In this document: positions 1 to 64,000 of the stretch, piece by piece | How positions within the stretch are numbered: the first letter of the stretch is position 1 | Layout of the letters: every line of letters starts with the position of its first letter | Assembly (NCBI GenBank): GCA_034521515.1 | Contig: JAXHMH010000002.1 | Location: 512,444 to 576,443, forward strand | Reading direction: 5' to 3' | DNA length: 64,000 bases | DNA from: Candidatus Saccharimonadota bacterium | Lineage (GTDB): Bacteria > Patescibacteriota > Saccharimonadia > Saccharimonadales > JAXHMH01 | Notes under the pieces: generated by a model | The model's input: only the letters and a program-made list of their open reading frames with translations | Database searches by the model: none | Told to the model about the DNA's origin: nothing | Position numbers and translations under genes: made by a program

Positions 1-26
1 CAACTCGCGTACCTGATGGAGGAGCT

Positions 27-419
27 ATGATTATTTTGACCATGCGCACCGATAAACCAGAAGCCGAAATTGGCTTGTACGAGGATGAGAAAGAACTAGG
101 CTATCAGTTATGGCAGGCACATCGTCAGTTAGCCGAAACGTTGCACAGCAAAATTGCAAATCTTTTGCAAAAGCATAGTAAAGATTGGTCGGATATTCAA
201 GCGATTGTGGTGTTTGAAGGCCCAGGCAGTTTCACGGGTTTACGCATCGGTTTTAGCGTAGCCAATGCACTTGCCTACAGTTTGCAGGTTCCGGTTGTTG
301 GCGCGTCAGGCGATAATTGGCGAACAACTGGCTTTAATATCCTAGCTTCAACTAGAACCAGCTCGTATGCCAAACCACAGTACGGTCAACCAGCTCGCAC
401 TACTACACCAAAAAAATAA
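27..419 (+). CDS. tsaB: TsaB/YeaZ-like t6A-tRNA modification subunit, short 130-aa form
   Basis: ORF carries the YeaZ/TsaB N-terminal signature IVVFEGPGSFTGLRIGFSVANALAY. It is about half the length of a canonical TsaB. Confidence 0.7.
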   Translation: MIILTMRTDKPEAEIGLYEDEKELGYQLWQAHRQLAETLHSKIANLLQKHSKDWSDIQAIVVFEGPGSFTGLRIGFSVANALAYSLQVPVVGASGDNWRTTGFNILASTRTSSYAKPQYGQPARTTTPKK

Positions 420-600
420 CTCGTTGACCGAGCGTGAAAAACCGGCGTATAATTAGATACAGGATTTGCTAGCGTGTCATTTTTTGGGAGCAGCATCCGA
501 TCAATTTATATTAATTTTTGATTTCCTAGAGCCGTTGTTTAGCTAATGAAGTGATAGTGATTGCTAGAAAAGGCTTTAGACCGATAGAAAGGTAAAAACT

Positions 601-2115
601 ATGGATCCAATCACCTTGGGGCTTTTGGCTGCAGGTACTGTTGTTGGTTTTGGTGCAAGTAATATTGTTACAAAACGTCGCTTAGGCTCGGCCGAAGCAG
701 CTGCCGATAAAGAATTAAAAAAAGCTAAGAAAGAAGCCGAAAAGGCAGTCAACGAAGCTCGCGAAGAAGCGGCACAGCTCTCTGAAGCCGCGCGTAAAGA
801 AGAAACTTCGCGACGTAAAGAAATTAAAGAGGTTGAGCAAAGATTGCTTGGGCGTGAAGAAGCCCTTGATAAGAAGCTAGACGATATTGACAAGCGTGCC
901 GAGGCTCTACGCAAAGGCGAGTCGGAAGTTGAGGAGCTCAAGAACGAGATTCGTGATATACGCACTCGTCAGCAAGAAAAACTGGAGAAGATTGCCAAGT
1001 TGAGTAAAGCCGATGCGTCGGAAAAACTCATGAAGATGACCGAACGAGATATTCGTGACGATCTGACCGGATTAGTTTCCAAGATTCAAAATGATACCAA
1101 GGATCTGGCGGAAGAAAAGGCCGGTGCAATTTTAGTTGGTGCTATGGAACGAATGGCCAGTGAAGTAACGGCCGAACGCACCGTGTCCGCCATTAAGCTA
1201 GAAGACGAAGAAATGAAGGGTCGGATTATCGGTAAAGAAGGCCGAAACATCCAGGCGCTGCAGCGAGCTACTGGCGTTGATATCATGGTTGACGATACAC
1301 CAGGCATGATTATCTTAAGCAGCTTTGATCCGATTCGCCGTGAGGTGGCTCGTATGACTCTAGAAAAACTCATGAAGGACGGCCGTATTCACCCTGGACG
1401 CATTGAAGAAGTTCTAGAAAAGGCTCAAAAAGAAGTCCAAAAGGATGTCATGAGAGCCGGTGAAGATGCCGCCCGCGAGGTTGGTATTATCGGTATTCCT
1501 AAAGAAATATTACAGCTGCTTGGCGAGCTGAAATACCGTACTAGTTATGGTCAGAACGTGCTTAAACACTCTACCGAGATGGCGCATATTGCCGGAATCA
1601 TTGCCGAAGAAGTCGGGGCTGATGTAAAGACGTCTAAATACGCGGCACTGGTACACGATATCGGCAAAGCCTTAACCCACAAAATGGAAGGCAAGCACCA
1701 CCATATATCTGGTGAGATGCTGCGCAAATACGGAGCTCCAGAAGAAATTGCCCACGCCGCAGAAGCTCATCATGACGACATGGAGGCAACCACAACCGAA
1801 GCGCTAATCGTGCGAGTTGTTGACGCTATAAGTGCTGCGCGCCCTGGTGCCCGCAACATTAGCGCCGAGAATTTTGCGGAGCGCATGAAAGAGCTGGAAA
1901 ACGTGGCCAATAGTTTTGACGGTATCGAAAAGTCGTACGCGATTAGTGCCGGACGCGAAGTTCGCGTATTTGTGAGACCTAAAGACATCGACGATCTTTC
2001 GGCGATTAAGCTGGCTCGTGATATTGCTACCAAGATTGAGTCGAGCATGCAATACCCAGGTACTATCAAGGTCAACGTCATTCGTGAAACCCGCGCTATC
2101 GAGTTCGCTAAGTAA
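601..2115 (+). CDS. rny: Ribonuclease Y
   Basis: N-terminal TM helix and a K/E-rich coiled coil. KH motif KGRIIGKEGRNIQALQRATGVDI. HD domain (HSTEMAHIAG...LVHDIGKA...AHH). The 504-aa length fits RNase Y. Confidence 0.95.
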   Translation: MDPITLGLLAAGTVVGFGASNIVTKRRLGSAEAAADKELKKAKKEAEKAVNEAREEAAQLSEAARKEETSRRKEIKEVEQRLLGREEALDKKLDDIDKRAEALRKGESEVEELKNEIRDIRTRQQEKLEKIAKLSKADASEKLMKMTERDIRDDLTGLVSKIQNDTKDLAEEKAGAILVGAMERMASEVTAERTVSAIKLEDEEMKGRIIGKEGRNIQALQRATGVDIMVDDTPGMIILSSFDPIRREVARMTLEKLMKDGRIHPGRIEEVLEKAQKEVQKDVMRAGEDAAREVGIIGIPKEILQLLGELKYRTSYGQNVLKHSTEMAHIAGIIAEEVGADVKTSKYAALVHDIGKALTHKMEGKHHHISGEMLRKYGAPEEIAHAAEAHHDDMEATTTEALIVRVVDAISAARPGARNISAENFAERMKELENVANSFDGIEKSYAISAGREVRVFVRPKDIDDLSAIKLARDIATKIESSMQYPGTIKVNVIRETRAIEFAK

Positions 2116-2122
2116 TAAGCCT

Positions 2123-2446
2123 ATGAGTGCATCTTCATTAACCGATTTACAGCAAAAAATTGATGACATTCTGCAGGATTACGAAAAACCGTATTGGGAG
2201 CCTTTGTCTAACATTGCTCGGTTGGTCGAAGAAGTCGGCGAGGTAGCTCGTATCGTCAACCATCGTTATGGTGACAAGCCGAAGAAAACTACCGAAGAGG
2301 CTGATGACTTAGAGGATGAACTAGCTGATGTGTTATGGACGGTAATTTGCCTTGCAAACAGTGAAGGCATTGATCTAGATAAAGGCATGCAGCGGGCAAT
2401 TGATAAGTTGCTAGTGCGGGATAAAGATCGGTTCAAGAAAAAATGA
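2123..2446 (+). CDS. MazG-like nucleotide pyrophosphohydrolase
   Basis: ATG at 2123; the track ORF start at 2018 lies inside rny. The helices EEVGEVARIV and ELADVLWTVICLAN are typical of the MazG/YpjD family. The stop overlaps the next start (ATGA). Confidence 0.75.
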   Translation: MSASSLTDLQQKIDDILQDYEKPYWEPLSNIARLVEEVGEVARIVNHRYGDKPKKTTEEADDLEDELADVLWTVICLANSEGIDLDKGMQRAIDKLLVRDKDRFKKK

Positions 2447-3240
2447 ACATACTCTACGTTGGCGACATTATGGGCGAGACTGGCATAAATACCGTTGAAA
2501 AGTTGTTGCCGGATCTTAAAAAACAGCACCAGGTTGATGTGGTGGTTGCGCAGGCGGAGAACGTAACTGACGGCAAAGGTTTATCCAAAACCGACTTTCA
2601 GCGGTTGCAGCGAATTGGTGTAGATTTTTGCACTGGTGGTAACTGGACGCTTCAACTGGACGAGCTTAAGGACTATCTAAACGACCCGCAGCAACCGGTG
2701 GTACGCCCGGCTAACTATCCAGCTGGTACGCCAGGTCGGGGTTGGAAGTATCTGGAAGGCAAGCACGGCAAAATCTTAGTCATTAGTTTGCTCGGCAAAA
2801 TTGTCGGGCGCGATGCAGACAAACCAGTCGACAACCCGCTGATTGTAGTTGATGAAATTTTACAAGAAAACAAAGACGTGGAGCGGGCAGCAACTATAGT
2901 TAATTTTCATGGTGATTACAGCAGCGAAAAGCGCATTATCGGCTATTACTTAGACGGACGAGTCACGGCGGTTATAGGCGATCACTGGCACGTGCCTACG
3001 GCTGATGCGATGGTGCTACCTAAAGGCACGGCGCACATGACTGACGTTGGTATGTGTGGCAGCTTGCATTCTAGTTTAGGTGTGTCGCTCGACTCAGTTA
3101 TACCGCGCTGGAAGGACGGCACTATCACCAAAAATCAGCTGGCAACCGAAAAACCACATCAATTTAATGCTACAATCATCGAAGCGGATAAAAACGGCTT
3201 CGCTATTAGCGTTGAACACATCCAACGCATCATTACCTAG
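2443..3240 (+). CDS. ymdB: YmdB-like metallophosphoesterase (2',3'-cyclic-nucleotide phosphodiesterase family)
   Basis: Motifs ILYVGDIMGETG, AENVTDGKG, NFHGDYSSEK and GDHWHVPTAD. Lies next to rny, as in Firmicutes. Confidence 0.85.
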   Translation: MNILYVGDIMGETGINTVEKLLPDLKKQHQVDVVVAQAENVTDGKGLSKTDFQRLQRIGVDFCTGGNWTLQLDELKDYLNDPQQPVVRPANYPAGTPGRGWKYLEGKHGKILVISLLGKIVGRDADKPVDNPLIVVDEILQENKDVERAATIVNFHGDYSSEKRIIGYYLDGRVTAVIGDHWHVPTADAMVLPKGTAHMTDVGMCGSLHSSLGVSLDSVIPRWKDGTITKNQLATEKPHQFNATIIEADKNGFAISVEHIQRIIT

Positions 3241-3309
3241 GCACATTTTGTTTTTAGAAAAAGCAGAAGAGCTTTGACCTCAAACTGTTTAACAGATATA
3301 ATTACACCA

Positions 3310-6300
3310 ATGAAGTGGTTGTGGCTACGGAGGGTAGCAGGTCAGGTCGGGGTGGTGGCGCTATTGCTCGGAATAGCGTTTTTTGCGGCCACACAATCAG
3401 CAGCTGACGGCGCCTGGATGGACGACGACTGGCAACACAGAAAGCTCATCACGATCGATGAGACAATGGTCTCTGGTGGGAGTGATTTAGCGAACTTTCC
3501 TATTTTGGTATCAGTTACCGACACGGACCTACGGAGTACCGATTTTGGCGGCGGGGTGGCAAATGTAGATGCCAACGACATTGTATTTACGCTCGATGAC
3601 GGCACAACACTGCTTGCGTATGAACTAGAGAGTTATAACGACCAAACTGGGGATTTGAATGCGTGGGTACGACTGCCATCCCTGTCTGCGACCATCGAGA
3701 CAGAATTGTACATCTACTACGGTAATGAGCTGGCAACGAACCAACAAGATCCGGACAATGTCTGGCCAGCCGATTATGTTATGGTGCAGCACCTTCAAGA
3801 GCAATCAGGATCTGGGAATTTTTTGGCAGATTCAACCAGCGTCGGGAACGACGGTATCCCTTTGGGTACGACACCAGCATTTAACTCCAGTTCCAGGATT
3901 AACGGAGGCTGGGGGTATGGTGGCAATAACCAGCAACGCATCGAAATAGCTGATAATACCAGTTTGCAGTTAGCGGATTCATTTACAGCAGAAGCATGGG
4001 CGCGGTTTACAAGTTGGACGACGCCAGACCATAACCCTGTTCTATGGAAAGGGTCGCAAATCGGGTGGGGAAATAATTATAACTTTAGAATCGCAGTTAG
4101 TAACGGAGCCCCTACTTGGGGGGTGACATGTAGTGCTGAGGGTTGGTTTGCTGGGGGTACGGTATCCTTGAATACCTGGAACCACTACGTTTTGACGTTT
4201 GACGGTACAACCGTCCGAGGTTTCTTAAATGGCACAGAAGTTGGTTCGACAACCGACTGTAGCGGACAATCGCTTAATACTATGGCGGGGAACCCGGTGC
4301 GTAGTGGTTTTGGGTACCGTAACAGTCCAACCCAGGAAACGCACATGGCGGGTGATGTTGATGAGCTACGGATAGCCAACCAAGCCCAGAGCTCAGCATG
4401 GATTCAGACTGGGTATAACAACATGAATGCCCCGGAGACGTACATTGGTTTTGGCCCCGAAGAAGACCGGGCGCCCGCCGTCCCCCAAACCCCCACTCTC
4501 CACGACTCAGGTGGCTCCACCCAACTGGCCTTTAACAACAGCCGTATAGATACTCAAACGCCTACCTTCCGTGTCTCAACTCCTGCAGATGACAACTACA
4601 ACCAAATCCAGTTAGAACTCAACACCGAATCTGACTTCTCTGGCACCAGCTACACCCAAACAACCACCGGTGCCTACATCACCAACGACCAATACAATAT
4701 CCCTGCCAATAGTCTTTCTCCAAGTCTCCCCACTACCGATAATGCAACCTACTACGTCCGTGTCCGAGCCTCCGCCGACGGAGGCACGACCTGGGGCAAC
4801 TGGTCTACAGACAACGCCTGCTGTGACCCATGGAGCTTTACCTACAGCAGTACAGAGGATGAGATGAGTTGGTTCCAGCAAACAGACGTCCAGTTTGACA
4901 CAAGCACGCTAGATGCTGCAGTTACGAATGATGGCGTGCTATTAGCGGCAAGCTCGTTTTCGGCAACTGGCGGGACCATTACTACCATTGGAGATAGCCG
5001 GTATCACGTTTTTACAAGCGATGGCAATTTGACGGTGACTGGGGATTCGTCAACAGGTGAGGTGCTAGTAGTCGGTGGTGGCGGTGGTGGCGCTGGCTCA
5101 GCAGGAAACGCTGGTCGTGGCGGTGGTGGCGCTGGTGGACTAGTCCATGATGAAAACTTTTCACTCAATAGCGGGAGTTATTCAGTTACCGTAGGCACCG
5201 GTGGAGCTGGCGGTGCAGCTTCTGGAGCAGACGGCAGCCAAGGGAGTAACTCATCATTTGATAGTCTTGTCGGAATAGGCGGCGGTGGCGGTGCTGGTTT
5301 GAATACCAACGGGGGAGCTGGTGGGTCTGGTGGTGGTGCCGGAGTGAACAATCTTACTCTGTCAGGTGGCGCTGCGCAGCAGCCAGGTTCAAGCTCCGGT
5401 GGATTTGGTAGTCAGGGCGGCACAGCGGATATATATGCGGTGGGTGCTGGTGGCGGCGGTGGCGGTGGTGCCGGTGCAGCAGGCGGTGCGGGCACGGCAA
5501 GTGCTGGCGGTTCGGGCGGTGCAGGCTTAGAGTTTTCTCAATTTTCTGCGGTTGGTGGATCACCTGCTGGATGGTTTGCTGGTGGTGGCGGCGCATCAGC
5601 TGGTACAACCGGGGGGCCGGGCGGTACTGGCGGTGGTGGTACAGGGTCAACTGATACCTCTTCAGCACAGAGTGGCGTAACAAGTACAGGTGGAGGTGGT
5701 GGCGGTTCGCAGGGTACCGGTGGCGGTGGCGGTGATGGTGGCTCTGGCGTCGTCATTGTTCGTTATGATGTATCGTTTGCTCCGACTGGCAGTGTTACTT
5801 CAGAACCAATCAATTATTCAAGCGTTCCAAGTGCTCTCACGTGGGACGAAATGGTCTGGGAGTCTGATGAGTCTAATGGGTCAATAGAAATGCGGTTGCT
5901 GTACTCAGATTCCGGTACATGTGATGCACTGGTTTCCGACACAGATCTAAGCGGAAACAGCACTGGTTTCACGACTTCGCCAGTCGACATAACGGGGCTT
6001 GATAGCAGTACGTATCAACAGCTTTGCCTCGAGGCTACGCTCACAGAAGACGGTGGATCGCCCGTGCTGCAAAGCTGGGGCATACGCTGGGAGAGGTTCT
6101 TGCCCGCCGTCCCCCAAACCCCCACTCTCCACGACTCAGGTGGCTCCACCCAACTGGCCTTTAACAACAGCCGTATAGATACTCAAACGCCTACCTTCCG
6201 TGTCTCAACTCCTGCAGATGACAACTACAACCAAATCCAGTTAGAACTCAACACCGAATCTGACTTCTCTGGCACCAGCTACACCCAAACAACCACCGGT

Positions 6301-9285
6301 GCCTACATCACCAACGACCAATACAATATCCCTGCCAATAGTCTTTCTCCAAGTCTCCCCACTACCGATAATGCAACCTACTACGTCCGTGTCCGAGCCT
6401 CCGCCGACGGAGGCACGACCTGGGGCAACTGGTCTACAGACAACGCCTGCTGTGACCCATGGAGCTTTACCTACAGCAGTACAGAGGATGAGATGAGTTG
6501 GTATCAAGCAGATGGAGCGCAATTTGCCACAAATGAGCTCACTGATACGGTTGTTGACGGTGATGATGTGGTGTTGGGCGCGGTCGGATCAGGGATTACT
6601 AACCCGACACAATTGACGACATATACGTCGACAACCAATCAGGCATCTGCAACAACCGCGAGTGTCTCGCCGGCCGGCAACGCCTTGATAGTTGTGCTGG
6701 TGGGCACCGGCAGTACTACAACACACACGCATAATGCCGTGACGAGCACCTTTGGCACAGTGGGCGGGTTTACGCAGCGCACCACACAACTCGGTACGAG
6801 CAATACCTTTTACAGGTATTCAATTTATACTGCTGTGACAACGGCAAGTCCAGGCTCTGGTACCATTACCGTTAATTACAGCGCTAATACCCCAAACCAA
6901 GTGCATTATGTATTGCAAGTGGCGGATGGTTTTGACACATCCGACCCGGTAATTCAGACGATTACAGCGACAACCGCAGCAACCACGCTGTCGATGGGCT
7001 TTCCTGCTACTCCGCAAACAAGCTCGCTCGTAATTGGCGGTATTGCCACGAGGCGAGGGACAGATATTGCAGGCACAAGTGGCTATACAACGTTTGCAAA
7101 TATTGATACCGGTGGGGGCACAAATGCCCGCGCGCAATCCCAATATCGTGTCGGTGACGCCGGAATAGGACTAAACTGGACAGGAGACGGGACCCTAGAA
7201 AATATGGTTGCTGGAGCGGTAGAGATACGTGCTGAAACAGCAGATGATGCAACGATTATGTCATCAGAAATCTTTTATGACTACGCACGGAGCCCGCAGA
7301 CTTGGGGTGAGGCGTCGTTTACGTCAAATGAAACAAATGGTGATATCAAATTACGCCTGTATCATAGTTTATCCACAGCCTGCGATACACAGATTCCGAA
7401 TGGAGATCTAGCAGGAAACACCGTTGGCTTTGACGCAACAGATGGATCAATTGACTTATCAGGGCTTAACACGACAACATATGACCAAATTTGTATACAG
7501 GCTACATTGTCAGATGTCGCAGGTACGCCATATTTACAGAGCTGGTCAGTTTCGTGGGAGACAGAACCCAACTTTGCGCCGAATGAACCGTGGGCTTTGG
7601 CTCAAACCAAGACCGATACCTCGCCTTTAGCGGTTGGTGATTGGACGAATGAAAGCTCAGTACGCTTTACAGCCAGTGCGACTGATTTTGATGCAACAGG
7701 TGACTTAGAGCTCTGTGTTGAAGCTCGCCCAATCGGTATCAGCTTCTTGGATGTGCAGAATGACTGTGGTGAACCCGTGGAGTACCAAGCTCCGATTTAC
7801 GAGTGTGACCCAACCGGGAATGCGCTATTTGAAAAGTATGATGGAGTAGCCGGCACAGACATTGCATCACTCTATGCAGCTCCGGCTTTCCCGAATAGTC
7901 CTAGTTCAAATCAAACGATAAGTGGCGGTTCGCTGGAGGGTCCAGTAAATATTGATGATACGTATGGTGGTCGTCTGTCGGCCTTGATTTGCCCACCACA
8001 AGATGGTGATTACACATTTTGGTTGTCGGCCGACGATAATGCTGAGCTGCGCATAAGTACAGATGTGAACCCGGCAAATGTCACAACTATAGCTTCCGTA
8101 CCTGGCTGGTCTGGCGTAGATGAGTGGATAATGTACCCTGAGCAGCAATCTGCACTCGTCACGCTTGAAGCAGACCAGTATTACTACATTGAAGCCAATT
8201 ACAATGAAGGAGCTGGTGGTGACCATGTTCAGATTGGGTGGACATTGCCCGACACGACAGTTGACCGACCGATTTCCGGTACGTACTATTCATTGCCTTC
8301 CGAAGAAGAAGAGCGAACGCTCATTTCTGGCGAGATTCCAACATTAACCGCAGCGCTTAACCTGGCGGATGCGGATAGCTATCATTGGCAAGCTCGGGTG
8401 CGTGACCAAGGCGGCCTCTACTCGAGCTGGGTAAACTTTGGTAGTAACCCAGAAGAGGAGCGTGACTTTGGGATAGACACAACTGCACCAACTAGTGGGA
8501 GTGTATACGATGGCGATGACCTTGGAGAGGACATGATGTTTAATGATGGGTCACTAGATACACTGTCGGCGAACTGGGAAGGCTTTGACTTTGATGTATC
8601 AGGAACGGTTGGCTATGAATATTCAATCGGTACAACGCCGGGTGGTACAGACACAGTTGATTGGACGGATGTCGGTACGGATACCTCGTTTACTATCAGC
8701 AGTCTAGAGCTCCAGACAAACCACGTTTACTACACGAACATTCGGGCTACAGATGTTGCTGGCAATACAGCGGTAGTGAGTTCCGATGGTCAATATGTTT
8801 TACCGACGCTGAGTTTTAGTGTATCGACTTCAAACATTACATTTGAGAATCTTGGTGCCAGTAATGACCGCACAGATTCTGAGGATGTCACGCTTACGAC
8901 CTCCACGAATGCCTACGCTGGCTATACGGTTCGGGCTCGAGCAACAGGGCAACTCAACGCAAATGGGTCGCATGATCTTCCATGGTTTAGCGCAGGGTCG
9001 TATGCTTCTCCGGTTGCCTGGGAGGATAGCAGTACCTGGGGGTACGGCTACACCTCAAGCGATACCAATGTGCAAGGTTCCAATAAGTTTGGCGATGGAA
9101 CATTGTTTGCTCCATTTACCACGCTTGCGCCTGGCGATATTGTGGCTGATAACACCGACAACACAACTGGTGTATCTATACAGGACGAGGAGTTTACAAT
9201 CACGCACCGGGTGGTTGCCCCAGAAGACCAGCCAGCTGGTTTCTACTCCACGACAATTTATTACACAGTGACAGCCGATTACTAA
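3310..9285 (+). CDS. Giant secreted multi-domain surface protein (DUF2341-like, LamG-like, Gly-rich, PA14-like and WxL-like C-terminal modules)
   Basis: Uninterrupted ORF; the track starts at TTG 3274, and ATG 3310 gives MKWLWL plus a TM/signal segment. N-terminal WQHRKLITID...LYIYYGN resembles DUF2341, and WNHYVLTFDG...DVDELRIAN resembles LamG. There is a long GGxGG region. GDYTFWLSADDNAELRIS...YYYIEANYNEGAGGDHVQIGW resembles PA14. The C-terminus is homologous to that of ORF 10393..11412. Confidence 0.85.
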   Translation: MKWLWLRRVAGQVGVVALLLGIAFFAATQSAADGAWMDDDWQHRKLITIDETMVSGGSDLANFPILVSVTDTDLRSTDFGGGVANVDANDIVFTLDDGTTLLAYELESYNDQTGDLNAWVRLPSLSATIETELYIYYGNELATNQQDPDNVWPADYVMVQHLQEQSGSGNFLADSTSVGNDGIPLGTTPAFNSSSRINGGWGYGGNNQQRIEIADNTSLQLADSFTAEAWARFTSWTTPDHNPVLWKGSQIGWGNNYNFRIAVSNGAPTWGVTCSAEGWFAGGTVSLNTWNHYVLTFDGTTVRGFLNGTEVGSTTDCSGQSLNTMAGNPVRSGFGYRNSPTQETHMAGDVDELRIANQAQSSAWIQTGYNNMNAPETYIGFGPEEDRAPAVPQTPTLHDSGGSTQLAFNNSRIDTQTPTFRVSTPADDNYNQIQLELNTESDFSGTSYTQTTTGAYITNDQYNIPANSLSPSLPTTDNATYYVRVRASADGGTTWGNWSTDNACCDPWSFTYSSTEDEMSWFQQTDVQFDTSTLDAAVTNDGVLLAASSFSATGGTITTIGDSRYHVFTSDGNLTVTGDSSTGEVLVVGGGGGGAGSAGNAGRGGGGAGGLVHDENFSLNSGSYSVTVGTGGAGGAASGADGSQGSNSSFDSLVGIGGGGGAGLNTNGGAGGSGGGAGVNNLTLSGGAAQQPGSSSGGFGSQGGTADIYAVGAGGGGGGGAGAAGGAGTASAGGSGGAGLEFSQFSAVGGSPAGWFAGGGGASAGTTGGPGGTGGGGTGSTDTSSAQSGVTSTGGGGGGSQGTGGGGGDGGSGVVIVRYDVSFAPTGSVTSEPINYSSVPSALTWDEMVWESDESNGSIEMRLLYSDSGTCDALVSDTDLSGNSTGFTTSPVDITGLDSSTYQQLCLEATLTEDGGSPVLQSWGIRWERFLPAVPQTPTLHDSGGSTQLAFNNSRIDTQTPTFRVSTPADDNYNQIQLELNTESDFSGTSYTQTTTGAYITNDQYNIPANSLSPSLPTTDNATYYVRVRASADGGTTWGNWSTDNACCDPWSFTYSSTEDEMSWYQADGAQFATNELTDTVVDGDDVVLGAVGSGITNPTQLTTYTSTTNQASATTASVSPAGNALIVVLVGTGSTTTHTHNAVTSTFGTVGGFTQRTTQLGTSNTFYRYSIYTAVTTASPGSGTITVNYSANTPNQVHYVLQVADGFDTSDPVIQTITATTAATTLSMGFPATPQTSSLVIGGIATRRGTDIAGTSGYTTFANIDTGGGTNARAQSQYRVGDAGIGLNWTGDGTLENMVAGAVEIRAETADDATIMSSEIFYDYARSPQTWGEASFTSNETNGDIKLRLYHSLSTACDTQIPNGDLAGNTVGFDATDGSIDLSGLNTTTYDQICIQATLSDVAGTPYLQSWSVSWETEPNFAPNEPWALAQTKTDTSPLAVGDWTNESSVRFTASATDFDATGDLELCVEARPIGISFLDVQNDCGEPVEYQAPIYECDPTGNALFEKYDGVAGTDIASLYAAPAFPNSPSSNQTISGGSLEGPVNIDDTYGGRLSALICPPQDGDYTFWLSADDNAELRISTDVNPANVTTIASVPGWSGVDEWIMYPEQQSALVTLEADQYYYIEANYNEGAGGDHVQIGWTLPDTTVDRPISGTYYSLPSEEEERTLISGEIPTLTAALNLADADSYHWQARVRDQGGLYSSWVNFGSNPEEERDFGIDTTAPTSGSVYDGDDLGEDMMFNDGSLDTLSANWEGFDFDVSGTVGYEYSIGTTPGGTDTVDWTDVGTDTSFTISSLELQTNHVYYTNIRATDVAGNTAVVSSDGQYVLPTLSFSVSTSNITFENLGASNDRTDSEDVTLTTSTNAYAGYTVRARATGQLNANGSHDLPWFSAGSYASPVAWEDSSTWGYGYTSSDTNVQGSNKFGDGTLFAPFTTLAPGDIVADNTDNTTGVSIQDEEFTITHRVVAPEDQPAGFYSTTIYYTVTADY
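4473..4873 (+). repeat. Copy 1 of a 401-bp perfect direct repeat inside the giant CDS
   Basis: Base-for-base identical to 6102..6502 by my reading. Offset is 1629 bp (543 codons, in frame). Encodes APAVPQTPTLHDSGG...STEDEMSW. Confidence 0.9.
6102..6502 (+). repeat. Copy 2 of the 401-bp perfect direct repeat inside the giant CDS
   Basis: Identical to 4473..4873. The domains flanking each copy are homologous but diverged. Confidence 0.9.
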
Positions 9286-9294
9286 CCGAGGCGT

Positions 9295-10269
9295 ATGATT
9301 GTTGTTATGAACTTTTTCTCGCATCAACCCCGTGTACTTTTTAGGATTGCGTTGTTTTGTGTGGTTATGTTGAGCGCTGTTATGTATGTATGCAGTCAGC
9401 CAAGATTAATATTTGCACAAGTAGGCGATAACATGGAAGTTTCAGGATCGGGGCTTTCTGTTAGCCCAGCATTGATTGAGTTAACGCTTGATCCGGGCGA
9501 GTCACGAGATAAAGAGTTCTATGTTAATAATATTACTAAAACCCCTGTGCCACTGAACATCGGCACCCAGCCGTTGTATCCCAACGAACAAATTATTGAC
9601 GACACCAAGACCGATAGTTTTGATGCCGCTCAGTGGGTCAGCGTTGATGAGCCCGACAATATTTTAAATGCAGGTGAGCAGCGTCAACTGACTGCAAAGA
9701 TTTCTGTACCTGAGTCTGCAGAACCAGGCGGACATTATGCGACGATTGTGCTTGAGCCGCTCGTGCCAGCAACCGAAATGTCTAGTGGGGCAAGTATCGC
9801 TTCTCGGGTAGGGATACTGGTGTTTATTACCGTTTCTGGTGATGCCATATATGATGTCGAACTGCAAGAGCCTAGTGTAGGTAGATTGCAGTGGTCACGT
9901 CATGTGCCGATCACGGCGGAGTTTCTAAACCAAGGTACGATTCACATTTCTCCTACAACACGGGTGACAGTGAAAAATATTTTTGGTGACACGCTTGGGG
10001 AAGTACCCGTGCAGCCTCGTGTGGTGTTGCCAAATACACAAAAAATATTGCGTGCTCAGTGGAGAAGTCCATCGCTGATAGGTATATACTCTGCACAAAT
10101 CGAAGCCAGTTACGGGGAGGATGGAACGGTACTAGAAAGTGGGCAACGGTATTTTTTGGTAGTGCAATGGTTGCCAGTTTTAGGGATCGTCATTTTAGCG
10201 AGTATTCTTGGCTGGCTTATAAAAGTACGCCAACGATTACCAGCCGCTTGTAAGGCTTTTAGAGGGTGA
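9295..10269 (+). CDS. Membrane-anchored cell-surface protein, DUF916/DUF3324-like (CscA-like) architecture
   Basis: N-terminal signal/TM segment. Beta-rich body LSVSPALIELTLDPGESRDKEFYVNN with motif SAEPGGHYATIVLEP. Single C-terminal TM followed by KVRQR. Paralog of 11492..12427. Confidence 0.55.
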   Translation: MIVVMNFFSHQPRVLFRIALFCVVMLSAVMYVCSQPRLIFAQVGDNMEVSGSGLSVSPALIELTLDPGESRDKEFYVNNITKTPVPLNIGTQPLYPNEQIIDDTKTDSFDAAQWVSVDEPDNILNAGEQRQLTAKISVPESAEPGGHYATIVLEPLVPATEMSSGASIASRVGILVFITVSGDAIYDVELQEPSVGRLQWSRHVPITAEFLNQGTIHISPTTRVTVKNIFGDTLGEVPVQPRVVLPNTQKILRAQWRSPSLIGIYSAQIEASYGEDGTVLESGQRYFLVVQWLPVLGIVILASILGWLIKVRQRLPAACKAFRG

Positions 10270-10392
10270 GCGCAGTAAATTTTACAGTGCCAAAAAAGGT
10301 TGCGCTTATGAAGGAGACATCTTATGCTAGTAGGGACTGCGCATTGCGCGATGAGATTGGCCATAGAAAATAAGAACCGTGGGGGTTTTACA

Positions 10393-11412
10393 ATGCAGGG
10401 GATACAGAAATTTAATAGAGTTGTTGCGTTTGGGCTAACAACAGTAATGGTACTCGGAACAGTAAGTTTTGTGCAGGCAATACCCACAGAATCGTCACTG
10501 TTGCTGGATGATTCACGCCCAAGCCAAACAACAGATTATACGTTTAACACGAGCACACTTGCAGGGACATCTCTGCAGTGTATTGAACTTGACCTCGGTG
10601 CGAACTCCGATGGTACAGGTGCGATTACTGGTCTAGATACATCAGGTTCATCACTCAGTTCTAGTACACTTATCGACACAGGCAATTGGGCAGTAGATAA
10701 CACTGCCAGCGCCGGACACACCTTACGTGCTACGTACGCAACTGGTGAAACCCCGAGTGCAAGTGGGAACATTGTTTGGGGTGGTGTAGATAACGGCACT
10801 GTCGAAGACACTGGGTATTTCGGAGTCTTTAGTACGTACTCCGATGCCGCATGTTCAACTCTGGTGGAGTCAACAACCGTACAATTTATCTACACAGATG
10901 GCCAGCAAGTCAGTTTGACTGTTGACCCAAGCTTTACTTTTACGGTAGCAGGTGTGGCTGATTCGCAGTCTGTGAATGGTGCAACTACGACAGTTACGAC
11001 AACTGCAACGACCGTTCCATTTGGCCAGGTCACGATCGGTAGCAATGGCATAGCTGCTCAAGATCTAGAAATCGGCACTAACGCCCAGAACGGCTACAAC
11101 ATCTATGCTCGCTACACCGATCCGCTAACTAACGCATCAAGTGACGAAATAACAAATCATACTGGTACAAACGGCACACCGACATCCTTCTCAGCAGCAG
11201 GAACAGAAGCGTTTGGTTACACCACAGATGATTTATTTGGCACAAACCTCTGGGCAGGTTTTACAACGACTAATGCTCCAGTTGCCACAAGTGCAACATC
11301 AATCACTGGCACAGAAACAACACGAGTTGGATTCCAGGCTGGCGTTGATACTGATACACCAGCTGGTACATATACCACCACTGTTATTTACACAGCTGTT
11401 CCGGCTTACTAA
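10393..11412 (+). CDS. Secreted T/S/G-rich protein with WxL-like C-terminal domain
   Basis: ATG 10393 gives a signal peptide (MQGIQKFNRVVAFGLTTVMVLGTVSFVQA). The C-terminal roughly 150 aa align with the C-terminus of the giant protein, and both end ...PAG(T/F)Y(T/S)TT(V/I)(I/Y)YT....Y. Confidence 0.6.
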   Translation: MQGIQKFNRVVAFGLTTVMVLGTVSFVQAIPTESSLLLDDSRPSQTTDYTFNTSTLAGTSLQCIELDLGANSDGTGAITGLDTSGSSLSSSTLIDTGNWAVDNTASAGHTLRATYATGETPSASGNIVWGGVDNGTVEDTGYFGVFSTYSDAACSTLVESTTVQFIYTDGQQVSLTVDPSFTFTVAGVADSQSVNGATTTVTTTATTVPFGQVTIGSNGIAAQDLEIGTNAQNGYNIYARYTDPLTNASSDEITNHTGTNGTPTSFSAAGTEAFGYTTDDLFGTNLWAGFTTTNAPVATSATSITGTETTRVGFQAGVDTDTPAGTYTTTVIYTAVPAY

Positions 11413-11432
11413 ATCAATTGCAACTTAAAATT

Positions 11433-11465
11433 CGTAGCCGAAACTTGCTCGGCTACGTTTTCTTA
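11433..11465 (+). terminator. Rho-independent terminator
   Basis: Stem cgtagccg / cggctacg followed by ttttctt, directly after the stop of 10393..11412. Confidence 0.7.
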
Positions 11466-11491
11466 TTTACAATAACCTCATTAGGAACTAT

Positions 11492-12427
11492 ATGGGACGG
11501 AAACATACAGTATTTATCGGTGCGTTAGTCATTTTGCTGGGCATTTTTTCCTATGCAGTCGTACAAGCTCAAAATGACAGACTAACACTTAGCATCTCAC
11601 CTCCGTTATTTGAGCTGTCCGCTAACCCGGGCGACACAGTCACTAATACCATAAAAGTCTCTAACTTAAGCGATGAACCGCAAACAGTTCTGGTTGATAG
11701 ACGTAATTTTACGGCGCTTGGTGAAGAGGGAGGTGTTGATTTAACCGAAGACGATACTTCTTATTCGCTGGCTTCCTGGGTAGAGGTTGACGCTGGACAA
11801 ACGACAATCCCGGCGCGTGGTTCACAGGAATTTGATTTTACGGTTTCAGTTCCTGCAAACGCCGAACCAGGTGGACATTTTGGTTCACTGGTGTTCAAGA
11901 CTGACCCAACTCCTCTTGAAGAGGGACAAGCTGGAGCATCTGTCGGACAAGAAATAGGATCGTTATTACTGGTGCGTGTAGCTGGTGACATCCGTGAGCA
12001 GCTTGATGTTGCGAGCTTCGAGAGCGAGTTTGGCTTTTATGATAACGGTCCGGTCACACTTGAAACACGTATAGAAAACAGCGGTAATGTGCACGTAAAA
12101 CCACGGGGTACTATTACGATTAACGATATGCTTGGTAATGAGGTTGCCAGTGTCGCGCTCGATGAGCGCAATGTTCTACCGGATTCAATCCGAAAGATTG
12201 ATACAGCGTGGGAAGATTCGGGGTTGCGCTTCGGCCGCTATACAGCTAACTTGAGCTTGGTATACGGGGGTGATAACGCAATAGTGATAAGCAGCACTAA
12301 TTTTGTTATGTTCCCTATTAGGCAGGCTTTGGTTGGTGTGGCTATTATTGGAGTCTTAGTTTATGTTGGCTATCGCTACCGTGATCGTTTCCGCGAAGCT
12401 TTCAGAGTATTAGCGGGCAAAAACTAA
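11492..12427 (+). CDS. Membrane-anchored cell-surface protein, DUF916/DUF3324-like, paralog 2
   Basis: Signal peptide, LTLSISPPLFELSANPGDTVTNTIKVSN, NAEPGGHFGSLVFKT, and a C-terminal TM followed by YRYRDRFR. Same layout as 9295..10269. Confidence 0.55.
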   Translation: MGRKHTVFIGALVILLGIFSYAVVQAQNDRLTLSISPPLFELSANPGDTVTNTIKVSNLSDEPQTVLVDRRNFTALGEEGGVDLTEDDTSYSLASWVEVDAGQTTIPARGSQEFDFTVSVPANAEPGGHFGSLVFKTDPTPLEEGQAGASVGQEIGSLLLVRVAGDIREQLDVASFESEFGFYDNGPVTLETRIENSGNVHVKPRGTITINDMLGNEVASVALDERNVLPDSIRKIDTAWEDSGLRFGRYTANLSLVYGGDNAIVISSTNFVMFPIRQALVGVAIIGVLVYVGYRYRDRFREAFRVLAGKN

Positions 12428-12442
12428 GACCTTTTAAGCAAC

Positions 12443-13840
12443 ATGAGCCGCCTATTATACGCACTACACCTAAAACAGGTTTGCTCTATACTGCTTATGA
12501 TAATGTTGGTGCTCTCGCCTGTAGCTCAACCAGCATTTGCAAGCACGTTTGCGCCGGAGCTACACGTTGATGTTAATTTGAATGTTGGTGACACAATACT
12601 TACAGTTGAAGGCAAGACAGCACCCAACGCATTTGTTACGATTTTAAGAGGCTCAACCACCATCGGTACAACCAGCGCCAATAGCTCTGGGTTGTTTTCT
12701 AGATCGTTCCCCGCTCAGTCCAGCGGTACGCAAACAATAAGAGTTTTTGCAAAGACTAGTGACGGTAAGCTAACCGATACGGTGTCAAAAAACATTAACC
12801 TTGCCAGCCAAACAGAGACAACCGTGACATTTTTCTTGCCAACCACTATCGAACTAGCATCTCAAACCGTACAGGTAGGCGATGACATTACGTTTAGTGG
12901 CCGTACTGTTCCTGGAGCCACAATTACACTATCTATAGATAACATGACAAACCGTACCGTGGCTACTAATAGTGCGGGTGTTTGGTCGCACAGCATGTCA
13001 ACAACAGGCTTCTATATTGGTATGCACAATGTGTTTGCAATAGTTAATACCCAGCTTGGGGAATATAGTCAGCCTACTAGTCAGCGTATGTTTCAAGTGA
13101 TTGCGGCCGAACAATCAAATGCTATGCCGCCTGAGGAGCAGACGCCACCGGTGTCGGTTACGGTGCCTGGGATTACCGAGCCAACCGATAGGCAACAAGT
13201 AACTAAAGATACCGTCATTATAAGAGGCTTATCTGAGTCGAATGTCCAGATTGAGCTTTGGGATGGTGACACGATTATTGGCTCAGTTTTTGCTAATCAT
13301 CTTGGTGAATGGCAGCTGGAATTCCAGCCAAGTAATTCGCAGCACTTGCTACGAGTTCGGGCATGTATTCAAGATGTTTGCAGTGGTTTATCGTCTGGTG
13401 TCACAGTGTTTTTTGATAGCGGTCAAGCGGAGCAGAGCTTAATACTACTCCTGGATAGATACAGGCATAATGTCCAGGTTGGCAGCGGAGCGTCAATCGG
13501 AATGTCTATACAAAACGGACAGAAACCGTACGAGCTTATCATTGATTGGGGCGACACCACGACAGAATCAATTGGCTTAGAACGCAGCGGCTATATAAGT
13601 CCGAAACATACGTACCAAGATATTGGTCACTATACCGGCACGGTGTCGGTGCGCGATAGCGACGGTTTGGTGCAAACCAAACACTTTTCAGTCTTAGTAA
13701 GTGTACGCACGGATAGTAGCTTAACACTGGGAAGCATTGGGTTTAGTATGTCGGTGGCAGTTCTCGTACCAACTCTACTCGTTGTCAGTAGAGGTTGGTG
13801 GTGGGGACTACTTATTAATCGCTGGAAACAGTTTAAATAA
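12443..13840 (+). CDS. Surface protein with Ig-like repeats, a PKD-like domain and a C-terminal TM anchor
   Basis: Signal peptide and repeated TVxGxTxPxAxVT Ig-like units. IDWGDTTTE...HTYQDIGHYTGTVSVRDSDG is PKD-like. C-terminal hydrophobic helix. Confidence 0.6.
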   Translation: MSRLLYALHLKQVCSILLMIMLVLSPVAQPAFASTFAPELHVDVNLNVGDTILTVEGKTAPNAFVTILRGSTTIGTTSANSSGLFSRSFPAQSSGTQTIRVFAKTSDGKLTDTVSKNINLASQTETTVTFFLPTTIELASQTVQVGDDITFSGRTVPGATITLSIDNMTNRTVATNSAGVWSHSMSTTGFYIGMHNVFAIVNTQLGEYSQPTSQRMFQVIAAEQSNAMPPEEQTPPVSVTVPGITEPTDRQQVTKDTVIIRGLSESNVQIELWDGDTIIGSVFANHLGEWQLEFQPSNSQHLLRVRACIQDVCSGLSSGVTVFFDSGQAEQSLILLLDRYRHNVQVGSGASIGMSIQNGQKPYELIIDWGDTTTESIGLERSGYISPKHTYQDIGHYTGTVSVRDSDGLVQTKHFSVLVSVRTDSSLTLGSIGFSMSVAVLVPTLLVVSRGWWWGLLINRWKQFK

Positions 13841-13863
13841 GTGCTACCAAGTAGCTCTATACT

Positions 13864-13889
13864 AAACGCGCCAGTCGAGTGGCGCGTTT
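13864..13889 (+). terminator. Rho-independent terminator closing the surface locus
   Basis: Stem aaacgcgcc / ggcgcgttt with a short loop. Confidence 0.6.
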
Positions 13890-13974
13890 AGCAAGAGTGC
13901 CGTTAACTGGCCATAAAACAGTGGTAAATCATTGAAAATATGCTATCATTGGATATCGTACAATCAAGCACCAT

Positions 13975-14155
13975 CGGGGTGTGGCCCCGCCTGTCTGGCC
14001 GAGCCCCCTGTCTTTCTGGCAAGAAGGCCAGGCAGGACGGACAGGGCAGTTGGCTAGCGTGAGAAGTGCCAGTGGCACTTCGCAAGGGAATCCACTCTTG
14101 CAAACTTGTTTGCTAAGATGTGGTGACGGGGTCGCAGAATGTGACCGCGGTTTGG
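13975..14155 (+). pseudogene. Interrupted 5'-half copy of tRNA-Pro
   Basis: cggggtgtggc, gcagttggctagcg and cgcggtttgg match tRNA-Pro positions 1 to about 36, in order. They are separated by inserts of 60 nt (13986..14045) and 86 nt (14060..14145). There is no matching 3' half. Confidence 0.75.
13986..14045 (+). repeat. 60-nt hairpin insertion element, copy A
   Basis: About 90 percent identical to 28161..28220 by my reading. Removing it restores a contiguous tRNA-Pro sequence (gtggc|gcag). Confidence 0.8.
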
Positions 14156-14205
14156 CCAAACCGGTTAGGACAGAACGTTAACAATTAACAAATAGATACA
14201 CCTAT

Positions 14206-14282
14206 CGGGGTGTGGCGCAGTTGGCTAGCGCGCGCGGTTTGGGACCGTGAGGTCGAAGGTTCGAGTCCTTTCACCCCGACCA
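14206..14282 (+). tRNA. tRNA-Pro (anticodon TGG), CCA encoded
   Basis: Manual cloverleaf: acceptor CGGGGTG/CACCCCG, anticodon loop TTTGGGA, T arm GAAGG-TTCGAGT-CCTTT, 77 nt. Confidence 0.9.
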
Positions 14283-14384
14283 ATAAAAAAAGGTTACCTT
14301 GTGTAGCCTTTTTTTATTGGTTAGAGTCAACGGCTCGGTTCTTCGACACAGATTTGCACCAGCAAATATGCAAGTCGAAGGTTC
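14268..14384 (+). repeat. 117-bp direct repeat, copy 1 (tRNA-Pro 3' end, bidirectional terminator and hairpin)
   Basis: Matches 14633..14749 with one mismatch. Contains the 14-nt inverted repeat ccaataaaaaaagg...cctttttttattgg. Confidence 0.85.
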
Positions 14385-14476
14385 GGTGTAGCGCAGCGTA
14401 GGCGAGAAAGCGCTTTAGCATTTTCTCGGCAAGCAAGCGGAAAAGGACGTAGTCCGCTGTCCTTTCACCCCGACCA
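14374..14476 (+). pseudogene. tRNA-Pro T-arm/acceptor fragment split by a 74-nt insert
   Basis: gtcgaaggttcg, then an insert (14386..14459), then tcctttcaccccgacca. The break falls right after TTCG of the T loop. Confidence 0.7.
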
Positions 14477-14564
14477 TGAAAAAGGAGTCTCTTCATTGAG
14501 ACTCTTTTTTCATGCTTGGCTGAAAAGATTTGGTTCTTCGACTCGACAGCTTCAGCTGGCGATA

Positions 14565-14647
14565 GTCGAATGGTTCGGTCGTTAGTCACAGACCCCAGCG
14601 TTAGCGGGCGTCTGGATTAACGTGCGTTGTCTCTTTCACCCCGACCA
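14565..14647 (+). pseudogene. Second, diverged tRNA-Pro T-arm/acceptor fragment split by a 54-nt insert
   Basis: gtcgaatggttcg, then an insert (14578..14631), then tctttcaccccgacca. Confidence 0.65.
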
Positions 14648-14749
14648 ATAAAAAAAGGTTACCTTGTGTAGCCTTTTTTTATTGGTTAGAGTCAACGGCT
14701 CGGTTCTTCGACGCAGATTTGCACCAGCAAATATGCAAGTCGAAGGTTC
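14633..14749 (+). repeat. 117-bp direct repeat, copy 2
   Basis: See 14268..14384. Offset is 365 bp. Confidence 0.85.
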
Positions 14750-14837
14750 AAGCCTGCCCCGCACCAGAATTGGCGCGCGGGTTCTTTCACTGAGCTTAAC
14801 TTAGCCTTTAGTTATAGCGCTTGCTACAATAAGGCGT

Positions 14838-15482
14838 ATGATTCCTGCTTTGGCGGCGATTGCCGTCGTCTTTATTATCCTGCTGGCCAGCGAGACGTTG
14901 TGGCGTAATAAAAAATTGCGCGGGCTAGAGCAGTCCCGCAAGTTAGTACACATTACTGTCGGATCGTTTATTGCTAGTTGGGCGTTTTTTATGCCACTGT
15001 GGCATATCCAAATCATTGCAGCATTAATGCTGGTCGTAGTGTTGGTCTCACGCACTCTAAAGGTCTTTCGTGGCATTCATTCGGTAAAACGTAAAACCTA
15101 TGGAGACTTACTGTACCCGATAAGCATTGGCTTGGTTGCAGCCCTAGCTTCATCACCATGGATCTTTGCTGCGGCAATCCTGCACATGAGCGTAGCGGAC
15201 GGCTTGGCTGCGGTTATCGGCAATAAGTTTGGCAAAGGTAACTCCTATAAGGTGTTTGTCGAGACAAAATCTATAATTGGGACTGCAACTTGCTTGGTGG
15301 TTTCGGCACTTATTATAAGTTGGATTATATTGTGGAGCCCGGCTGGGTTTGACGTGCTTATGTGGCCAGCTATTCTTTGGGTTCCGGTACTTGTTGCAGC
15401 GGTAGAAAATTTATCGCCCTACGGCACAGACAATCTCACAGTTCCGATCATCGTAGTATTATCGCTCAGTAGCCTGTTATAG
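14838..15482 (+). CDS. Polytopic membrane protein, CTP-dependent polyprenol/diacylglycerol kinase (CdsA/dolichol kinase-like) family
   Basis: Multiple TM helices. SVADGLAAVIGNKFGKG resembles the cytidylyltransferase-family motif. Confidence 0.55.
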   Translation: MIPALAAIAVVFIILLASETLWRNKKLRGLEQSRKLVHITVGSFIASWAFFMPLWHIQIIAALMLVVVLVSRTLKVFRGIHSVKRKTYGDLLYPISIGLVAALASSPWIFAAAILHMSVADGLAAVIGNKFGKGNSYKVFVETKSIIGTATCLVVSALIISWIILWSPAGFDVLMWPAILWVPVLVAAVENLSPYGTDNLTVPIIVVLSLSSLL

Positions 15483-15519
15483 CTCACAAAAACAAATATC
15501 TTTTGCTATACTGTGAGTC

Positions 15520-16101
15520 ATGAGCAAAGACAAGGGGGTTGTCGGTAAGGTACGGCAACATTTTGAAGATTATTTACGCGAGTTTGTTTATGGCGGTATT
15601 GACGGCGCCATAACCACCTTTGCAGTTGTTGCAGGTTCGGCCGGTGCGGGCTTTGAGGTTACAGTTATTCTTGTTTTAGGCTTTGCCAACCTGATTGCCG
15701 ATGGCTTATCTATGGGCGTAGGATCGTATCTGTCAACAAAGTCTGAGATTGAGCTGGCACACAAACATGGTGAAGCAGGCAAAGGTAGCGACGATGTATC
15801 ACCTGCTATAAATGGGGTCACGACCTACTTTGCGTTTATATTCTTTGGGCTTATTCCGTTGTTGGCGTACACCCTTGAAAAGATATTTGATTTTATAGTA
15901 TTTGATAACACTTTCTTAATAGCCTGTATTTTTACCGCGGTTGCTTTTGTGGCAATCGGGGCATTAAAGAGTAAGGTTGCCGAGACGTCTATCTGGCGTA
16001 GTGTCGGAGAAACAGTCTTTCTTGGTGTCCTTGCTGCGGTGTTAGCATACGGCATCGGTTACCTGTTAGAAAGTCTTATCGTGGGTGCTCCTGCGGTTTA
16101 G
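15520..16101 (+). CDS. VIT1/CCC1-family iron/manganese transporter
   Basis: YLREFVYGGIDGAITTFAVVAGSAGAG followed by repeated TM segments. Confidence 0.8.
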   Translation: MSKDKGVVGKVRQHFEDYLREFVYGGIDGAITTFAVVAGSAGAGFEVTVILVLGFANLIADGLSMGVGSYLSTKSEIELAHKHGEAGKGSDDVSPAINGVTTYFAFIFFGLIPLLAYTLEKIFDFIVFDNTFLIACIFTAVAFVAIGALKSKVAETSIWRSVGETVFLGVLAAVLAYGIGYLLESLIVGAPAV

Positions 16102-16159
16102 TTGTTAGTCTCTTAACTAAAACGGAGAAACCGAAGGAAGACTTTGCTACAATACGGTT

Positions 16160-16534
16160 ATGATTTTAAAAAGTTGCTTTACCTGGTGGTATAGTCACGG
16201 TATTCGCTGGATGTGGCAACGCGCTATTGCCGATAGATTACTAATATGCGTCGAACGATTTTCGCTTGGTTCACTATTTAAAACTTTGTTTGCACCGTAT
16301 AAGCAAACCGTGGCTGGAAAGTACGGCAAAGGTATAGGCGCTTTCTTCTGGTCAGCTATTGACTCTATGATATCTCGGTTTGTTGGTTCTACTGTGCGGT
16401 TCACTTTGATAGTTGCCGGCGGTATTAACGTCTTATTCGTTTTGGTGAGCGGTATGGTTATGGTCATAATTATGCCTTTAGTACCGATACTGGTACTGGT
16501 GAGTATTATCTCAGGTTGGTGGTTGCCCGCATGA
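16160..16534 (+). CDS. Hypothetical membrane protein (124 aa)
   Basis: ORF with a hydrophobic C-terminal half. Its stop overlaps the start of the next gene (ATGA). Confidence 0.5.
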   Translation: MILKSCFTWWYSHGIRWMWQRAIADRLLICVERFSLGSLFKTLFAPYKQTVAGKYGKGIGAFFWSAIDSMISRFVGSTVRFTLIVAGGINVLFVLVSGMVMVIIMPLVPILVLVSIISGWWLPA

Positions 16535-18951
16535 GACAGCTTGGTATCGATTTTGCATCTGACAGAGCCGCCAAAGCACGCGTTGCAGCGGTATTCGACA
16601 TTAAGCCTTTGCGTGCGCTGCTGTGGGTTATTGCTATTGCATCATCTATTGCGTGGTTGGGCTTGCTTGTCTGGGCTAACCAACCACTGGCTCACCTAAT
16701 AGCGTTACCCATTACTTTTTCAGTTATGCCGCTGTTTTGGTACTACGGCGAGCTAAGAAGTTTAGAACCGACCGCCAGTCTGGATCAGGCAGATGATGTC
16801 AGCCAAATACTGGATAGACGGATGTTGGCAAAAATACGTCGCGATACTACACCCCAGCAACTATGTGAAGTGATAGCCAAGCAGCCTGGTGGATATTTCT
16901 TCGGTTCACGGTACGGTATTGCCTACGACATGTTACGCACTGGGTTGAGTGATAAGTCAGAAGACATGGCGACGTTTTGGCAACAGGCACTAGCGTACGC
17001 TCAGCAAGCCGGCGATAAACAAGTCTCTAGTTATACGGTTGCGGCTGCTCTCGTAAAGCAGCTGCCTAACGCGGATAATTATTTGGCGTCAATACACCTA
17101 GACGAAAGCGACATAGTTGCCGGTCTAAAATGGCAACTGCACATAGACGACGTATTTGAACAGATAAAACAACGTAAGCACTACGGTGGGATCGGTCGAG
17201 ACCTAAGTTTTGGTTGGGCGCCACTGCTCAATAATATTGGGTTAAACCTGACTGACGGCATTCAACGTGGGGGCATGTTGCATCGTTCGGTGCAAAGCCA
17301 CAGAGGAATTGTTGATCAGATGATGCATGTACTAGCACAACCTGGTAAACGTAACGCCACGTTGGTCGGTGAAGTTGGGGTCGGTAAAACTACGTTGGTT
17401 CATGCCCTAGCACAGCGGCTCCTGGAGGAGCCTGAATCGGCTCCGGAAGTGTTGCGCTATAACCAAATTATTGCACTAGATCCTACGCATCTTATAGCTA
17501 ACGCCAAGGGCAGAGGGCAGCTTGAGGAGTTGTTGATCCACATATTCAACGAAGCGATAAAAGTAAAAAATGTCGTGCTGTTTTTGGATAATGCCGAACT
17601 GTTCTTAAAAGAAGGCACCGGCAGTGTTGATTTATCAAGCTTGCTATTGCCTGTTTTGGAAGACGGGGCACTGCGTATAGTCCTGTCGCTTGATGAGCAA
17701 GAATGGTTGCGCTTGAGTCAGAGCAACCCTGGGCTTGCCCAGCTTTTGAACCGAGTGGTGGTCAAGCCTCTTGAAGAAGACGAGGCAACCCAGGTCATGG
17801 AGGATCAAGTGTTACTCCTGGAAGGGCAGTACAAGGTGGTGTACATGTATCCGTCGCTTAAAGAGGCCTATAAGTTAGCCGAGCGCTATGTTCGTGAGCT
17901 GGCTATGCCGGGCAGCGCGATAAAATTGCTTGAAGCAGCAGCTGGTTTTCCGGAACAAAAGCATTTTATAACTGCTCGCTCACTTCAGCAGGCAGCCGAG
18001 AAATCTTTTGACGTTAAAGTGCAAACTGCCAGCACGGCAGAGGAAAAAGACGTGTTGCTCAATCTAGAAGAGAAAATTCACAAGCGTATGGTTAACCAGA
18101 GTCGTGCGGTTACGCTGGTTAGCGATGCACTGCGGCGAGCCCGGGCAGGCGTTAGGAACCAAAATCGTCCTATAGGTACGTTTCTGTTCCTTGGCCCGAC
18201 CGGTGTTGGTAAAACTGAGTTATCTAAAGCAGTGGCTGATGCGTATTTTGGCGGTGAGGATAGGATGGTGCGAATTGACCTCAACCAATACTCGCAATCT
18301 AAGGACACTTCACGGCTACTGGCAGTAGGCGCCAATGATCCGCACAGTCTATGTGCGCAGATTATAAAACAGCCGTTTAGTGTTGTGTTGTTGGATGAGA
18401 TTGAGAAGGCGCACGACAGTGTGTTAAACGTTCTGTTGCAGATGCTTGATGAGGGAGTGCTTCGTGATGAAGAAAACAAGCCGGTGAGCTTCAGAGACGC
18501 GATTATAGTCGCAACCAGTAATGCCGGGGCTGATAAAATTAGGCAGCATATCGACAAAGGCGAAGCTTTAGAGAAGTTCGAAGAAGCCTTCACCAATGAG
18601 CTAATTGATAGCAATATCTTTAAACCGGAGTTTATTAACCGTTTTGATGAAATCGTGCTATTCCGTCCACTTACTCAAGAAGAGTTAGGGCAGATTGTTG
18701 ATTTGCAATTGCTACAGCTTAATAAACGGCTCGGGGCACAAAAGATTAATGTGGCGCTTACAGATGAGGCTAAACAGCTGCTTTTGAGCGTTGGGTATGA
18801 TGCTCGTCTAGGGGCAAGGCCGTTGCGGCGGGCAATGCAGCGAGCGGTAGAGAATGTGGTTGCTCAGAAGATGCTCAAAGACCAAGCTGCACCCGGCCAG
18901 ACCATCCAGCTTGATGCTCCTGAGCTGCAAGAAGCCCTTAAAGAGAGATAA
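16531..18951 (+). CDS. Membrane-anchored Clp/Hsp100-family AAA+ ATPase with a degenerate first nucleotide-binding domain
   Basis: Two N-terminal TM helices. D1 has Walker A GEVGVGKT but Walker B reads VVLFLDNAE. D2 is intact (GPTGVGKTE, VVLLDEIEKAH, ATSNAG). Has a ClpA/B-type C-terminal domain (ARPLRRAMQ). Confidence 0.8.
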   Translation: MRQLGIDFASDRAAKARVAAVFDIKPLRALLWVIAIASSIAWLGLLVWANQPLAHLIALPITFSVMPLFWYYGELRSLEPTASLDQADDVSQILDRRMLAKIRRDTTPQQLCEVIAKQPGGYFFGSRYGIAYDMLRTGLSDKSEDMATFWQQALAYAQQAGDKQVSSYTVAAALVKQLPNADNYLASIHLDESDIVAGLKWQLHIDDVFEQIKQRKHYGGIGRDLSFGWAPLLNNIGLNLTDGIQRGGMLHRSVQSHRGIVDQMMHVLAQPGKRNATLVGEVGVGKTTLVHALAQRLLEEPESAPEVLRYNQIIALDPTHLIANAKGRGQLEELLIHIFNEAIKVKNVVLFLDNAELFLKEGTGSVDLSSLLLPVLEDGALRIVLSLDEQEWLRLSQSNPGLAQLLNRVVVKPLEEDEATQVMEDQVLLLEGQYKVVYMYPSLKEAYKLAERYVRELAMPGSAIKLLEAAAGFPEQKHFITARSLQQAAEKSFDVKVQTASTAEEKDVLLNLEEKIHKRMVNQSRAVTLVSDALRRARAGVRNQNRPIGTFLFLGPTGVGKTELSKAVADAYFGGEDRMVRIDLNQYSQSKDTSRLLAVGANDPHSLCAQIIKQPFSVVLLDEIEKAHDSVLNVLLQMLDEGVLRDEENKPVSFRDAIIVATSNAGADKIRQHIDKGEALEKFEEAFTNELIDSNIFKPEFINRFDEIVLFRPLTQEELGQIVDLQLLQLNKRLGAQKINVALTDEAKQLLLSVGYDARLGARPLRRAMQRAVENVVAQKMLKDQAAPGQTIQLDAPELQEALKER

Positions 18952-19015
18952 ACGCTCGCATATCTGTTATAATCTAGGCGTTCAGGCTAGTTTTATTGCC
19001 TTAATAGGCTAAGTT

Positions 19016-19390
19016 GCGGGTGTCGTATAATGGCTAATATACCTGCCTTCCAAGCAGGCGATGCGAGTTCGCCCCGGTCATACGACGGGGCGCCCTATCG
19101 GATGATAGGGCGATTCTCAAGAAGCAACAATTAACAATCTACGGGTGTCGTATAATGGCTAATATACCTGCCTTCCAAGCAGGCGATGCGAGTTCGCCCC
19201 GGTCATACGACGGGGCGCCCTATCGGATGATAGGGCGATTCTCAAGAAGCAACAATTAACAATCTACGGGTGTCGTATAATGGCTAATATACCTGCCTTC
19301 CAAGCAGGCGATGCGAGTTCGCCCCGGTCATACGACGGGGCGCCCTATCGGATGATAGGGCGATTCTCAAGAAGCAACAATTAACAATCT
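19016..19390 (+). repeat. Three tandem 125-bp units, each a truncated tRNA-Gly copy with a 41-nt T-loop insert
   Basis: Units start at 19016, 19141 and 19266 and are identical except for the first base. Each holds tRNA-Gly nt 1-56, a two-hairpin insert, attctc, and a 22-nt spacer. Confidence 0.9.
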
Positions 19391-19465
19391 GCGGGTGTCG
19401 TATAATGGCTAATATACCTGCCTTCCAAGCAGGCGATGCGAGTTCGATTCTCGCCACCCGCACCA
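19391..19465 (+). tRNA. tRNA-Gly (anticodon TCC), CCA encoded
   Basis: Acceptor GCGGGTG/CACCCGC, anticodon loop CTTCCAA, T arm GCGAG-TTCGATT-CTCGC, 75 nt. Confidence 0.9.
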
Positions 19466-19498
19466 AATTATTGCTTCGCCACCCTAATCGATTATTCC

Positions 19499-19762
19499 AT
19501 GTTCTACGTATACTTCCTCAAGCTTAATAATGGCCAGATATGCACCGGCTACACCGAAAACCTAAAAAGACGCAAAAGTGAACATGATTTGGGCAAGGTT
19601 GCTTCAACTATGTCCCGACTTCCTTGTTGTTTAGTAGGATACGAAGCGTATGCTTTAAAGACAGATGCGATGCGACGAGAGAAGTTTCTTAAAACAACAG
19701 AAGGTAAAAAACTTTTTAAACAACAATATCGTGATATAATCACCTCTGTTGTGCCTCGGTAG
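19499..19762 (+). CDS. Small GIY-YIG nuclease-family protein
   Basis: ATG 19499 gives MFYVYFLKLNNGQICTGYTENLKRRKSEH (GIY-YIG core). The last 10 nt overlap the next tRNA. Confidence 0.8.
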   Translation: MFYVYFLKLNNGQICTGYTENLKRRKSEHDLGKVASTMSRLPCCLVGYEAYALKTDAMRREKFLKTTEGKKLFKQQYRDIITSVVPR

Positions 19763-19828
19763 CTCAGTGGATAGAGCAGGACGGTTCTAACGTCTTGGCC
19801 GGGGGTTCGAATCCCTCCCGAGGTACCA
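19753..19828 (+). tRNA. tRNA-Arg (anticodon TCT), CCA encoded
   Basis: Acceptor GCCTCGG/CCGAGGT (G1-U72), anticodon loop GTTCTAA, T loop TTCGAAT, 76 nt. Confidence 0.85.
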
Positions 19829-19834
19829 CGTGAT

Positions 19835-20341
19835 ATGAAACAGATTAGTGTTAATGAGTTATATCAAGAAGGGTACAGTTATACTCTCGATGAACCAGCT
19901 GGGAAGAATTTTCATCCTGATTTTGAACCGGAGCTGACACCGAAAGAGATGCTGCAACTTGGTGTTTTTGGTGGAGATTACTTTCAGGCTATTCCAAACG
20001 AATTCCCAGAAGACTGGTTTGAGGGGGCTAAGTTATCCGAAATTGGCACGGCTGATAAAAACCTGAATTATTTTAAGGTAAACGCCAGCCAGTCACTCAA
20101 GGAGTGGCAAAGAAAGGGTTGGATATATTTTGAAGATCCTAAAGGTTGGTTTTTGTGGTACTGCCGCTACTATCGTGGCAGGCGAATACCAGAGGAGGAT
20201 GAGCGGCAAATCAAGCGCTGGCGAGCGATGAATCGGCATAAATCACAGGTAGAAAAGTTTTGTGAACCAGGCGATATGACATGTCGCCCACGCCAGCGGC
20301 AGGCGTTGCTACACTGGGCATACGATTCCCGCAAAATCTAA
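19835..20341 (+). CDS. Conserved hypothetical protein (168 aa)
   Basis: Clean ORF with a W/R-rich C-terminal half (GWFLWYCRYYRGRR...QIKRWRAMNRH). I cannot name a family. Confidence 0.6.
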   Translation: MKQISVNELYQEGYSYTLDEPAGKNFHPDFEPELTPKEMLQLGVFGGDYFQAIPNEFPEDWFEGAKLSEIGTADKNLNYFKVNASQSLKEWQRKGWIYFEDPKGWFLWYCRYYRGRRIPEEDERQIKRWRAMNRHKSQVEKFCEPGDMTCRPRQRQALLHWAYDSRKI

Positions 20342-20376
20342 AGAATAGGTTTAGCCCAACAAAACCCAAGGTAATT

Positions 20377-20961
20377 ATGAATAGTCAGAGCAGCGGGTTC
20401 GGAGATACACCAGAGACCGTCCAATTGACCATCTACAGGGATGGCTGCTACCATTGTTGTATGTCAACACGTCCTTGCCAGGTTTGTAACAAAAAATTTT
20501 ACGCCAAACCAAGTCATGTTCAGAAGGGTTGGGGTAAATTTTGTTCAAAAGCCTGCCAGTATACAGGGCAGAAGACGGGGCAGACTTATCCTTGCCACCA
20601 ATGTAAACAGCAGGTATACAGGACTGTCAAAGACAGGAGGCGCTCTAAGAGCGGAAAATTCTTTTGCGGTAGGTCCTGTCAAACAGTATGGAGGAACAGT
20701 ATGCTATACGCTGGCAAGCGTCACTCCAACTGGAACGGTGGCAAGGCATCGTATAGGAGCATCTTACTTAAGACAGGATTACCTAGAGTTTGCACTAGAT
20801 GCCGGTTAACTGATACACGGATTTTAGCAGTACATCATAAGGACAGAAACCGTAACAATAATGACGCATCGAATTTGATATGGCTTTGTCATAATTGCCA
20901 TTATTTAGTTCATCATTATGTTAATGAAGGAGCTGGGTTTTTGGCTCCTCGGACTATATAG
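20377..20961 (+). CDS. HNH endonuclease with Cys-rich N-terminal region
   Basis: LAVHHKDRNRNNNDASNLIWLCHNCHYLVHH is an HNH motif, and several CxxC pairs lie upstream. The start is uncertain (20377 or a later Met). Confidence 0.8.
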   Translation: MNSQSSGFGDTPETVQLTIYRDGCYHCCMSTRPCQVCNKKFYAKPSHVQKGWGKFCSKACQYTGQKTGQTYPCHQCKQQVYRTVKDRRRSKSGKFFCGRSCQTVWRNSMLYAGKRHSNWNGGKASYRSILLKTGLPRVCTRCRLTDTRILAVHHKDRNRNNNDASNLIWLCHNCHYLVHHYVNEGAGFLAPRTI

Positions 20962-21012
20962 TGACCCGCTGCTTGCTCACCGGGGATATAACAGATATAA
21001 TAGCGCCGTTGT

Positions 21013-21090
21013 GGTGCCTGTAGCATAGAGGCCTAATGCGTCGGGTTGTGGTCCCGAAGATCGTGAGTTCGAATCTCATCAGGCACCCCA
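21013..21090 (+). tRNA. tRNA-His (anticodon GTG) with G-1, CCA encoded
   Basis: An extra 5' G pairs with C73. Acceptor GTGCCTG/CAGGCAC, anticodon loop TTGTGGT. Confidence 0.9.
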
Positions 21091-21096
21091 ATTCAT

Positions 21097-21124
21097 GAAG
21101 ATCCTAGCACGGATCTTTTTATTT
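21097..21124 (+). terminator. Rho-independent terminator after tRNA-His
   Basis: Stem gaagatcc / ggatctt followed by a T run. Confidence 0.7.
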
Positions 21125-21188
21125 TGAAGTAAATATGAACAGAAGATCCTTTGTTCGAAAAACAGAAATCATCTGCTAAGCTGGGGGT

Positions 21189-21776
21189 ATGCAACATCTG
21201 TCCGCTTCTGGATATGACGAAACGCTAATACAAAAAGCAATTGTTTATCTAACAGCGAGATTTTCTGAGTCTGGTAATAACCCCAAGCCAGTGATCTTGC
21301 ACAGTATTCGGGTGGCTACGACACTTTGGTCAAACGGAGCTCCACAAGTTTCGGTTATAGCAGCACTACTTCACGATTTGTTAGAAGACACAGACACAAC
21401 CCATGCAGACATTGCCAAGAGGTTCGGAACTGACGTGGCGGATATTGTGAGATCGTTAACGATTGAAAAGGGTCAGGCTTCTTATGATGTTAGGCTACAA
21501 GCGGCGGTAGATTCTTTTGAGTGTTCAAACAGCATTGGATACGATGCATTAATAGTGCGAGCCGCAGATTTAATTGATAACAGCTATTATTATCACAAGG
21601 CCAGTTATGAGCAAATCGATTTACTTTATCGGAAATATAAAAAGTTCATGGGTATCAGCCAAAATACTATAAAACCATCTGTGTTCTGGGTATTGTTGCA
21701 GGACAACTATGATAAGAATGTTCGACCGCTAAGAACGCATGCAGCTAAACAGCGAACACCTTTTTATAAGTTATAG
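21189..21776 (+). CDS. HD-domain protein, RelA/SpoT-type (p)ppGpp hydrolase-like
   Basis: HSIRVATTL...AALLHDLLEDTDTTHADIAKRFGTDVADIVRSLT matches the SpoT/Mesh1 hydrolase HD signature. No synthetase domain. Confidence 0.7.
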   Translation: MQHLSASGYDETLIQKAIVYLTARFSESGNNPKPVILHSIRVATTLWSNGAPQVSVIAALLHDLLEDTDTTHADIAKRFGTDVADIVRSLTIEKGQASYDVRLQAAVDSFECSNSIGYDALIVRAADLIDNSYYYHKASYEQIDLLYRKYKKFMGISQNTIKPSVFWVLLQDNYDKNVRPLRTHAAKQRTPFYKL

Positions 21777-21856
21777 GAGGGTGTGGCGTAACTTTTGCTA
21801 GCCAAGACAGTGGCGTATAATGCAACTTAGGTACTAAATAAACCAAGGAGGTGCTT

Positions 21857-22177
21857 ATGCGCTTATCGGTGTTAGCAACTAACTTAGTAAACTTTTTCGT
21901 AGGTGCTGTGCAAGCAATATTAGGAGTGAGATTCTTGCTTCGTTTATTTGGAGCAAACGAAGCTAATGGATTTGTTGACTGGGTATATGAAATGAGCGCT
22001 GTATTATTGCAGCCGTTTCGGGGTGTATTTCCGACACAAGTCTTTGATAATCAGTATGTTTTAGAGTTTTCTACCCTGTTTGCGATGCTAGTTTATGCGC
22101 TTGTCGGGATGTTCGTATTGTGGTTGATTGTTGTTCTCACGCCCGAAGAACCAGTTACTAAGAAAAAACGACGCTAA
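21857..22177 (+). CDS. YggT-family membrane protein
   Basis: Shine-Dalgarno (SD) sequence aaggagg lies upstream of ATG 21857. ILGVRFLLRLFGAN...LLQPFRGVFP is typical of YggT. Confidence 0.7.
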   Translation: MRLSVLATNLVNFFVGAVQAILGVRFLLRLFGANEANGFVDWVYEMSAVLLQPFRGVFPTQVFDNQYVLEFSTLFAMLVYALVGMFVLWLIVVLTPEEPVTKKKRR

Positions 22178-22228
22178 TAATACATAAGTAATTAAAAAGA
22201 GGCGCTGGCGGCAAGCATAAACCTCTTT

Positions 22229-23746
22229 TTATATTTCGTGCAGAGTTGTAATGTTGGCGCCTAAGCCTTGCAATCTTGCGGCGATATTTTCGTAGCCACG
22301 GTTGATTGAGTAGACGTTGCGTAAAACTGATAAACCGTCGGCTGCTAACATGCCAATAAGCAAAATAGCGGCTGGTCGTAGTGCTGGCGGGCAAGTGACG
22401 TCGCCACTTACGAACTTGGTTGGACCTTTGACGTAAACACGGTGGGCATCGATCAGTTCTACATTGGCGCCAAGTCGGCTAAGCTCGGTGAAATATATTG
22501 CCCGGTTCTCATACATCCAATCATGCAGCAATGTATCGCCTTTAGCGACAGCCGCAATCGGCACAAAAAACGGCAGATTATCTGGCAAAAGACCAGGATA
22601 GGGTAGTGGATGTATTTTATCGACAGGAGCCGTAAGTTTCCCGTTGTGTTTATAGACAGTCAGATCGGCAAGTTTGGTGTGATGGTTTTCGCTGGTGTAG
22701 GTTTCACTGCGGTCTATTTTTAGACCCATCTTCTCTAGCTTTAGAATCTCAATTTCCAGAAAATCTATCGGGCAGCGAGTTATGGTGATTTTGGAGTTGG
22801 TTGCAACGGCAGCGGCGATGAAAAACATTGTATCAACTGGGTCTTCACCGATAGTGTAGGAGATATTTTTGCGTATTTCGGGTACACCCTCAACTGTTAA
22901 TTGGGGTGTGCCTATGCCGTCAATTCTAACGCCTAATTTGCGTAAGAAATGACAAAGATCTTGAATATTGTAATTGGATGGAGCCATGCGAATATGGCTT
23001 TTACCTTTTGTGCGAGCTGCTGCTAGAAGTATATTCTCGGTCGGGGTTTCGCCCATTTCATATAACACTACATCAGCTGGCGAGGAATTCTTACGGGTCA
23101 TGTGGTAGTAGCCTGTTTTTACCTTGGTCTGCAGGCCGAAGTCTTCCAAGGCATAAATATGTGCTTGGATTGAGCGCTTGCCGAGTTTACAGCCACCGGC
23201 ATACGGGATTTTAAACTCCTTGGATTCATGCATTAACGCCCCAGCTAACATAATCACACTACGGGTTCGGCGAGCTGCCGTATTGTTTATACCGTCTAGT
23301 TTAAGCTTTTCGGGTCGTTTAATTTCTAAGCTATTGTGACCAAACCATTTAATTTGCACACCAATACTTTGTAGAACCTCAATAATCCGGTTGACCTCTT
23401 CAATGCGTGGAACTTTCAGTAGTTTTGTCGTTCCTTTATTTAACAGGCTGGCGCATAACAGGGCAACCGCGCTATTTTTAGCTGTTTTGGTCTGGACAGT
23501 GCCGCGGAGTTCGCTACCGCCCTCAACACGGAAGTTAATTGATTGTCCAGAGATAGTAATTATGGGTTTTTGGAGTACATCACTGATACGTCCAAGTGTT
23601 TCAAGGCTTAAGTTCTGTTTACCGTGTTCAATACGATTGACAGCGGATTGACTGGTGCCGAGTTTTTTAGCAAACGAAGCTTGGGTCATGCTGCGCTCTT
23701 GCCGTACCTGGTAAATTAGTTGGCCAATTTTTTCATTAGTTGTCAT
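22229..23746 (-). CDS. murA: UDP-N-acetylglucosamine 1-carboxyvinyltransferase with an N-terminal XRE-type HTH domain
   Basis: Residues 1 to about 60 form an HTH (SMTQASFAKKLGTSQSAVNRIEHGKQN). The rest is MurA, with the active-site Cys in GGCKLGKRSIQAH. TTGACA-N16-TATAAT promoter upstream. Confidence 0.9.
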   Translation of the reverse strand: MTTNEKIGQLIYQVRQERSMTQASFAKKLGTSQSAVNRIEHGKQNLSLETLGRISDVLQKPIITISGQSINFRVEGGSELRGTVQTKTAKNSAVALLCASLLNKGTTKLLKVPRIEEVNRIIEVLQSIGVQIKWFGHNSLEIKRPEKLKLDGINNTAARRTRSVIMLAGALMHESKEFKIPYAGGCKLGKRSIQAHIYALEDFGLQTKVKTGYYHMTRKNSSPADVVLYEMGETPTENILLAAARTKGKSHIRMAPSNYNIQDLCHFLRKLGVRIDGIGTPQLTVEGVPEIRKNISYTIGEDPVDTMFFIAAAVATNSKITITRCPIDFLEIEILKLEKMGLKIDRSETYTSENHHTKLADLTVYKHNGKLTAPVDKIHPLPYPGLLPDNLPFFVPIAAVAKGDTLLHDWMYENRAIYFTELSRLGANVELIDAHRVYVKGPTKFVSGDVTCPPALRPAAILLIGMLAADGLSVLRNVYSINRGYENIAARLQGLGANITTLHEI

Positions 23747-23900
23747 ATAGGTGAAATAATTATATCAACCATGATATACGTGTCAAATAGTTTCCTAGAT
23801 CTGGTTCTGCTGTTAAAATACCTCATTATGTTGTAGTTATATTTCTTAAGCACCTGAGCATGATTATAAACAAGAGATATAACAATGAGGAGCAAAAAGC

Positions 23901-25178
23901 ATGAAAGATACGGCTGTTACCGACTTGATCATTGCAGAAGAGAAACGACAACGAGAAGGCTTGGAGCTTATACCCTCCGAAAATTATGTAAGCCGAGATG
24001 TCCTGGAAGCCATGGGTAGCATTTTTACCAATAAATATTCTGAAGGCTATCCAGGCAAACGTTATTACGGCGGTCAAGAGAACACCGATAAACTTGAGAC
24101 AATTGCTATTGAGCGAGCCAAACAATTATTTAAGGCAGATCACGCCAACGTGCAACCACATTCCGGAGCACCGGCTAACGAAGCGGTCTATAGTGCCTGG
24201 CTGGAACCAGGTGATACGGTGCTAGCGATGGACTTGAGTCACGGCGGCCACTTAACACACGGTGCACCGGTAACGCGTAGCGCCAAGCTCTATAACTTTA
24301 TCCGCTACAAGATGAAAAATATCGAGACCGGCGAGATAGATTATGATGAGTTGCGAGAGTTAGCACTTAAGCACAAACCAAAGATTATTCTAGCCGGGTT
24401 CAGCGCCTATCCTCGCGAGTTAAACTACGAAAAGTTCGCCGCAATCGGCAACGAGGTAAATGCTTTACTCATGGCCGATATGGCGCATATTGCTGGGCTG
24501 ATTGCCGGCGGAGCTGCAAAGAACCCGTTCGATTATGGGTTTCATGTCATTACTACCACAACCCATAAAACTCTACGTGGACCACGCGGTGGCTTGATTC
24601 TGACACGCGGGACCGTAAGCAACCCGCTAAAAAAAGTCGATAAAACTCTAGATAATATCCCGACATTAATTGATAGAGCAGTGTTTCCAGGTATGCAGGG
24701 CGGGCCGCACATGCACATTATTGCTGCTAAAGCAGTAGCTTTTGGCGAGGCCTTGCAGCCAGAGTTCCAGGCCTATGCAAAACAAATCGTAAAAAATGCC
24801 AAAGTGCTTAGCGAAGCTATGCTCAAACAAGGTTTTAGTTTAGTTACCGGCGGCACTGATAATCACCTTATCTTGGCGGATGTTCATAAGGCCTTTGGTA
24901 TTGACGGCAAAATTGCCGAAGAAGCGCTGGATAAAATCGGCCTAACCTTAAACAAAAACAGTGTGGCAGATGATCCTCTGCCACCATTTAAGCCAAGCGG
25001 TATCCGTCTTGGCACGCCGGCGCTTACCACGCGCGGTCTCAAAGAGGAACATATGGAGCAGCTAGCCGACTGGATGAAACAGGCCATAGATAACCACGAA
25101 AACCAAGAAAAACTCGTAAAGCTTAAATTAGAAGTTAAGAAGCTTGCCTTACAGTTTCCGCTGCCGAGTGATAGGTAG
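23901..25178 (+). CDS. glyA: Serine hydroxymethyltransferase
   Basis: LELIPSENY, GYPGKRYYGG and TTTTHKTLRGPRGG (PLP lysine). Confidence 0.95.
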   Translation: MKDTAVTDLIIAEEKRQREGLELIPSENYVSRDVLEAMGSIFTNKYSEGYPGKRYYGGQENTDKLETIAIERAKQLFKADHANVQPHSGAPANEAVYSAWLEPGDTVLAMDLSHGGHLTHGAPVTRSAKLYNFIRYKMKNIETGEIDYDELRELALKHKPKIILAGFSAYPRELNYEKFAAIGNEVNALLMADMAHIAGLIAGGAAKNPFDYGFHVITTTTHKTLRGPRGGLILTRGTVSNPLKKVDKTLDNIPTLIDRAVFPGMQGGPHMHIIAAKAVAFGEALQPEFQAYAKQIVKNAKVLSEAMLKQGFSLVTGGTDNHLILADVHKAFGIDGKIAEEALDKIGLTLNKNSVADDPLPPFKPSGIRLGTPALTTRGLKEEHMEQLADWMKQAIDNHENQEKLVKLKLEVKKLALQFPLPSDR

Positions 25179-25695
25179 GCATCTCATAGGGAGTAAGAGG
25201 CTCTTTAAGATACTCAAGCTCACTTTTAATCAAAGTTAATGTAGTGGACAGTGCAACGTCACCCACGAAACAGCTGACTGGTAGTAGCTCACGCTCTTTG
25301 TATGCATCACCTTCCACAATGTAATCAATGTTCTCTACAATTGTGGTTTCATCAACGGAAATAATCGCCAATTTATCTGCTATATATGGGTAGCCTTGAA
25401 CTCTGTCTGCTCTATTATGTAAGGTTTTGTAGCGTTCCTCGGTCTCATATCTAAGTTCCTCTACAGCATAATCCACCAGGTCTTTGCGCTTAAAATATAT
25501 TTCATCAAAATATTTGTCGGCTTTGTCACGCTGAATATGTTTATAGGACTTCGCATATTTTCGCATTTTTTCATGATTATCCACCGGCCTACCGCGACCT
25601 AGCGCTTCGTCTAATAAGCCTTCGACAGCCCTGTCTCTGGGTGAAACAGTTTCTGGAGACTTTTGTTTGTTGTGGTTAAAGGAGAGCAAGCTCAT
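25135..25695 (-). CDS. Hypothetical protein (186 aa)
   Basis: Clean ORF convergent with glyA; the 3' ends overlap by 44 nt. No recognisable motif. Confidence 0.5.
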   Translation of the reverse strand: MSLLSFNHNKQKSPETVSPRDRAVEGLLDEALGRGRPVDNHEKMRKYAKSYKHIQRDKADKYFDEIYFKRKDLVDYAVEELRYETEERYKTLHNRADRVQGYPYIADKLAIISVDETTIVENIDYIVEGDAYKERELLPVSCFVGDVALSTTLTLIKSELEYLKEPLTPYEMPTYHSAAETVRQAS

Positions 25696-25795
25696 TTTTC
25701 TCTTTGTGGTTATTTTTATAAAAGTGTCTTAATTTTGTAAATAGTGCGATTTCTTAAACCCAGTGTAGGGTATTTATCCACAGATTTCAAACTAG

Positions 25796-26824
25796 TTATG
25801 GTAAAAGTTCTGGTTCTTGATTGAGTGTTATGTTGAATTTTTCCTGCACGGCGTCTAACACTTTTTGTTTGAAAGCGAGCAAATCAGCAGTTTGGTTGGC
25901 GTTTTCGTTAACGAAAACTAGGGGCTGCTTTGGCCAGGTAGCCATACCGGTTTGTTCATCGTGAAAATCTTTATAACCGGTCTTTTCAAGCAGCCAGGCA
26001 GCAGATATTTTTGCAGATCCATCAGGCTTTTGCCAATAAACAAGATCTGGGAAATCGGCTGAAAGCTGAGCTAGTTGGCCGGCTGACACTACAGGGTTTT
26101 GGAAAAACGAGCCATTGTTTGCAATGATTTTTGGGTCTGGAAGTTTAGTAGAACGTATATCAATAACCGCGTCACGGATTACTTGTGGCGTAAATTCTTT
26201 TGTGCCGTGTTCATTGAAATATCTTTGTAGTGAATCATAAAAAGGCTGCTTGATAGTATTGCGCATAAGATGATACGTAACGGCGGTGATAAAAAATCTA
26301 CCGCGATCACTCGTTTTAAAGCGGCTTGTTCGATAGTCAAACTCACAATCGCTTCCGGGTATAGTTATAAGCGTGCCTTGATGTGTGTCGAAGGCTTCTA
26401 CTGTTGTGATGGTATCTTTAACTTCGCGTCCGTATGCACCAACATTTTGAACCGGTGTTGCACCGACGGTTCCGGGAATCAGTGAAAGTTCCTCAAGCCC
26501 CGACAGGCCGGCTTTTACTGTGCGGCCTACTATGTCGTCCCAGTTTTCGCCTCCACCGGCTGTCACGTAGACATTCGTTCCATCTTCATCGAATACTTCA
26601 TACCGGAGTATTTTGTTAACGAGCACTAGACCGGGGAACCCTTCATCACGCCAGATAATATTGCTACCTTCGCCAATCATTATGATCGGCAGTTGCCGTT
26701 CAGTTGCCCAAGATACTGCCTCAGCAATTTGCGATCTTTCGGTTATTTCGCAGAGATGAGCGGCGATTCCACCTAGGCGCATGGTCGAAAAACCGCTCAG
26801 GGGGACATTGTCTAGCACGTACAT
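25796..26824 (-). CDS. murB: UDP-N-acetylenolpyruvoylglucosamine reductase
   Basis: FSTMRLGG, an FAD-binding N-terminus and a MurB C-terminal domain. ATG 26824 preferred over the track TTG at 26839. Confidence 0.9.
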   Translation of the reverse strand: MYVLDNVPLSGFSTMRLGGIAAHLCEITERSQIAEAVSWATERQLPIIMIGEGSNIIWRDEGFPGLVLVNKILRYEVFDEDGTNVYVTAGGGENWDDIVGRTVKAGLSGLEELSLIPGTVGATPVQNVGAYGREVKDTITTVEAFDTHQGTLITIPGSDCEFDYRTSRFKTSDRGRFFITAVTYHLMRNTIKQPFYDSLQRYFNEHGTKEFTPQVIRDAVIDIRSTKLPDPKIIANNGSFFQNPVVSAGQLAQLSADFPDLVYWQKPDGSAKISAAWLLEKTGYKDFHDEQTGMATWPKQPLVFVNENANQTADLLAFKQKVLDAVQEKFNITLNQEPELLP

Positions 26825-26830
26825 AGGTTT

Positions 26831-26866
26831 AAGTATCAAGTATCACGTTTCAAGTATCAAGTATCA
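26831..26866. promoter_or_regulatory. Candidate operator: AAGTATCAAGTATCA twice, 21 bp apart
   Basis: 15-mers at 26831..26845 and 26852..26866, immediately upstream of murB and in the divergent spacer to the HTH gene at 26934. Confidence 0.45.
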
Positions 26867-26933
26867 ATTGAATCTGACGCAAAATATAATGTAGTCTTGC
26901 AAGCTTATTTTGCCTGGCGTACCATGTAGGTAC

Positions 26934-27485
26934 ATGATTGAAAGAGGGAATCGACAGCCATACAGGTCTCTCGGAACTCGCATAAAGCGGCTCAGGGAGT
27001 ATAGACACCAAACACTTCTAGAGGTGTCGGGCGCGGTTGAGATAGAGCCAGAGGTTTTACGAAAAATTGAGCAAGGTGCTCAACGGCCATCAGAGGATGT
27101 GCTACTACTGCTAATAAGCTTTTTTGCTATGGCAGAAGATGAGGCATTGAAACTTTGGGAGCTGGCCAAGTACGATCAGCAAAACATGCCAGAAGGGTTT
27201 GGCGCAGAAGAAGATGCTGCTAAGACGCCGGTAGCAGTTGCCGCTTCCGATGCACGTATAAATTATACCGATATGGTTCACGTAACCGTTAATAATTACG
27301 GTGTTGTGTTAAATTTTATGCAAGGTAACGGGCCTGGGAATCAGCCAATTATTGTATCTAGAGTTGGCATGAGCAAAGAACATGCGCGCAGTGTTTTAGA
27401 CGTCTTGCAAAAAACCATGCAAGCTAGTGAACCAAAACAGTTGCCATCTTCTGAATCAACAGAGGACAGCCAGACAAAAAACTGA
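26934..27485 (+). CDS. XRE-type HTH protein with a DUF3467-like C-terminal domain
   Basis: HTH LGTRIKRLREYRHQTLLEVSGAVEIEPEVLRKIEQG. The C-terminal YTDMVHVTVNNYGVVLNFMQ...SKEHARSVLDVL resembles DUF3467. Confidence 0.65.
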   Translation: MIERGNRQPYRSLGTRIKRLREYRHQTLLEVSGAVEIEPEVLRKIEQGAQRPSEDVLLLLISFFAMAEDEALKLWELAKYDQQNMPEGFGAEEDAAKTPVAVAASDARINYTDMVHVTVNNYGVVLNFMQGNGPGNQPIIVSRVGMSKEHARSVLDVLQKTMQASEPKQLPSSESTEDSQTKN

Positions 27486-27578
27486 TATACCTAGCAATTT
27501 GTTAGAAGGGTTCTTCTGATGTGCCTTATGCTCTTAAAGAAGTGGCTTCGGACTACGCTTGTATGTTAGAATCTTTCT

Positions 27579-27905
27579 ATGGCATATAAGGACATTGAGG
27601 ATAGCAGGGCAGCCATCAGACGCCATTACTATGAAAACAAAGAGAAATACTTAGCAAAGAACAAACTTAGACGCCAAAAAATAAAAGAGTATGTGAATAA
27701 AATTAAGGCTTCCACTCCATGTGCAGATTGTAAGAATTCCTACCCATATTACGTTATGGATTTTGACCACTTGAGAGACAAGACGACTATAATTAACAAC
27801 TTTGTGAGAGCCTCGAATTTATCTGGCTTAAAAAAAGAGATAAAAAAGTGCGAAATTGTTTGCGCAAACTGCCATAGAATGAGAACATTTAATCGTATTG
27901 AGTAA
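27579..27905 (+). CDS. Small HNH endonuclease
   Basis: CADCKNSYPYYVMDFDHLRDK...CEIVCANCHRMRT. Confidence 0.75.
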   Translation: MAYKDIEDSRAAIRRHYYENKEKYLAKNKLRRQKIKEYVNKIKASTPCADCKNSYPYYVMDFDHLRDKTTIINNFVRASNLSGLKKEIKKCEIVCANCHRMRTFNRIE

Positions 27906-27916
27906 ATTCAGTTTAA

Positions 27917-27993
27917 GCACCCGTAGCTCAGCGGATTAGAGCACTGGTCTTCGGAACCAGGTGTCGCAGGTTCGAATCCTGCCGGGTGTACCA
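27917..27993 (+). tRNA. tRNA-Arg (anticodon TCG), CCA encoded
   Basis: Acceptor GCACCCG/CGGGTGT, anticodon loop CTTCGGA, T arm GCAGG-TTCGAAT-CCTGC, 77 nt. Confidence 0.85.
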
Positions 27994-28006
27994 GGAGAAA
28001 TATAAG

Positions 28007-28030
28007 CCACCTTGCAAAAGGTGGTTTTTA
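28007..28030 (+). terminator. Rho-independent terminator after tRNA-Arg
   Basis: Stem ccacctt / aaggtgg followed by ttttt. Confidence 0.75.
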
Positions 28031-28087
28031 TTTCTGCTCGATGCTCGAGCCAGGGTTTGAACCGTCAAGCGAGCTTATGCGAGCGGA

Positions 28088-28229
28088 GGTTCGGCGTATG
28101 TGAGTCCGCTGGTCAGCGGACGAACGAAGAAGCCCATCTTTGATGGGCGCTATCCTGCCGCCCGCCTATCTGACCGAGTCTCCTGTCTTTCTGACAAGAA
28201 GGCCAGGCAGGACGGACAGGGGTGTACCA
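28088..28229 (+). pseudogene. tRNA-Arg 3' fragment split by two inserts
   Basis: ggttcg, a 58-nt insert (28094..28151), atcctgccg, a 60-nt insert (28161..28220), then ggtgtacca. Removing the inserts gives the T-loop-to-CCA sequence of the upstream tRNA-Arg. Confidence 0.75.
28161..28220 (+). repeat. 60-nt hairpin insertion element, copy B
   Basis: Homologous to 13986..14045. Excision restores cctgccg|ggtgtacca exactly. Confidence 0.8.
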
Positions 28230-28315
28230 ATCAAAGAGTCTATGCTTGGCATGGACTCTTTGATAGCCTGTTTAGTGCTTAGTTTTTAGTAAGTAAAAAT
28301 GATAGAATTAAACTA

Positions 28316-28531
28316 ATGGAGCAATCACCCTGCAAAGAGGATAAATTATGGAGCGGAGCAGATAATATAGTTTCTGCATTTGAAGCAGATGGTGAACCTT
28401 ACGATGTGCCCCTTGTTTCATACCTGAATGGCCATGAGAAGGTGGTAGTGAAAAATGACCCAGCATTGATAAAGGTCTTTGGCGAAGAAACGGTCGCAAT
28501 GTACGAGCGACTACTGGCTGAAGCCGAGTAA
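28316..28531 (+). CDS. Hypothetical small acidic protein (71 aa)
   Basis: ORF with TGaTAGAAT 7 nt upstream of the ATG and a hairpin terminator downstream. Confidence 0.45.
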   Translation: MEQSPCKEDKLWSGADNIVSAFEADGEPYDVPLVSYLNGHEKVVVKNDPALIKVFGEETVAMYERLLAEAE

Positions 28532-28646
28532 ATTTGTTTGAATTTCGTTTATTACCATGTACCATCCTTCGTCGCTCTCCTTTGATGGAGAGCCATGAAG
28601 GATTTTTATTACTCGAGGATCATAATAACCGAAACTAAACGTCGGG

Positions 28647-29312
28647 ATGGAACGAACTTGGTATATCTGGAGTATACTTATGGCAACTATTATGAGCATT
28701 GAGTATTTAGAGAATCTTGTAAAAGAAGCCCATCAAGCCGGCAAATCTATAGAAGGTTCGGCAGATGCAAGTGAGTTGGCGCACCTTGCCTCATTAGCCA
28801 AAACGCCAAATGTATCGAAAGTGGGCGAGGTGGGTTTTATTGCCGGTTTATCTAGCTACTCGTTCCTTGAGGCAAGCCCAGACGTCAAAGTCTACTCATT
28901 CGATATTGGAGAATACGATTACGTTACGCCAGCCAAACAGTTTATAGACCAAACTTTTCCAGACAGGCATGTCCTAACCGTTGGTGATTCGCTAGAAACT
29001 CTGCCGCAATTTTACAAAGACAACCCAGCTCTTAATTTTGACATTATATTCGTTGACGGCAGTCATGATTACGAAGTTGTTAAAGCGGATTTACTAAACA
29101 TGCGAAATTTTGCACATCAAGACACTGTTTTAGTAATAGACGACTTAACACCTTGGAAGCCCTGGGGTGTAGGACCTACCAAGGCTTGGAGCGAAATGAT
29201 CGACAAGAATATCGTCAGGCAGGATGTACTTTTTAGAGATGGCGAACGTGTGCAGTCTATTGAGCCTCCTGGTGAAAGAAGCTGGGCAGTTGGTGCTTAC
29301 ATCTTTGAGTAA
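28647..29312 (+). CDS. Class I SAM-dependent methyltransferase (O-methyltransferase-like)
   Basis: VGEVGFIAGLSS (a degenerate glycine-rich motif-I region, weakly SAM-binding-like) and IIFVDGSHDYEVVKADL. The start is uncertain, with several in-frame Met. Confidence 0.65.
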   Translation: MERTWYIWSILMATIMSIEYLENLVKEAHQAGKSIEGSADASELAHLASLAKTPNVSKVGEVGFIAGLSSYSFLEASPDVKVYSFDIGEYDYVTPAKQFIDQTFPDRHVLTVGDSLETLPQFYKDNPALNFDIIFVDGSHDYEVVKADLLNMRNFAHQDTVLVIDDLTPWKPWGVGPTKAWSEMIDKNIVRQDVLFRDGERVQSIEPPGERSWAVGAYIFE

Positions 29313-29434
29313 AAGTGATATGTATCAGAAAATAACTCCGTAGAACCAGAGTTTAAGGCTTAGTTTGTGAAGTAAATCACAGACAGGCTTATGTATAAGT
29401 GTAGAATATGCAGTAGGAAGGGGGGTTGTCTCAA

Positions 29435-29530
29435 ATGGCTTCAACAAATTCCACCAAGCGCTATTACATCCGTGATAGTGAGACAAATGAGCTCTGGTGC
29501 CTAGATTTCAATGGTATCAGCGGCGTATAA
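29435..29530 (+). CDS. Candidate small protein (31 aa)
   Basis: aggaagggggg lies upstream of the ATG. Translation is MASTNSTKRYYIRDSETNELWCLDFNGISGV. A strong hairpin terminator lies at 29561..29584. Confidence 0.3.
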   Translation: MASTNSTKRYYIRDSETNELWCLDFNGISGV

Positions 29531-29654
29531 CCAGATTTAAAACGAACACTCAAAAACAAGCGTGCCCTACAGGGGCACGTTTTTAATTGGCGTAACTAGG
29601 CGCGTATACTCATATGTACTTGGGGTATTTTTATAACAGAGGTACAATGACGGA

Positions 29655-30926
29655 GTGACCGATATGAAGAGTTTTGCGCAAGTTGAGGCATGGCTGGCAA
29701 CTATCCAGCCTGATATTAGGGCGGTGAATTGGTTCTTTGCACTGGAAGATATGCAAGACTTCATGGCTAATTTGAATAACCCCCAAAATACACCAAAAAT
29801 TGTCCATGTAGCTGGAACATCTGGCAAGACGTCCACATGTTATTTTTTATCTGAATTATTACAGACGAGCAATCGACGTGTTGGGCTGAGTGTTTCACCG
29901 CATGTTGATAGTGTGCGAGAGCGAGTTCAGATTAACAATCAACCGTTGGCTGAACATGAGTTTGTTGAAATGTTCAAAGAATTCGCTTCTTTGCCAGAGG
30001 TGCAGAGTATGCAAATTACTTACTTTGGTTTGTTGGTGGCATTTGCATACTGGGTATATGCTCAAAAAAAGGCAGATTATGCTGTTATTGAGGTAGGCAT
30101 GGGCGGCAGGTTGGATGCTACAAATATTGTGACCAATCCGAACAAGATTTGCGTAATAACAGATATAGGCATGGATCACACGCAATTTTTAGGTGAGGAT
30201 TTAGCAACCATAGCTGGCGAGAAAGCCGGGATAATTATGCCTGGAGCAGACGTATTTGTGGCTCACCAAAGCAAGGAAGTGATGAACGTATTCAACAAAG
30301 TTGCCAAAAAACAAAACGCAGCACTACACATATTGCCCGATAACGTGATAGAAGATTCGCCAGAAGATTTGCCGCCTTTTCAGCGCCGTAACTTTGCACT
30401 TGCCAAGTTCACGCATGATTTTATCGTAAAACGTGACAACTTAATCTCTGTTGATACAAACACGCTGAATAAAATTGCTCACACGTCTGTTCCGGCTCGT
30501 ATGGAAGCCTTTAAGTATCAAGACAAAACAATTATTACCGACGGCTCCCATAATGCTCATAAAATCGGGGCGCTCGTTAGTGGGCTTGAGCAGACTTACC
30601 CTGATCAGAAGATGGCAGCAATGGTGAGTTTTGTCGACGGAAAAGATGTGACGCTAAAAGAAAGCTTGCAAGAACTAAAAAAGGTATCAGATAATCTTAT
30701 CGTTACGATGTTCAAAAAGTCTCAGGACGTACAGCGTGGCCCAATCAGCCCCGACACTATCGCAGAGACCGCAAAATCAGTTGGTTTCAGCTCTGTTACT
30801 GTGGTCGAGAACCCTAAGGAAGCCTTTAAACACTTACTTAAACAACCCGAGGAAAGGTTGCTTGTTACGGGGTCGTTCTATTTACTTAACCATGTCAGAC
30901 CGCTACTCTTAAGTAAGCATGATTAG
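29655..30926 (+). CDS. folC: Folylpolyglutamate synthase / dihydrofolate synthase (Mur ligase family)
   Basis: P-loop VHVAGTSGKTST and Mur-ligase middle and C-terminal domains. A GTG start lies 6 nt after TACAAT. Confidence 0.85.
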   Translation: MTDMKSFAQVEAWLATIQPDIRAVNWFFALEDMQDFMANLNNPQNTPKIVHVAGTSGKTSTCYFLSELLQTSNRRVGLSVSPHVDSVRERVQINNQPLAEHEFVEMFKEFASLPEVQSMQITYFGLLVAFAYWVYAQKKADYAVIEVGMGGRLDATNIVTNPNKICVITDIGMDHTQFLGEDLATIAGEKAGIIMPGADVFVAHQSKEVMNVFNKVAKKQNAALHILPDNVIEDSPEDLPPFQRRNFALAKFTHDFIVKRDNLISVDTNTLNKIAHTSVPARMEAFKYQDKTIITDGSHNAHKIGALVSGLEQTYPDQKMAAMVSFVDGKDVTLKESLQELKKVSDNLIVTMFKKSQDVQRGPISPDTIAETAKSVGFSSVTVVENPKEAFKHLLKQPEERLLVTGSFYLLNHVRPLLLSKHD

Positions 30927-31398
30927 ATTAATTGCGGCAGTAGACAGAAACCTTGGAATCGCCAAACACGGTTTTCAGCCATGGAATATTCCTGCGGACG
31001 AACAATACTTTAGGCAACAGACAACAGGCCACGCGGTACTTATGGGCAGTAAAACATACGAAGTAATTGGCAGGCCATTGCCCGATAGACGTAATTTTGT
31101 GGCTAGCTTCGATGCGGTTGCTGTAAATGGTGCGGAGGTGGTTAACGACGTTGAAGCATTCTTGAGTAAGCAACAACGCGACATTTGGGTTATAGGCGGA
31201 GCATCAATCTACGAACAAGCACTTCCTTATGCCGACGAGCTATATCTTACACACATTGAGGCAGATTTTGGATGTGACAAGTTTTTCCCACAGTTTCAAC
31301 AACAGTTCATGCTTTTTGATGAACAGCCACCGATGGAAGAAAACGGGTTTATATACAGATATATTGTCTATACGAGCAATCGTTCGGCAGGCGAATAA
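30919..31398 (+). CDS. folA: Dihydrofolate reductase
   Basis: IAAVDRNLGIAKHGFQPWNIPADEQYF...LMGSKTYEVIGRPLPDRRN. Confidence 0.9.
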   Translation: MIRLIAAVDRNLGIAKHGFQPWNIPADEQYFRQQTTGHAVLMGSKTYEVIGRPLPDRRNFVASFDAVAVNGAEVVNDVEAFLSKQQRDIWVIGGASIYEQALPYADELYLTHIEADFGCDKFFPQFQQQFMLFDEQPPMEENGFIYRYIVYTSNRSAGE

Positions 31399-31418
31399 AA
31401 AGCTTTTTCGACAAATGT

Positions 31419-32852
31419 TTAATCAAAATCAAAGACTCGTTTATAAGAAGTTATTGTCCAAGTGCTTTCTCCTGAAGAAAGTTGTGTACCAAACGTTACC
31501 GTACCGGCACCACTCATGTCGACTCGTTGACCAGCCGCAGCACCCACGTTGCCGCTTCCTCGTAGTCTGACAGTACCCCAATAGGAGTGCATAACCATAC
31601 CTGGCAGTTTAACCGAGCCACCGACCCTAACTGTCTCGAGAGTTTGCGAACTTTTAAGCTCGTTACCGGATAAATCTGTGCAATCAGGGTTACAGCTGGC
31701 GTTTGTTCTATAACTAATAAAATGTATACCGGTACCTTGACTGTTAGCGATGAGTTCAGCTCCACCGCCCATATTAATATCGCCATCAACTACTACTACT
31801 GGACGTTCGGTGCCAACACTTTCGCTGGCCGTAATTTTTGCCGCTCCGCCAACGTCGAGGTCTCCAGTAATATATACATCACCGGAGATGGTAAGGTCGC
31901 AGCTGTTGTCAGCGTTTACGTTACCATTTAATTGAAGGTTAGCCGGCCAAGTACGCTCAAACCCATTTGGACTTTGCCACTGGCTGCAGTTATAATCAAT
32001 ATCACTTGCATTGGCGGTCGTTGTCATAGAATCAATATGATTTTGACGATTATATGTTGGTGGGCTAACTGAAGGTGCCGTGCATCCTGCAATGAGTCCG
32101 TCTCCTCCATCGCCTGGTAGTATGTTTCCCCCTGATCTAGGCCCAGTACTAACCTGGTTAGTAGCGCAAACCGAACCATAGATATAAGTGCTCATTGAAA
32201 GGCTAATTGGCTCACCGCTTGTACAAAGCTCTGGGTAGGATGGCCCAGGTAACGTTCCGGCAGGGCAGGCATAATGAGCAACGTTTACGTTCAGTGGTTG
32301 GGATTCAGTACCAATTCTAGCGGCCCCACTTAGATCAATAGTTCCGTTTACGTAGACGTCAGAATTTGTGATGCTTCCACTTCCGCTAAGCACTAATCCC
32401 CCCGGACCGGTGTGAACAGAATAACCTTCTGATCCAGTACCGACCACCGTAACTTCTATACGAGCACGGCTCATTGGTTCTGAGGTGTCATTGTACCGAT
32501 AGACTTCGCCGGTAGAGGTGATTATCTTTGTATTTGTATCGACTGCATCGGTAACGTTTGTTACAAAAGTGCCTCGTCCTTGTGACTGTGAATTAAAGAA
32601 GGTTTGCTCGGTTGAATACCCGGTGAAGCTATCGTTTTGGTTGAGCTCATTAACGGAGTTTTCGATGCCGGCTTCGGCTACTAATACCGCGTTAGCGGAG
32701 TATACTTTGCGGTTAGCAATATTGGCATGTGTAGCCGAGAAGCTTAAAAGCGACAAGCCAACAATCGACATAAACACCAGTAACCCGAGTAAGCCAAGTA
32801 GTATAATTCCGCCATTTTGGTTGGCCGTTGTTTTATTTGTTTGACTAATCAT
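31419..32852 (-). CDS. PilX-like minor pilin / large pilus-associated protein
   Basis: N-terminal hydrophobic helix without Glu5, followed by AVLVAEAGIENSVNEL, which resembles the PilX N-terminus. Last gene of the pilin operon. Confidence 0.55.
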   Translation of the reverse strand: MISQTNKTTANQNGGIILLGLLGLLVFMSIVGLSLLSFSATHANIANRKVYSANAVLVAEAGIENSVNELNQNDSFTGYSTEQTFFNSQSQGRGTFVTNVTDAVDTNTKIITSTGEVYRYNDTSEPMSRARIEVTVVGTGSEGYSVHTGPGGLVLSGSGSITNSDVYVNGTIDLSGAARIGTESQPLNVNVAHYACPAGTLPGPSYPELCTSGEPISLSMSTYIYGSVCATNQVSTGPRSGGNILPGDGGDGLIAGCTAPSVSPPTYNRQNHIDSMTTTANASDIDYNCSQWQSPNGFERTWPANLQLNGNVNADNSCDLTISGDVYITGDLDVGGAAKITASESVGTERPVVVVDGDINMGGGAELIANSQGTGIHFISYRTNASCNPDCTDLSGNELKSSQTLETVRVGGSVKLPGMVMHSYWGTVRLRGSGNVGAAAGQRVDMSGAGTVTFGTQLSSGESTWTITSYKRVFDFD

Positions 32853-33516
32853 TTCTAAATACCATCCTCGTTTTATACTCAACTTCTATATCTTGTCCGT
32901 ATGCTTGATCCGAGGATACTACAGTAAGTTCGATTGAGCGGGCATCCGGCGGGCTAACTTCTTGGTCGTTCTCATTAAGGTAGCGAACCGAAAATAAAGA
33001 CACATTGTTTAGCATCTTTTTATCGGCTGGGCAGGATGAACTTACCCCTGACTCAGGGCAGGAGGTCGTGGCGGCATTATCAGAAACCGGTGAAGCAAGT
33101 GTTCGCTTATATAGAGTGCCATTATCTGTAAAGTAGATGACATTGTTCTTCTCGCTAATATATTCTGCCGGATCAGCAAATATTATGTCTCCGCTGTTAT
33201 CAAGGGCTGCCGTTGCTAATATGAGCGTGTCGGTACTTGATTGCCAGCTATATTCGTCAGGGGCACCAGGGGCATTTTCATCAGGCCATCGGTTTTGCTC
33301 CTCGGCACTTGCCGCCAGGCGAATATCCTCTTGCGCGACAGTCAGCGCGAGTTGAGACTCGTATAAAATATTGGCTTTAGCTTGTGCTGTTGTGTATTGC
33401 CGCATAGTTGTAATAGCGAACATAGAAATAGCAACGGTAACGATTGCCAGAACCGCAACCGTTAAAGTGACCTCCAAAAGCGTGTTTCCAGATTGGTTAT
33501 GGAGTAGTTTTCTCAT
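32845..33516 (-). CDS. Type IV pilin-like protein (minor pilin)
   Basis: The N-terminal QSG/NTLLEVTLTVAVLAIV resembles a prepilin cleavage/methylation motif. Confidence 0.6.
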   Translation of the reverse strand: MRKLLHNQSGNTLLEVTLTVAVLAIVTVAISMFAITTMRQYTTAQAKANILYESQLALTVAQEDIRLAASAEEQNRWPDENAPGAPDEYSWQSSTDTLILATAALDNSGDIIFADPAEYISEKNNVIYFTDNGTLYKRTLASPVSDNAATTSCPESGVSSSCPADKKMLNNVSLFSVRYLNENDQEVSPPDARSIELTVVSSDQAYGQDIEVEYKTRMVFRND

Positions 33517-33911
33517 TGCGTGATCCCGATTGCCCCGATTATGGAGCTGAGTCGTACCTCACGCTGCTCAGGGCCATTATTATAAGATACTGTCACATTA
33601 ACCCGTCGTAACCCTGGGCTAGGTTCGCTTACTTCGACCGTTCCGGTGTTTGGTTCTGGTAGGTCATTTGGTAGCTCACTCGTGAAATCAATAGTTTCAT
33701 CCGGCTCCAGATTGTTATAGTGGATGTTTCGTAAGGACTCAATCTTAAGTTCTGCCGCATGGCGAGCGCTTTCTAGATCTTCGGCGCGCCTTTGCATACC
33801 CTGGATACCCATAAACAGGCTAATGATACTACCTGCTGCAAAGCTGAACACCGCTACAACAATTAGTAGTTCTATAAGAGAAAATCCGAACTGGTTGGTG
33901 AGTTTCTTCAT
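33513..33911 (-). CDS. Type IV prepilin-type N-terminal domain protein (minor pilin)
   Basis: Classic motif QFG/FSLIELLIVVAVF. Confidence 0.8.
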   Translation of the reverse strand: MKKLTNQFGFSLIELLIVVAVFSFAAGSIISLFMGIQGMQRRAEDLESARHAAELKIESLRNIHYNNLEPDETIDFTSELPNDLPEPNTGTVEVSEPSPGLRRVNVTVSYNNGPEQREVRLSSIIGAIGITQ

Positions 33912-34011
33912 GCTTATGGTTCATTATATAGCATGTGTAAGCTGAGTACAGACCTACGTTAAAAATGCAAAACCAGATGCAGGACGCTTGATAACCTAGT
34001 ACAATAGCTGT

Positions 34012-34989
34012 ATGTCAAATCACAAACTGCTCATATTGGTAGCGGCTCTTGCGTTAGCGTTTGTTTTGAGAGAAGTAATTATAATATTATTTGTGGCATT
34101 CTTGCTAACAACCGCTTTTTTACCGGTTGTACAATGGCTTAAACAAAAACGTATACCACGCGGTCTATCCTCTATAATTCTAATTGTAGCGTTAGTCGTA
34201 ATTCCTATAGCCCTATTGTTTAGTGTCGGTCCGGCGCTTGCTGATGAAGGACGCGAATTATTTAATAGAGCACCGAAAATAGTCGACGAAGTAGACTCTT
34301 TGCTTAGTGCAGAAATTGGTATCGAAGTCCGGAATAGAGTTGTTGACCGCAGCGAACAGATGATAGCTGATGCGTTTACTGCTACTGGATCAGCTGTACG
34401 AGTCATCATCGGGATCGTGTTAGTACCTGTTTTAGCGGTTTATTGGCTGACGTACTACAGGCAAGCTAAGGTTGGATTGATTAATTTTATCGGCGCCGGC
34501 GAGAAAGGCCGTAGGCAGTTTGCAAGCGATAGTTTTGAGGCGGTAGAGGCTCGGCTTGGTTCTTGGGTTAAAGGTCAATTGTTAGTGAGCTTTGCGGTTG
34601 GCTTATTGACATGGGTTGTGTTGCTAATTTTGGGAGTGCCATACGCTGGAGTGTTAGCATTAATTGCGGCCTTCTTAGAGATTATTCCTACACTTGGCCC
34701 TATACTTGCAGCCGTACCAGCGTTATTAATTGCGCTCACTATAGATACCAGCTTATTTTTTATCGTGTTGATTGCCTATGTAGTTATCCAGCAGGTTGAA
34801 AGCTATATAATTTCACCACGTGTTTTAGGCCAGTCGGTCAAAATGAACCCTTTTGCGGTGCTTTTATCGGTTATTGTTGGTACCAATTTACTTGGGATTA
34901 TTGGGGCGCTACTGGCTGTTCCTGCGGTTATTACCGGCCAAGAAATTTATCGCGTTTACGTTAAAGAACGCGATAAGCTACAGACTTAG
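34012..34989 (+). CDS. AI-2E family transporter (PerM-like)
   Basis: Eight or so TM segments. C-terminal IISPRVLGQSVKMNPFAVLLSVIVGTNLLGIIGALLAVP. Confidence 0.85.
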   Translation: MSNHKLLILVAALALAFVLREVIIILFVAFLLTTAFLPVVQWLKQKRIPRGLSSIILIVALVVIPIALLFSVGPALADEGRELFNRAPKIVDEVDSLLSAEIGIEVRNRVVDRSEQMIADAFTATGSAVRVIIGIVLVPVLAVYWLTYYRQAKVGLINFIGAGEKGRRQFASDSFEAVEARLGSWVKGQLLVSFAVGLLTWVVLLILGVPYAGVLALIAAFLEIIPTLGPILAAVPALLIALTIDTSLFFIVLIAYVVIQQVESYIISPRVLGQSVKMNPFAVLLSVIVGTNLLGIIGALLAVPAVITGQEIYRVYVKERDKLQT

Positions 34990-35087
34990 TTAGTAGCCCA
35001 GTTTTTCTACAAAACTTCCGACATTGCTAGCCATAGGATAATTATAGCAAGACACAAATATACCGAAATGATAGGCGGTTTTCTTGA

Positions 35088-35164
35088 TGGAGGGCCATCT
35101 GGGACTCGAACCCAGGACACCCTGCTTAAGAGGCAGGTGCTCTAACCAGCTGAGCTAATGGCCC
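35088..35164 (-). tRNA. tRNA-Lys (anticodon CTT), CCA encoded
   Basis: The reverse complement folds as acceptor GGGCCAT/ATGGCCC, anticodon loop CTCTTAA, T arm CTGGG-TTCGAGT-CCCAG. Confidence 0.9.
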
Positions 35165-35245
35165 GGTAGTAGACTTTCATTTACTCCACACTAGTGCGGA
35201 GTAGGCTTTTGCCTGGCAAAAGCTAATGAAAGCTCACTACCGGGC
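35165..35245. mobile_element. 81-nt MITE-like palindromic element abutting the 5' end of tRNA-Lys
   Basis: Roughly 19-bp terminal inverted repeats (ggtagtagactttcatt / aatgaaagctcactacc) enclose two inner hairpins. Flanked by the direct repeat tggccc (35159..35164 and 35246..35251). Confidence 0.5.
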
Positions 35246-35360
35246 TGGCCCTTGTATTCTACAGGCGTAGACATGATGTAACGTATCACAAAATGTAACA
35301 AGGAAACTTTAGCAGGTTACCTCTGTTATTGCAAGTGGAATGTTGGTATACTATGGACTA

Positions 35361-36233
35361 ATGAAACTTCTAGACGGTAAAGAACTCGCCGGTTTTATAA
35401 AAGAACGTCAGGCGAAACAAGTAAGGGAACTAAGGCAATCGCACGTGGTTGAGCCTAAGCTAGCCATTGTTCAGTGCAAGGATGATCCGGTCATCAACAC
35501 CTATGTGCGGCTTAAAAAGCAGTATGGTACCGATATTCAAGTAGAGGTTGAGGTACACAATGTAGCCCAAGATAAAGTTCAAGATGTGCTACAGAAGCTT
35601 AACGAAGACATCTCGATTCACGGCATTATTGTCCAGCTGCCGTTAGCAGACACAGATCAAACAGAAGAGGTGGTGAACCTGGTTGCCTCAGAAAAAGACG
35701 TAGATGCGCTTGGAAACCCTCTTGCAGCGTGGCTACCAGGAACCACGCACTCTGGGCGGCAGGGCGAGGCGGTGCGTGGTTCCTGGTTTACGCCTGCGAC
35801 GCCAATGGCGATTATGTGGTTATTGGCAGGTTATAACATTGACCTCCGTGGCAAAAAAGTGTTGCTAGTTGGCCGTGGCCGCTTGGTAGGTGCGCCTCTA
35901 GAGCGAATCTTAAAAGACTCTGACATAGACGTTTCGTCTGCAGACAGAGAAACAAAAAAGCTTAACGTGTTAACTATTAATGCAGATGTCATTATTACCG
36001 CGACTGGTAGCCCGGCAATTTTATACCCGGACATGATAAAACAAGGAGCAGTGGTGGTAGATGCAGGCGTGGCCGGTGAAGACGGAAAAACCGTTGGTGA
36101 TTTACACCCGAGCGTGTATGAACGCGATGACTTAACCGTAACGCCAGCCAAAGGCGGCGTTGGCCCGCTGACTGTCTGTGCCTTATTTGACAATGTAATC
36201 CGCGCCGCTCGACAATCAGCTGAGAGTAAATAA
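35361..36233 (+). CDS. folD: Bifunctional methylenetetrahydrofolate dehydrogenase/cyclohydrolase
   Basis: KLLDGKELA, HGIIVQLPL, DVDA...TPATP and GGVGPLTV. Carries an extra loop encoded by a palindrome. Confidence 0.9.
   Translation: MKLLDGKELAGFIKERQAKQVRELRQSHVVEPKLAIVQCKDDPVINTYVRLKKQYGTDIQVEVEVHNVAQDKVQDVLQKLNEDISIHGIIVQLPLADTDQTEEVVNLVASEKDVDALGNPLAAWLPGTTHSGRQGEAVRGSWFTPATPMAIMWLLAGYNIDLRGKKVLLVGRGRLVGAPLERILKDSDIDVSSADRETKKLNVLTINADVIITATGSPAILYPDMIKQGAVVVDAGVAGEDGKTVGDLHPSVYERDDLTVTPAKGGVGPLTVCALFDNVIRAARQSAESK
35736..35786 (+). repeat. 51-nt perfect-stem palindrome in frame within folD
   Basis: ccaggaaccacgcac, a 21-nt loop, then gtgcgtggttcctgg. It starts on a codon boundary and encodes PGTTHSGRQGEAVRGSW. 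Confidence 0.85.
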
Positions 36234-36234
36234 G

Positions 36235-36798
36235 ATGAGTATAGATCCACAATTGTACTCGGAGTTAAAGCGAGAGATACTAGATGCTAGAGTTCTAGAG
36301 GCAGGAGAGATGGTTGCCGCAAATGGTCAGTTAATAGGACAGAAATTGGAATTTGATAATGTCGACCAACATTCAGACCTTTTTTATAAAATTGTCGCTG
36401 GTCTTGTTGAACTTGCGAGTTCACATGATCCAGATATCTTGATTCCTGTACCTGAGGGTGCCAACGCTTATGTAAAAGCTATGAGCGAACAGATGGGGAA
36501 TCTTGAGTTTGTTCAGCTGAGAAAGCCAGAAGTCGAAACCGAACCTTTCGCACTACAGTCTCAACGGATAGGTCAGTTAATATTGCGTAACAAAGAAAAA
36601 CCGTTTTTGGTAGATGATGTGTTTAGAACTGGAAGCCAGCTTAAAAGAGTCATGGCAATGCCCGAGATGCAAGGCAAAGAAATTGCTGCTGGAGTTATTT
36701 GGCGTCGAGACGATCCAGATCAAACTAAGCGGAATACACTCAAGGTTTATTCGTTAATCCACGAGTATGTACCTGATTTTGCAGAAAGGTTAGAATGA
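36235..36798 (+). CDS. Phosphoribosyltransferase-family protein
   Basis: PRPP-binding motif PFLVDDVFRTGSQL. The subfamily is unclear. Confidence 0.6.
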   Translation: MSIDPQLYSELKREILDARVLEAGEMVAANGQLIGQKLEFDNVDQHSDLFYKIVAGLVELASSHDPDILIPVPEGANAYVKAMSEQMGNLEFVQLRKPEVETEPFALQSQRIGQLILRNKEKPFLVDDVFRTGSQLKRVMAMPEMQGKEIAAGVIWRRDDPDQTKRNTLKVYSLIHEYVPDFAERLE

Positions 36799-37448
36799 CC
36801 AAGATTGGTGTGTTTGATTCAGGGGTAGGAGGACAGGCAGTAGTGGACGCTATCAAGCGTTCTATACCCGATGCCGATGTTGTGTATGCAGATGACAAGG
36901 CCAATGTGCCGTATGGTAATAAAACTCCGGAGGAGTTAAAACAACTTGTTTTGCCAATACTTAACATGTTAAGTAAACAGGGATGTGATGCCATTGTTGT
37001 CGCTTGCAATAGTGTAACCACTACGATAATCAGTGATTTACGTCAAAAAATCAGCACTCCCCTGATTGGCATGGAGCCGATGGTAAAACCTGCAGCCGCT
37101 ACAACCGAAACTGGCATGATAGCAGTCTGCGCTACGCCAGCCACACTCAAGAGCACCCGCTACGCGTGGCTGAAACAGCAGTATGCGGACGGTGTTGAAG
37201 TTTTAGAACCGGACTGCAGTGCCTGGCCTTACATGATCGAGTCCAAGCAGATAGATCACAACAAGATTCGCAGCCGCATTGCAGACGTGTGTGAGGCTGG
37301 TGCCGATGTTATCGTGCTTGGTTGTACGCATTACCACTGGATTGAAAAAGAGATAAAAGACATCGCCAAAGAGTATAAAACGACCGTTATCCAGCCGGAG
37401 CAGCCAGTTATAGCTCAGCTTAAGCGAGTTTTAGGACTTCGTCCTTAA
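36795..37448 (+). CDS. murI: Glutamate racemase
   Basis: IGVFDSGVGG, VVACNSVTT and GCTHYHW. Confidence 0.85.
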   Translation: MTKIGVFDSGVGGQAVVDAIKRSIPDADVVYADDKANVPYGNKTPEELKQLVLPILNMLSKQGCDAIVVACNSVTTTIISDLRQKISTPLIGMEPMVKPAAATTETGMIAVCATPATLKSTRYAWLKQQYADGVEVLEPDCSAWPYMIESKQIDHNKIRSRIADVCEAGADVIVLGCTHYHWIEKEIKDIAKEYKTTVIQPEQPVIAQLKRVLGLRP

Positions 37449-38727
37449 ATTGTTGACCGCGGTCTTTATAGTCCGAGAACATCCCAAAGCTGGCGCAGCC
37501 GGTCGAAAGTAGTACGACATCACCAGGCTTGGCGTATTTATGTGCCGTTTTAACAATAGACTTCATGGTCTTTCCATCATCCACGATGTCCGTAAAGTCG
37601 ACTGCTTTGAGAGCCTTCTTGATGTCAGGAGCCGTATCACCGATCAGTACCACTTTGCGGACATTGTGATTTTTGACGGTTAACGCCAACTTGTCATAAC
37701 GGGCACCCTTATCTGATCCGCCCAAAATGACAACTTTTGGTTCGGTGAATGCTTCCATGGCTACGATGGCGGTTTCTGGTGTGGTGCCAAACGAGTCATC
37801 GTAATAACTAACTTTGTCGATTTCCTTAACGAGCTCTAATCGGTGTTCCAAACCTGAGAATGTCTGCAGCGCCCAGCGTATCGCGTTGGCGTCCTGGTGA
37901 ACTTGCCAGACAGTAGTAATTGCTGCACAGACGTTTTGTAGATTGTGTTTGCCCAGTAGCTTGATGTCGTTAATTGAACAAATTGGTCGTTCGTCGATAA
38001 TTATATTGTTGTCTTTGACGTAAGCACCGGGTGGGTCATAATAAGGTAATTTTTTAGCACGTCCCACGGAAGCAACCGCCTTTGATGTATCATTTTCTGC
38101 AAAATAGATTGCTACGTCCCGGGGTTTTTGGTGGGCAAACATCTGTTGCTTTGCGGTTACATATTCTTCCATACTAACGTGCCAATCAAGATGTTCTTCT
38201 ACTATCATTAACACAACACCGATATGCGGGCTGTGTTTTAGGTCTATGAGCTGAAAGTTGGCAAGCTCCAGCACGACCCAATCTCCTGGGCGAATACCGT
38301 CTTTTAAAAGTGCTAATGGCGGTATACCGATATTCCCGCCCAAGTGAACACGTATTCCGGCAGCGTCTAGCATCTTGGCGATTAGAGTACTGGTTGTACC
38401 TTTGCCTTTGGTGCCAGTCACGCCGATTATATTGCGGCTAGGGCATATCTTAAAGAACTCGTTGGTAACAGTAGTTACTTTATCTAGTATGTCGGGGTGT
38501 TTAGGGTTGGCTTTTTGAATGTCGCTTGGGTGTAGAGCTGGTGTGCGTACCAACAAATCAAATTTATCTAAGTTTTTTAGATAATCTTTACCCAGTTGTG
38601 ATTTAGTGCCTTTTGGCACCTTAGTCTTTGTACTGCGGTCGCAAATTGTCAGTTTATTGTCGCCTTGATTCCAATACTCGTAAGCGGATTGGCCTTGTCC
38701 GGCAAATCCTAAAATTGCGATGTTCAT
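37420..38727 (-). CDS. murD: UDP-N-acetylmuramoylalanine--D-glutamate ligase
   Basis: GVTGTKGKGTTSTL and the Mur ligase domains. Confidence 0.9.
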   Translation of the reverse strand: MNIAILGFAGQGQSAYEYWNQGDNKLTICDRSTKTKVPKGTKSQLGKDYLKNLDKFDLLVRTPALHPSDIQKANPKHPDILDKVTTVTNEFFKICPSRNIIGVTGTKGKGTTSTLIAKMLDAAGIRVHLGGNIGIPPLALLKDGIRPGDWVVLELANFQLIDLKHSPHIGVVLMIVEEHLDWHVSMEEYVTAKQQMFAHQKPRDVAIYFAENDTSKAVASVGRAKKLPYYDPPGAYVKDNNIIIDERPICSINDIKLLGKHNLQNVCAAITTVWQVHQDANAIRWALQTFSGLEHRLELVKEIDKVSYYDDSFGTTPETAIVAMEAFTEPKVVILGGSDKGARYDKLALTVKNHNVRKVVLIGDTAPDIKKALKAVDFTDIVDDGKTMKSIVKTAHKYAKPGDVVLLSTGCASFGMFSDYKDRGQQFKDEVLKLA

Positions 38728-38766
38728 GCGTATAAGTATCCGGTATCAACGCTGAAGTATCAAGCT

Positions 38767-39135
38767 TTAGCTTGCAAGTTGTTGTTTGACGAGCTCTGCC
38801 ACTTGTCGCGGCGTCATGTCGGCTTTTAGGATTACGGCGCTAACGCCCAGCTCTTTTACTTTGGCCGGAAGCTCTTGTTCGCCCATATTGGTTAAGATAA
38901 CAACCTTGATGTCCTTACCCCAGTCAGTAGCCCGTAATTGCTGCAACATTTCGTCACCAGTCATCTCTGGCATCATTAGGTCAAGCAAGATAATATCAGG
39001 CTTCATGTTCTCGGCTAATTCCAAGCCAAGCTTGCCGTTTTCGGCTGTTTCTACCTCATAACCCTCGGCCTCGAACTTGATGCGGTACATCTGCGATATA
39101 GCTAGATCGTCCTCAATAATTGCAACTTTTGTCAT
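38767..39135 (-). CDS. Single-domain response regulator (receiver only)
   Basis: Receiver signature: IIEDD, ILLDLMMPEMTG, KADMTP. No output domain. Confidence 0.85.
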   Translation of the reverse strand: MTKVAIIEDDLAISQMYRIKFEAEGYEVETAENGKLGLELAENMKPDIILLDLMMPEMTGDEMLQQLRATDWGKDIKVVILTNMGEQELPAKVKELGVSAVILKADMTPRQVAELVKQQLAS

Positions 39136-39173
39136 ACTCTCATCCTACGACAAAACCTAGCTTAAAGACAACT

Positions 39174-39557
39174 TTACCGCATTGGTGTGTTTAGTATTTC
39201 ATGGGCGATTTCAACCACCTGTCCAGGGGTGTAGTGGGCTTTTACGACGTATCTATCGACTCCCAAAAAGCCTAGATTGGACGGAGCTTCATCGCGGCTG
39301 ATATTAGTCAGCACAATAACTCGGATGTTTGCCCCCCAATCTTCTTGACGCAGCTTTTCTAGCATGTCATCACCGCTCATAACCGGCATACGCAGGTCTA
39401 ATAAAATAAGATTGGGCTCAAACTCCTTGATAACCGACAAGCCTTCTTTGCCGTTGTGAGCAACACTTACCTCAAAGCCAGAATTTTCCAGCTTCATGGC
39501 ATACATTGCTGCTAGGGCATGCTCGTCTTCTATAACAACTACTTTACGCATTTGCAT
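39174..39557 (-). CDS. Single-domain response regulator (receiver only), paralog
   Basis: VIEDE, ILLDLRMPVMSG, KAHYTP. Confidence 0.85.
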   Translation of the reverse strand: MQMRKVVVIEDEHALAAMYAMKLENSGFEVSVAHNGKEGLSVIKEFEPNLILLDLRMPVMSGDDMLEKLRQEDWGANIRVIVLTNISRDEAPSNLGFLGVDRYVVKAHYTPGQVVEIAHEILNTPMR

Positions 39558-39627
39558 ATTTGTGGAATTGTTCTATTATTGACTTTTTTAATCACCTCTG
39601 ATAGTATAGCAACGTTCTTTAGCAGAC

Positions 39628-39680
39628 AAAACGACGTTACGGGTTGCCCACACGGCAGTCTGTGACGTCGTTTTTTGTTT
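39628..39680 (+). promoter_or_regulatory. Terminator-like hairpin in the leader of the ABC/kinase operon (possible attenuator)
   Basis: 13-bp stem aaaacgacgttac / gtgacgtcgtttt with a 21-nt loop, then a T run. It lies between a TTGACT-N17-TAGTAT promoter (about 39579..39607) and ATG 39719. Confidence 0.45.
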
Positions 39681-39718
39681 TCAAAATAGTTAGAGAATTT
39701 ATAGAACAGCGGATTTTA

Positions 39719-41218
39719 ATGACAGAGCACGAATTACAATCACAAGAATTACAGGAACACCAAGACGCACAAGAGACCACTCAGCAGCATGGTTTCATTG
39801 ACAAGGTTAAAAGTTCTTTTAATACAAAAAAAGCAGCCGTTATTTTGGCTGCAGGATTAACTGCTGGTGGAGCGCACGCAGCCTATGATACTGAGCCAGT
39901 CGGCAACGTGATCGATGATGCAATTGAAACAGTAGACAGCTTTAGTATTCCATTAACGCTAGATGTGGATCCTGAGCTTCCAGGTACCATGGTAGATATA
40001 AACGAAGGCTTACGAGATGTAGCCACCCCATATTTTATAGGCGCAGCTGGCTTAACTTTAGCATTAGTAGGCTATGCTCGCATGTCAGAGCGAGGCGCAG
40101 CCATGCAGACAATTTCACAATCTAACTCTTCTGGTAACGCGAAAAGATTATTACTTCCGGCACTTCTTATGGCGAGCGTAGGAACGGGTAGCTCGTTAGC
40201 TAGTGATAGTGCTGAGGCGGCCGTTAGACCCGTGAAGGCGATTGAGCAAAATATTGAATCTAATCTTGGCACAGATGTTTCAGACATGTATATGCCTTTT
40301 GTCCAGCATGAGCGTCAAGTAATAAATAATCATGGAGGGATATCAGAAACTGCCGTGGATGATTTGGTTGAAAAGCACGGGAGCTCTAATGTAGTGCCAC
40401 TTCGTGTAGCTCTGGGTAGCATCAGACCCCTTAATGGCGGCGTTGAGCCCCCTAGTGCTGCTATCGTTACCGCGCCCTCCGAAATTATTAGCCAGATAGG
40501 TTCGCTTGAAACTACCGGAGACCTGCCAGGAGTTATAGTTGGCGAGCAACTTCGAGCAAACATAGGTGATATTGTTGAAGTAGACGGTAAGAACTTCGAG
40601 GTTACAGATATTAGTTCTGAGCCAGGTGGTATTGGCCGTGTGACTGTTTACGGTTCCAACGAAGACCTAGAAGGTATCTTTCCTGAAGAGACGTATTCAG
40701 CAGTACTGGTAAACAATAATATCAGCGATGAAGTCAGTAATGAGTTCGAAGAAAACAATATTCAACATTCTGAGACGACACTCGAAGATCTATACGATGA
40801 GTATGAAAGGTTTTTTCTAGGCACAATATCTTCATCTCAAATGGATAACTTACTTAAATTAAGTCTTGTTGCAGCTGCCGGCGTAACATACGCAGCAGTA
40901 AATAGGGGTGGTCAAAATAGAAATAGGGATGCATCGCTTTACTTCCAAGGTACATCGTTAAATTCGCTCAATACATCTATTCTCTACACGACATATGCTG
41001 ATAGCATCAAGGCTGCTGCCTTGGCAGCGCCCTTGGGAATTGTTATGAAAGCTATGACAGCACGTGCTCAGTTTGGTTTTGAGTTAGATGCATCACCGAA
41101 AGACCTAGGAACCGGACTATTGGTTGGTCAGATCGTAATGTTTGCTGGATTTATGGCAGGTGAACGTCGTCAAACTCATAAAAACGTCAAAGCAGATAAT
41201 CTAAGGGTTCAAGTGTAA
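39719..41218 (+). CDS. Membrane protein, divergent FtsX/MacB-like ABC permease
   Basis: Has TM segments and a MacB-like extracytoplasmic segment (GEQLRANIGDIVEVDGKNFEVTDI). The C-terminal helices follow an FtsX-like spacing. The gene overlaps the ATPase start by 1 nt. Confidence 0.5.
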   Translation: MTEHELQSQELQEHQDAQETTQQHGFIDKVKSSFNTKKAAVILAAGLTAGGAHAAYDTEPVGNVIDDAIETVDSFSIPLTLDVDPELPGTMVDINEGLRDVATPYFIGAAGLTLALVGYARMSERGAAMQTISQSNSSGNAKRLLLPALLMASVGTGSSLASDSAEAAVRPVKAIEQNIESNLGTDVSDMYMPFVQHERQVINNHGGISETAVDDLVEKHGSSNVVPLRVALGSIRPLNGGVEPPSAAIVTAPSEIISQIGSLETTGDLPGVIVGEQLRANIGDIVEVDGKNFEVTDISSEPGGIGRVTVYGSNEDLEGIFPEETYSAVLVNNNISDEVSNEFEENNIQHSETTLEDLYDEYERFFLGTISSSQMDNLLKLSLVAAAGVTYAAVNRGGQNRNRDASLYFQGTSLNSLNTSILYTTYADSIKAAALAAPLGIVMKAMTARAQFGFELDASPKDLGTGLLVGQIVMFAGFMAGERRQTHKNVKADNLRVQV

Positions 41219-42024
41219 TGAGTAGCGAACATCTTCACATAGAACTAGAAAATATCCATGTCCATATCCCAGAAGAACGTACTGGAATGCAACGCCTTTT
41301 ATTGCGGGGACCTGAATATGGGCAGCATGTACTGAGGGGCGTTGACCTAGAGATAGAAGCCGTGCCCGGCACTTATACTGCTATAGAGGGTCCATCTGGT
41401 TCTGGTAAGACAACATTGTTAACCACAATCTTAGGAGGACTACCCGGCAATCAAGATCGACCTACTGAGGGTCGCGTGCTCTGGGATGGGTTCGATATAT
41501 ACGATATGAAACCAGTAGAGCGTAGCGAGGCTTTACGTCGTGTTGGTTTTATACCGCAAACTTTTCTGCCAATGAGGGGGCTTACTATAGCGGAAAGAGT
41601 AACACTGCCGTATCGTCTAGAGTCAAGATATGAGCGAAGGGCTGCCAATAAGACAACAAATAAAAAAGTCGCAGATGTTTTAGATGAGGTGGGCTTAGAG
41701 AAACTACCAACAAGTTCAAACGCTAATCTATCAAACGGAGAGATGCGAAGAATGGCATTCGCCTCTGCATTGTTGGGATCAGAGGTAGAAATGTTGCTTG
41801 CTGATGAGCCTACAGCTGGGCTGAACGGCTCTTCAAAAGACGGTATAAATAATCTTATGAGTCGGCTAAATGACGAGGGTATGCCAATGGTGTTTATTAC
41901 ACACGAGCAACACCAGGCAAAGACAACTGTAGACATACAGGATGGTAGGGTTGTGGGTAGGCATGATACTCCCGTGCGAGGTAAATATAGCGATAGCGCT
42001 GAAGATTCAGGAGTTGCATCATGA
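41218..42024 (+). CDS. ABC transporter ATP-binding protein
   Basis: Walker A GPSGSGKTT, signature LSNGE (degenerate), Walker B LLADEPT, H-loop ITHE. Confidence 0.9.
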   Translation: MSSEHLHIELENIHVHIPEERTGMQRLLLRGPEYGQHVLRGVDLEIEAVPGTYTAIEGPSGSGKTTLLTTILGGLPGNQDRPTEGRVLWDGFDIYDMKPVERSEALRRVGFIPQTFLPMRGLTIAERVTLPYRLESRYERRAANKTTNKKVADVLDEVGLEKLPTSSNANLSNGEMRRMAFASALLGSEVEMLLADEPTAGLNGSSKDGINNLMSRLNDEGMPMVFITHEQHQAKTTVDIQDGRVVGRHDTPVRGKYSDSAEDSGVAS

Positions 42025-43373
42025 GTGAGAAGATTGATGTAAGTAGACAGGTTGGGGTGGGGCGCGATGAACTATGGATGCCCGACCATACGCTAAGTTA
42101 TGATATAGACCGTAGCTATATGCTACTCGAAAAACTTGAACGCGTTGCTGGTGCGGTAGGTGACAGTATATGCCAGGCAGAGATTGACCAAAGTCTTGAG
42201 TTTGCAGAAAATGCAGTTAAACAATTTACTGAGTATAAAAAAGGCGGTAAAGTTGACGAGCGTCGTGGGCACACTTTCTTAATTCCTGTAACCGTGTCGG
42301 AAACAGAAGAAGCCCCCGGTGAGTCATACGAAGAAATTAAAACAGCTTTGCCGATGCTGCATTATGTTGATGCGATGACTCGGCATAGAACATTACTCAG
42401 CTTGCCGCCTTGTGAAGTGGGTAGGTATGAGCCATTTGAAGGTTCTGAAGTTAGCGGTATTGCCATGTACACGCCAATAACCGCCGAAATCGCAAACCAA
42501 AATGATCGACGTCAGGCTTTAAAAATAGCTAGGAATATTGTTAACGAGACGGTTGACTTCGCAGCGACTTACCATGGCTCTGATGTAGTAGGTTTAGGCG
42601 GAGTAATACCTGCCTTTACTCGTTTCGGCAAAAAGATAGACGTAGATGTAGAGACAACAACTGGTCATGCAGGTACGGTGCGTATGATTGCAGAAACTGT
42701 AGATATATCCAAAGAAGTCTTCAATATAGATGAGTCGAACAGCCTTTCACTTATAGGCTGCGGGTCAATAGGTAGTGCATTTGCTGAATATATGCTTGAG
42801 TCGCAACCCGGTACAAACCTACATGTCTACGACGATGACCGTGATACGCAACAGAGAATGGTACGTAAGCTTAGGGATATGTTTGGAGAAGAGCGGGTTG
42901 TACCCGCAGACAACATTAAACAGGCAATAGAAGCCTCTATCGTGACGGTTAGCGCCGTCATTGGTTCACTGGCTGAAAACGAAGGCTATGACGAAGTTGA
43001 TTTTTATAGAAGAGTTTTGATTGATGACAGCCATCCACCAAGCGTCTCCCGTAACGATATTGAAAATAGAGGCGGGAATGTTATGTGGGTGATTGGTGAT
43101 GGTGCCGGGATTATTAAGCGATTGCCTGTCCGTGAAGATATGCCTTCAGTGAAATTTTGCGGAGGCAAGGTAGCGCTAGAGTCTGATGTATGGGGTTGTG
43201 AAGCTGAAGTTGGGGCGCTAGCTGCTACCAGGGCTTTTGGTGCTATAAATAGTCCAGTAACTTCCGAAGATGTTCATGCAGTAGGCAGGGCTTTCAAAGA
43301 GCTAAGTATAGGACCTTCAGCTCCACAAAGCTTTGGACGTCTGATCAATCCAAAAGTCTTATCTAGCAAATAG
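42021..43373 (+). CDS. Predicted NAD(P)-dependent oxidoreductase, COG5322/acyl-ACP-reductase-like C-terminal domain
   Basis: VVGLGGVIPAF...TTTGHAGTV...LIGCGSIGSAFAEY (Rossmann fold). The N-terminal roughly 190 aa are unassigned. ATGA-coupled to the ATPase gene. Confidence 0.5.
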   Translation: MSEKIDVSRQVGVGRDELWMPDHTLSYDIDRSYMLLEKLERVAGAVGDSICQAEIDQSLEFAENAVKQFTEYKKGGKVDERRGHTFLIPVTVSETEEAPGESYEEIKTALPMLHYVDAMTRHRTLLSLPPCEVGRYEPFEGSEVSGIAMYTPITAEIANQNDRRQALKIARNIVNETVDFAATYHGSDVVGLGGVIPAFTRFGKKIDVDVETTTGHAGTVRMIAETVDISKEVFNIDESNSLSLIGCGSIGSAFAEYMLESQPGTNLHVYDDDRDTQQRMVRKLRDMFGEERVVPADNIKQAIEASIVTVSAVIGSLAENEGYDEVDFYRRVLIDDSHPPSVSRNDIENRGGNVMWVIGDGAGIIKRLPVREDMPSVKFCGGKVALESDVWGCEAEVGALAATRAFGAINSPVTSEDVHAVGRAFKELSIGPSAPQSFGRLINPKVLSSK

Positions 43374-43408
43374 CATAAGTATTTTGGCATTTTGCATTAC
43401 AATATCAA

Positions 43409-45625
43409 GTGATGCAGTACTTGCTATATACGGTCGCAGTAGTTAACTTTTTGTTAAGCCTCATTGTTATCGCGAATGCACCATCTTCTCGTGTAAACCG
43501 CTACTTTGGGTTTTTCGCATTGCTTGGTTCTTTCTGGTCTCTTGGTACTGCCCTTCTGCTTTACACTCCCGGGCAAGCAGCGGTCACAGTTGGTCAGTTT
43601 TTATTTTTCGCTGCACCTTTAGGGACTAGCTATTTTATATTACTGTTCTCGATGGTTTTTCCGTATAGCAAGCATCTTTCAACACTACGCAAAGGGGCAC
43701 TAGCTGTTTACCCGCTACTGCTGGGGATTATTTATTTAGGAAACAGCGATTTTTTCATCACTAGTACAGTTGCGGCTCCAGTTAATCAGGTGGCCGTAAG
43801 CCCTTACGGGTATTCTCTTTATGCTGCATTCTTTTTTGTATATCTGGGTGTTGCACCAGCCTATTTATTACGAGTTTATATGAACAAAACACTCCACTTT
43901 GCCCTAAGAAGCCAGACTATTTATGCAACTGTGGCAATTTCGTTAACCTCGGTAGTGTCTGCCTTTACTAACCTAATCATTCCGATATTAGGGGACACTA
44001 CGTACATATGGGCGGGGCCTCTTACAGGTCTGCCGTTTATGTTTTTGATAAGTCGAGCAATTATACGGCACAAACTCTTTAATATAAGGGTTGTTGTGGC
44101 ACGCACATTAGGTTATGCATTCTCTTTCCTTGTACTTGCTGCTGGTTATTTCTCCATCTCACACTTCATATCCAGTGAGCTTAGAGCTCGTTTTGAGGGT
44201 CAATCAGCAGAAGCTTTACTGTCGTTACTTCTGCTGATAGGCACAGTATTACTGTTCCAACCTCTAAAAAGCCGTTTTGATAGACTGACAAATAAAATTT
44301 TCTACCAAGATGCGTATGATCCGCAGGAGTTTTTGAGCGAGCTGAATAAACTCTTGGTCGAGACGGTAGATATCGAAAGCCTGCTGGTTGGCAGCTCAGA
44401 AATCATAAAGCGCAACATTAAGGCAGAGTACTGCTCGTTTGTAATACGCGAGACCTCGTATTTTGAGCAGCGTACCATTGGCGCAGAATCCAAGAAGTTT
44501 AGTGCGGAAAGTACAAAAATTATCCGCGAGACAATGCCAAGTATGCATCGCAAAATTGTCGTCACTGATGAGCTGGACGAAGGTAATGCCGAGCTTGCTG
44601 AAGTATTACGTGAACACGATATTGCCGTGGTGGTAAGGTTGGTTACAACTTTAGAGTATGACGTTGGCGGTCTTGGATACATGCTGCTTGGTGTTAAGAA
44701 AAGTGGCAACCCATATACATCCCAGGACATGCACGTGCTAGAGATCATCGGTAACGAGCTGGTGATTAGTGCTCAGAATGCGCTACGGTTTGAAGAAATT
44801 GAGAACTTTAACATCACGCTACAAAACAAGGTAGATGATGCTACAAAGCGCTTGCGCCAAACCAACGAAAAGCTCAAAAAAATGGACGAAACCAAAGACG
44901 AATTTATCAGCATGGCCTCGCACCAGTTGCGTACACCGCTTACCAGCGTGAAGGGGTATATCAGTATGGTTATGGAAGGTGATGCCGGCAAGATTAACGA
45001 TCAGCAACACAAGCTGCTTGACCAGGCATTTATTAGCTCGCAGCGCATGGTGTTTTTGATTGCAGACCTGCTTAACGTATCGCGGCTTAAGACCGGCAAG
45101 TTTGTAATAGAACCCAAGCGTATTAATCTGGCAGATGTTATTGAGGGCGAGGTGCGTCAGTTGCAAGAGACAGCTGTCTCACGCAAGCTAGAGCTAGTCT
45201 ATGACAAGCCAGAAAATTTCCCTGACCTAATGCTGGACGATACTAAAATTAGGCAGGTGATTATGAACTTTATAGACAACGCCATTTACTACACACCATT
45301 TGATGGGCGTATAGACGTTGAGCTGAAGGAGAAGCCGCAGACCATCGAGTTCACTGTCAGCGATAACGGCATAGGCGTACCAAAGAGCGAGCAACACAAA
45401 CTGTTTGGCAAGTTTTATCGGGCGGGTAATGCCCGCAAGGCACGGCCGGACGGCACTGGCCTGGGTCTGTTTATGGCTAAGAAAATCATTATTGCCCAGG
45501 GCGGCACCATAATATTCAAGAGCACCGAGGGTAAAGGTAGCGTATTTGGCTTTACGTTCCCTAAAGATAAGCTAGAGGTGGCCGGACAGATTGAAGTAAC
45601 CGACGACGGTGAAGACGACTCCTAA
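43409..45625 (+). CDS. Sensor histidine kinase with a multi-TM N-terminal sensor
   Basis: About 7 TM helices. H box MASHQLRTPLTSVKGY, N box DNAIYYTP, G boxes DNGIGV and GTGLGL. Confidence 0.9.
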   Translation: MMQYLLYTVAVVNFLLSLIVIANAPSSRVNRYFGFFALLGSFWSLGTALLLYTPGQAAVTVGQFLFFAAPLGTSYFILLFSMVFPYSKHLSTLRKGALAVYPLLLGIIYLGNSDFFITSTVAAPVNQVAVSPYGYSLYAAFFFVYLGVAPAYLLRVYMNKTLHFALRSQTIYATVAISLTSVVSAFTNLIIPILGDTTYIWAGPLTGLPFMFLISRAIIRHKLFNIRVVVARTLGYAFSFLVLAAGYFSISHFISSELRARFEGQSAEALLSLLLLIGTVLLFQPLKSRFDRLTNKIFYQDAYDPQEFLSELNKLLVETVDIESLLVGSSEIIKRNIKAEYCSFVIRETSYFEQRTIGAESKKFSAESTKIIRETMPSMHRKIVVTDELDEGNAELAEVLREHDIAVVVRLVTTLEYDVGGLGYMLLGVKKSGNPYTSQDMHVLEIIGNELVISAQNALRFEEIENFNITLQNKVDDATKRLRQTNEKLKKMDETKDEFISMASHQLRTPLTSVKGYISMVMEGDAGKINDQQHKLLDQAFISSQRMVFLIADLLNVSRLKTGKFVIEPKRINLADVIEGEVRQLQETAVSRKLELVYDKPENFPDLMLDDTKIRQVIMNFIDNAIYYTPFDGRIDVELKEKPQTIEFTVSDNGIGVPKSEQHKLFGKFYRAGNARKARPDGTGLGLFMAKKIIIAQGGTIIFKSTEGKGSVFGFTFPKDKLEVAGQIEVTDDGEDDS

Positions 45626-45721
45626 CGGCCTATAAGAGTGATTTATAGGACGATTCTGGCAGGAGTGATAACAGATGAGCATAAGCGAATTGCCACAGAG
45701 GTAGAATAATGGTGTTGTATA

Positions 45722-45750
45722 TTGACAAAATACGCCTTTTGTAGTAGAAT
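45722..45750 (+). promoter_or_regulatory. Near-consensus sigma-70-type promoter
   Basis: TTGACA (45722..45727), a 17-nt spacer, then TAGAAT (45745..45750). Confidence 0.6.
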
Positions 45751-45756
45751 TGAAGC

Positions 45757-46575
45757 ATCCTAGTTTATGGGTGTGAGGAACTAATCCCGTAACCGGACAT
45801 TTAAAGAAGGTGGAGATAGAGCGGCAACAGAGGTAGTTTATACGTCTCAGGGCTGCTTTTTTACACTTTTTGAGGAGTTCGGGAGTCCATAACCTATGGG
45901 TTCATTTACAAGTCAGATCATTACAGTCTATAATCCTGCAATTCATGCCGTAACAGACTGCTTCTGAACAAAGTTCAGAACACCTCTGTTACTCTTTGGA
46001 CGCTACGGCGTTGCTGGACTGTGGTGCGTCCTCATCGTACGTTTGTACGATTCCGGTCGCTCCTCGTCCGCGCCTTGTATCGCCCTAAAGCATGAAATGC
46101 AGGAAACTCCGGGATGTCAATATGTTGACATCTGGAGTGTTCCGTAAGGAGAGGCGCACTATCATGAGTGCGGGCCGTCTAATACTAGCCGCCAGGGGTC
46201 GTACCCTGTTGCTAGCAGTTGGCGGTCCGTGCTCATTGGTGTTGAAGCTAGTAGGTTGAGTAACTTCGGTTGCTCCCAGTAAGCTCCGCCTTACCTGACA
46301 CGGAACAGTGACTACAGTAAACCCTAAAAACAACACAGATTAAGACCTTTTTGCTTTTGAGCACAGCACTTTGTTTGTCGACCTCGACAATCAGGGTGCT
46401 GTGTTCAAACCCCAAGAGGGGGTATGAGCAACAAGTCGATGGCGACATCGACCTTGCTTGCTCATACGAGCGTCAAAGGAAGATTTAGCTGTCGACTTGT
46501 TGTGGGCAATCCCACAGCCTGGTGAGGCCATAGGCCAATCTAGCTCCTACCCCCTCATATCGAGGAAGGAGAGTC
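45757..46575 (+). ncRNA. Candidate long structured leader or unclassified ncRNA (about 0.8 kb, ORF-free)
   Basis: No plus-strand ORF of 60 aa or more. Many stems of 6-18 bp, for example ctccgggatgtcaa/ttgacatctggag, gtatgagcaa..ttgctcatac and gagcacagcac/gtgctgtgttc. Long-range complement gttccgt/acggaac. Confidence 0.3.
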
Positions 46576-47388
46576 ATGACAAATTACGACGATGCAGTCG
46601 CTGCCCTCAAGGGTTATGGCGATGACTACAAGAAAGAGGGTGACGAGCTCAGTTCACAGATTACCGATCTGAATGCAACTGATGCTGCCCTCACAGAAGG
46701 CTTCATCGGTGCTCAGTACAGCATCGATCAGCAGCGCACCGCCGCACATGAAGAGCTCGAACGCCGCAAGGCGCACAATGCTCGAATCAAGGCGGCACTT
46801 GCGCAGGCAAGAAGCGGAAGTTCGTCTGTCGAGGAACCAGACGGTAAGGAGGAGGTCGACACCGATCTGCTCTACAGCCGTGAGGACCTCGCCGTCATGA
46901 GCAACGGTCAACTTGATCAGCTCCTGAACGCGTGGGAAATTCCGGTTCCAGACGACAACAAGCTGCGTGACGGCACGGTCGACAAGATCGATGCCATCGT
47001 TGCCGCCCAGAGCAAGTACTGCGCCGAAGAGGATGTCGAGGATCCGAACGCCGATGAGCCCCCCGCAAGGGAGGATCCGCCGGCAGAAGTTCCCCCAGCA
47101 TCCAGCTCCAGGCCGCATCAGCGAGTCGTGAGAGCCACCACTACCCAGTGGAACGGCACTTCGAGTCGCATCAAGGTGTGGTTTTTGGCCGTCTTGGTTG
47201 GTGTTGTGATCTTCGTGATCATGAACACGCATCTCGATACCATTCTCGGATGGGCTCGCGGTGACGATGGATGGACGGAGAACAGCTTCGTGCAGTTCCT
47301 GCTCGTTTGGGTTCCGACCCTCTTGGGCGGATACTGGGCTTGGGTCTTCGGAGAGGAGAAGTTCGCCTCGGAGGAGGAATCTTCCTAG
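46576..47388 (+). CDS. Hypothetical membrane protein (270 aa) in the GC-rich island
   Basis: SD gaaggagag lies upstream. Has an N-terminal coiled coil, an acidic/Pro-rich linker and two C-terminal TM helices. Third codon positions are G/C-rich. Confidence 0.6.
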   Translation: MTNYDDAVAALKGYGDDYKKEGDELSSQITDLNATDAALTEGFIGAQYSIDQQRTAAHEELERRKAHNARIKAALAQARSGSSSVEEPDGKEEVDTDLLYSREDLAVMSNGQLDQLLNAWEIPVPDDNKLRDGTVDKIDAIVAAQSKYCAEEDVEDPNADEPPAREDPPAEVPPASSSRPHQRVVRATTTQWNGTSSRIKVWFLAVLVGVVIFVIMNTHLDTILGWARGDDGWTENSFVQFLLVWVPTLLGGYWAWVFGEEKFASEEESS

Positions 47389-47531
47389 CTCTTGTATGAC
47401 GGGCACGAACGGGCGCGCGGAATGCCACACACTGGTCGTGTGAGAGAGTTCATTCTCTCTGCGTCCACTACTTTCAGTTCAAACACGGGCTGCTCCGCCC
47501 ACCTACCCACCTTTTTAGGAGGTGATGCAAA

Positions 47532-48548
47532 ATGGAGCGCATCAAGCAACACAAGGGAGGGGCAGCTATCACGGTTGTCTTCGCCTTGCTCGTCGGATTT
47601 GTTTTCGCCTTTGGCGGAAGCAATGACGACGACTCTTCGGCATCTGCCGATGAGTCTCCGACCACGACCACCACAGAGGCGGTCGAAGAGACCACCACCA
47701 CGACCGAGGCCGAGTGCCCGACATGGGAACTTGAGCAGCGGTCCAGTCTGGATGCGGAAGGTAACGAGACTCACCGGATTGCACCGGAGGAGATCGAGGC
47801 CATCCGTACCGCCTCCAACGAGGAAGAAGCCCGCATCGGGGCGCACGACTGGGTGCAGTGGATCCGTACGGATCCCGAGCTCCTGGCTGGCAACCTGATG
47901 CTTTTCCTCGACCGCGAGGTAGACCCGAACAGCCTCTTCGATGAGGAAGGGTGTGCCACGCAGGAGGCCGAGGTGCTCATTTCAGAGCTGGAAACGGCTA
48001 TCGCCATGTCGGCCGTCCGTCCGGATGAGGCTCCCGCTGAGGGATTCAATTCCGGTGTGGATGAGCACGGCAACGTGGTCGTCTCGGCAGATCCGGGTGT
48101 GCGTGGTGACAGGACGGCGATCCTGATCGAACTTCCTAACGGAAAGAAGATCTGGGTCATGTCACGTTGCGGTAACCCCGTGACGACCGCCAAACCACCG
48201 CTCCCGGAGGGTCCGACGGACAACCCGCCGCCGGATGATGATGGTAAGGATCATAACAAGTCGCCGGCTTCCGACGACCGAAACGATCCGGATGAACGGG
48301 TTCGTCCCAACATCCCAGTGGAGGAGCGTCCCGATACGGTGATTCGTCCCGAGCCTGAGCCCGGAACAACCACCACGACGCAGCCTCCGCCTCCAACCAC
48401 GCTTCCAGAGGATCCTCCCGAGGTCTCGGATCCGCCCCCACCGCCACCGGAACTACCGGAGGATATCAGGGAACGAGATTCGACCAATGAGGAGCCCGAG
48501 GAGGTTTGCGAAACAGATGCGATGGGATTCCCCGTCGATAGCTGCTAG
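47532..48548 (+). CDS. Hypothetical N-terminally anchored secreted protein with a Pro-rich C-terminus (338 aa), in the GC-rich island
   Basis: SD aggaggtg lies upstream. Has an N-terminal TM, a T/E-rich linker, a globular region and a PPPP tail. Confidence 0.6.
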   Translation: MERIKQHKGGAAITVVFALLVGFVFAFGGSNDDDSSASADESPTTTTTEAVEETTTTTEAECPTWELEQRSSLDAEGNETHRIAPEEIEAIRTASNEEEARIGAHDWVQWIRTDPELLAGNLMLFLDREVDPNSLFDEEGCATQEAEVLISELETAIAMSAVRPDEAPAEGFNSGVDEHGNVVVSADPGVRGDRTAILIELPNGKKIWVMSRCGNPVTTAKPPLPEGPTDNPPPDDDGKDHNKSPASDDRNDPDERVRPNIPVEERPDTVIRPEPEPGTTTTTQPPPPTTLPEDPPEVSDPPPPPPELPEDIRERDSTNEEPEEVCETDAMGFPVDSC

Positions 48549-48699
48549 CAGTCCGTGGCGATAAAAGCACCTGTCAGTGCTTGTGGATGCGAAAGCGTTC
48601 GCTAATAAATCTGACAGCAGGTTGCTGGTTAAGCCGCTCGTGTAAGACGAGAAAAACCAGATCGCTGTTTGAAACGGTAATATGTAGTCACATCGCGGT

Positions 48700-48762
48700 G
48701 TGAAATCTGATAGTTGGTAGCTTCGGCTTCCACCAGTGCTTTCACGCACAATCAGATTTCAC
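48700..48762. repeat. Long hairpin at the right edge of the GC-rich island
   Basis: 12-nt perfect arms gtgaaatctgat / atcagatttcac separated by 39 nt. Confidence 0.7.
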
Positions 48763-48896
48763 CCGCTTTACCCCATTTTTATAACTTGTAATGATCTGAT
48801 TTGACTGTACATTAACAACTAGAAAGGTTAAGCATAATCATAGCTTAATCATGACATTGACCCCGTAGGAAATCTGGCGAGTGCTAAAATACTCAC

Positions 48897-49151
48897 ATGT
48901 ATTTCTATACGTATGTTTTAAGAAGTAAAAAAGATGGGAAACTCTACACGGGCGTTACTCGCCAGTTACAGAAGCGCCTATCTGAGCACAATTCTGGACT
49001 TACTCGATCCACAAAGGGTCGCGGTCCATTTGAACTAATATACTTCGAAGGCTGCATGATAGAGGAAGCGGCGTTCATCCGTGAGAAACAGTTAAAGTCT
49101 GGACACGGAAAAAGATATCTGAAAAACAGACTAGGAGCTTCTTATTTCTGA
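48897..49151 (+). CDS. Small GIY-YIG nuclease-family protein
   Basis: MYFYTYVLRSKKDGKLYTGVTRQLQKRLSEHNSG. TGCTAAAAT lies 6 nt upstream of the ATG. Confidence 0.8.
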   Translation: MYFYTYVLRSKKDGKLYTGVTRQLQKRLSEHNSGLTRSTKGRGPFELIYFEGCMIEEAAFIREKQLKSGHGKRYLKNRLGASYF

Positions 49152-49156
49152 CGGGG

Positions 49157-49185
49157 TTGACAATTTGAAACTCTTGTGCTAAAAT
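49157..49185 (+). promoter_or_regulatory. Near-consensus promoter for the LPXTG protein gene
   Basis: TTGACA, a 17-nt spacer, then TAAAAT with an upstream TG (extended -10). Confidence 0.6.
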
Positions 49186-49318
49186 ATGTACAAACTGAGG
49201 TGAGTTTACCTTTGAGAGGGGTAAACCAGGCAGTCTTGTGCTTTAACAATTTAGCAAAAGAATATTGATAAATGATAGATATATAAGAGGTGGGAGCAAT
49301 AATTTAAGGAGGTGAGTA

Positions 49319-50836
49319 ATGAAATCATTATTTTCACGTCTGCCGATGAAGCTTATTGTGAGCGTGCTAGTAATAGTTGCGTTTGCTGGTTTCTTTACGG
49401 CAGGTAGCAGTGCTCTAATTGGTGGTGATCGCCAAGTAAAGCAATATGAAGGTTCAGGTACGCCTGGATTTGATCACGTACAGTTTAACTCGTTTACAGA
49501 TGTCCCAAACATCGGTGACGAGAGAGACTTTTTCACCGGCAAGGTTAACGATGCTCCAGACGGTTTTTATGACCCGATGAACGGTGTCCGAGGCGGTGAT
49601 GAATTGCTTGTGCGCGTTTACGTTCACAACAATGCTGATAAAAAACACAATGAGAGTGGTCAAGGCGTAGCCAAGAACACTCGTGTTCGCGTTGAACTTC
49701 CAGAAGGGCTTTCAGAAAACCAAACTGCACGTGCGTTTGTCAGTGCAGATAACGCTCAGCCGGAAGTCATTGAAGACACATTGAGTCTTACTGGTGAATA
49801 TCCAGTAGAACTCGATTATGTCGAAGGTTCTGCAAATGTTAAGTCTAACTTTCAGGATAGAGCTCTTAGCGATGATATCGTTGACAGCGGTGTACTAATT
49901 GGTGATGACAATGTTAATGGTGACATGAAGGGGTGTTTCGAATACGTTGCACTCGTAACCTTCAAAGTAAAAGTTGTCTCTCCGAGCTATGAGCTTGACA
50001 AGTATGTTCGTATTCATGACAAAGAAGATTTTGGTGAAATTGTTCATGTTGCCCCTGGCGATAAAGTAGATTTCGGTATGGCGTTCAAGAACGTTGGTAC
50101 CACAGACTTGCGTGATGTTATTGTTGGTGATCGACTGCCAGATGGCTTGTCATATGTTCCTGACTCTACGCACGTGATTTCGGGTCACACCGATAATAAA
50201 TGGGTCAAGACGTCTGGCGATAATATCGTAAGCGGCGGACTCACGATTGGTGGCTATTTACCACAAGGTTCAGCGTTTGTCCGGTTTACTGCAGAGGTAG
50301 ATGAAGATGAGGTGGAATGTGGCACAAGTGATCTTGTAAACATTGGCTATGCTAAGCCAAAGGATCACGGAACTATCGAAGACAAAGCGACTGTTCGTGT
50401 TACGAAGCAATGTGAGGAAGAGCCAGAAAAGCCAGTTTACAAATGTGAGATGATTACAGTGAAGAAGCTGAGCGACCGTAAGGTTCGTGTCGATGTTGAT
50501 GCTCCTGCTTCTAATGGTGCAACCGTTAAGCAGTACCGCTACGATTTCGGTGACGGCTCTGATGAGCTCGTAACCACTGACGATTCACGCGAGTACACTT
50601 ACGAAGGTAATGGTCCATATGACATACGTGTTACGGTAGACTTCACTGTTGACGGCGAGACTAAGTCTCACACCAGCGAAGCATGTACCGATCGCGTTTC
50701 ATTTGAGAAGCCTGAAAAACCCGATCAACCTGAGGAATTGCCAAGCACTGGTGCGGGGAGCGTAGTTGGTTTGTTTACCGCTACAACTCTAGCCGGTACA
50801 GCAGTTCACCGATTTGTTCTGTCACGTCGTGACTAA
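49319..50836 (+). CDS. LPXTG-anchored surface protein with a PKD-like domain
   Basis: Strong SD aaggaggtg and a signal peptide. YRYDFGDGSDE...GPYDIRVTVDF is PKD-like. C-terminal LPSTG, then a hydrophobic stretch, then RRD. Confidence 0.8.
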   Translation: MKSLFSRLPMKLIVSVLVIVAFAGFFTAGSSALIGGDRQVKQYEGSGTPGFDHVQFNSFTDVPNIGDERDFFTGKVNDAPDGFYDPMNGVRGGDELLVRVYVHNNADKKHNESGQGVAKNTRVRVELPEGLSENQTARAFVSADNAQPEVIEDTLSLTGEYPVELDYVEGSANVKSNFQDRALSDDIVDSGVLIGDDNVNGDMKGCFEYVALVTFKVKVVSPSYELDKYVRIHDKEDFGEIVHVAPGDKVDFGMAFKNVGTTDLRDVIVGDRLPDGLSYVPDSTHVISGHTDNKWVKTSGDNIVSGGLTIGGYLPQGSAFVRFTAEVDEDEVECGTSDLVNIGYAKPKDHGTIEDKATVRVTKQCEEEPEKPVYKCEMITVKKLSDRKVRVDVDAPASNGATVKQYRYDFGDGSDELVTTDDSREYTYEGNGPYDIRVTVDFTVDGETKSHTSEACTDRVSFEKPEKPDQPEELPSTGAGSVVGLFTATTLAGTAVHRFVLSRRD

Positions 50837-51270
50837 AACTAAACCATGTGCCGCGTGAGCGGCCTGCTTTCTGGGCTAGTCCGGAAACACCGCCCTCACG
50901 CTCTTGGCGCAGTACTTTGTCAGAAGCTCCAGTACTCGAGCACCGTATGTATATACGGTTTACTCCGTGCTTCGCTTCTTCCGTGTACTGCATCCAAGTA
51001 CAAGCTTTAGTTTCCAGACTTATTTGCTCAGGTAGGATGCGCAGTGCATTCCTCCTGCCTGCAACGTAGCAAATCCTGGGGTGAGGTAGTCTGCAATCAG
51101 ATTATGGAGCCTCAAGATTTGCTATCGTTGTGGATAAACACTAGCGATATTGTCAAAAATATGCTAGTCTTGCATTGAAGATTAGGAGCACGACTGACCG
51201 CTCAAAACGAACTCTCAATAAAGCACCCCGGCCTAAAAACCGGGGTATTTTATTTCCACCCCACCCCTTT

Positions 51271-51307
51271 TGCAAGGTTAGACCTTGCAACAAGGTCTAA
51301 CCTTGCA
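51271..51307. repeat. REP-like hairpin flanking the transposase gene (left)
   Basis: tgcaaggttagaccttg caa caaggtctaaccttgca: 17-bp stem, 3-nt loop. Confidence 0.8.
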
Positions 51308-51337
51308 GTTTCCGGGTTGTAGTTTCGTTATTTAGGA

Positions 51338-51967
51338 TTAAGTATCTGCCAGGATTCCTTTTAGGAGCTTCAAATCCTTACGTTGTGCCTTGTACTCACT
51401 TACGAATTTCCTATAGTCTTTGGTGCTGTTGTCGTGAAGTTCCATGATCTTGTCCGGCCTAAGCCATTCTGCCGTACGTGTCTTCATATAGTACGGAAAA
51501 CTGGAATAGTCATAGGTTTCGTAGTCGACATTGATGTCTTGAGGATTCAGGTGTATGTACCGGCTAATATGTAATAAATAGTCATCCTTATCTATAAGAC
51601 TTGCTTTGTAGGTGCCCTGGAATAAGCTGCCAACTCGCTTGTGGCGCTTATTGAAATACATGCTATAAGCTGTCATTAGTCGGTGCATGAGTTCTGGCAG
51701 GCCTTTATCTTCCTGATTGTAGACAAGGAGATGGAAGTGATTTGGCATCAGGCAGAAAGCCAATAACTCCACTTTGTTTAACAGATGTGCAAAATCTCTG
51801 CCATACTTATCTTGAAGTGGTTCGTTAGACAGGTGGCGCTTAAAAAGGTGTAAAAAATAAAAGTAGTCATCTGAGTCTAGAAAAACGTCAGATTTATTTA
51901 CACCACGATTATAAACGTGGTAGTAGTTATCGCTAGCTAACTGTTTTACTACATGACGACTCGGCAT
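51338..51967 (-). CDS. IS200/RAYT-type Y1 (HUH) transposase
   Basis: YYHVYNRGVNK, the HUH motif PNHFHLLV and SRYIHLNP. ATG 51967 preferred; the track start at 52021 runs through the REP hairpin. Confidence 0.8.
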   Translation of the reverse strand: MPSRHVVKQLASDNYYHVYNRGVNKSDVFLDSDDYFYFLHLFKRHLSNEPLQDKYGRDFAHLLNKVELLAFCLMPNHFHLLVYNQEDKGLPELMHRLMTAYSMYFNKRHKRVGSLFQGTYKASLIDKDDYLLHISRYIHLNPQDINVDYETYDYSSFPYYMKTRTAEWLRPDKIMELHDNSTKDYRKFVSEYKAQRKDLKLLKGILADT

Positions 51968-51971
51968 AATA

Positions 51972-52006
51972 ACAAGGTCTAACCTTGCAACAAGGTTAGA
52001 CCTTGT
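51972..52006. repeat. REP-like hairpin flanking the transposase gene (right)
   Basis: acaaggtctaaccttg caa caaggttagaccttgt: the same arms as the left copy, in swapped order. Confidence 0.8.
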
Positions 52007-52065
52007 TGTGGACGGTGTCAAGGTGTTGTGATATATTGACCCGAGTAAATAAGCTTTATTGACGA

Positions 52066-52140
52066 GGCCTCATCGTCTAACGGTTAGGACATCAGGTTTT
52101 CATCCTGGAAATCGGGGTTCGATTCCCCGTGAGGTCACCA
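52066..52140 (+). tRNA. tRNA-Glu (anticodon TTC), CCA encoded
   Basis: Acceptor GGCCTCA/TGAGGTC, anticodon loop TTTTCAT, T arm CGGGG-TTCGATT-CCCCG, 75 nt. Confidence 0.9.
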
Positions 52141-52179
52141 AAGAAAAAGCCCCATGCAGTTTGTTTGGGGCTTTTTCTT
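52141..52179 (+). terminator. Rho-independent terminator after tRNA-Glu
   Basis: 14-bp stem aagaaaaagcccca / tggggctttttctt. Confidence 0.75.
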
Positions 52180-52212
52180 TGGTGGTTTCCCGCAGGGAAA
52201 CCGAACCCCGAG

Positions 52213-52319
52213 GGGGTTCGCATAACGTCAAATGTATCGTTTGACGTTATTTAGCCGATGGTATAACTAGAAGCAAAGCGGATAGTTATACCATCAAAGC
52301 GTTGGAGCCGTGAGGTCAC
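52213..52319 (+). pseudogene. tRNA-Glu T-arm/acceptor fragment split after TTCG by an insert of about 87 nt
   Basis: ggggttcg, then an insert with two hairpins of 11-12 bp, then ccgtgaggtcac. Confidence 0.65.
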
Positions 52320-52368
52320 AGTTTTTGTTTGGTGGTCCGCCGACTGGCGGACGAATCAAACCCCAGGC

Positions 52369-52438
52369 GGTTCGCTAATCCCCCGCCAACTTGTTGCCAA
52401 ACGGGCGGATTATATTTCCATATTCCCGGTGAGGTCAC
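52369..52438 (+). pseudogene. Second tRNA-Glu T-arm/acceptor fragment split after TTCG by a 47-nt insert
   Basis: ggttcg, then an insert, then attcccggtgaggtcac. Confidence 0.65.
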
Positions 52439-52527
52439 AAATGCCATAAATTAGAAAAAGCCCCCTTAGCTCACCCTGTAGCACCACCTGATTACAGACC
52501 CATGGTTATGATAAACTTATTTATAGT

Positions 52528-52851
52528 ATGAGTGCTGAAAACTTACAACCTGAACAACATGAGCTGGATCACGGCAGTGACTTATACTTAGGCAATCCTA
52601 GTGATTCGAACCCTGACCGGAGCCCTATACCTCAAGCACCAACTGAGACGCCTTCTAACCCCGGAATCGGTCATGTAATTAGGATTCACTCCAACAAAGA
52701 ACCTGGGCGTGTTGCTCCTGGTGCAAAGCTGTCACCAGAAGCGAGCCGGAAATTACAAGAAGAATTAGCCGACATAAGACGAGCCCAATGGATCGGTTCT
52801 GCGACCGGCAATCATACGCTTATCAACACAAGGAATCACCGTTCTCGCTAG
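52528..52851 (+). CDS. Hypothetical protein (107 aa)
   Basis: ORF only. P/S-rich N-terminus with no recognisable motif. Confidence 0.4.
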   Translation: MSAENLQPEQHELDHGSDLYLGNPSDSNPDRSPIPQAPTETPSNPGIGHVIRIHSNKEPGRVAPGAKLSPEASRKLQEELADIRRAQWIGSATGNHTLINTRNHRSR

Positions 52852-53107
52852 TTTAGATTATTAAGCCTATGGTATTCTCTGTAAGTTTTTGCTTTATCTC
52901 TGGAGCATAAGCGGTTAATATAATAAGTATGACAAGTAAATCTTTTGCACTTGGATGTAGAGTGGTATTTCTCCGTGAGAAACGGAGCGAGGCGTATATG
53001 TCATACGGTGACGTGAGTATCGCAGCGGAAAATGTCGCTCTACGCCAAGAACCTTTACAGCGCAGCTGGCTGTGCCAGCTGGCAGGGAAAGGTGATGCAA
53101 AGATCTG

Positions 53108-54544
53108 ATGAAAACAACCTTTAAAGTGCCAAACGTTCCGCTGGCAAAATTCAAGCGGACAAAGATTATAGCTACGGTTGGTCCAGCCACCAACAGTTAC
53201 GAGGCTATTTATGAGCTTATTACAGCTGGCGCTAATGGTATTAGGCTTAACTTTAGTCACGGCACGCACGAAGAACGCGAAAAGCAGATCAAGTGGATAC
53301 GCAAAGCTGCCGCGAAATACGGCAAGCCAATAGCCATTATCCAAGATTTACAGGGCCCCAAAGTGCGTCTTGGCGACTTTGAAGGTATTGTGAATGTCGC
53401 CGAGAGCCAGAGCTTTAGCTTTAAATACAAGGCAGACTACGACGAGTCCGGTGTGCTGCCAACTCAGTACGACTTAAGCAAAAAGGTTAAGCGAGGCGAA
53501 CGGCTTTATTTATATGACGGCAAGATCCGCATGACCATAACCAGCGTGCGTGATGGTGTCGTGCATGCTCGTGCTGAAAACGACGGCATTTTGATCAAAA
53601 GAAAAGGCATCAACCTGCCAGACACTGATTTTGGCGGCGATATTCTTACCAAGAAAGACCGGCAAGACATTGTTTTTGGATCGACAAACGACATAGATTA
53701 TGTGGCGCTGAGCTTTGTGCAACATGCAGGTGATATCAAAAAACTCCGTACTTTACTGCGCGGGCTGGGTAGCTCGGCGCGTATTATAGCCAAGATTGAA
53801 ACCAAAGCTGCAGTAGATAATCTGGAGCCAATAGTCAAAGAAGCTGATGCGGTCATGGTGGCGCGCGGCGACTTAGCAATCGAAACACTGGCTGAGTCGG
53901 TTCCAATTGTGCAACGCCAAATCATTGGACTGGGCGCGCAATATTCCACACCCACTATAGTCGCGACGCAAATGCTAGCGACCATGACTGAATTACCTGA
54001 ACCAACCAGGGCAGAAGTATCGGATGTAGCGACAGCGGTTATTGTATCGACAGATGCAGTTATGTTGAGTGACGAAACCGCCAATGGCCAGTACCCGATA
54101 CAGTCAGTCAAAGTCATGAAGCGAGTAATTCTTCATACCCAAGAGAATATGCCGCTCAAAGTAACTTTTCCAGAACATGAAGAGAATCGTTCGCAAACAG
54201 CTGCGATCTCAAAAGCTATTATTAAACTTGCTAATACGCTAGAAGCCAAAGCGATTGTGGCAGAAACAAAATCTGGCGCAACAGCACTGCAAATTAGCGC
54301 TCGACGTCCGGATCAACCAATTATTGCCGCCACACCTGACATTAGGGTGGCACAGCAGCTGGCAGTTGTGTATGGGATTAAAAGTTATGTACGGCCGGAT
54401 GATCCACGACAGGCCACCAAGCTAACAAACTGGCTGCACCAAAACAAAGTATTGAGCAAGGGTGATATGGTTATTACGGTTTCTGGCAAGCACCCTGGTG
54501 TGGTCGGGTCGACGGACACCATTAAAGTACGTGTTTTAGAATAA
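53108..54544 (+). CDS. pyk: Pyruvate kinase
   Basis: RTKIIATVGPA, NFSHG, MVARGDLAIE and TQMLATM. Confidence 0.95.
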   Translation: MKTTFKVPNVPLAKFKRTKIIATVGPATNSYEAIYELITAGANGIRLNFSHGTHEEREKQIKWIRKAAAKYGKPIAIIQDLQGPKVRLGDFEGIVNVAESQSFSFKYKADYDESGVLPTQYDLSKKVKRGERLYLYDGKIRMTITSVRDGVVHARAENDGILIKRKGINLPDTDFGGDILTKKDRQDIVFGSTNDIDYVALSFVQHAGDIKKLRTLLRGLGSSARIIAKIETKAAVDNLEPIVKEADAVMVARGDLAIETLAESVPIVQRQIIGLGAQYSTPTIVATQMLATMTELPEPTRAEVSDVATAVIVSTDAVMLSDETANGQYPIQSVKVMKRVILHTQENMPLKVTFPEHEENRSQTAAISKAIIKLANTLEAKAIVAETKSGATALQISARRPDQPIIAATPDIRVAQQLAVVYGIKSYVRPDDPRQATKLTNWLHQNKVLSKGDMVITVSGKHPGVVGSTDTIKVRVLE

Positions 54545-54545
54545 T

Positions 54546-54716
54546 CTACGGGTTTCGCAGCAAATCAGTGACTACTGGCCGAGCCAGTAGCTCCCCGATT
54601 TTCTTGGCATCCAGCGCGCGTTTTGCACGAAATACTCATTCGCCGTAGCATAAACTACGACTCACTCCGTTTTCCTGCAAGAACGCACACTGGCTACTCA
54701 AGTGCGAAACCCGTAG
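54546..54716. repeat. 171-nt element bounded by 14-bp perfect inverted repeats in the pyk-pgk spacer
   Basis: ctacgggtttcgca (54546..54559) pairs with tgcgaaacccgtag (54703..54716), with inner hairpins. The right arm can alternatively pair with cgggttt (54724..54730) to form a terminator. Confidence 0.7.
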
Positions 54717-54774
54717 TACTAGCCGGGTTTTTACGTTAAAATAACGGTAATGGTTAGAAACTAAAGGGTGGGGC

Positions 54775-56061
54775 GTGGCTTTTTCTAAACAAACAATCCA
54801 AGACATTGATCTAAAAGGCAAGAAGGTTTTGCTTCGTGCGGATTATAATGTGCCGGTAAAAGATGGCAAAATAACTGCTGATTTCCGGGTTGAACAATCG
54901 GTTCAGACCGTACGTTACTTGCTAGATAAGGGCGCAGCCGTAGTTATTTGCTCGCATCTAGGGCGTCCAAAAGGCGAAGTTGAGGACAAATATTCTTTAA
55001 AACCAGTCCAAAAACATTTAAGCAAGTTACTTGACACGAACGTAGCGTTTGCAGAGGATTGTATCGGCGATCAGGCTGAACAGGCCGCCAGCAAGCTGGC
55101 TCCAAAAGAAGTCTTGTTGCTGGAGAATCTGCGATTTCATCCAGAAGAAGAACAAAATGACGCAGAGTTTGCTAAAAAACTAGTCAGACTCGCCGATATA
55201 TTTGTGCAGGACGGCTTTGGTGTTGTACACCGGGCGCATGCTTCGACTGATGCTATAACAAAGTATTTACCATCAGTGGCCGGTTTATTACTAGAACAAG
55301 AAGTCAGTACGATTACTGAAGCCATGAACAACCCAAAACGTCCGCTGATGGCGATTGTTGGTGGCGCAAAAATTGCCGATAAAATCGATGTACTGAAGCG
55401 GTTCATAGATATCGCCGATTTTGTAGTGGTGGGCGGAGCTATGGCCAATACTTTTTTGTTAGCCAAAGGTATAGATGTTGCAAAAAGTAAAGTAGACAGA
55501 GAAGATGTTTCGCTTGCTCGCGACATAATGCAAAAGGCCGCTAATAAGGCCAAGAAGCAGCCGTTTATTTTCTATACTCCGCAAGATGGGGTAGTGGCAA
55601 ATAAATTGGATAAAACTGCCGGTACGCGGATTGTAGACTGGGACGCTCACGTGATAGCCGATATAGAAAGCTACCCAAAAACTCCGCCTAAATCTAAGCT
55701 GCAAATTCATGAAAATGAAATGGTGCTAGACATCGGGCCGGTATCAGGCGCGTTCATTGCCGGAGGCATACAACTTGCCGGAACAGTGATATGGAACGGC
55801 GCTATGGGAGTGACAGAACTAGAGGGCTTGCAGGGTCCGATTGGGCCGTTTGCTCATGGGACAGAAATCATAGTAGATGCCATGCTCGGTGCTCACGGCA
55901 ACCGGCCGTTCACCTTAGTGGGTGGTGGCGATACAGTCGGGTATATAGAAAGCCGTGAATTAACGGAATCGTTTGATCATGTATCGACCGGTGGTGGTGC
56001 CGGCCTGGATCTCATGAGCGGCAAGAAACTGCCAGGTGTTGAAGCGCTACTGGACAAGTAG
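54775..56061 (+). CDS. pgk: Phosphoglycerate kinase
   Basis: GTG start after SD aagggtgg. RADYNVP, SHLGRPKG and STGGGA. Confidence 0.95.
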   Translation: MAFSKQTIQDIDLKGKKVLLRADYNVPVKDGKITADFRVEQSVQTVRYLLDKGAAVVICSHLGRPKGEVEDKYSLKPVQKHLSKLLDTNVAFAEDCIGDQAEQAASKLAPKEVLLLENLRFHPEEEQNDAEFAKKLVRLADIFVQDGFGVVHRAHASTDAITKYLPSVAGLLLEQEVSTITEAMNNPKRPLMAIVGGAKIADKIDVLKRFIDIADFVVVGGAMANTFLLAKGIDVAKSKVDREDVSLARDIMQKAANKAKKQPFIFYTPQDGVVANKLDKTAGTRIVDWDAHVIADIESYPKTPPKSKLQIHENEMVLDIGPVSGAFIAGGIQLAGTVIWNGAMGVTELEGLQGPIGPFAHGTEIIVDAMLGAHGNRPFTLVGGGDTVGYIESRELTESFDHVSTGGGAGLDLMSGKKLPGVEALLDK

Positions 56062-56116
56062 TCCGAAGCACTCGATTTTTATGCTACACTAACATTAATA
56101 AACACAAGCATTATCT

Positions 56117-56902
56117 ATGACAAAACGAACTCTCATCGCAGCCAATTGGAAAATGAACCTAAATACCAGCCAAGCGTCGCTTTTGTTGCATCGTTTGCAA
56201 GAACGCGTCAAAATTCACCGTGATGTAGAAGTTGTGCTTGCGCCGAGTATGCTTGTTTTGCAACCTTTATCTACTCAAGTTGATAGGCGTAAGTTTCGGC
56301 TAGCTGCTCAGAACGCCCATCCTAAAGATGAGGGAGCATATACCGGCGAAGTTAGCTTTACTATGCTGCGCGACCTGGTTCACTACGTGATTATTGGTCA
56401 CTCAGAACGACGGTTGCATTTTAATGAAGATCACGAGTTAATCCGCGATAAAGTTGCGGCAGCAGTGCGTAATGAGATTACTCCAATCCTTTGTGTGGGT
56501 GAAACCAAACAAGAACGTACTGAGGGGCATACCAAACAGATACTTCACGACCAAATAGTCACTGCGATTAGCAATTTGACTGCTAAAGAGGTCGGCGATA
56601 TGGTGATTGCTTATGAGCCGGTGTGGGCAATTAGTACGTTTGGTGGCGAGATCGCCAAGCCCGATGAGGTGGCAAAGTCAATGCAATACATACGCAAACA
56701 AGTCGAAGATTTATATGGTAAAAAGGCAGCTAAAAATGTGCGAGTACTGTACGGCGGCAGCGTTAACGACGATAATATTGGCAGCTATCTAAGGCTGGAA
56801 GACTGCGACGGTGCATTGGTTGGTGGAGCTAGCCTTAATTATCATAAATTTGCCGGTATTGTTCACTCGGCCTATAAAATAAAACGCGAGCGAGAAGACT
56901 AG
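56117..56902 (+). CDS. tpiA: Triosephosphate isomerase
   Basis: AANWKMN, IIGHSERR, AYEPVWAI and GGASL. Confidence 0.95.
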   Translation: MTKRTLIAANWKMNLNTSQASLLLHRLQERVKIHRDVEVVLAPSMLVLQPLSTQVDRRKFRLAAQNAHPKDEGAYTGEVSFTMLRDLVHYVIIGHSERRLHFNEDHELIRDKVAAAVRNEITPILCVGETKQERTEGHTKQILHDQIVTAISNLTAKEVGDMVIAYEPVWAISTFGGEIAKPDEVAKSMQYIRKQVEDLYGKKAAKNVRVLYGGSVNDDNIGSYLRLEDCDGALVGGASLNYHKFAGIVHSAYKIKRERED

Positions 56903-56903
56903 T

Positions 56904-57539
56904 ATGGCAGCAGCGCGTAGTAAGAAAAACGATCAAGTGTTTGATGTATCAAAGCCTGGCAAGAAAGCACCAAGCTCGACGTCCCGTCCACTCATCTCGT
57001 CACATGGACCAATGCTGCAAGACCCTATGGTTAATCAGACCAATGTCGATACTAAGGATAAAGATGATACGCCCAAAACAACATCTAAAAAAGTTATAAC
57101 TCCCCTTGAAGACACTAAACCTAAAAAAAAGGCCAATACAAGCGAGGCTAAAAGTGAACCAGAAGAATCGAAAACAAGTAACACAGTTGAGACCGATAAA
57201 CCATCAGACAAATCATCAGGAAATAACCAACCAGAAACCAAGCCGCGAGCTGTATCCGAGCCGAGTACTAAACAGGCTGATGAAGCAACAGTTGATATTA
57301 TCGCGCAGCAGGCTATAAAAGATAAAAATGGCGGCATCAGCCCGGAAGATTTAGAGAGGCAGAATGCACTGGAAAAACATATAGAAGACAAAACTTACTT
57401 CGTGCCGATAGGCCAAGTAGCCAAACGCCGCAATAAAAGACTGTTAATCTTCATGCTTATTGCGCTACTGCTTGTAGCGGTCGCAGCCGGGTTCTTTGCC
57501 GCCCAAACAGAAATTTTAACTATAGACATACCAGTTTAA
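56904..57539 (+). CDS. Hypothetical protein with a K/T/P/E-rich disordered N-terminus and a C-terminal TM
   Basis: The ORF starts 1 nt after the tpiA stop. TM helix LLIFMLIALLLVAVAAGFFAA. Confidence 0.55.
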   Translation: MAAARSKKNDQVFDVSKPGKKAPSSTSRPLISSHGPMLQDPMVNQTNVDTKDKDDTPKTTSKKVITPLEDTKPKKKANTSEAKSEPEESKTSNTVETDKPSDKSSGNNQPETKPRAVSEPSTKQADEATVDIIAQQAIKDKNGGISPEDLERQNALEKHIEDKTYFVPIGQVAKRRNKRLLIFMLIALLLVAVAAGFFAAQTEILTIDIPV

Positions 57540-57581
57540 TTTGCTAGTGCATCGGGTAATCTTTTTAACTGGTACAATATT

Positions 57582-59912
57582 GTGATGTCGGAGGATGTTT
57601 TACGCGGGTTAAACGACGAGCAGCGGCGGGCGGTCGAGACGACCGAGGGGCCGTTGCTTATTTTAGCGGGTGCTGGTTCTGGCAAAACCAAGACTTTAAC
57701 GCACCGCATTGCCTATATAATTGCCCAACATAAGGCCACACCTTATAACATATTGGCGGTTACGTTTACCAACAAAGCTGCCCGTGAAATGCGCGAGAGG
57801 GTTTGGAACTTGATGCAAAGCAGCAACTCTTGGGGCATCCAGGCGGATGGAGTGCAAGGCGCTAGCGATGCGCAGACTGAGCCGTACAGAAAGTACGGTG
57901 AAGGAGCACAGCAGGTAGCAACGCAACAATCCGCCGCCAACAACACCAGTGCAGATGGCTCTGCTAGCTGGCAGGGTGGCGTGATGGATGTGCCAAGAGG
58001 GTTTATGCCTTTTATGGGCACTTTCCACGGTATCTGCGTCAGGTTGCTGCGGCAAGATGGCGAGCACGGCGGAGTGCCAAAAAACTTCGTTATTTTTGAC
58101 GAGTCTGACCGATTAACAGCCATAAAGCAGGCTTGCAAACAACTGATGATTGATGAAAAAGCCTTTCCACCTCGAACCTTATCCGGCTTGATTAGTAGCG
58201 CCAAAAACGAACTAATATCTGCCGCTGAATATTCATCTACAGGCAGCGGCCCAATGCACAAAACAGCTGCCCAGGTTTTCCCGATCTATGAACGCATACT
58301 CAAACAAGCTGGTGCACTAGATTTTGACGATCTTATCGCCCAGACGGTAAAGCTGCTCAAAAACAACGAGCAAATTCGCCATAAGTGGCAGCAGCAATTT
58401 CGTTATGTAATGATTGATGAGTACCAAGACACCAACTCGGCGCAGTACAAGCTAATTAAGCTACTGACAAACGAACAAACAAACATTGCGGTTGTAGGCG
58501 ATGATTGGCAATCGATTTATTCATGGAGAGGGGCTGATTTTCGCAATATCCTCAATTTCGAAAATGACTATCCAGACACCGCGGTGATTAAGCTGGAACA
58601 AAATTATCGCAGTACTAAGGCGATTTTGGACGCAGCACACGCAGTTATATCCAAAAATAAACAGCGTTCAAGTAAAGAATTGTGGACTGATGCAGGCGCC
58701 GGGCAGCCAGTGCAGGTCATTCAAGTTCATAATGAGCGAGCCGAAGGTGAGGCGATAATCCGGCGGGTTCAAAATGCGGTTGACGCACGCTTTAGACAAT
58801 ATAAAGACTTTGCAGTGCTGTACCGCACAAATGCCCAAAGCCGCGCGATTGAAGAAATGTTCGTGCGTTACGGTATCCCGTATAGGATTATTGGCGGGCA
58901 ACGGTTCTATGACCGTAAAGAAATCAAGGATATATTGGCGTACCTGCGTTTGATATATCAGCCAGAAGATCGTGTCAGTTTTGCGCGTATTGTTAACGTG
59001 CCAACTCGAGGCATAGGCACTAAATCGTTAGAAAAATTTTATAACTGGCAGATTGAGCGCAACCTTACTTTGCAACAGGCGCTTGATACAGTCGGGGAGT
59101 ACGATGGTATCACGGGTAAAGCCCGTAAAGGCTTGGTTGAGCTTGGCGACCTACTTACAAAAATGCGTGAACTTGTGAACGATGTGCCCTTAACCGGGCT
59201 GCTTGATTCGTTGATTCGCCGGATTGACTACATGGCCTATCTTGACGATAAGACACTACAAGGTGAATCACGGCAAGAAAACGTCAAGGAACTGCTGAGC
59301 GTTGCCGAAGAGTATCAGGAGCTAGGACTGGACGGATTTTTGGAAGAAGTGTCTCTGGTGAGCGGTCTTGATTCAGCAGATTTTGACAACAATTCCGTGA
59401 CACTCATGACCATGCATGCCGCAAAAGGTCTGGAGTTTCCGGTGGTGTTTTTGGCTGGCCTGGAGGAAACTATTTTTCCGCACTCCCGCGCACTGTATGA
59501 TCAACACGAAATGGAAGAGGAACGTCGGTTGTGTTACGTAGGTATGACCCGCGCTAAAGAAGAGTTGATACTTAGCTACGCCTCATCGCGCATGTTATAC
59601 GGTGGTGTGCAGCATAATCCGCCGTCTCGATTTTTGAGCGAGATAGATGGCAAACTGCAAACCGATACCTCAGGTAAATGGACGCCCACATCACATTCGG
59701 CCGAGCCGTTTGTAGCCCCTGGTGCGCCTAAACCAACCGGTGATAGCGAACCACGATATGTACCTGATTTAAATGAAGGTGATAGTGTCAGGCATCAGGT
59801 ATTTGGTGTTGGCACAGTTATGGAAGTAGACGGAGATAATGTTGCAATCTATTTCAAAGGCAAAGGCGCCAAAAAACTCAACAGCAGTTTCGCCCCACTC
59901 GAAAAACTGTAA
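57582..59912 (+). CDS. pcrA: ATP-dependent DNA helicase PcrA/UvrD with a lineage-specific insertion
   Basis: AGAGSGKT, TFTNKAAREM, DEYQDTN, VGDDWQSIY, QNYRST and MTMHAAKGLEF. About 55 extra residues lie between REMRERV and GTFHG. Confidence 0.95.
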   Translation: MMSEDVLRGLNDEQRRAVETTEGPLLILAGAGSGKTKTLTHRIAYIIAQHKATPYNILAVTFTNKAAREMRERVWNLMQSSNSWGIQADGVQGASDAQTEPYRKYGEGAQQVATQQSAANNTSADGSASWQGGVMDVPRGFMPFMGTFHGICVRLLRQDGEHGGVPKNFVIFDESDRLTAIKQACKQLMIDEKAFPPRTLSGLISSAKNELISAAEYSSTGSGPMHKTAAQVFPIYERILKQAGALDFDDLIAQTVKLLKNNEQIRHKWQQQFRYVMIDEYQDTNSAQYKLIKLLTNEQTNIAVVGDDWQSIYSWRGADFRNILNFENDYPDTAVIKLEQNYRSTKAILDAAHAVISKNKQRSSKELWTDAGAGQPVQVIQVHNERAEGEAIIRRVQNAVDARFRQYKDFAVLYRTNAQSRAIEEMFVRYGIPYRIIGGQRFYDRKEIKDILAYLRLIYQPEDRVSFARIVNVPTRGIGTKSLEKFYNWQIERNLTLQQALDTVGEYDGITGKARKGLVELGDLLTKMRELVNDVPLTGLLDSLIRRIDYMAYLDDKTLQGESRQENVKELLSVAEEYQELGLDGFLEEVSLVSGLDSADFDNNSVTLMTMHAAKGLEFPVVFLAGLEETIFPHSRALYDQHEMEEERRLCYVGMTRAKEELILSYASSRMLYGGVQHNPPSRFLSEIDGKLQTDTSGKWTPTSHSAEPFVAPGAPKPTGDSEPRYVPDLNEGDSVRHQVFGVGTVMEVDGDNVAIYFKGKGAKKLNSSFAPLEKL

Positions 59913-59955
59913 GTAATAGCTCCGCAAAATTTATCAACAAAGGTACAATAGTCTC

Positions 59956-60426
59956 ATGAATAAGCTCTGGATTTTGAGTGGTCGTATCGCGTTTTGGGTT
60001 TGTTGGCCACTTTTGTGGGTATATCTGCGGTTTGGTCGGTCACGTACCAGGGTTATTGTTATAGCTGACGGCAAGATTATATTGGTAAAGGGTTGGTTGA
60101 GTGACGGCAAGTGGTCTTTGCCAGGTGGCGGTTTACACAGGCAAGAACCAGCAATAGACGGTGCAAAGCGGGAACTGCAGGAAGAAACCGGCATTACAAT
60201 ACAAAATAACCAATTGCAACAGGTCAACGAAGGTTGGGTTAGTAGTGCAGGTTTGCGCTATCGTCATGTGGCGTTTCTGGCGCAGATAGCCAAACCGCAT
60301 AAGCTCAAGAAGCAGTGGCTAGAAGTTACTGAGGTTGAATGGATAGAGTTATCTATGGTATGCGAAAAGCCGGAGGTGAGCCAAGAAACCAAGCAAATCT
60401 TACGTGCCAGCAACACAGTTGATTAG
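59956..60426 (+). CDS. NUDIX hydrolase
   Basis: Nudix box GGGLHRQEPAIDGAKRELQEETGI. Confidence 0.8.
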   Translation: MNKLWILSGRIAFWVCWPLLWVYLRFGRSRTRVIVIADGKIILVKGWLSDGKWSLPGGGLHRQEPAIDGAKRELQEETGITIQNNQLQQVNEGWVSSAGLRYRHVAFLAQIAKPHKLKKQWLEVTEVEWIELSMVCEKPEVSQETKQILRASNTVD

Positions 60427-60511
60427 GGGTATTTTGTGCTATACTTACATTTGGCTCAAATTGGGAAGAATATATCCTCACTAGAGATCCTTTTGACGAG
60501 CATACCATCAT

Positions 60512-61777
60512 ATGAGTAAGAAATCACAATCCAAAAAATCGTCTACTTCACACAAGAGTAGGTTGCACTACTTCCGGAACCACCCCTTGGCTATTCCGGC
60601 AGGTACGTTTGCCGTGCTGTTGTTTATTTCTGTAGCAGCATTCTTGCTATTTGGTGGACAAACAATAGATGCAAGTGATTCAAGAGTTGTCCTATTGCGT
60701 GTCGATGGTCAAGAGCAGGTTGTTCCTACGCGGGCTCGTACGGTTGGCGAGCTGCTAGAACGTCGCGACATTTCTGTAGAAGAAAAAGATATTATTGAAC
60801 CAGCACTTGATACTGAGATCACCGTCCACGATTTTGAAGTTGACGTTTATAAAGCCAAGCCAATCTTGGTAGTTGATGATGATAAAAAGACTATTGTCGT
60901 GAGCGCCGAGACGACTCCGCAGGCAGTCGCCGAAGACGCCGGCCTGACTGTCTACCCGGAAGATCGGATTCAGCGCATAGCCACCGACTTGACCAATCCA
61001 ACCGAGGCAATCCAAGAAGGCTTGATTGCGGAGCGGATAGTCATCGAGCGTGCTACGCCTGTCAAATTTAACTTATACGGCACGGTTATAGATATTCGCA
61101 CACATGTTAAAACGGTAGAGGAACTATTGAAAGAAAAAGGCGTGCAATTAAGAGAGGACGATACACTGCGACCAAGCGCAGACACAGAACTTACGCCTAA
61201 TTTACAAGTGTTTGTACTGCAGACTGGCATTGAGATAGATGTGGTTGAGGAGCCGATTGAAATGCCGGTTGAGGTAATACAAGATCCTAACTTGGCAGCC
61301 GGTACAGTTAGAGTACAGGAGCGTGGTTCAGAGGGACTCAAGGCTGTAACTTACGAAATAGAGCTCGAGAACGATCAAGAAGTAAGTCGAAAAATACTCC
61401 AAGAATCAGTGTTACGTGAACCTGTCCAGCAGGTTGAAGTGCATGGCACAAAGGTGATTATTAGTAATCCATCAGAAAACGTGAAATTGGGCGAGCGAAT
61501 GGCAGCTGAGCGCGGCTGGACAGGTTCGGAGTGGTACTGTTTGTATCAGTTGTGGCAGAAAGAATCCGGCTGGAATCATCTGGTGGGCAATCCATCAAGT
61601 GGTGCATACGGTATTCCGCAGTCATTACCAGCAAGTAAAATGGCAGTAAACGGAGCAGATTACAGGACAAATCCAGCAACTCAGATAGCTTGGGGGTTAG
61701 ACTATATTACTAGAACGTACGGTGCTCCATGTAGTGCATGGAATACCTTTAATAGTCGATATCCTTCCTGGTACTAG
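60512..61777 (+). CDS. Cell-wall hydrolase with RpfB/YabE-like architecture (DUF348 repeats, G5, C-terminal transglycosylase-like domain)
   Basis: N-terminal TM and three DUF348-like repeats. G5-like KAVTYEIELENDQEVSRK. C-terminal WQKESGWNHLVGNPSSGAYGIPQSLP. Confidence 0.75.
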   Translation: MSKKSQSKKSSTSHKSRLHYFRNHPLAIPAGTFAVLLFISVAAFLLFGGQTIDASDSRVVLLRVDGQEQVVPTRARTVGELLERRDISVEEKDIIEPALDTEITVHDFEVDVYKAKPILVVDDDKKTIVVSAETTPQAVAEDAGLTVYPEDRIQRIATDLTNPTEAIQEGLIAERIVIERATPVKFNLYGTVIDIRTHVKTVEELLKEKGVQLREDDTLRPSADTELTPNLQVFVLQTGIEIDVVEEPIEMPVEVIQDPNLAAGTVRVQERGSEGLKAVTYEIELENDQEVSRKILQESVLREPVQQVEVHGTKVIISNPSENVKLGERMAAERGWTGSEWYCLYQLWQKESGWNHLVGNPSSGAYGIPQSLPASKMAVNGADYRTNPATQIAWGLDYITRTYGAPCSAWNTFNSRYPSWY

Positions 61778-61807
61778 GTGACGGTATCTTCCTGATACAA
61801 TAACCGT

Positions 61808-62233
61808 ATGACATATAAATTTGATGGCTATAATTGGCTGGTAAAGCTAGACAAAGGCGACTTGCTTGTTGAGAATCTAACCAAGTTAGTAAAACAGGAG
61901 AATATACGCGGTGCGTGGGTGAGTGGATTAGGCGCTGCTTTGTGGGCGGAGTTAGGTTACTACGACCTAGACGCTCAAGAATACCAGTGGCAGAAGTTCG
62001 ACCAGTTGCTAGAAATAACTAGCCTGCAGGGCAATGTCGCTTGGTCTAGCGATGAACCGGTGTTGCATATACACGGCTCATTTAGTGATAAGAACCTGCA
62101 GGCAATCGGTGGCCACGTTAAAGAAGTAGCTGTCGGTGGCACCTGTGAAGTATTTTTGCACCGTTGGTTTGGTGAAGCTGGCTTGTCTCGCCAAAAGGAT
62201 GACTCAACCGGCCTCTACCTTCTATCAATGTAA
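61808..62233 (+). CDS. PPC (DUF296) domain protein
   Basis: LEITSLQGNVAW...VLHIHGSFSD...GGHV matches the PPC/DUF296 pattern. Confidence 0.65.
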   Translation: MTYKFDGYNWLVKLDKGDLLVENLTKLVKQENIRGAWVSGLGAALWAELGYYDLDAQEYQWQKFDQLLEITSLQGNVAWSSDEPVLHIHGSFSDKNLQAIGGHVKEVAVGGTCEVFLHRWFGEAGLSRQKDDSTGLYLLSM

Positions 62234-62274
62234 ACCGAAAACAGACCCAACACACAACCGCCTATTACAAAAAA

Positions 62275-62310
62275 CTTTCAAATATTAGACGGCCGTCTAA
62301 TATTTGAAAG
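62275..62310. repeat. 36-bp perfect palindrome upstream of rsmA
   Basis: ctttcaaatattagacgg|ccgtctaatatttgaaag. It ends near the expected -35 position of the rsmA promoter. Confidence 0.8.
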
Positions 62311-62343
62311 TCCGTAAAGATGGGTTCTGCTAAGCTATAAGCA

Positions 62344-63201
62344 ATGAAAGATACGCCATACGCCAAAAAGTCGTTAGGGCAGCATTGGCTGCACGACGAT
62401 AACGCGCTGGAAGCGATGTGTCATGCTGCTGATATAAACAATGAAGATGCGGTGCTAGAAATAGGCCCTGGTCTGGGTACGCTGACCGCAAAATTAGTAA
62501 AATCCGCCAGGGAAGTGGTGGCCGTAGAATTTGATGAGCTGCTAGCACGTGAGCTACTCTACCGTGTACCTGAGGAGAATCTCAAGGTTGTTCAACAAGA
62601 CATCATGTCGTTTGACCTAACCAGTTTGCCCAAAAACTACAAACTGGTCGCTAACATCCCATACTATTTAACCAGTAACTTGATACGTGTGATTAGTGAG
62701 TCCGCCAATCCACCAATAATCGCAGCGCTATTAGTCCAAAAAGAAGTTGCCGAGCGAGTAACTGCTGAGCCGGGTAGCATGTCTTTGCTGAGCGTTAGTG
62801 CACAGTTTTACTGGGAAGTCAGCAGTGGGTTGGTTGTTCCGTCGGAGCTGTTTACACCATCCCCCAAGGTAGATTCACAAGTATTGGTCTTACGTCGCCG
62901 TGAGCGTCTACTGTTTAGCGATGTTGACGAAAAGCAGTTTTTTAGAGTAGTTAATGCTGGCTTTAGTAACCGCCGCAAAACTCTGCATAATTCCTTAGCC
63001 GCGTCCCGCCTCATTTCTGAGCGGAGCGATAAGCAATCTGATCGTGAAGCTTCACGAAATGGGGCTGGGAAGGGGAAAATATCGTCCAAGCAGGGGGTTT
63101 TAGCGATATTAGAGGCCGCTGAGATTGACCCTAAATCCCGCCCGCAAGAACTGTCTATGAACCAATGGTACAAACTTTACCAAGCAGTTAATCAAGCCTA
63201 G
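62344..63201 (+). CDS. rsmA: 16S rRNA (adenine1518/1519-N6)-dimethyltransferase
   Basis: KSLGQHWL, LEIGPGLGTLT, ANIPYYLTS and NRRKTL. About 20 extra residues lie before the C-terminal helix bundle. Confidence 0.9.
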   Translation: MKDTPYAKKSLGQHWLHDDNALEAMCHAADINNEDAVLEIGPGLGTLTAKLVKSAREVVAVEFDELLARELLYRVPEENLKVVQQDIMSFDLTSLPKNYKLVANIPYYLTSNLIRVISESANPPIIAALLVQKEVAERVTAEPGSMSLLSVSAQFYWEVSSGLVVPSELFTPSPKVDSQVLVLRRRERLLFSDVDEKQFFRVVNAGFSNRRKTLHNSLAASRLISERSDKQSDREASRNGAGKGKISSKQGVLAILEAAEIDPKSRPQELSMNQWYKLYQAVNQA

Positions 63202-63235
63202 ACTCCATTCACTCTCCCCTACCCTTCACGAATAA

Positions 63236-63258
63236 ATACTTAACATGTTTAAGTATTT
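63236..63258. promoter_or_regulatory. Candidate MarR operator palindrome
   Basis: aatacttaa catgt ttaagtatt lies immediately upstream of the putative -10 box and start of the marR-family gene. Confidence 0.5.
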
Positions 63259-63275
63259 TGTATTATGCTTAACAT

Positions 63276-63707
63276 ATGGATAAAACTAACGCTATCGGAA
63301 CATTACTACATTACCTGGCCTTCTCACTTGACCGCCAGTCAGATCAAATTTTGCAAGAACGGTTTGGCATTGGTTTATCACAGCAGAAGATACTCAGGGT
63401 AGTGTGCTTACACCAAGGCGTGTCACAGCGGTTTGTGGCCGACTTTTTAGGTCAGAGCGAAGCAAGCGTGAGCCGCCAGGTCGGCTTAATGTTAGAGGAT
63501 GGTTTAATTTATCGGGGAGTCAGCAAAGCCGACAGGCGTCAGCATGTACTACTGCCAACCAGCAAAGATTCGCGAGTGCTGGAGGTTGCGGAGGGTGCGC
63601 TCAATCAGCTACATCACACGGTGGTGCAATGCCTGTCCGCCAAACAGCAGCTTCAACTGCGATCTATGCTAAAAAGCATGAACCAACAAGCCCGCCAAAT
63701 CGGATAA
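63276..63707 (+). CDS. MarR-family transcriptional regulator
   Basis: Winged-helix region LSQQKILRVVCLHQGVSQRFVADFLGQSEASVSRQVGLMLEDGLIYR...DRRQHVL. Confidence 0.85.
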   Translation: MDKTNAIGTLLHYLAFSLDRQSDQILQERFGIGLSQQKILRVVCLHQGVSQRFVADFLGQSEASVSRQVGLMLEDGLIYRGVSKADRRQHVLLPTSKDSRVLEVAEGALNQLHHTVVQCLSAKQQLQLRSMLKSMNQQARQIG

Positions 63708-63724
63708 GTCACCAATCCAATAGA

Positions 63725-63754
63725 TTGACATAAGCATAAGTTTGGTGCTATAAT
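63725..63754 (+). promoter_or_regulatory. Promoter (TTGACA, 18-nt spacer, TGcTATAAT)
   Basis: Consensus -35 and an extended -10, reading toward the end of the window. Confidence 0.6.
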
Positions 63755-63759
63755 ACCCT

Positions 63760-64000
63760 TTACCGTCACCAGACGGGAAGGCTCTAGAAAGCCATTAAAA
63801 ACGCACTTTCATTCATCTACCGAAAATTCACAAGGGTGCATAATGCACGGAAGAAGTGAGCAACGGACTGAGCCGTATAAACAATACGGTGAAGGAGTAG
63901 CGGAACTTCTGACACAGCAGTATGCGGCCAGCTGTTAATGAATTATGGATTCATTCCATTATGCTTAACAGCGGTTGTGTGTTTTCGGGGGCTGAATTTA
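63760..64000 (+). ncRNA. Candidate structured 5' leader, truncated by the window end
   Basis: No ORF. Several hairpins, including the motif actgagccgtataaacaatacggtgaaggag, which is shared with the pcrA insertion. Confidence 0.25.

Follow-up and report, generated by a model that had tools for sequence, protein, structure and literature searches.

The folD gene in a 64-kb stretch of DNA from a Candidatus Saccharimonadota bacterium (hereafter the window, meaning the whole 64,000 nt analysed) carries a perfect palindrome. This is very probably what internal deletion has left of a structured, non-autonomous repeat element that is dispersed through Saccharibacteria genomes. When intact, the element measures 171 nt, exactly 57 codons, and folds on one strand into a three-way junction. 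Six full copies and the folD remnant, seven copies in total, lie within the window. Relatives carry homologous copies in folD, others are inserted in frame into unrelated housekeeping genes, and still others are intergenic. The element is apparently undescribed: a search of open-access and bioRxiv literature on palindromic or repeat elements in Saccharibacteria, Patescibacteria and the CPR returned no relevant paper.

The folD palindrome

The host gene is intact (this and the other features are listed in Table 1). Pfam domains PF00763 and PF02882 are recorded on the identical protein P0001 (precomputed matches), solved FolD structures match the window protein end to end over residues 1–285 (E 1.7e-45), and the residues that are invariant in an alignment of 28 sequences (e.g. 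Y48, K52, Q92, D113) are all kept. An initial annotation, made from the DNA letters without database searches, had described an in-frame palindromic element of 51 nt (17 codons) with a 15-bp stem. The palindrome is real, in frame and GC-rich: its arms can be read directly, the GC fraction around it is 0.70–0.72 versus 0.49 for the whole folD gene, and the encoded peptide PGTTHSGRQGEAVRGSW lies between KDVDALG and PATPMA. Its dimensions and status required revision. A repeat search added one pair to the 15-bp arms, giving a perfect 16-bp stem whose pairing reaches the first base of a Phe codon outside the element; the inserted material amounts to 60 nt (20 codons); and the palindrome, taken at first for the whole element, is only the closing stem, with a scrap of one arm, of a larger one.

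The RNA fold of positions 35716–35806 has a free energy of −50.9 kcal/mol (z = −4.56), which none of 200 shuffled sequences equalled. By our own estimate, the expected number of perfect 16-bp inverted repeats with arms up to 120 nt apart in 64 kb is 64000 x 120 x 4^-16, or ~0.002 per window, so the stem is not a product of chance. Plain sequence search found the 15-mer arm nowhere in the window beyond the pair itself; because the stem sequence varies from copy to copy, a search of this kind misses the element family. One inverted repeat (4173–4316), an arm of which resembles the folD stem, was considered and rejected as a family member, as it gave no match to the covariance model introduced below and had a fold z of −2.9.

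Table 1. Features of the window discussed in the text (E values and bit scores from the covariance model; folds as predicted free energies)
Feature	Position	Strand	Evidence
folD CDS, bifunctional methylene-THF dehydrogenase/cyclohydrolase, intact, with remnant	35361..36233	+	ORF, ATG at 35361, stop at 36233
Remnant of the 171-nt element, 60 nt, 20 codons, AWLPGTTHSGRQGEAVRGSW	35727..35786	+	Alignment with full and partly deleted folD copies; 26 versus 6 residues
Left arm of the palindrome, ccaggaaccacgcac	35736-35750	+	Sequence read
Loop of the palindrome, tctgggcggcagggcgaggcg, 21 nt	35751-35771	+	Sequence read
Right arm of the palindrome, gtgcgtggttcctgg	35772-35786	+	Sequence read
Left arm of the 16-bp stem: P1 5' strand, exact complement of the right arm, putatively rewritten	35735..35750	+	Repeat search, alignment with other folD copies
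Loop, homologous to the P3 apical loop and P3 3' strand (…CTCTG..GGCAGG…GCG)	35751..35771	+	Alignment with other folD copies
Right arm of the 16-bp stem: conserved P1 3' strand GTGCGTGGnTCnTGG, encoding VRGSW; last base is the first base of the Phe codon	35772..35787	+	Repeat search, alignments
Full copy, intergenic, downstream of a histidine-kinase gene	45934..46104	-	130.2 bits, E 1.7e-25; fold -81.5 kcal/mol, z -8.4; stops in all sense frames
Full copy, intergenic, 1 nt after the stop of ORF 49319-50836, downstream of the Y1 transposase ORF	50837..51012	-	97.4 bits, E 1.2e-18
IS200-like Y1 transposase gene with flanking hairpins	51338-52018		
Full copy, intergenic, last base is the A of the pyruvate kinase (pyk) ATG	52936..53108	+	101.1 bits, E 2e-19
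Full copy, intergenic between pyk and pgk, antisense to both, ~1 nt past the pyk stop	54546..54716	-	82 bits, E 2e-15; fold -96.2 kcal/mol, z -10
Full copy, in frame in pcrA/uvrD (ORF 57582-59912), in the same element frame as in folD	57828..57998	+	cmsearch 142.4 bits, E 5e-28; fold -78.1 kcal/mol
Full copy, intergenic, after a marR-like gene	63820..63988	+	112.3 bits, E 9e-22

The insert site among FolD relatives

The window FolD has 26 residues between KDVDALx and PATPMA, versus six in insert-free Saccharibacteria FolDs. Its loop is 10 residues longer than in the solved FolD 3p2o, close to the excess of ~11 residues over the Bacillus subtilis protein that had been estimated at the outset. 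Comparison with orthologues revealed a polymorphic site. In 96 of the 118 closest scorable FolD homologues the site is free of insert (six residues from KDVDxLx to PATPMA); the other 22 carry an insert at exactly the same site, adding 18–64 residues. Among species-representative folD loci, 78 of 80 are without it, as is the closest relative of the window FolD (P0005, 79% identity). A neighbour-joining tree of the 118 FolDs, calculated with the insert removed, placed the insert-bearing proteins in scattered positions; its topology was star-like and uninformative for counting gains and losses.

The inserts form a graded series. In insert-bearing FolDs the segment between the two motifs measures 24–26, 49–51, 63–65 or 69–70 residues, the additions amounting to 18–20, 43–45, 57 or 58–64 residues, and the commonest insert is exactly 57 residues, that is, 171 nt. 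The insert ends are conserved (..(D/N)PxAPWP and ..RQAxAVRGSWF). At the DNA level, all long inserts fold into a three-way junction (−69 to −102 kcal/mol) with a closing stem (P1), a long arm (P2) and a hairpin arm (P3). Shorter forms grade away from this structure: two (P0038, P0104) are without the tip of the long arm, a third (L091) consists of P1 and P3 only, and the window folD, together with L004 and L005, keeps little beyond the closing stem.

An AlphaFold2 (AF2) model of the window FolD has a pLDDT of 85.7 overall, dropping to 44–56 at residues ~119–144, where the insert lies and no secondary structure is predicted. The surface-loop placement suggested initially is borne out by this low-confidence, unstructured segment. 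The insert is most reasonably taken to be translated as a disordered loop on the protein surface.

A three-way junction conserved at the nucleotide level

We aligned nine copies taken from folD, cysS, udg and one intergenic site (MAFFT) and derived a consensus structure with RNAalifold. The consensus contains 60 base pairs, 45 of them with compensatory changes, arranged as the closing stem P1 (~15 bp), the arm P2 with purine-rich internal loops and a CCGUAC/GUACGG tip, and the arm P3. A separate count over the nine copies gave 93.3% pairing with both sides changed in 46 of the 60 pairs, values that were reached in 0/500 shuffles; in controls in which the 3' partners were slid by 1–3 columns, only 5–14 pairs had changed on both sides. 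Conservation is highest in the purine-rich internal loops and at the tip of P2. By contrast with the perfect hairpin in the window folD, the closing stem of full copies is imperfect, with G-U pairs, a bulge and mismatches, and its outer ~10 bp have a different sequence in each copy but are always paired. Pairing stays at 87–95% in diverged copies, the intergenic ones included.

One sense frame of the element is free of stop codons and encodes a peptide of the form ..QGxGEQRTEPYxKYGEG..SAGRQAxAVRGSW. This frame is open in all eight genic copies that align at 171 nt, and nearly all intergenic copies have stops in the sense frame used in folD. The folD insert of P0012 (locus L089) separates the constraint on the peptide from that on the structure. 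Its hairpin loop is one base longer, and a one-base deletion 56 nt downstream restores the frame, so that this compensated +1/−1 frameshift alters the peptide over ~18 codons and leaves the fold unchanged; the nucleotide structure, not the peptide, is therefore what is conserved, and the open reading frame is nonetheless preserved. An ordinary loop had been expected to show the reverse, a conserved peptide with no conserved nucleotide palindrome; the covariation and this frameshift are the opposite of that pattern.

Searches of Rfam (release 15) returned no match on the element at E up to 10 (five folD loci) or at E up to 5 (window 45–64 kb), riboswitch families such as THF and ZTP included. 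A riboswitch, a known ribozyme and a known small RNA are ruled out on this basis. A likeness of GAGCCGUAC..GUACGGUGA to domain 5 of group II introns, noticed by eye, likewise gained no support from the Rfam search. Translational bypass, splicing and an intein were also ruled out, as the length of genic copies is divisible by three, their frame is open and the single +1 shift is repaired by −1.

Dispersal within the window and beyond

A covariance model built from the nine copies was run over the 64-kb window and identified the six full copies with E values from 2e-15 to 5e-28. Folded alone, each of them yields the three-way junction, with free energies of −67 to −96 kcal/mol and z scores from −5 to −10, and the sense strand is more stable than the antisense strand in every window copy (e.g. 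−96.2 versus −68.8 kcal/mol). Related copies in other coding sequences, which the initial annotation had suggested searching for, are present both here and in other genomes. The genic copy in the window lies in a gene identified by Pfam as a UvrD-helicase (E 1e-89). In a set of 120 PcrA homologues, 92 have an uninserted site of 18 residues and one carries the element; about ten have 4–9 extra residues, which may be remnants. The remaining five full copies are intergenic, and several of them adjoin start or stop codons exactly. A scan for promoters and terminators around the intergenic copies gave counts not above shuffled expectation; a single perfect promoter consensus was noted upstream of the copy at 63820.

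The window copies are old in appearance. Sequence identity among the 12 window–window pairs listed is 35–58%, so nothing points to recent transposition. Neither target-site duplications nor other direct repeats flank the seven copies, and the copies share no conserved terminal sequences.

Outside the window, a peptide profile of the folD insert matched non-FolD proteins. The element lies in frame inside a family-4 uracil-DNA glycosylase gene (udg; L094), between yqeY and adk (L096/L097), among hypothetical genes (L095) and, in a metagenome scan, in frame in cysS beside the GFPGWH motif (L090). The covariance model detected further copies, unused in its construction, in L003, L061, L094 and L012. 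An exhaustive profile search of 1.84 billion cluster representatives recovered 197 protein clusters carrying the element peptide at E up to 1e-3. Many of these are probably gene calls over stand-alone copies (ORFs of 57–66 residues), and at least 20 are internal insertions in unrelated proteins. Hosts include Dus, TsaD, malic enzyme, NrdR, PrmC (three clusters), a Y-family polymerase, an RluA-type pseudouridine synthase, MsrA, DHFR, a DNA methylase, MetK, Ogt, a GTPase, PilM, TruB and YjbR, among others. In MsrA, DHFR and malic enzyme, the insert splits the Pfam domain into two matched stretches.

Two alternatives can be weighed against this distribution. An ordinary lineage-specific loop that is palindromic by accident, or an assembly artefact, could be imagined from the partly conserved residues at the end of the insert in insert-bearing FolDs and from the origin of the window in a metagenome-assembled genome. 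Against the first stand the small chance expectation of the stem and the pairing that was kept while the peptide was frame-shifted; against the second stand homologous inserts in independent assemblies (JGI, ENA, Logan and NCBI), the copy at 63820–63988, which has an identical sequence in the independent Logan assembly L098, and the intact folD reading frame. We consider either version extremely improbable. Scarcely better placed is a folD-specific regulator, acting as a pause site at the FolD domain boundary or as a sensor of a folate-linked metabolite. The folD gene is a riboswitch target in other bacteria, the hairpin is very stable, and it sits at the junction of the two FolD domains. However, with copies between genes and in more than 20 unrelated genes, a role specific to folD becomes difficult to sustain, and this dispersal largely refutes the idea. 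Most folD genes of Saccharibacteria are also without the element, the riboswitch families of Rfam gave no match, and the stem is nearly fully paired, with no conserved core resembling a ligand pocket.

Origin of the perfect hairpin in folD

At positions 35736–35786 of the window, the covariance model gave 19.9 bits (E 0.017) with a match spanning model positions 1–171. On its own this match is weak; the homology of the remnant to the element rests on the series of forms at the folD site. In the alignment, GCG TGG CTA CCA of the window is placed on CCA TGG CCn CCG of the family (outer 5' strand of P1), and CTCTGGGCGGCAGGGCGAGGCGGTGCGTGGTTCCTGG aligns on the family sequence GCTCTGCTnGnnGGCAGGCnnGnGGGGTGCGTGGCTCATGG, which comprises the P3 loop, the P3 3' strand and the P1 3' strand. 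The ~111 nt that lie between these aligned ends in the full element are absent in the window, where GGAACCACGCAC stands in their place. Together with the preceding ACCA, GGAACCACGCAC is the exact reverse complement of the right arm.

These observations are best explained by the following course of events. A full element would have landed in phase in the folD loop between the DVD and PATP motifs and been translated; because one sense frame has no stops, an in-phase copy in a tolerant surface loop would simply be read through as protein. Loss of ~111 nt (P2 and the 5' half of P3) would later have shortened it from 171 to 60 nt, a change that left the reading frame intact, in line with the demands of selection on folD. 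The right arm would have been copied into the left by an intra-strand template switch at replication, which either accompanied the deletion or followed it. Template switching is a documented maker and maintainer of perfect hairpins (PMC8794818), and we infer that it produced the perfect stem here. The end product would be a perfect 16-bp hairpin with no function specific to folD.

Persistence of the fold

The observation that sits least easily with a simple selfish relic is that old, diverged copies are still 87–95% paired. This suggests that the fold is selected locus by locus or that a mutational process keeps the palindromes in being. More fully, the data point to one of three causes: locus-level selection on one folded strand, selection on source elements whose mobile form is a folded single strand, or palindrome-maintaining mutation. 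The element probably is or was mobile and selfish, and it may move as a single-stranded nucleic acid recognised via its fold.

The first of these causes corresponds to a functional, strand-specific structured RNA or single-stranded DNA module that is selected locus by locus, for example as a protein platform or as a signal for mRNA processing or stability. This would give the element the same identity as in the relic reading and differ in the reason why the fold persists. Several observations fit it. High pairing is retained in copies that are only 35–60% identical, and the copies at the folD site show covariation as well. There are 74 G-U pairs against 22 A-C mismatches overall, and 33 against 14 in copies outside model building. 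The better folding of the sense strand throughout the window, the conservation concentrated in the purine-rich loops and the P2 tip, and the intergenic copies that abut start or stop codons likewise speak for such a module. Other observations oppose it. Copies point either way with respect to the adjoining genes, and one lies antisense within the pyk–pgk pair; most folD and pcrA orthologues do without the element; and the element withstands internal deletions of graded extent. Within an ORF, a structure of −70 to −100 kcal/mol is ill-suited to a processing signal, and no Rfam family matched in the searches of the five folD loci and of window 45–64 kb. The G-U excess could arise in part from the G-rich sense strand and from the preference of the model, and selection on source elements alone can yield covariation among paralogues. 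On balance, we find locus-by-locus function unlikely.

The preferred reading remains the deleted relic of a dispersed repeat. Beyond it, we tentatively raise the possibility that the 171-nt junction is more than selfish DNA and represents a new class of strand-specific structured nucleic-acid module that abounds in Saccharibacteria, either a mobile element that propagates, by means of some enzyme, as a folded single strand of RNA or DNA, or a functional RNA or protein-binding platform selected at each locus, coding regions included.

Comparison with known repeat elements

The closest behavioural parallel is provided by the Rickettsia palindromic elements (RPE-1 to RPE-10; summarised in PMC10969869), for which an analogue in a very different lineage had been conjectured from the palindrome alone; the dispersal and the in-frame genic copies support that conjecture. 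Like the element described here, RPEs are short, non-autonomous palindromic repeats present in many copies in small, reduced genomes; a large share of the copies lies in frame in unrelated housekeeping genes, where they encode a conserved peptide at tolerant sites, and they have no recognisable terminal inverted repeats, target duplications or known transposase. In contrast, RPEs reside in Alphaproteobacteria and form simple hairpins of 100–150 bp, whereas the present element belongs to Saccharibacteria (Patescibacteria) and forms a 171-nt three-way junction with very strong covariation and a sense-strand bias. The comparison supports an element that appears to work like an RPE, to which it is likened by behaviour and not by membership.

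Other families share fewer traits. ERIC/IRU sequences and similar repeats of enterobacteria are imperfect palindromes of ~130–170 nt that occur intergenically in either orientation and keep their fold in old copies, but they are essentially extragenic, rarely in frame, and differ in sequence, fold and host range. MITEs resemble the element in being small, non-autonomous, multi-copy and able to form long hairpins; their defining features are conserved terminal inverted repeats matching a parent IS and target duplications, both of which the element is without, and we found no parent IS for it. GC-rich hairpin inserts in the coding sequence of an AT-richer genome are also known from the GC clusters of yeast mitochondria, the byp elements and gene 60 of phage T4. 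Those inserts are bypassed by the ribosome or disrupt the frame, whereas the genic copies here have a length that is a multiple of three and an open frame, which makes plain translation the economical reading.

Systems of the IS200/IS605, PATE and REP/BIME-RAYT type move one strand via hairpins, with no terminal repeats or duplications, a mode of mobility that would fit the strand bias and the missing duplications of the element, traits that are compatible with this family and not specific to it; REP sequences differ in being 20–40 nt long and extragenic. The hairpins that flank the IS200-like Y1 transposase gene of the window (CAAGGTCTAACCTTG, at 51271–51307 and 51971–52007) are unlike P1, P2 and P3 and score just 9–11 bits in the covariance model. 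No conserved cleavage or target motif was seen beside the window copies, and no Y1 genes were listed near the copies in the other loci examined. A link between the element and this transposase was therefore rejected for want of hairpin similarity and of co-occurrence elsewhere, and any connection to IS200/IS605 elements in general is speculation.

Implications

In-frame selfish repeats have mostly been seen as a curiosity of Rickettsia. The element adds an independent and structurally richer family in the ultra-small, episymbiotic Saccharibacteria, which suggests that reduced genomes repeatedly tolerate, or fail to purge, elements that write themselves into proteins. There are consequences for annotation, as many of the 'hypothetical proteins' of 57–66 residues in CPR bins are probably calls over repeats and many length variants of housekeeping enzymes are element insertions. 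In phylogenetics, the insert contributes homoplasy-prone indels, and for the discovery of structured RNA it offers a strongly covarying motif that had no match in the Rfam searches made here. At a single site, the forms range from full through half to stem-only, a natural case study of how a palindrome is trimmed and 'perfected' while the frame is kept. The value of the folD palindrome lies in what it exposes, a widespread element by which many housekeeping proteins of Saccharibacteria gain 57 residues.

Possible remnants of the element in coding genes

The site in pcrA (gene 57582–59912) at which the dispersed 171-nt element is inserted comprises 18 residues in 92 of the 120 homologues compared (P0276–P0395), while the PcrA protein P0276 carries an element version of 50 residues there. 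About ten of the 120 have 4–9 additional residues at this position, ending in VPR, APR or PPR. These short extras may be leftovers of deleted element copies, comparable to the remnant in folD (35361–36233). Between the DVDA and PATP motifs, FolD proteins of insert-free Saccharibacteria have only 8 residues versus 18 in the solved FolD structure 3p2o, so this lineage has an unusually short native loop. Element copies at three loci from other assemblies contain extra material, either within the repeat or 5' of its closing stem (see table).

Other repeats and mobile-element candidates

Further hairpins and repeats lie elsewhere in the window, several of them near tRNA genes. The arrangement at 14206–14695 resembles a duplication of a tRNA 3' end together with a terminator, and may mark where an integrated element has its attachment sites. 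The stretch 51271–52018, with its transposase ORF and flanking hairpins, could be an IS200-family element that is still intact, or else a RAYT-like gene. The inverted repeat in the surface-protein ORF has an arm (TACCTGGAACCAC) similar to the folD stem, the perfect 16-bp hairpin of the folD remnant. Its fold z-score is just −2.9 and the covariance model of the element gave no match on it, so the repeat is probably unrelated to the element.

Features in the window and extra material in element copies at loci L001, L090 and L095 (positions without a locus name refer to the window)
Feature	Position	Strand	Description
Surface-protein ORF	3274–9285		2003 residues
Inverted repeat	4173–4316		17-nt arms 110 nt apart; within surface-protein ORF
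tRNA-Pro	14206–14282
Repeated hairpins	14267–14333, 14635–14695		common CACCCCGACCAATAAAAAAAGGTTAC; after tRNA-Pro
Third hairpin	14470–14519		tRNA-Pro region
Palindromic unit CGCCCTATCGGATGATAGGGCG	19091–19362		22 nt, three copies, 125-nt spacing; directly upstream of tRNA-Gly
tRNA-Gly	19391–19465
tRNA-Lys(ctt)	35088–35164	−
Imperfect 21-bp hairpin	35161–35245		spacer preceding folD; overlaps tRNA-Lys(ctt) 5' end
Two perfect 17-bp hairpins	51271–51307, 51971–52007		related sequences, one each side of Y1 ORF
Y1 (HUH) transposase ORF, IS200-like	51338–52018	−	Pfam PF01797, E 1.4e-11
tRNA-Glu	52066–52140		adjoins Y1 ORF/hairpins
Perfect sigma-70 consensus	63725–63754	+	TTGACA, 18 nt, TG-TATAAT; 65 nt upstream of element copy 63820–63988 (+)
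L095 copy (hypothetical-gene region)	L095:9993–10231		split by ~90 nt containing direct repeat, CTAGACGAGATTCTTTTCGATGAAGTTC twice
cysS copy	L090:1504–1554		50-nt extension 5' of closing stem
folD copy of L001	L001:3364–3385		21-nt extension 5' of closing stem

Possible expression and coding potential of element copies

The sigma-70 consensus could drive transcription of the downstream copy as a leader or small RNA. Two intergenic copies, 52936–53108 in the window and L096:1414–1593 in the yqeY–adk region of another assembly, are each covered by an ORF of ~59 codons. In both cases the stop of this ORF and the start of the gene that follows (pyk and adk, respectively) overlap. Predicted ORFs of this type probably explain many of the 57–66-residue "hypothetical proteins" recovered by the insert-peptide profile search.

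What the first reader, a model, noticed from the sequence alone, without database searches (positions are those of the whole stretch)
52141..52440. Two T-arm/acceptor relics of tRNA-Glu next to a RAYT transposase
After tRNA-Glu and its terminator come two diverged units. Each consists of tttggtgg, a hairpin, ..ggttcg, an insert, then (attccc)gtgaggtcac. The inserts are about 87 nt (two perfect stems of 11-12 bp) and 47 nt.

The breakpoint after TTCG is the same as at the Pro, Gly and Arg loci. The locus sits 60 nt from the right-hand REP-like hairpin of an HUH/Y1 transposase (51338..51967). Y1 enzymes act on hairpin DNA, so the transposase is a candidate mobiliser for hairpin inserts. That link is inference only.
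Basis: partly seen in the sequence, partly recalled or inferred. Interest (0 to 1): 0.55.

Follow-up and report, generated by a model that had tools for sequence, protein, structure and literature searches.

The report
tRNA-Glu tail copies carrying structured inserts
Behind the tRNA-Glu gene of this Saccharibacteria genome sit two partial copies of the gene's tail, each split in its T-loop by a conserved folded insert; related bacteria without the neighbouring transposase have the same arrangement, so the transposase is a bystander and the inserts belong to a wider family I could not find described.

Summary
After tRNA-Glu (52066-52140) and its terminator come two units (52180-52319 and 52320-52438). 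Each has a T-stem 5' strand plus TTCG, an insert (89 nt, 47 nt), then the tRNA's acceptor 3' strand. "tttggtgg" is only the far arm of the terminator palindrome. The sequence before GGTTCG is an inverted copy of the intact T-arm.

The transposase link is not supported. Its flanking hairpins share nothing with the inserts beyond chance. Thirteen loci in relatives carry partial tRNA-Glu copies and have no Y1 gene. L007 keeps the same flanks without the transposase block.

The inserts are conserved modules. Unit 1's recurs after tRNA-Glu in L073, with 8 compensatory pairs. Unit 2's recurs in three or four other loci, one of them a tRNA-Arg relic. A third module, M1 (window 14058-14146), occurs in at least 120 metagenome contigs, almost always inside partial tRNA copies beside intact genes. 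It covaries strongly, is strand-specific, and matches no Rfam family.

Best reading (about 0.5): structured modules that move between tRNA loci and survive only in redundant partial tRNA copies made by hairpin-driven duplication. Main rival: functional small RNAs in tRNA leaders and trailers. The mechanism is inferred, not shown.

The parts
52066..52140 (+). Intact tRNA-Glu (UUC), the source of the copied segments.
   Evidence: ARAGORN; Rfam tRNA, 61.9 bits.
52136..52184 (.). Extended two-way terminator palindrome.
   Evidence: Read directly from the sequence. A chance Rfam alignment shows the long inverted repeat spanning 52113-52211.
52185..52211 (+). Inverted, diverged copy of the intact T-arm (the cap). 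It contains the small hairpin tttccc-gca-gggaaa (52186-52200) and ccgaacccc (52201-52209), which pairs with the next segment.
   Evidence: minus-strand match CGGGGTTCGGT at 52200-52210. The equivalent hairpin in relatives carries compensating changes: cttttc-gta-gaaaag in L005 and gtttat-gaa-gtaaac in L002.
52212..52220 (+). Unit 1: direct copy of the T-stem 5' strand plus TTCG.
52221..52309 (+). Unit 1 insert, the 'type I module'. It has two hairpins (52222-52250 and 52257-52295), a conserved loop AGAAGCAAAGCGGAT, and linkers TTTAG and GCGTTGGA.
   Evidence: Homologous to the relic after tRNA-Glu in L073 (2793-2931). Eight base pairs changed on both sides while keeping the pairing, and the loop and linkers are identical.
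52310..52319 (+). Unit 1: copy of the acceptor 3' strand (GTGAGGTCAC). The T-stem 3' strand is lost.
52320..52335 (+). Remnant of a decayed terminator between the units (AGTTTTTGTTTGGTGG).
   Evidence: Compared with 52167-52185. Relics in relatives keep a full terminator after ...CACCA.
52336..52365 (+). Unit 2 cap: hairpin tccgcc-gact-ggcgga (52336-52351) plus a remnant of the inverted T-arm, cgaatcaaacccc.
   Evidence: minus-strand match at 52355-52365.
52366..52374 (+). Unit 2: T-stem 5' strand plus TTCG (GGCGGTTCG).
52375..52421 (+). Unit 2 insert, the 'type II module' (CTAATCCCCCG - variable hairpin - CGGGCGGATTATA).
   Evidence: Homologues in L025 (second Glu relic), L021 (decayed Glu relic) and L141 (tRNA-Arg relic), with a looser variant in L018 that was not in the alignment. 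Five pairs show compensatory change in the 4-sequence alignment.
52422..52438 (+). Unit 2: T-loop 3' part, T-stem 3' strand and acceptor 3' strand (ATTCCCGGTGAGGTCAC).
   Evidence: 16 of 17 bases identical to 52122-52138.
51262..52010 (-). Neighbour judged unrelated. A Y1 (IS200/RAYT-like) transposase gene at 51338-51967, flanked by inverted REP-like hairpin pairs. It is a lineage-specific insertion between the upstream terminator and the promoter-like site of tRNA-Glu.
13975..14164 (+). Same class. A 5' fragment of tRNA-Pro upstream of the intact gene, interrupted by the 60-nt hairpin element X (13986-14045) and by module M1 (14058-14146). It is truncated in the anticodon loop and capped by ccaaaccg.
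   Evidence: covariance-model hit of 94 bits.
14283..14797 (+). Same class. Three 3' relics of tRNA-Pro. Each has a cap, then gtcgaaggttcg, an insert, and a copy of the tRNA's T-stem 3' strand. The first two continue to a full ...tcctttcaccccgacca end followed by a terminator. The third is decayed (tctttcactgagctt) and has neither.
19017..19390 (+). Same class. Three 125-nt tandem copies of tRNA-Gly positions 1-57, a 41-nt two-hairpin insert and ATTCTC, upstream of the intact gene.
   Evidence: 99% identity.
28040..28229 (+). Same class. A 3' relic of tRNA-Arg (tcg). TTCG is at 28090-28093, followed by a 58-nt insert. A second copy of element X lies at 28161-28220, inside the acceptor 3' strand.
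35165..35255 (-). Probably the same class. A roughly 77-nt Y-shaped hairpin element abuts position +1 of tRNA-Lys and is preceded by GGGCCA, the first 6 nt of the tRNA.

Best explanation
The two units are cassettes of a type common in Saccharibacteria. Each is a redundant partial copy of the neighbouring tRNA gene whose T-loop tip is occupied by a conserved, strand-specific folded module (type I in unit 1, type II in unit 2).

Shown:
- The arms derive from the tRNA.
- The modules are homologous across genomes and keep their pairing through compensating changes.
- At least type II, M1 and the 60-nt element X occur in more than one tRNA context, so they move on an evolutionary time scale.
- No Y1 transposase is needed.

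Inferred:
- The partial copies arise when replication or break repair switches template at the hairpin-forming T-arm (GGTTCGAAyCC is nearly its own reverse complement) and at the terminator palindrome. This would leave the inverted 'cap' at each junction.
- Modules are copied from one tRNA locus to another using the conserved loop halves as short homology.
- A module in the only functional gene would be lethal, so only copies that sit in a duplicate beside an intact gene persist.
- The units are probably transcribed as tRNA trailer by read-through. I do not assume a benefit to the host.
For: - The architecture recurs after tRNA-Glu, or upstream of the pyruvate kinase gene, in L002, L004, L005, L007-L011, L018, L021, L023 and L025. 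The 3' end always matches the local tRNA.
- The first unit after tRNA-Glu carries different modules in different lineages: type I in the window and L073, M1 in L004, L007, L040 and L114, type II in L018, and GGTTCGGGCGCCAACGAAG in L008-L011. That points to turnover.
- Type I shows 8 compensatory pairs and type II shows 5.
- M1: 83 distinct copies give 96.1% paired cells, against 77.4% in shuffles and 28-45% with slid partners. There are 514 double-change cells against 144 in shuffles. A G.U pair is kept in 80 of 83 copies. The plus strand scores 94 bits and the minus strand 15.7.
- M1 census of 136 hits: 38 are 5' fragments before the same intact tRNA, 22 are 3' relics after it, and 25 more have a tRNA nearby. 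None sits in a sole, otherwise complete tRNA.
- M1 copies lie partly inside one another in L046 and L069, and L047, L126, L132 and L149 look similar. Element X is inserted precisely, with no target duplication, at 13986 and 28161.
- The caps are reverse complements of an uninterrupted T-loop.
- There is no integrase next to the window's tRNA loci. An empty site for the RAYT exists.
Against: - No filled-versus-empty pair in near-identical genomes was found, so the boundaries of a mobile unit and the act of moving are not shown.
- No enzyme is identified.
- Conserved loop sequences (15 nt identical between the window and L073), the conserved G.U pair, and survival in streamlined genomes despite flanking direct repeats of 20-57 nt (which should delete readily) all fit selection for a function better than passive copying does.
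- M1 copies within one locus are only about 75-85% alike (L136), so there has been no recent burst.
- Template switching does not by itself explain why the structure is kept.
Confidence: 0.5

Rival explanations
1. The modules are small RNAs or cis-acting RNA elements that serve the host. They are embedded in tRNA leaders and trailers. The tRNA-derived arms supply co-transcription, processing signals, or pairing with the tRNA. This reading is compatible with occasional transfer between loci.
For: - Strong covariation and a conserved G.U pair on the tRNA-sense strand only.
- Identical loop and linker sequences in type I despite many stem substitutions.
- The type II core is conserved across genomes whose pyruvate kinases are only 64-67% identical to the window's.
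- The cassettes persist in genomes under 1 Mb. They take up about 1.7 kb of this 64 kb window.
- Many relics keep their own terminator.
Against: - Different modules occupy the same position in different lineages, and some relatives have none after tRNA-Glu (L006, L012-L014, L020).
- The 5'-fragment and 3'-relic classes are mirror images. That is easier to explain at the DNA level.
- Pairing between the 5' cap region and the acceptor 3' strand is not kept (L050, L123), so there is no consistent tRNA-like scaffold.
- Overlapping M1 copies occur.
- There are no expression data.
Confidence: 0.27
2. One reading: the adjacent Y1/RAYT transposase, or another Y1 enzyme acting in trans, inserts the hairpin elements 3' of TTCG in single-stranded DNA, in the manner of IS200/IS605.
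For: - A Y1 gene with flanking inverted hairpins lies 56 nt upstream of tRNA-Glu.
- The inserts have no target duplication, sit after a fixed tetranucleotide at several window loci, are built of hairpins, and are strand-specific.
- Y1 homologues occur within about 1 kb of M1 relics in L057 and L041.
Against: - No motif is shared between the REP-like hairpins and the inserts.
- The REP-like hairpins are not dispersed in the window.
- Thirteen relic-bearing Glu loci of relatives have no Y1 gene, and an empty site exists.
- Only 2 Y1 genes occur in about 0.97 Mb of M1-bearing loci, which is no more than background.
- The inserts at TTCG belong to unrelated sequence families, whereas a Y1 enzyme reads specific hairpins. 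M1 breaks the T-loop at position 54/55, not after TTCG.
- The NCBIfam RAYT model scores 46 bits, below its cut-off of 80.
Confidence: 0.04
3. The units are attachment-site relics (attR-like) left by tyrosine-integrase elements that crossed over in the T-loop. Internal deletion then shrank the elements to 100-180 nt.
For: - Displaced 3' fragments begin in the T-loop and are identical to the gene's end. This is the classic mark of integration into tRNA genes.
- The position where identity starts differs by module family (55/56 for M1, 58 for types I and II), as would be expected for different elements.
Against: - No integrase lies near any of the window's tRNA loci.
- The T-stem 5' strand is also copied and sits before the insert.
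- The mirror-image 5'-fragment class is unexpected for such elements.
- The modules show single-strand structure with G.U pairs rather than double-stranded protein-binding arms.
- The M1 pattern is absent from 2.9 million viral contigs.
Confidence: 0.07
4. The units are neutral decay products of a simple tandem duplication of the tRNA 3' end plus terminator, as at the E. coli tyrT locus. The inserts are random filler.
For: Tandem units each end in the tRNA 3' end, with terminator remnants between them. The Gly units are 99% identical, which points to recent unequal crossing-over.
Against: The inserts are conserved across distant genomes with compensatory changes. The same modules occur at other tRNA types. 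The break point is the same at four loci.
Confidence: 0.04

Closest known systems
E. coli tyrT locus: 178-bp repeats downstream of tRNA-Tyr (source of rtT RNA). From my own knowledge, not tested here.
   Same: Tandem units downstream of a tRNA gene, each ending in a copy of the tRNA's 3' terminal segment. Probably amplified by unequal recombination.
   Different: No T-stem 5' half, no module at the T-loop tip, no inverted T-arm cap, and no family of modules shared between tRNA types and genomes. No Rfam hit was obtained here.
REP/BIME elements and their RAYT (Y1) transposases
   Same: Short extragenic palindromes near terminators. A Y1 gene flanked by inverted hairpins is physically present.
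   Different: The inserts share no motif with those hairpins. The hairpins are not dispersed. Cassettes occur without any Y1 gene. The modules are 40-100 nt multi-hairpin structures embedded in tRNA-derived sequence.
tRNA-gene fragments left by integrative elements that cross over in the T-loop. From my own knowledge (integrase site preference in tRNA genes).
   Same: A displaced 3' fragment identical to the gene's end and starting in the T-loop.
   Different: The spacing is 100-180 nt instead of kilobases. There is no integrase. The 5' half of the T-arm is also present. A mirror-image 5'-fragment class exists. The modules have single-strand structure.
Rickettsia palindromic elements and other small palindromic repeats that insert into genes for structured RNAs. 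From my own knowledge.
   Same: Small, non-coding, hairpin-forming elements that land in loops of RNA genes, have no transposase of their own, and occur in many copies.
   Different: Here they are found only in redundant partial tRNA copies, never in the working gene. They come with a partial duplication and an inverted cap.
Archaeal non-canonical tRNA introns, split and permuted tRNA genes, and Euglena group III introns and twintrons. From my own knowledge.
   Same: Insertions in T-, D- and anticodon loops. M1 is about 90 nt, begins GUGAG and ends AC, and its copies can overlap one another, much as small introns sit inside other introns.
   Different: The exons are incomplete and an intact gene lies next door. 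Removing M1 never restores a credible sole tRNA. No splicing motif was identified.

Membership tests
RAYT/REP system (as mobiliser of the inserts) | Y1 HUH transposase fold with HUH and catalytic Tyr motifs | tested here: met
   Pfam Y1_Tnp, E=1.4e-11. The motifs HFH and SRYIHLNP are visible in the translation. The NCBIfam RAYT equivalog scores only 46 bits against a cut-off of 80.
RAYT/REP system (as mobiliser of the inserts) | Gene flanked by inverted REP hairpins | tested here: met
   The hairpins CAAGGTTAGACCTTG and CAAGGTCTAACCTTG occur in pairs at 51265-51310 and 51968-52010.
RAYT/REP system (as mobiliser of the inserts) | The same REP sequence dispersed through the genome | tested here: inconclusive
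   Only the 4 flanking copies occur in 64 kb. The rest of the 706 kb contig could not be read.
RAYT/REP system (as mobiliser of the inserts) | Mobilised elements share the hairpin or cleavage motif with the REPs flanking the gene | tested here: not met
   The longest common string is 7-8 nt, against a shuffle mean of 6.97 and maximum of 10.
RAYT/REP system (as mobiliser of the inserts) | Elements and enzyme occur together across genomes | tested here: not met
   No Y1 homologue in 13 cassette-bearing tRNA-Glu loci. An empty site exists in L007.
IS200/IS605-type miniature elements (PATE) | Insertion 3' of a fixed 4-5 nt target with no target duplication | tested here: inconclusive
   TTCG precedes the inserts at the window's Glu, Pro, Gly and Arg loci, with no duplication. 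But TTCG is the tRNA T-loop itself. M1 breaks at 54/55, and element X follows GGC or CCG.
IS200/IS605-type miniature elements (PATE) | Copies share conserved left and right end hairpins | tested here: not met
   The window's inserts at TTCG belong to unrelated sequence families.
Integrative-element att relic | Displaced tRNA 3' fragment identical to the gene's end | tested here: met
Integrative-element att relic | Integrase gene and element body lying between the gene and the relic | tested here: not met
   The gene-to-relic spacing is 40-180 nt, and no integrase domain occurs in the neighbouring ORFs.
tRNA intron (any kind) | Removing the insert yields a complete tRNA that is the locus's functional copy | tested here: not met
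   The Glu units lack the whole 5' half. For M1, 171,602 trial deletions gave only weak pseudo-tRNAs or re-found the adjacent intact gene.
Any Rfam 15 family | Match at or near the gathering score | tested here: not met
   Only tRNA passes. All other hits are far below threshold.
tyrT-type tandem 3'-end repeats | Tandem units downstream of a tRNA gene, each containing its 3' terminal segment | tested here: met
   The additional features (cap, T-loop module) are not part of that known case.

The most novel reading that the evidence does not exclude
Saccharibacteria carry a class of tRNA-templated cassettes that I could not find described. Conserved, strand-specific structured modules (M1, type I, type II and others) colonise tRNA loops and persist by being paired with a partial duplicate of the target gene. 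M1, a 90-nt three-hairpin RNA found in at least 120 contigs, would then be a new mobile RNA element, ribozyme, or tRNA-linked regulatory RNA with its own way of spreading.
Probability: 0.35. Interest if true: 0.85.

Novelty: new variant of a known kind. Interest (0 to 1): 0.6.

Why it matters
- Five of the seven tRNA genes in this 64 kb window are flanked by partial copies carrying folded inserts. These total about 1.7 kb, a sizeable share of non-coding DNA in a genome of roughly 0.7 Mb.
- If the modules are mobile, they represent a way for small elements to exploit the most conserved sequences in a cell without killing it.
- If the modules are functional, they are an unrecognised layer of tRNA-linked RNAs in a lineage whose biology is poorly known.
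- Either way, M1 is a well-supported new structured motif.
- These fragments will confuse tRNA and genomic-island annotation, because tools that look for displaced tRNA fragments would report false islands.

Tried and rejected
- Protein coding. No ORF over 61 aa overlaps the units.
- Known RNA families. Rfam gathering and E-value searches of the Glu, Pro and L136 loci and of 20 related loci returned only tRNA.
- tRNA intron, split or permuted tRNA. Brute-force removal of M1 never restored a credible sole tRNA.
- Acceptor/T-arm minihelix scaffold. The region 5' of the cap is not kept complementary to the acceptor 3' strand in L050 and L123.
- Element-borne replacement of the tRNA 3' end. The terminator next to the tRNA is the one conserved across genomes, including L012, which has no 3' relic. 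So the relic unit is the added DNA.
- Phage vehicle. The M1 pattern has 0 hits in the viral contig collection.
- Exact-protein look-up of the window's pyruvate kinase found nothing. The genome itself was not in the one-genome-per-species collection, so a genome-wide survey of Y1 genes, REPs and tRNA loci could not be done.
- Seven literature searches found no description of this arrangement. An eighth, aimed at the E. coli tyrT repeats, failed on query syntax.
- A minus-strand promoter-like site (52438-52409, 10 of 12 matches) arises largely from the type II stem sequence and was not pursued.

Full report
**Setting.** The window is cellular DNA from a Candidatus Saccharibacteria genome assembled from a metagenome. 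Its pyruvate kinase (53108-54544) is 100% identical to a protein that NCBI lists under a Candidatus Saccharibacteria genome, on a 706 kb contig. The window also holds RNase Y, a Clp ATPase, a MurA-like enzyme and PcrA. It has seven tRNA genes.

**The observation.** After tRNA-Glu (52066-52140) comes a terminator whose palindrome reaches into the tRNA's CACCA end (52136-52184).

Unit 1 (52180-52319) consists of:
- an inverted, slightly diverged copy of the intact T-arm (52185-52211);
- a direct copy of the T-stem 5' strand plus TTCG (52212-52220);
- an 89-nt insert with two perfect hairpins (52221-52309);
- GTGAGGTCAC.

Unit 2 (52320-52438) consists of:
- a terminator remnant;
- a hairpin and an inverted T-arm remnant;
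- GGCGGTTCG;
- a 47-nt insert;
- ATTCCCGGTGAGGTCAC, which matches the tRNA at 16 of 17 bases.

Three exact copies of a 10-mer within 310 nt cannot be chance (P about 4e-8). Nothing in the units is coding. The shared break after TTCG at the Pro, Gly and Arg(tcg) loci is real.

**The transposase.** ORF 51338-51967 (-) is a Y1/IS200-like protein. It falls below the NCBIfam RAYT cut-off. It is flanked by inverted hairpin pairs that occur nowhere else in the window. Several results count against it as the mobiliser:
- Those hairpins share no more sequence with the units than shuffled sequence does.
- The order [quoted passage not shown] is kept in relatives.
- In L007 the spacer aligns with the window on the left of the transposase block (window 51129-51206). 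The REP-RAYT-REP segment (51262-52010) is simply absent there.
- Thirteen loci of relatives carry partial tRNA-Glu copies, and none encodes a Y1 homologue.

So the transposase is a lineage-specific insertion into the spacer. It is not the agent.

**The inserts are conserved modules.**
- Unit 1's insert is homologous to the relic after tRNA-Glu in L073. Both hairpins are kept through eight compensatory pair changes. The loop AGAAGCAAAGCGGAT and the linkers are identical.
- Unit 2's insert (CTAATCCCCCG - hairpin - CGGGCGGATTATA) recurs in L025, L021 and L141, with a looser variant in L018. The L141 copy lies inside a tRNA-Arg relic. Five pairs show compensatory change in the four-sequence alignment.
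- In every genome the relic's 3' end matches that genome's own tRNA-Glu.
- Different lineages carry different modules in the first unit after tRNA-Glu, and some carry none.

**A wider family, M1.**
- Upstream of tRNA-Pro the window holds a 5' fragment of that tRNA (13975-14164). It is interrupted by a 60-nt hairpin element and by a roughly 90-nt module that I call M1.
- The 60-nt element is also inserted precisely, with no target duplication, in the Arg relic at 92% identity.
- M1 is also the insert of the Glu relics in L004 and L007.
It hit none of the viral contigs.
- An alignment of 83 distinct copies gives three hairpins with 96% of cells paired. Shuffles give 77% and slid partners give 28-45%. 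There are 514 double-change cells against 144 in shuffles. One G.U pair is kept in 80 of 83 copies.
- The covariance model scores 94 bits on the tRNA-sense strand and 16 on the other.
- Caution: the invariant bases in hairpin 1 were imposed by the search pattern. Hairpins 2 and 3 are unbiased.
- No Rfam family matches M1.
- The taxonomy of most M1 contigs is unknown. Five hits are in Saccharibacteria loci, and L136 also looks like Saccharibacteria.

**Where M1 sits.** It lies in T-, D- or anticodon loops of partial tRNA copies of many amino-acid types. Of 136 hits:
- 38 are 5' fragments just upstream of the same intact tRNA;
- 22 are 3' relics just downstream of it;
- 25 more have a tRNA nearby;
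- most of the rest lie near contig ends, and about 24 have no tRNA within roughly 300-400 nt.

Removing M1 never yields a credible sole tRNA. Copies can overlap one another. L136 shows everything at one tRNA-Leu gene: a 5' fragment with two M1 copies, the intact gene, and a 3' relic with a third M1 copy. The same 11-nt inverted T-loop "cap" sits at both junctions.

**How it most likely works.**

Shown:
- The cassettes have tRNA-derived arms and conserved single-strand structured modules.
- The modules recur in different tRNA contexts.
- The cassettes do not depend on the Y1 gene.

Inferred:
- The partial copies arise by template switching or snap-back synthesis at the T-arm hairpin and the terminator palindrome. 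This would explain the inverted caps at junctions and the mirror-image 5' and 3' classes.
- Modules spread between tRNA loci by copying across the conserved loop halves.
- Only insertions that sit in a duplicate next to an intact gene survive.

Against a purely selfish reading stand the conserved loop sequences, the conserved G.U pair, and long persistence in very small genomes despite flanking direct repeats. A functional RNA role is therefore the main rival, at about 0.27. The two readings are not mutually exclusive.

Integrase relics are unlikely. No integrase lies nearby, the spacing is tiny, and the modules have single-strand structure. Neutral tyrT-like decay is contradicted by the cross-genome conservation.

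**Verdict.** The tRNA origin of the units and the mobility of the inserts are supported. The RAYT link is not. The locus is one instance of a widespread arrangement that I found no description of in seven literature searches.

Noticed in passing
window 14058-14146 (covariance-model hit 14055-14152): Module M1 is a roughly 90-nt three-hairpin element inside a tRNA-Pro 5' fragment. The same motif occurs in at least 120 metagenome contigs, with strong covariation. It is strand-specific, matches no Rfam family, and has no hits in viral contigs.
   Followed up: yes
window 13986-14045 and 28161-28220: A 60-nt hairpin element (CCCGCCTGTCTGGCC...GGACGGACAGG) is present twice at 92% identity. It is inserted precisely and without target duplication, once in the D-stem of a tRNA-Pro fragment and once in the acceptor 3' strand of the tRNA-Arg relic.
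   Followed up: partly
window 19017-19446: Three 125-nt tandem copies (99% identical) of tRNA-Gly positions 1-57, a 41-nt two-hairpin insert and ATTCTC lie directly upstream of the intact tRNA-Gly. They probably form part of its leader transcript.
   Followed up: partly
window 35165-35255 (minus strand): A roughly 77-nt Y-shaped hairpin element abuts position +1 of tRNA-Lys and is preceded by GGGCCA, a repeat of the tRNA's first six bases.
   Followed up: partly
window 19508-19762, 20281-20961 and 27579-27905: Small nuclease-like ORFs sit next to tRNA genes. A GIY-YIG ORF (E=5e-7) lies between tRNA-Gly and tRNA-Arg(tct). A weak HNH match lies before tRNA-His. An ORF with an HNH-like CxxCH motif (seen by eye; no Pfam HNH hit) lies before tRNA-Arg(tcg). 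A nuclease that cuts tRNA genes could start the rearrangements, but this was not tested.
   Followed up: partly
window 14185-14196 and 19369-19380: The motif AACAATTAACAA lies 10-25 nt upstream of both tRNA-Pro and tRNA-Gly. It may be a shared promoter element.
   Followed up: no
window 14157-14176: The 11-mer CGGTTAGGACA, identical to part of the tRNA-Glu D-arm, lies within the tRNA-Pro upstream fragment region. This suggests mosaic fragments drawn from different tRNAs.
   Followed up: no
window 4473-4772 and 6102-6401: A perfect 300-nt direct repeat lies inside the 2003-aa glycine-rich, lectin-domain surface protein gene (3274-9285).
   Followed up: no
L012 5672-5830: The tRNA-Glu 5' fragment carrying M1 differs from the resident tRNA-Glu by compensated stem changes (ccggg/cccgg against ccagg/cctgg). 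It resembles the tRNA-Glu of other lineages. It is either a very old duplicate or horizontally acquired.
   Followed up: partly
window 52409-52438 (minus strand): A promoter-like site (GTGACC, 18-nt spacer, TATAAT; 10 of 12 matches) is formed by the acceptor relic and the type II module stem. It would drive antisense transcription through the units toward the two-way terminator.
   Followed up: no
L008-L011, downstream of tRNA-Glu: Two further conserved segments occur in the tRNA-Glu relics of these loci. One is GGTTCGGGCGCCAACGAAGTCACC. The other is GCGCATCGACCAAAGGGAGAT, placed directly before ATTCCCCGTGAGG.
   Followed up: partly

Follow-up and report, generated by a model that had tools for sequence, protein, structure and literature searches.

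We analyzed a 64-kb stretch (hereafter, the window) of a 706-kb Saccharibacteria contig, in which pcrA, a gene for a UvrD-family helicase, carries additional sequence between motif Ia and the GTFHG motif (Table 1). Saccharibacteria have reduced genomes and depend on other cells. A sequence-only reading had noted about 55 extra residues at this position, and alignment to Geobacillus PcrA bears this out: residues 80-143 of the window protein replace Geobacillus residues 82-87, where most PcrA orthologues (~720 aa) have just GENPDN. Inteins in other PcrA homologues lie at a different position and are far larger, and an exact look-up of the window PcrA found it not to be on record.

The same reading had matched part of the insert to a second site near 63.87 kb. 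The window contains exactly two occurrences of the shared pattern, ACTGAGCCGTA-N7-TACGGTGAAGGAG, and 100 dinucleotide-preserving shuffles contain none. As claimed, the two sites agree at 27 of 31 positions, and two of the four differences form a stem pair, C-G at one site and T-A at the other. The first site does lie at 57876-57906; the second is at 63867-63897, one position off from the 63866..63896 originally given. A supposed continuation of the match after a 15-nt gap (“cacagcag”) proved to be non-homologous, as a structure-guided alignment of the two sites is collinear and gap-free over 99 positions.

A three-helix repeat and its copies in the window

The matching 31-mer forms the apical hairpin of a folded repeat, ~165-175 nt long, found in a lineage of Candidatus Saccharibacteria. 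The proposed hairpin is real, but the unit common to the two sites is a three-helix structure of ~170 nt rather than a hairpin of 31 nt. Within a closing stem (P1) lie a long, irregular arm (P2) and a hairpin of two parts (P3). The tip of P2 reads CCGTAY-loop-RTACGG, and its variable C-G/T-A pair splits 19 to 22 among the 43 copies that we compiled in all. The internal loops of P2 are sequence-conserved: their unpaired nucleotides are maintained (CGGAnUGAG / GUGAAGGAGUA), with tandem G-A/A-G adjoining G-U.

Scanning the window with a covariance model (R1) recovered six copies at 34-103 bits and no other match below E = 0.05. One copy is in frame within pcrA (copy D) and five are non-coding (at 45.9, 50.9, 52.9, 54.6, and 63.8 kb), so that four lie in the window beyond the two sites paired originally; dozens more occur across related genomes and metagenomes, and soil and groundwater samples are where these genomes are found. 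The P1/P2/P3 arrangement is common to all copies, and the folds of the non-coding copies have z-scores of -5.6 to -6.7 relative to shuffled sequence. Over 40 nt, the P3 hairpins of copies C and D agree at 80%. Copy E lies in a 950-nt spacer past a histidine kinase gene, and copy F is antisense to both pyk and pgk; 2-4 nt separate its 3' end from the stop codon of pyk. The P1/P2/P3 fold of copy F is very stable (-99 kcal/mol in the sense strand vs -70 in the antisense), and the pyk-pgk spacer of L082 also contains a copy, oriented the same way.

At gathering thresholds, Rfam returned only tRNAs besides noise for the whole window and no family match to the element; with E-values up to 10, the regions 63.65-64.0 and 50.7-53.2 kb likewise gave tRNAs and noise only. 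On viral contigs, two pattern matches were both attributable to chance, and the full-length model never scored above 18 bits. We did not find an earlier description of the element.

The site near 63.87 kb had been described as an intergenic leader. It is a leader, and specifically the 5' leader of the tmRNA gene, which Rfam RF00023 identifies at 1707-2105 of Logan contig L001 (88.2 bits, E = 2.3e-34; position 995 of L001 is window position 63276); ARAGORN missed this gene, whereas Rfam detected it. The 3' strand of P1 in copy A ends on the first base of the tmRNA. Upstream lies a sigma-70-type promoter that is, we infer, most likely the ssrA promoter. Lying downstream of this promoter but ahead of the mature tmRNA 5' end, copy A would be transcribed and then removed together with the leader.

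Table 1. Positions of the six element copies and of associated features in the window
Feature	Position	Strand	Details
pcrA (UvrD-family helicase)	57582..59912	+	776 codons; copy D between motif Ia (TFTNKAAREMRERV) and GTFHG motif
Copy D	57827..57999	+	Complete P1-P2-P3, in frame within pcrA; R1 100.7 bits; P2 arm 57840-57938; apical hairpin CCGTAC-AGAAA-GTACGG at 57882-57898; P1 CTCTTGG.GCATCCA / TGGATGTGCCAAGAG (from MFE fold)
Copy A	63820..63988	+	tmRNA precursor 5' leader; R1 103.1 bits; fold z-score -6.7; P2 arm 63831-63929; apical hairpin CCGTAT-AAACA-ATACGG at 63873-63889
Copy B	50879..51019	-	Non-coding; R1 97 bits; P2 arm 50903-51000; P1 GTCTGGAAAC / GTTTCCGGAC; canonical P3 absent
Copy C	52940..53104	+	Directly 5' of pyruvate kinase (ATG 53108); R1 83.9 bits; P2 arm 52950-53049
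Copy E	45935..46103	-	Non-coding; R1 50.8 bits, E = 1e-12; P2 arm 45994-46090; P1/P2/P3 fold
Copy F	54546..54716	-	pyk-pgk spacer; R1 34.5 bits, E = 8e-8; P2 arm 54605-54702
tmRNA gene, 5' end	63988..64000	+	Cut by window end; runs to ~64386 on Logan contig L001
Sigma-70-type promoter	63725..63754	+	12/12 consensus plus TG extension; ~65 nt 5' of copy A
RAYT-like HUH Y1 transposase gene	51338..51967	-	209 aa; YHVYNRG, HFHLLV, and YIHLNP motifs; candidate mobiliser
33-nt perfect double palindrome	51273..51305	.	CAAGGTTAGACCTTG-CAA-CAAGGTCTAACCTTG; 3' of RAYT-like gene
Partner 33-nt double palindrome	51973..52005	.	5' of RAYT-like gene; REPtron-like arrangement

Covariation and strand preference

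The fold is kept by compensatory change. For P2, covariation was computed first on 19 copies and then on 43 from this and related Saccharibacteria. In the larger set, 94.4% of pair cells are standard pairs, a percentage that is somewhat inflated because the P2 sequences were aligned by fitting them to the model; pairing falls to 20-44% when the partners are slid. Compensatory changes occur at 20 of the 24 pairs, with 267 cells changed on both sides, and none of 500 shuffles matched the P2 score. For P3, a MAFFT alignment of 16 copies shows compensatory change in every one of 15 pairs. P1 (9-27 pairs) forms in every copy, while its sequence is unrelated between copies.

The orthologous inserts at this first pcrA site in three species (the window, L083, and L084) retain all three helices, and 27 of their 64 pairs are compensated through amino acid-changing substitutions. 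Most orthologues lack the insert altogether. P0106 / L082 is without it as well and instead has a copy elsewhere in pcrA, at a second site and again in the same frame. Among the matches listed in a PcrA-alignment scan of genome contigs, a copy was found at 1 of 20 Saccharibacteria/CPR loci, few of them from close relatives.

The fold favors one strand. Wobble pairs are in excess in the sense orientation (40 G-U/U-G vs 11 A-C/C-A), and the mean fold energy is -79 kcal/mol for sense and -66 for antisense. An alternative possible cause of the G-U over A-C excess is strand-biased deamination.

Insertions in unrelated genes and the reading frame

The element has been inserted independently and in frame in at least 17 host gene families. 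A word-indexed protein search with the insert peptides gave two matches only, and an exhaustive profile search was then used. It matched 216 cluster representatives, in which the motif EQRTEsY..YGEG...ATQ.SA recurs, and about 30 of the best 150 are long proteins. Hosts identified by Pfam include FolD, PrmC, Dus, RluA, a GTPase, malic enzyme, a Y-family polymerase, MsrA, and PilM, as well as a DNA methyltransferase from the same genome as the window; a nucleotide-pattern scan added DnaG, UDG, RarA, CysRS, GDH, and a glycosyltransferase. In five hosts, the R1 model confirms the nucleotide fold at 75-92 bits.

In coding copies, one of the three sense frames is stop-free, and every coding copy is open in that canonical frame. 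In pcrA, copy D encodes ~57 residues (NSWGIQ...VMDVPRG); the second-site insert, the sole one measured exactly, is 55 codons long (165 nt), and the frame stays open across diverged orthologues, including the divergent subfamily P0071, P0116, and P0118. In the non-coding copies, by contrast, the peptide frame is lost through stops or frameshifts in 8 of 10. Copies B and E are frameshifted (B through an apical loop shorter by one base), and copies A and F and most other spacer copies contain stops, yet all of them retain the fold. The insert is not conserved as protein alone, in keeping with the sequence-only reading.

Small open reading frames do overlie copies A and C; that over copy A (31 codons, 63843-63938) reads TEPYKQYGEG where the pcrA frame reads TEPYRKYGEG. 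We considered and rejected real genes as the general explanation, since that frame is interrupted in most spacer copies.

Origin of the element and its relation to known systems

We observe a covarying three-helix repeat family whose non-coding copies lose the reading frame. The original suggestion of a mobile or RNA-level element rather than a protein-level feature gains support from the further copies, the fold, the non-coding copies, and the independent insertions. Our main reading, to which we give a probability of about 0.7, is that a structured repeat has been inserted repeatedly and independently into spacers and genes, and is translated where it falls in frame. A copy landing in a gene, with its stop-free frame and in a tolerant loop, would add a hydrophilic peptide of ~56 residues (...VQGAGEQRTEsY..YGEGa...ATQqsA...), and the pcrA insert would be one such translated copy. 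That the coding copies are translated is suggested by their open frames. The element appears to be mobile now or to have been so formerly, and would act as a single strand whose fold is recognized in trans. The persistence of the fold in fixed copies may reflect selection, hairpin-templated correction, or both. Were the element a purely selfish relic, decay would be expected; the fold is instead kept at fixed orthologous sites.

Signs of recent movement were sought as near-identical copy pairs and as presence/absence polymorphism between close strains, and neither was seen. In the copies compared, nothing convincing emerged as a target-site duplication or a conserved terminal sequence. A comparison of filled and empty sites shows a possible CCRAAY (Pro-Asn) repeat at the second pcrA site, which could equally be host sequence.

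As to what moved the element, we prefer single-stranded DNA as the form and, as the enzyme acting on it, an HUH Y1 (RAYT-like) transposase like that encoded in the window, although the odds are clearly against this specific proposal. The protein matches Pfam Y1_Tnp at 45 bits and NCBIfam REP_Tyr_transpos at 46.5 bits, under the cut-off of 80. The gene has syntenic homologues and is widespread in Saccharibacteria. One element copy lies 270 nt from it, and in L212 a copy lies ~210 nt from a RAYT homologue that is flanked by the same palindromes. The homologue in L213, which contains two Y1 genes, has no copy within the 20.6 kb examined, and tblastn did not find RAYT homologues on other element-bearing fragments. 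The connection is weak and may serve as a lead only. A comparison of the element with the RAYT-flanking palindromes gave just a shared CAAGG pentamer, which we treat as chance.

A further possibility, which we hold as tentative and on balance doubtful, is that the fold is under purifying selection in essential genes and leaders of ultra-small Saccharibacteria and that the family represents a new class of mobile structured nucleic-acid module. Such a module would either be moved as a single strand by a conserved, domesticated RAYT-like HUH enzyme or have an RNA function of its own.

Several of these observations would also fit a host-useful structured RNA (acting in protein binding, processing, or stability) that is maintained by purifying selection, with mobility only in its distant origin. 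All three helices are kept by compensatory changes in the pcrA inserts of three species; copy F is highly diverged in sequence but folds as stably as reported above; unpaired P2 nucleotides are conserved; the sense strand is preferred; and several copies occupy 5' leaders (of tmRNA, pyk, gltX, a HAD gene, and pilin-like genes). However, no common theme unites the genes and contexts in which it occurs; many spacer copies run antisense to the genes on either side, with no promoter evident for them; the corresponding sites in related Saccharibacteria are without the element, and most PcrA orthologues have no insert; and Rfam offers no family match. We consider this explanation unlikely, though it deserves to be taken seriously.

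Far less probable is that coding copies are excised like introns or bypassed by the ribosome, with P1 joining the flanks. It is true that P1 pairs both ends of every copy, that its 3' side partly covers conserved codons (R-G at the first pcrA site, P-N-I at the second, and FRIL in MsrA), and that the fold is conserved within coding sequence. Against this, each internal coding copy examined keeps a single stop-free frame, unlike the non-coding copies; the second-site pcrA insert is a whole number of codons; the frame is open in diverged pcrA orthologues; split genes were found around 0 of 25 non-coding copies; and Rfam gives no intron or ribozyme family match. Least credible of all is a selected peptide or insertion domain with an incidental nucleotide hairpin: the peptide motif is recognizable in all those protein clusters and copies A and D share a frame, but frameshifted or stop-bearing copies still fold, paired positions co-change through non-synonymous substitutions, orthologous inserts are only 32-45% identical compared with 67-72% for the whole proteins, and the insert is modeled as unstructured (pLDDT 24-29) in an AlphaFold2 model of PcrA that is weak overall (mean pLDDT 55) and too poor for the placement of the insert to be read from it.

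For our main reading, that of a repeatedly inserted and in places translated repeat, the closest parallel is the Rickettsia palindromic elements (RPEs). According to the summary in PMC10969869 (of Ogata et al. 2000, 2002), RPEs are repeats of ~100-170 bp with stable hairpin-like folds predicted, lie both between genes and in frame within many unrelated housekeeping genes, have one translated frame with a conserved peptide, and are mobilized by an enzyme given there as unknown. The present element is likewise a dispersed repeat of about this size with a stable fold, found in frame in many unrelated housekeeping genes and in one frame, its translation being suggested by open frames; both hosts are reduced-genome, cell-dependent bacteria. 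The likeness is one of description. RPEs belong to a different phylum from the Patescibacteria / Saccharibacteria. The present element also differs in its three-helix junction, its copy-unique P1, its sequence-conserved internal loops, and its strong covariation, seen also between orthologous coding copies. In its behavior, it works like an RPE in another phylum.

Other known systems fit less closely. MITEs with intragenic or co-transcribed copies include Correia/CREE of Neisseria, ERIC, BOX, RUP, and QMITE of Coxiella; their terminal inverted repeats are conserved and correspond to those of a parent IS, and target-site duplications are usual (PMC10969869, PMC5896051). They resemble the element in being small, non-autonomous, and multi-copy with pairing ends, in sometimes forming in-frame gene fusions, and in lying often in leaders or near stop codons. 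However, P1 is different in every copy and so is unlike transposase-bound terminal inverted repeats, and within the window no parent IS shares the element's ends: the only transposase-like gene there is flanked by different palindromes. REPs are extragenic palindromes of 20-40 nt with a conserved GTAG or CGTC tag (PMC3733652). As in REP/BIME-RAYT systems, a RAYT-like gene with flanking inverted palindromes lies among the copies, a strand-specific single-strand hairpin would suit an HUH Y1 enzyme, and spacer copies abut stop codons; but our element is ~170 nt long, three-helical, and intragenic, has no conserved end tag, and does not share the palindromes beside the RAYT-like gene. The coding palindromes of Nematomorpha mitochondria are long inverted repeats embedded in genes and translated with them (PMC6649704); these are perfect two-armed mitochondrial repeats, not a dispersed family with non-coding copies. 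We also rejected a cis-regulatory leader or riboswitch (copies occur in coding regions, 5' leaders, and antisense spacers, with no Rfam match) and a self-splicing intron or intein (no Rfam match, and every coding copy keeps its frame open).

In-frame translated palindromic repeats have been described mainly from Rickettsia, and their origin, spread, and effects on proteins are unexplained. The same behavior in an unrelated reduced-genome lineage suggests a wider generality; if it is general, genome reduction or a host-dependent lifestyle may give rise to it repeatedly, and the present family would provide a second system for comparison. It offers several handles: a three-helix fold with strong covariation, conserved internal loops that resemble a putative binding site, two pcrA sites with independent insertions, and a candidate single-strand transposase beside the copies. 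The element would account for the odd extra segments of ~56 residues in many Saccharibacteria proteins, and for many spurious “hypothetical proteins” of 50-70 residues in metagenome catalogues.

A folded repeat in six copies

The 64-kb window has exactly two sites, 57876-57906 and 63867-63897, for the 31-nt hairpin pattern ACTGAGCCGTA-N7-TACGGTGAAGGAG, and 100 dinucleotide-preserving shuffles have none. The two sites are identical at 27 of 31 positions, and two of the four differences turn a stem C-G into T-A. The match that the sequence-only reading had proposed between an insert in pcrA and a region at 63.87 kb is therefore real, compensatory pair included; its second coordinate (63866) was one base off, and its extension of the match (cacagcag after a 15-nt gap) joined non-homologous positions, copies A and D being collinear over 99 positions. 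That reading had also overlooked that the two sites share a reading frame, which gives TEPYRKYGEG in pcrA; at the other site, within an ORF of 31 codons (63843-63938), it gives TEPYKQYGEG.

The region past the 63.7-kb promoter folds much more stably than shuffled sequence (z = -6.7), with a closing stem around an extended irregular arm, at the tip of which sits the shared hairpin, and with a second hairpin after this arm; the pcrA insert folds in the same layout. A repeat search added two pieces of similarity, at 50.95 kb (minus strand) and 53.06 kb, which are parts of further copies of the same architecture. R1, a covariance model of the long arm (P2), was run on the window without filters and returned six copies, all confined to the last 18 kb, and no other match with E < 0.05 (Table). 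An Rfam search found no family matching any of the six. Further copies, which the sequence-only reading had suggested seeking with such a model, also occur in relatives and metagenomes, and its view of a mobile or RNA-level element is supported.

Table. Element copies and the RAYT-like gene in the window
Feature	Position	Strand	Score
Copy A, P2 arm	63831-63929	+	R1 103.1 bits
Copy B, P2 arm	50903-51000	-	R1 97 bits
Copy C, P2 arm	52950-53049	+	R1 83.9 bits
Copy D (pcrA), P2 arm	57840-57938	+	R1 100.7 bits
Copy E, P2 arm	45994-46090	-	R1 50.8 bits
Copy F, P2 arm	54605-54702	-	R1 34.5 bits
HUH Y1 protein, 209 residues, RAYT-like	51338-51967	-	Pfam Y1_Tnp 45 bits

Copies are about 165-175 nt long and have three parts. 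P1, the closing stem of 9-27 pairs, is unrelated in sequence from copy to copy (CCGAAAATTCACAA/TTGTGTGTTTTCGG in copy A, CTCTTGG.GCATCCA/TGGATGTGCCAAGAG in copy D). The arm P2, which spans about 99 nt, has five helical segments, a tip of the form CCGTAY-loop-RTACGG, and internal loops conserved in sequence (CGGAnUGAG and GUGAAGGAGUA). P3, about 45 nt long, is a hairpin in two parts with the consensus GCATCAGCGGAG..CCGGCTCnGCCGG..AGCAGGCTGATGC; copy B is without a canonical P3. Because similarity is mosaic, with copies A and D almost identical at the P2 tip and unrelated in P1 and P3, and copies C and D 80% identical over 40 nt of P3, it suggests that copies have exchanged segments. Copy C is crossed, in the canonical peptide frame, by an ORF of 59 codons (52929-53108) that starts with ATG and whose terminal TGA overlaps the ATG of the pyruvate kinase gene; this ORF may be spurious or a translated upstream ORF.

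The description of the 63.87-kb region as a leader holds, and the gene that it leads can now be named. The Logan contig L001, identical to the window end and reaching 389 nt beyond it, carries a tmRNA at 1707-2105 (Rfam, 88.2 bits, E = 2.3e-34), corresponding to window position 63988 onwards, so that ssrA starts 13 bases before the window end (63988-64000) and runs to L001 2105; ARAGORN made no tmRNA call on this longer contig. Since copy A (63820-63988) fills the interval from a sigma-70 promoter (63725-63754; 12/12 consensus matches) to the mature tmRNA 5' end, this is the ssrA leader. Copy A would be co-transcribed with ssrA and then removed when RNase P matures the tmRNA.

The window holds several other repeats. 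At 19017-19446, a 125-nt unit, made up of the 5' two-thirds of tRNA-Gly(tcc) plus spacer, is repeated exactly 3.4 times in tandem; the array terminates in an intact tRNA-Gly (19391-19465) and could have been left behind by repeated integration or slippage at this tRNA. A 117-nt segment spanning the tRNA-Pro 3' end and a terminator-like hairpin is duplicated with 99% identity (14268-14384 and 14633-14749), with a third partial copy at 14459-14509. Near tRNA-Pro and tRNA-Arg lies a 61-nt GC-rich repeat, 92% identical between 13986-14046 and 28161-28221; only the first of the two folds into a stable hairpin (-46 kcal/mol over 13975-14060, 86 nt; z = -2.6). A 300-nt exact direct repeat (4473-4772 and 6102-6401, 1.6 kb apart) lies in or beside genes rich in glycine-rich GGTGGTGGC repeats (5074-5747). 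A stand-alone ORF at 48897-49151 encodes an 84-residue GIY-YIG nuclease domain (Pfam, 61 bits).

Covariation and strand preference

The fold is preserved unexpectedly well. Compensatory double changes were present at 12 of 24 predicted P2 pairs in the first four copies alone. Across 43 copies from the window and relatives, in alignments that were fitted to the model and are thus biased in its favour, 94.4% of P2 pair cells are standard pairs, against 20-44% after a shift of the partners by 1-3 columns; changes on both sides occur at 20 of 24 pairs (267 cells), and none of 500 shuffles attained the observed score. The stem pair singled out by the sequence-only reading is U-A in 22 of these copies and C-G in 19. 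P3, aligned by plain MAFFT in 16 copies, has at least one compensatory change at each of its 15 predicted pairs. From complete inserts at the first pcrA site in three species, MAFFT and RNAalifold recovered P1, P2 and P3 alike, with 27 of 64 pairs retained via double changes; those in P1 alter amino acids on both sides.

The fold also favours the sense strand, which is more stable than its complement in 18 of 19 copies (mean folding energy -79 vs -66 kcal/mol); P2 cells hold 40 G-U/U-G pairs vs 11 A-C/C-A. Strand-biased deamination could contribute to the asymmetry. At fixed sites, the fold could persist through selection on an RNA or single-stranded DNA function, or through hairpin-templated correction between the two arms, a process established for quasi-palindromes.

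Insertion into pcrA and other genes

The first 31-nt site lies within ORF 57582-59912, a UvrD/PcrA helicase, in which residues 80-143 stand in place of Geobacillus PcrA 82-87, bearing out the extra residues that the sequence-only reading had described. This PcrA is identical to a protein encoded on a 706-kb contig of a Candidatus Saccharibacteria MAG. Orthologue alignment, also its suggestion, places the insert in some and finds it missing from most: Saccharibacteria orthologues of about 715-725 aa mostly have only GENPDN there. The insert occurs at this position in P0002, P0013, P0038 and P0108, and a divergent form of it in P0071, P0116 and P0118. Another PcrA, P0106, is without it and carries a homologous 55-residue insert at a second site, between DEYQDTN...LLSNPN and NIAVVGDDWQ, in the same frame (EQGAGEKRTETYIEYDEGASEPATQRSA). 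At the nucleotide level, inserts of relatives at the two sites score 82-89 bits with R1. In the genome encoding P0106 (L082), the pyk-pgk spacer contains a copy that matches copy F in position and orientation. Among the matches listed, only 1 of 20 other Saccharibacteria/CPR loci has a copy, which confines the element to a sub-lineage of Saccharibacteria. An AlphaFold model of PcrA, poor overall (mean pLDDT 55), leaves the insert unstructured (pLDDT 24-29) and lends weak support to its being a tolerated loop. Five Saccharibacteria PcrA homologues of about 1100 residues (P0031, P0047, P0050, P0058, P0068) contain intein or Hint domains, so pcrA hosts two kinds of selfish insertion in Saccharibacteria.

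Six insert peptides were combined in a profile, and an exhaustive search of 1.84 billion representative proteins with it (E <= 0.001) gave 216 matches, most of them 50-70 residues long and representing ORFs called over spacer copies; about 30 of the best 150 are longer proteins. Hosts assigned by Pfam include FolD, where the insert falls precisely between the two domains, PrmC (three clusters), Dus, DNA methyltransferase, RluA-type pseudouridine synthase, MMR_HSR1 GTPase, malic enzyme, Y-family polymerase, MsrA, PilM and an AHSA1 protein. The methyltransferase, P0151, is encoded on the window's own 706-kb contig, outside the window. The nucleotide fold was confirmed in the DNA of five Pfam-assigned hosts (75-92 bits). 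In several cases, what looks like an N-terminal fusion to a pilin-like protein is probably a leader that gene callers read through.

Metagenomes were also scanned for a nucleotide pattern, an approach that makes no demand on open frames; true copies were present at 27 of the 80 loci listed. Among 26 full-length copies, 18 are non-coding, six are internal to long ORFs (DnaG, family-4 UDG, RarA/MgsA, CysRS, glutamate dehydrogenase and a glycosyltransferase), and two, next to GltX and a HAD phosphatase, are located at the N-terminal end or in the 5' leader. One 20-kb metagenome fragment (L089) has four copies (7088-7190, 9358-9457, 14705-14804, 10232-10330), three in spacers and one within a GTPase gene, and a large serine recombinase gene (997-2616).

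The canonical frame is stop-free in all coding copies, in which stops are usual in the two other sense frames; in 8 of 10 non-coding copies the frame is interrupted by stops or shifted by a loop that differs in length by one base, and none of 25 non-coding copies examined was flanked by split-gene halves. Because of this pattern, the element is not a gene, and its frame stays open only where the host gene requires it, which argues that coding copies would be translated, not excised.

Mode of spread and relation to known repeats

Among the copies we found no conserved termini, no convincing target duplication and no near-identical pairs, and hence no sign of recent movement. The RAYT-like gene sits among the window's copies, with copy B 270 nt downstream. 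Its product best matches the NCBIfam model 'REP-associated tyrosine transposase', under that model's cut-off, and a perfect double palindrome of 33 nt lies to each side of the gene (51273-51305 and 51973-52005), a REPtron-like arrangement. The gene is syntenic and very widespread in Saccharibacteria/CPR, and homologues are often on contigs of about 1 kb, as though bounded by assembly-breaking repeats. The flanking palindromes are conserved in the related locus L212, where the sole copy in 20 kb lies about 210 nt downstream of the RAYT homologue in the opposite orientation; in locus L213 they are different, and its RAYT region has no element copy. A strand-specific fold would suit an enzyme that acts on single-stranded hairpins, as an HUH Y1 protein would. 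The tie between this enzyme and the element's spread is circumstantial, and we consider it rather unlikely.

Full-text literature on palindromic, MITE, repetitive or in-frame elements in Saccharibacteria, Patescibacteria, CPR or TM7 yielded no description of the element. It has no riboswitch-like gene context, lacks the conserved terminal repeats of MITEs, and departs from REP in size, sequence tag and extragenic location. Rickettsia palindromic elements are described as repeats, about 150 bp long, that share a conserved translated frame and sit in-frame within many unrelated genes (PMC10969869). They belong to a different host phylum, but their behaviour, compared by description only, is matched here. 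By this analogy, the copies are best filed as RPE-like, protein-coding structured repeats in Saccharibacteria.
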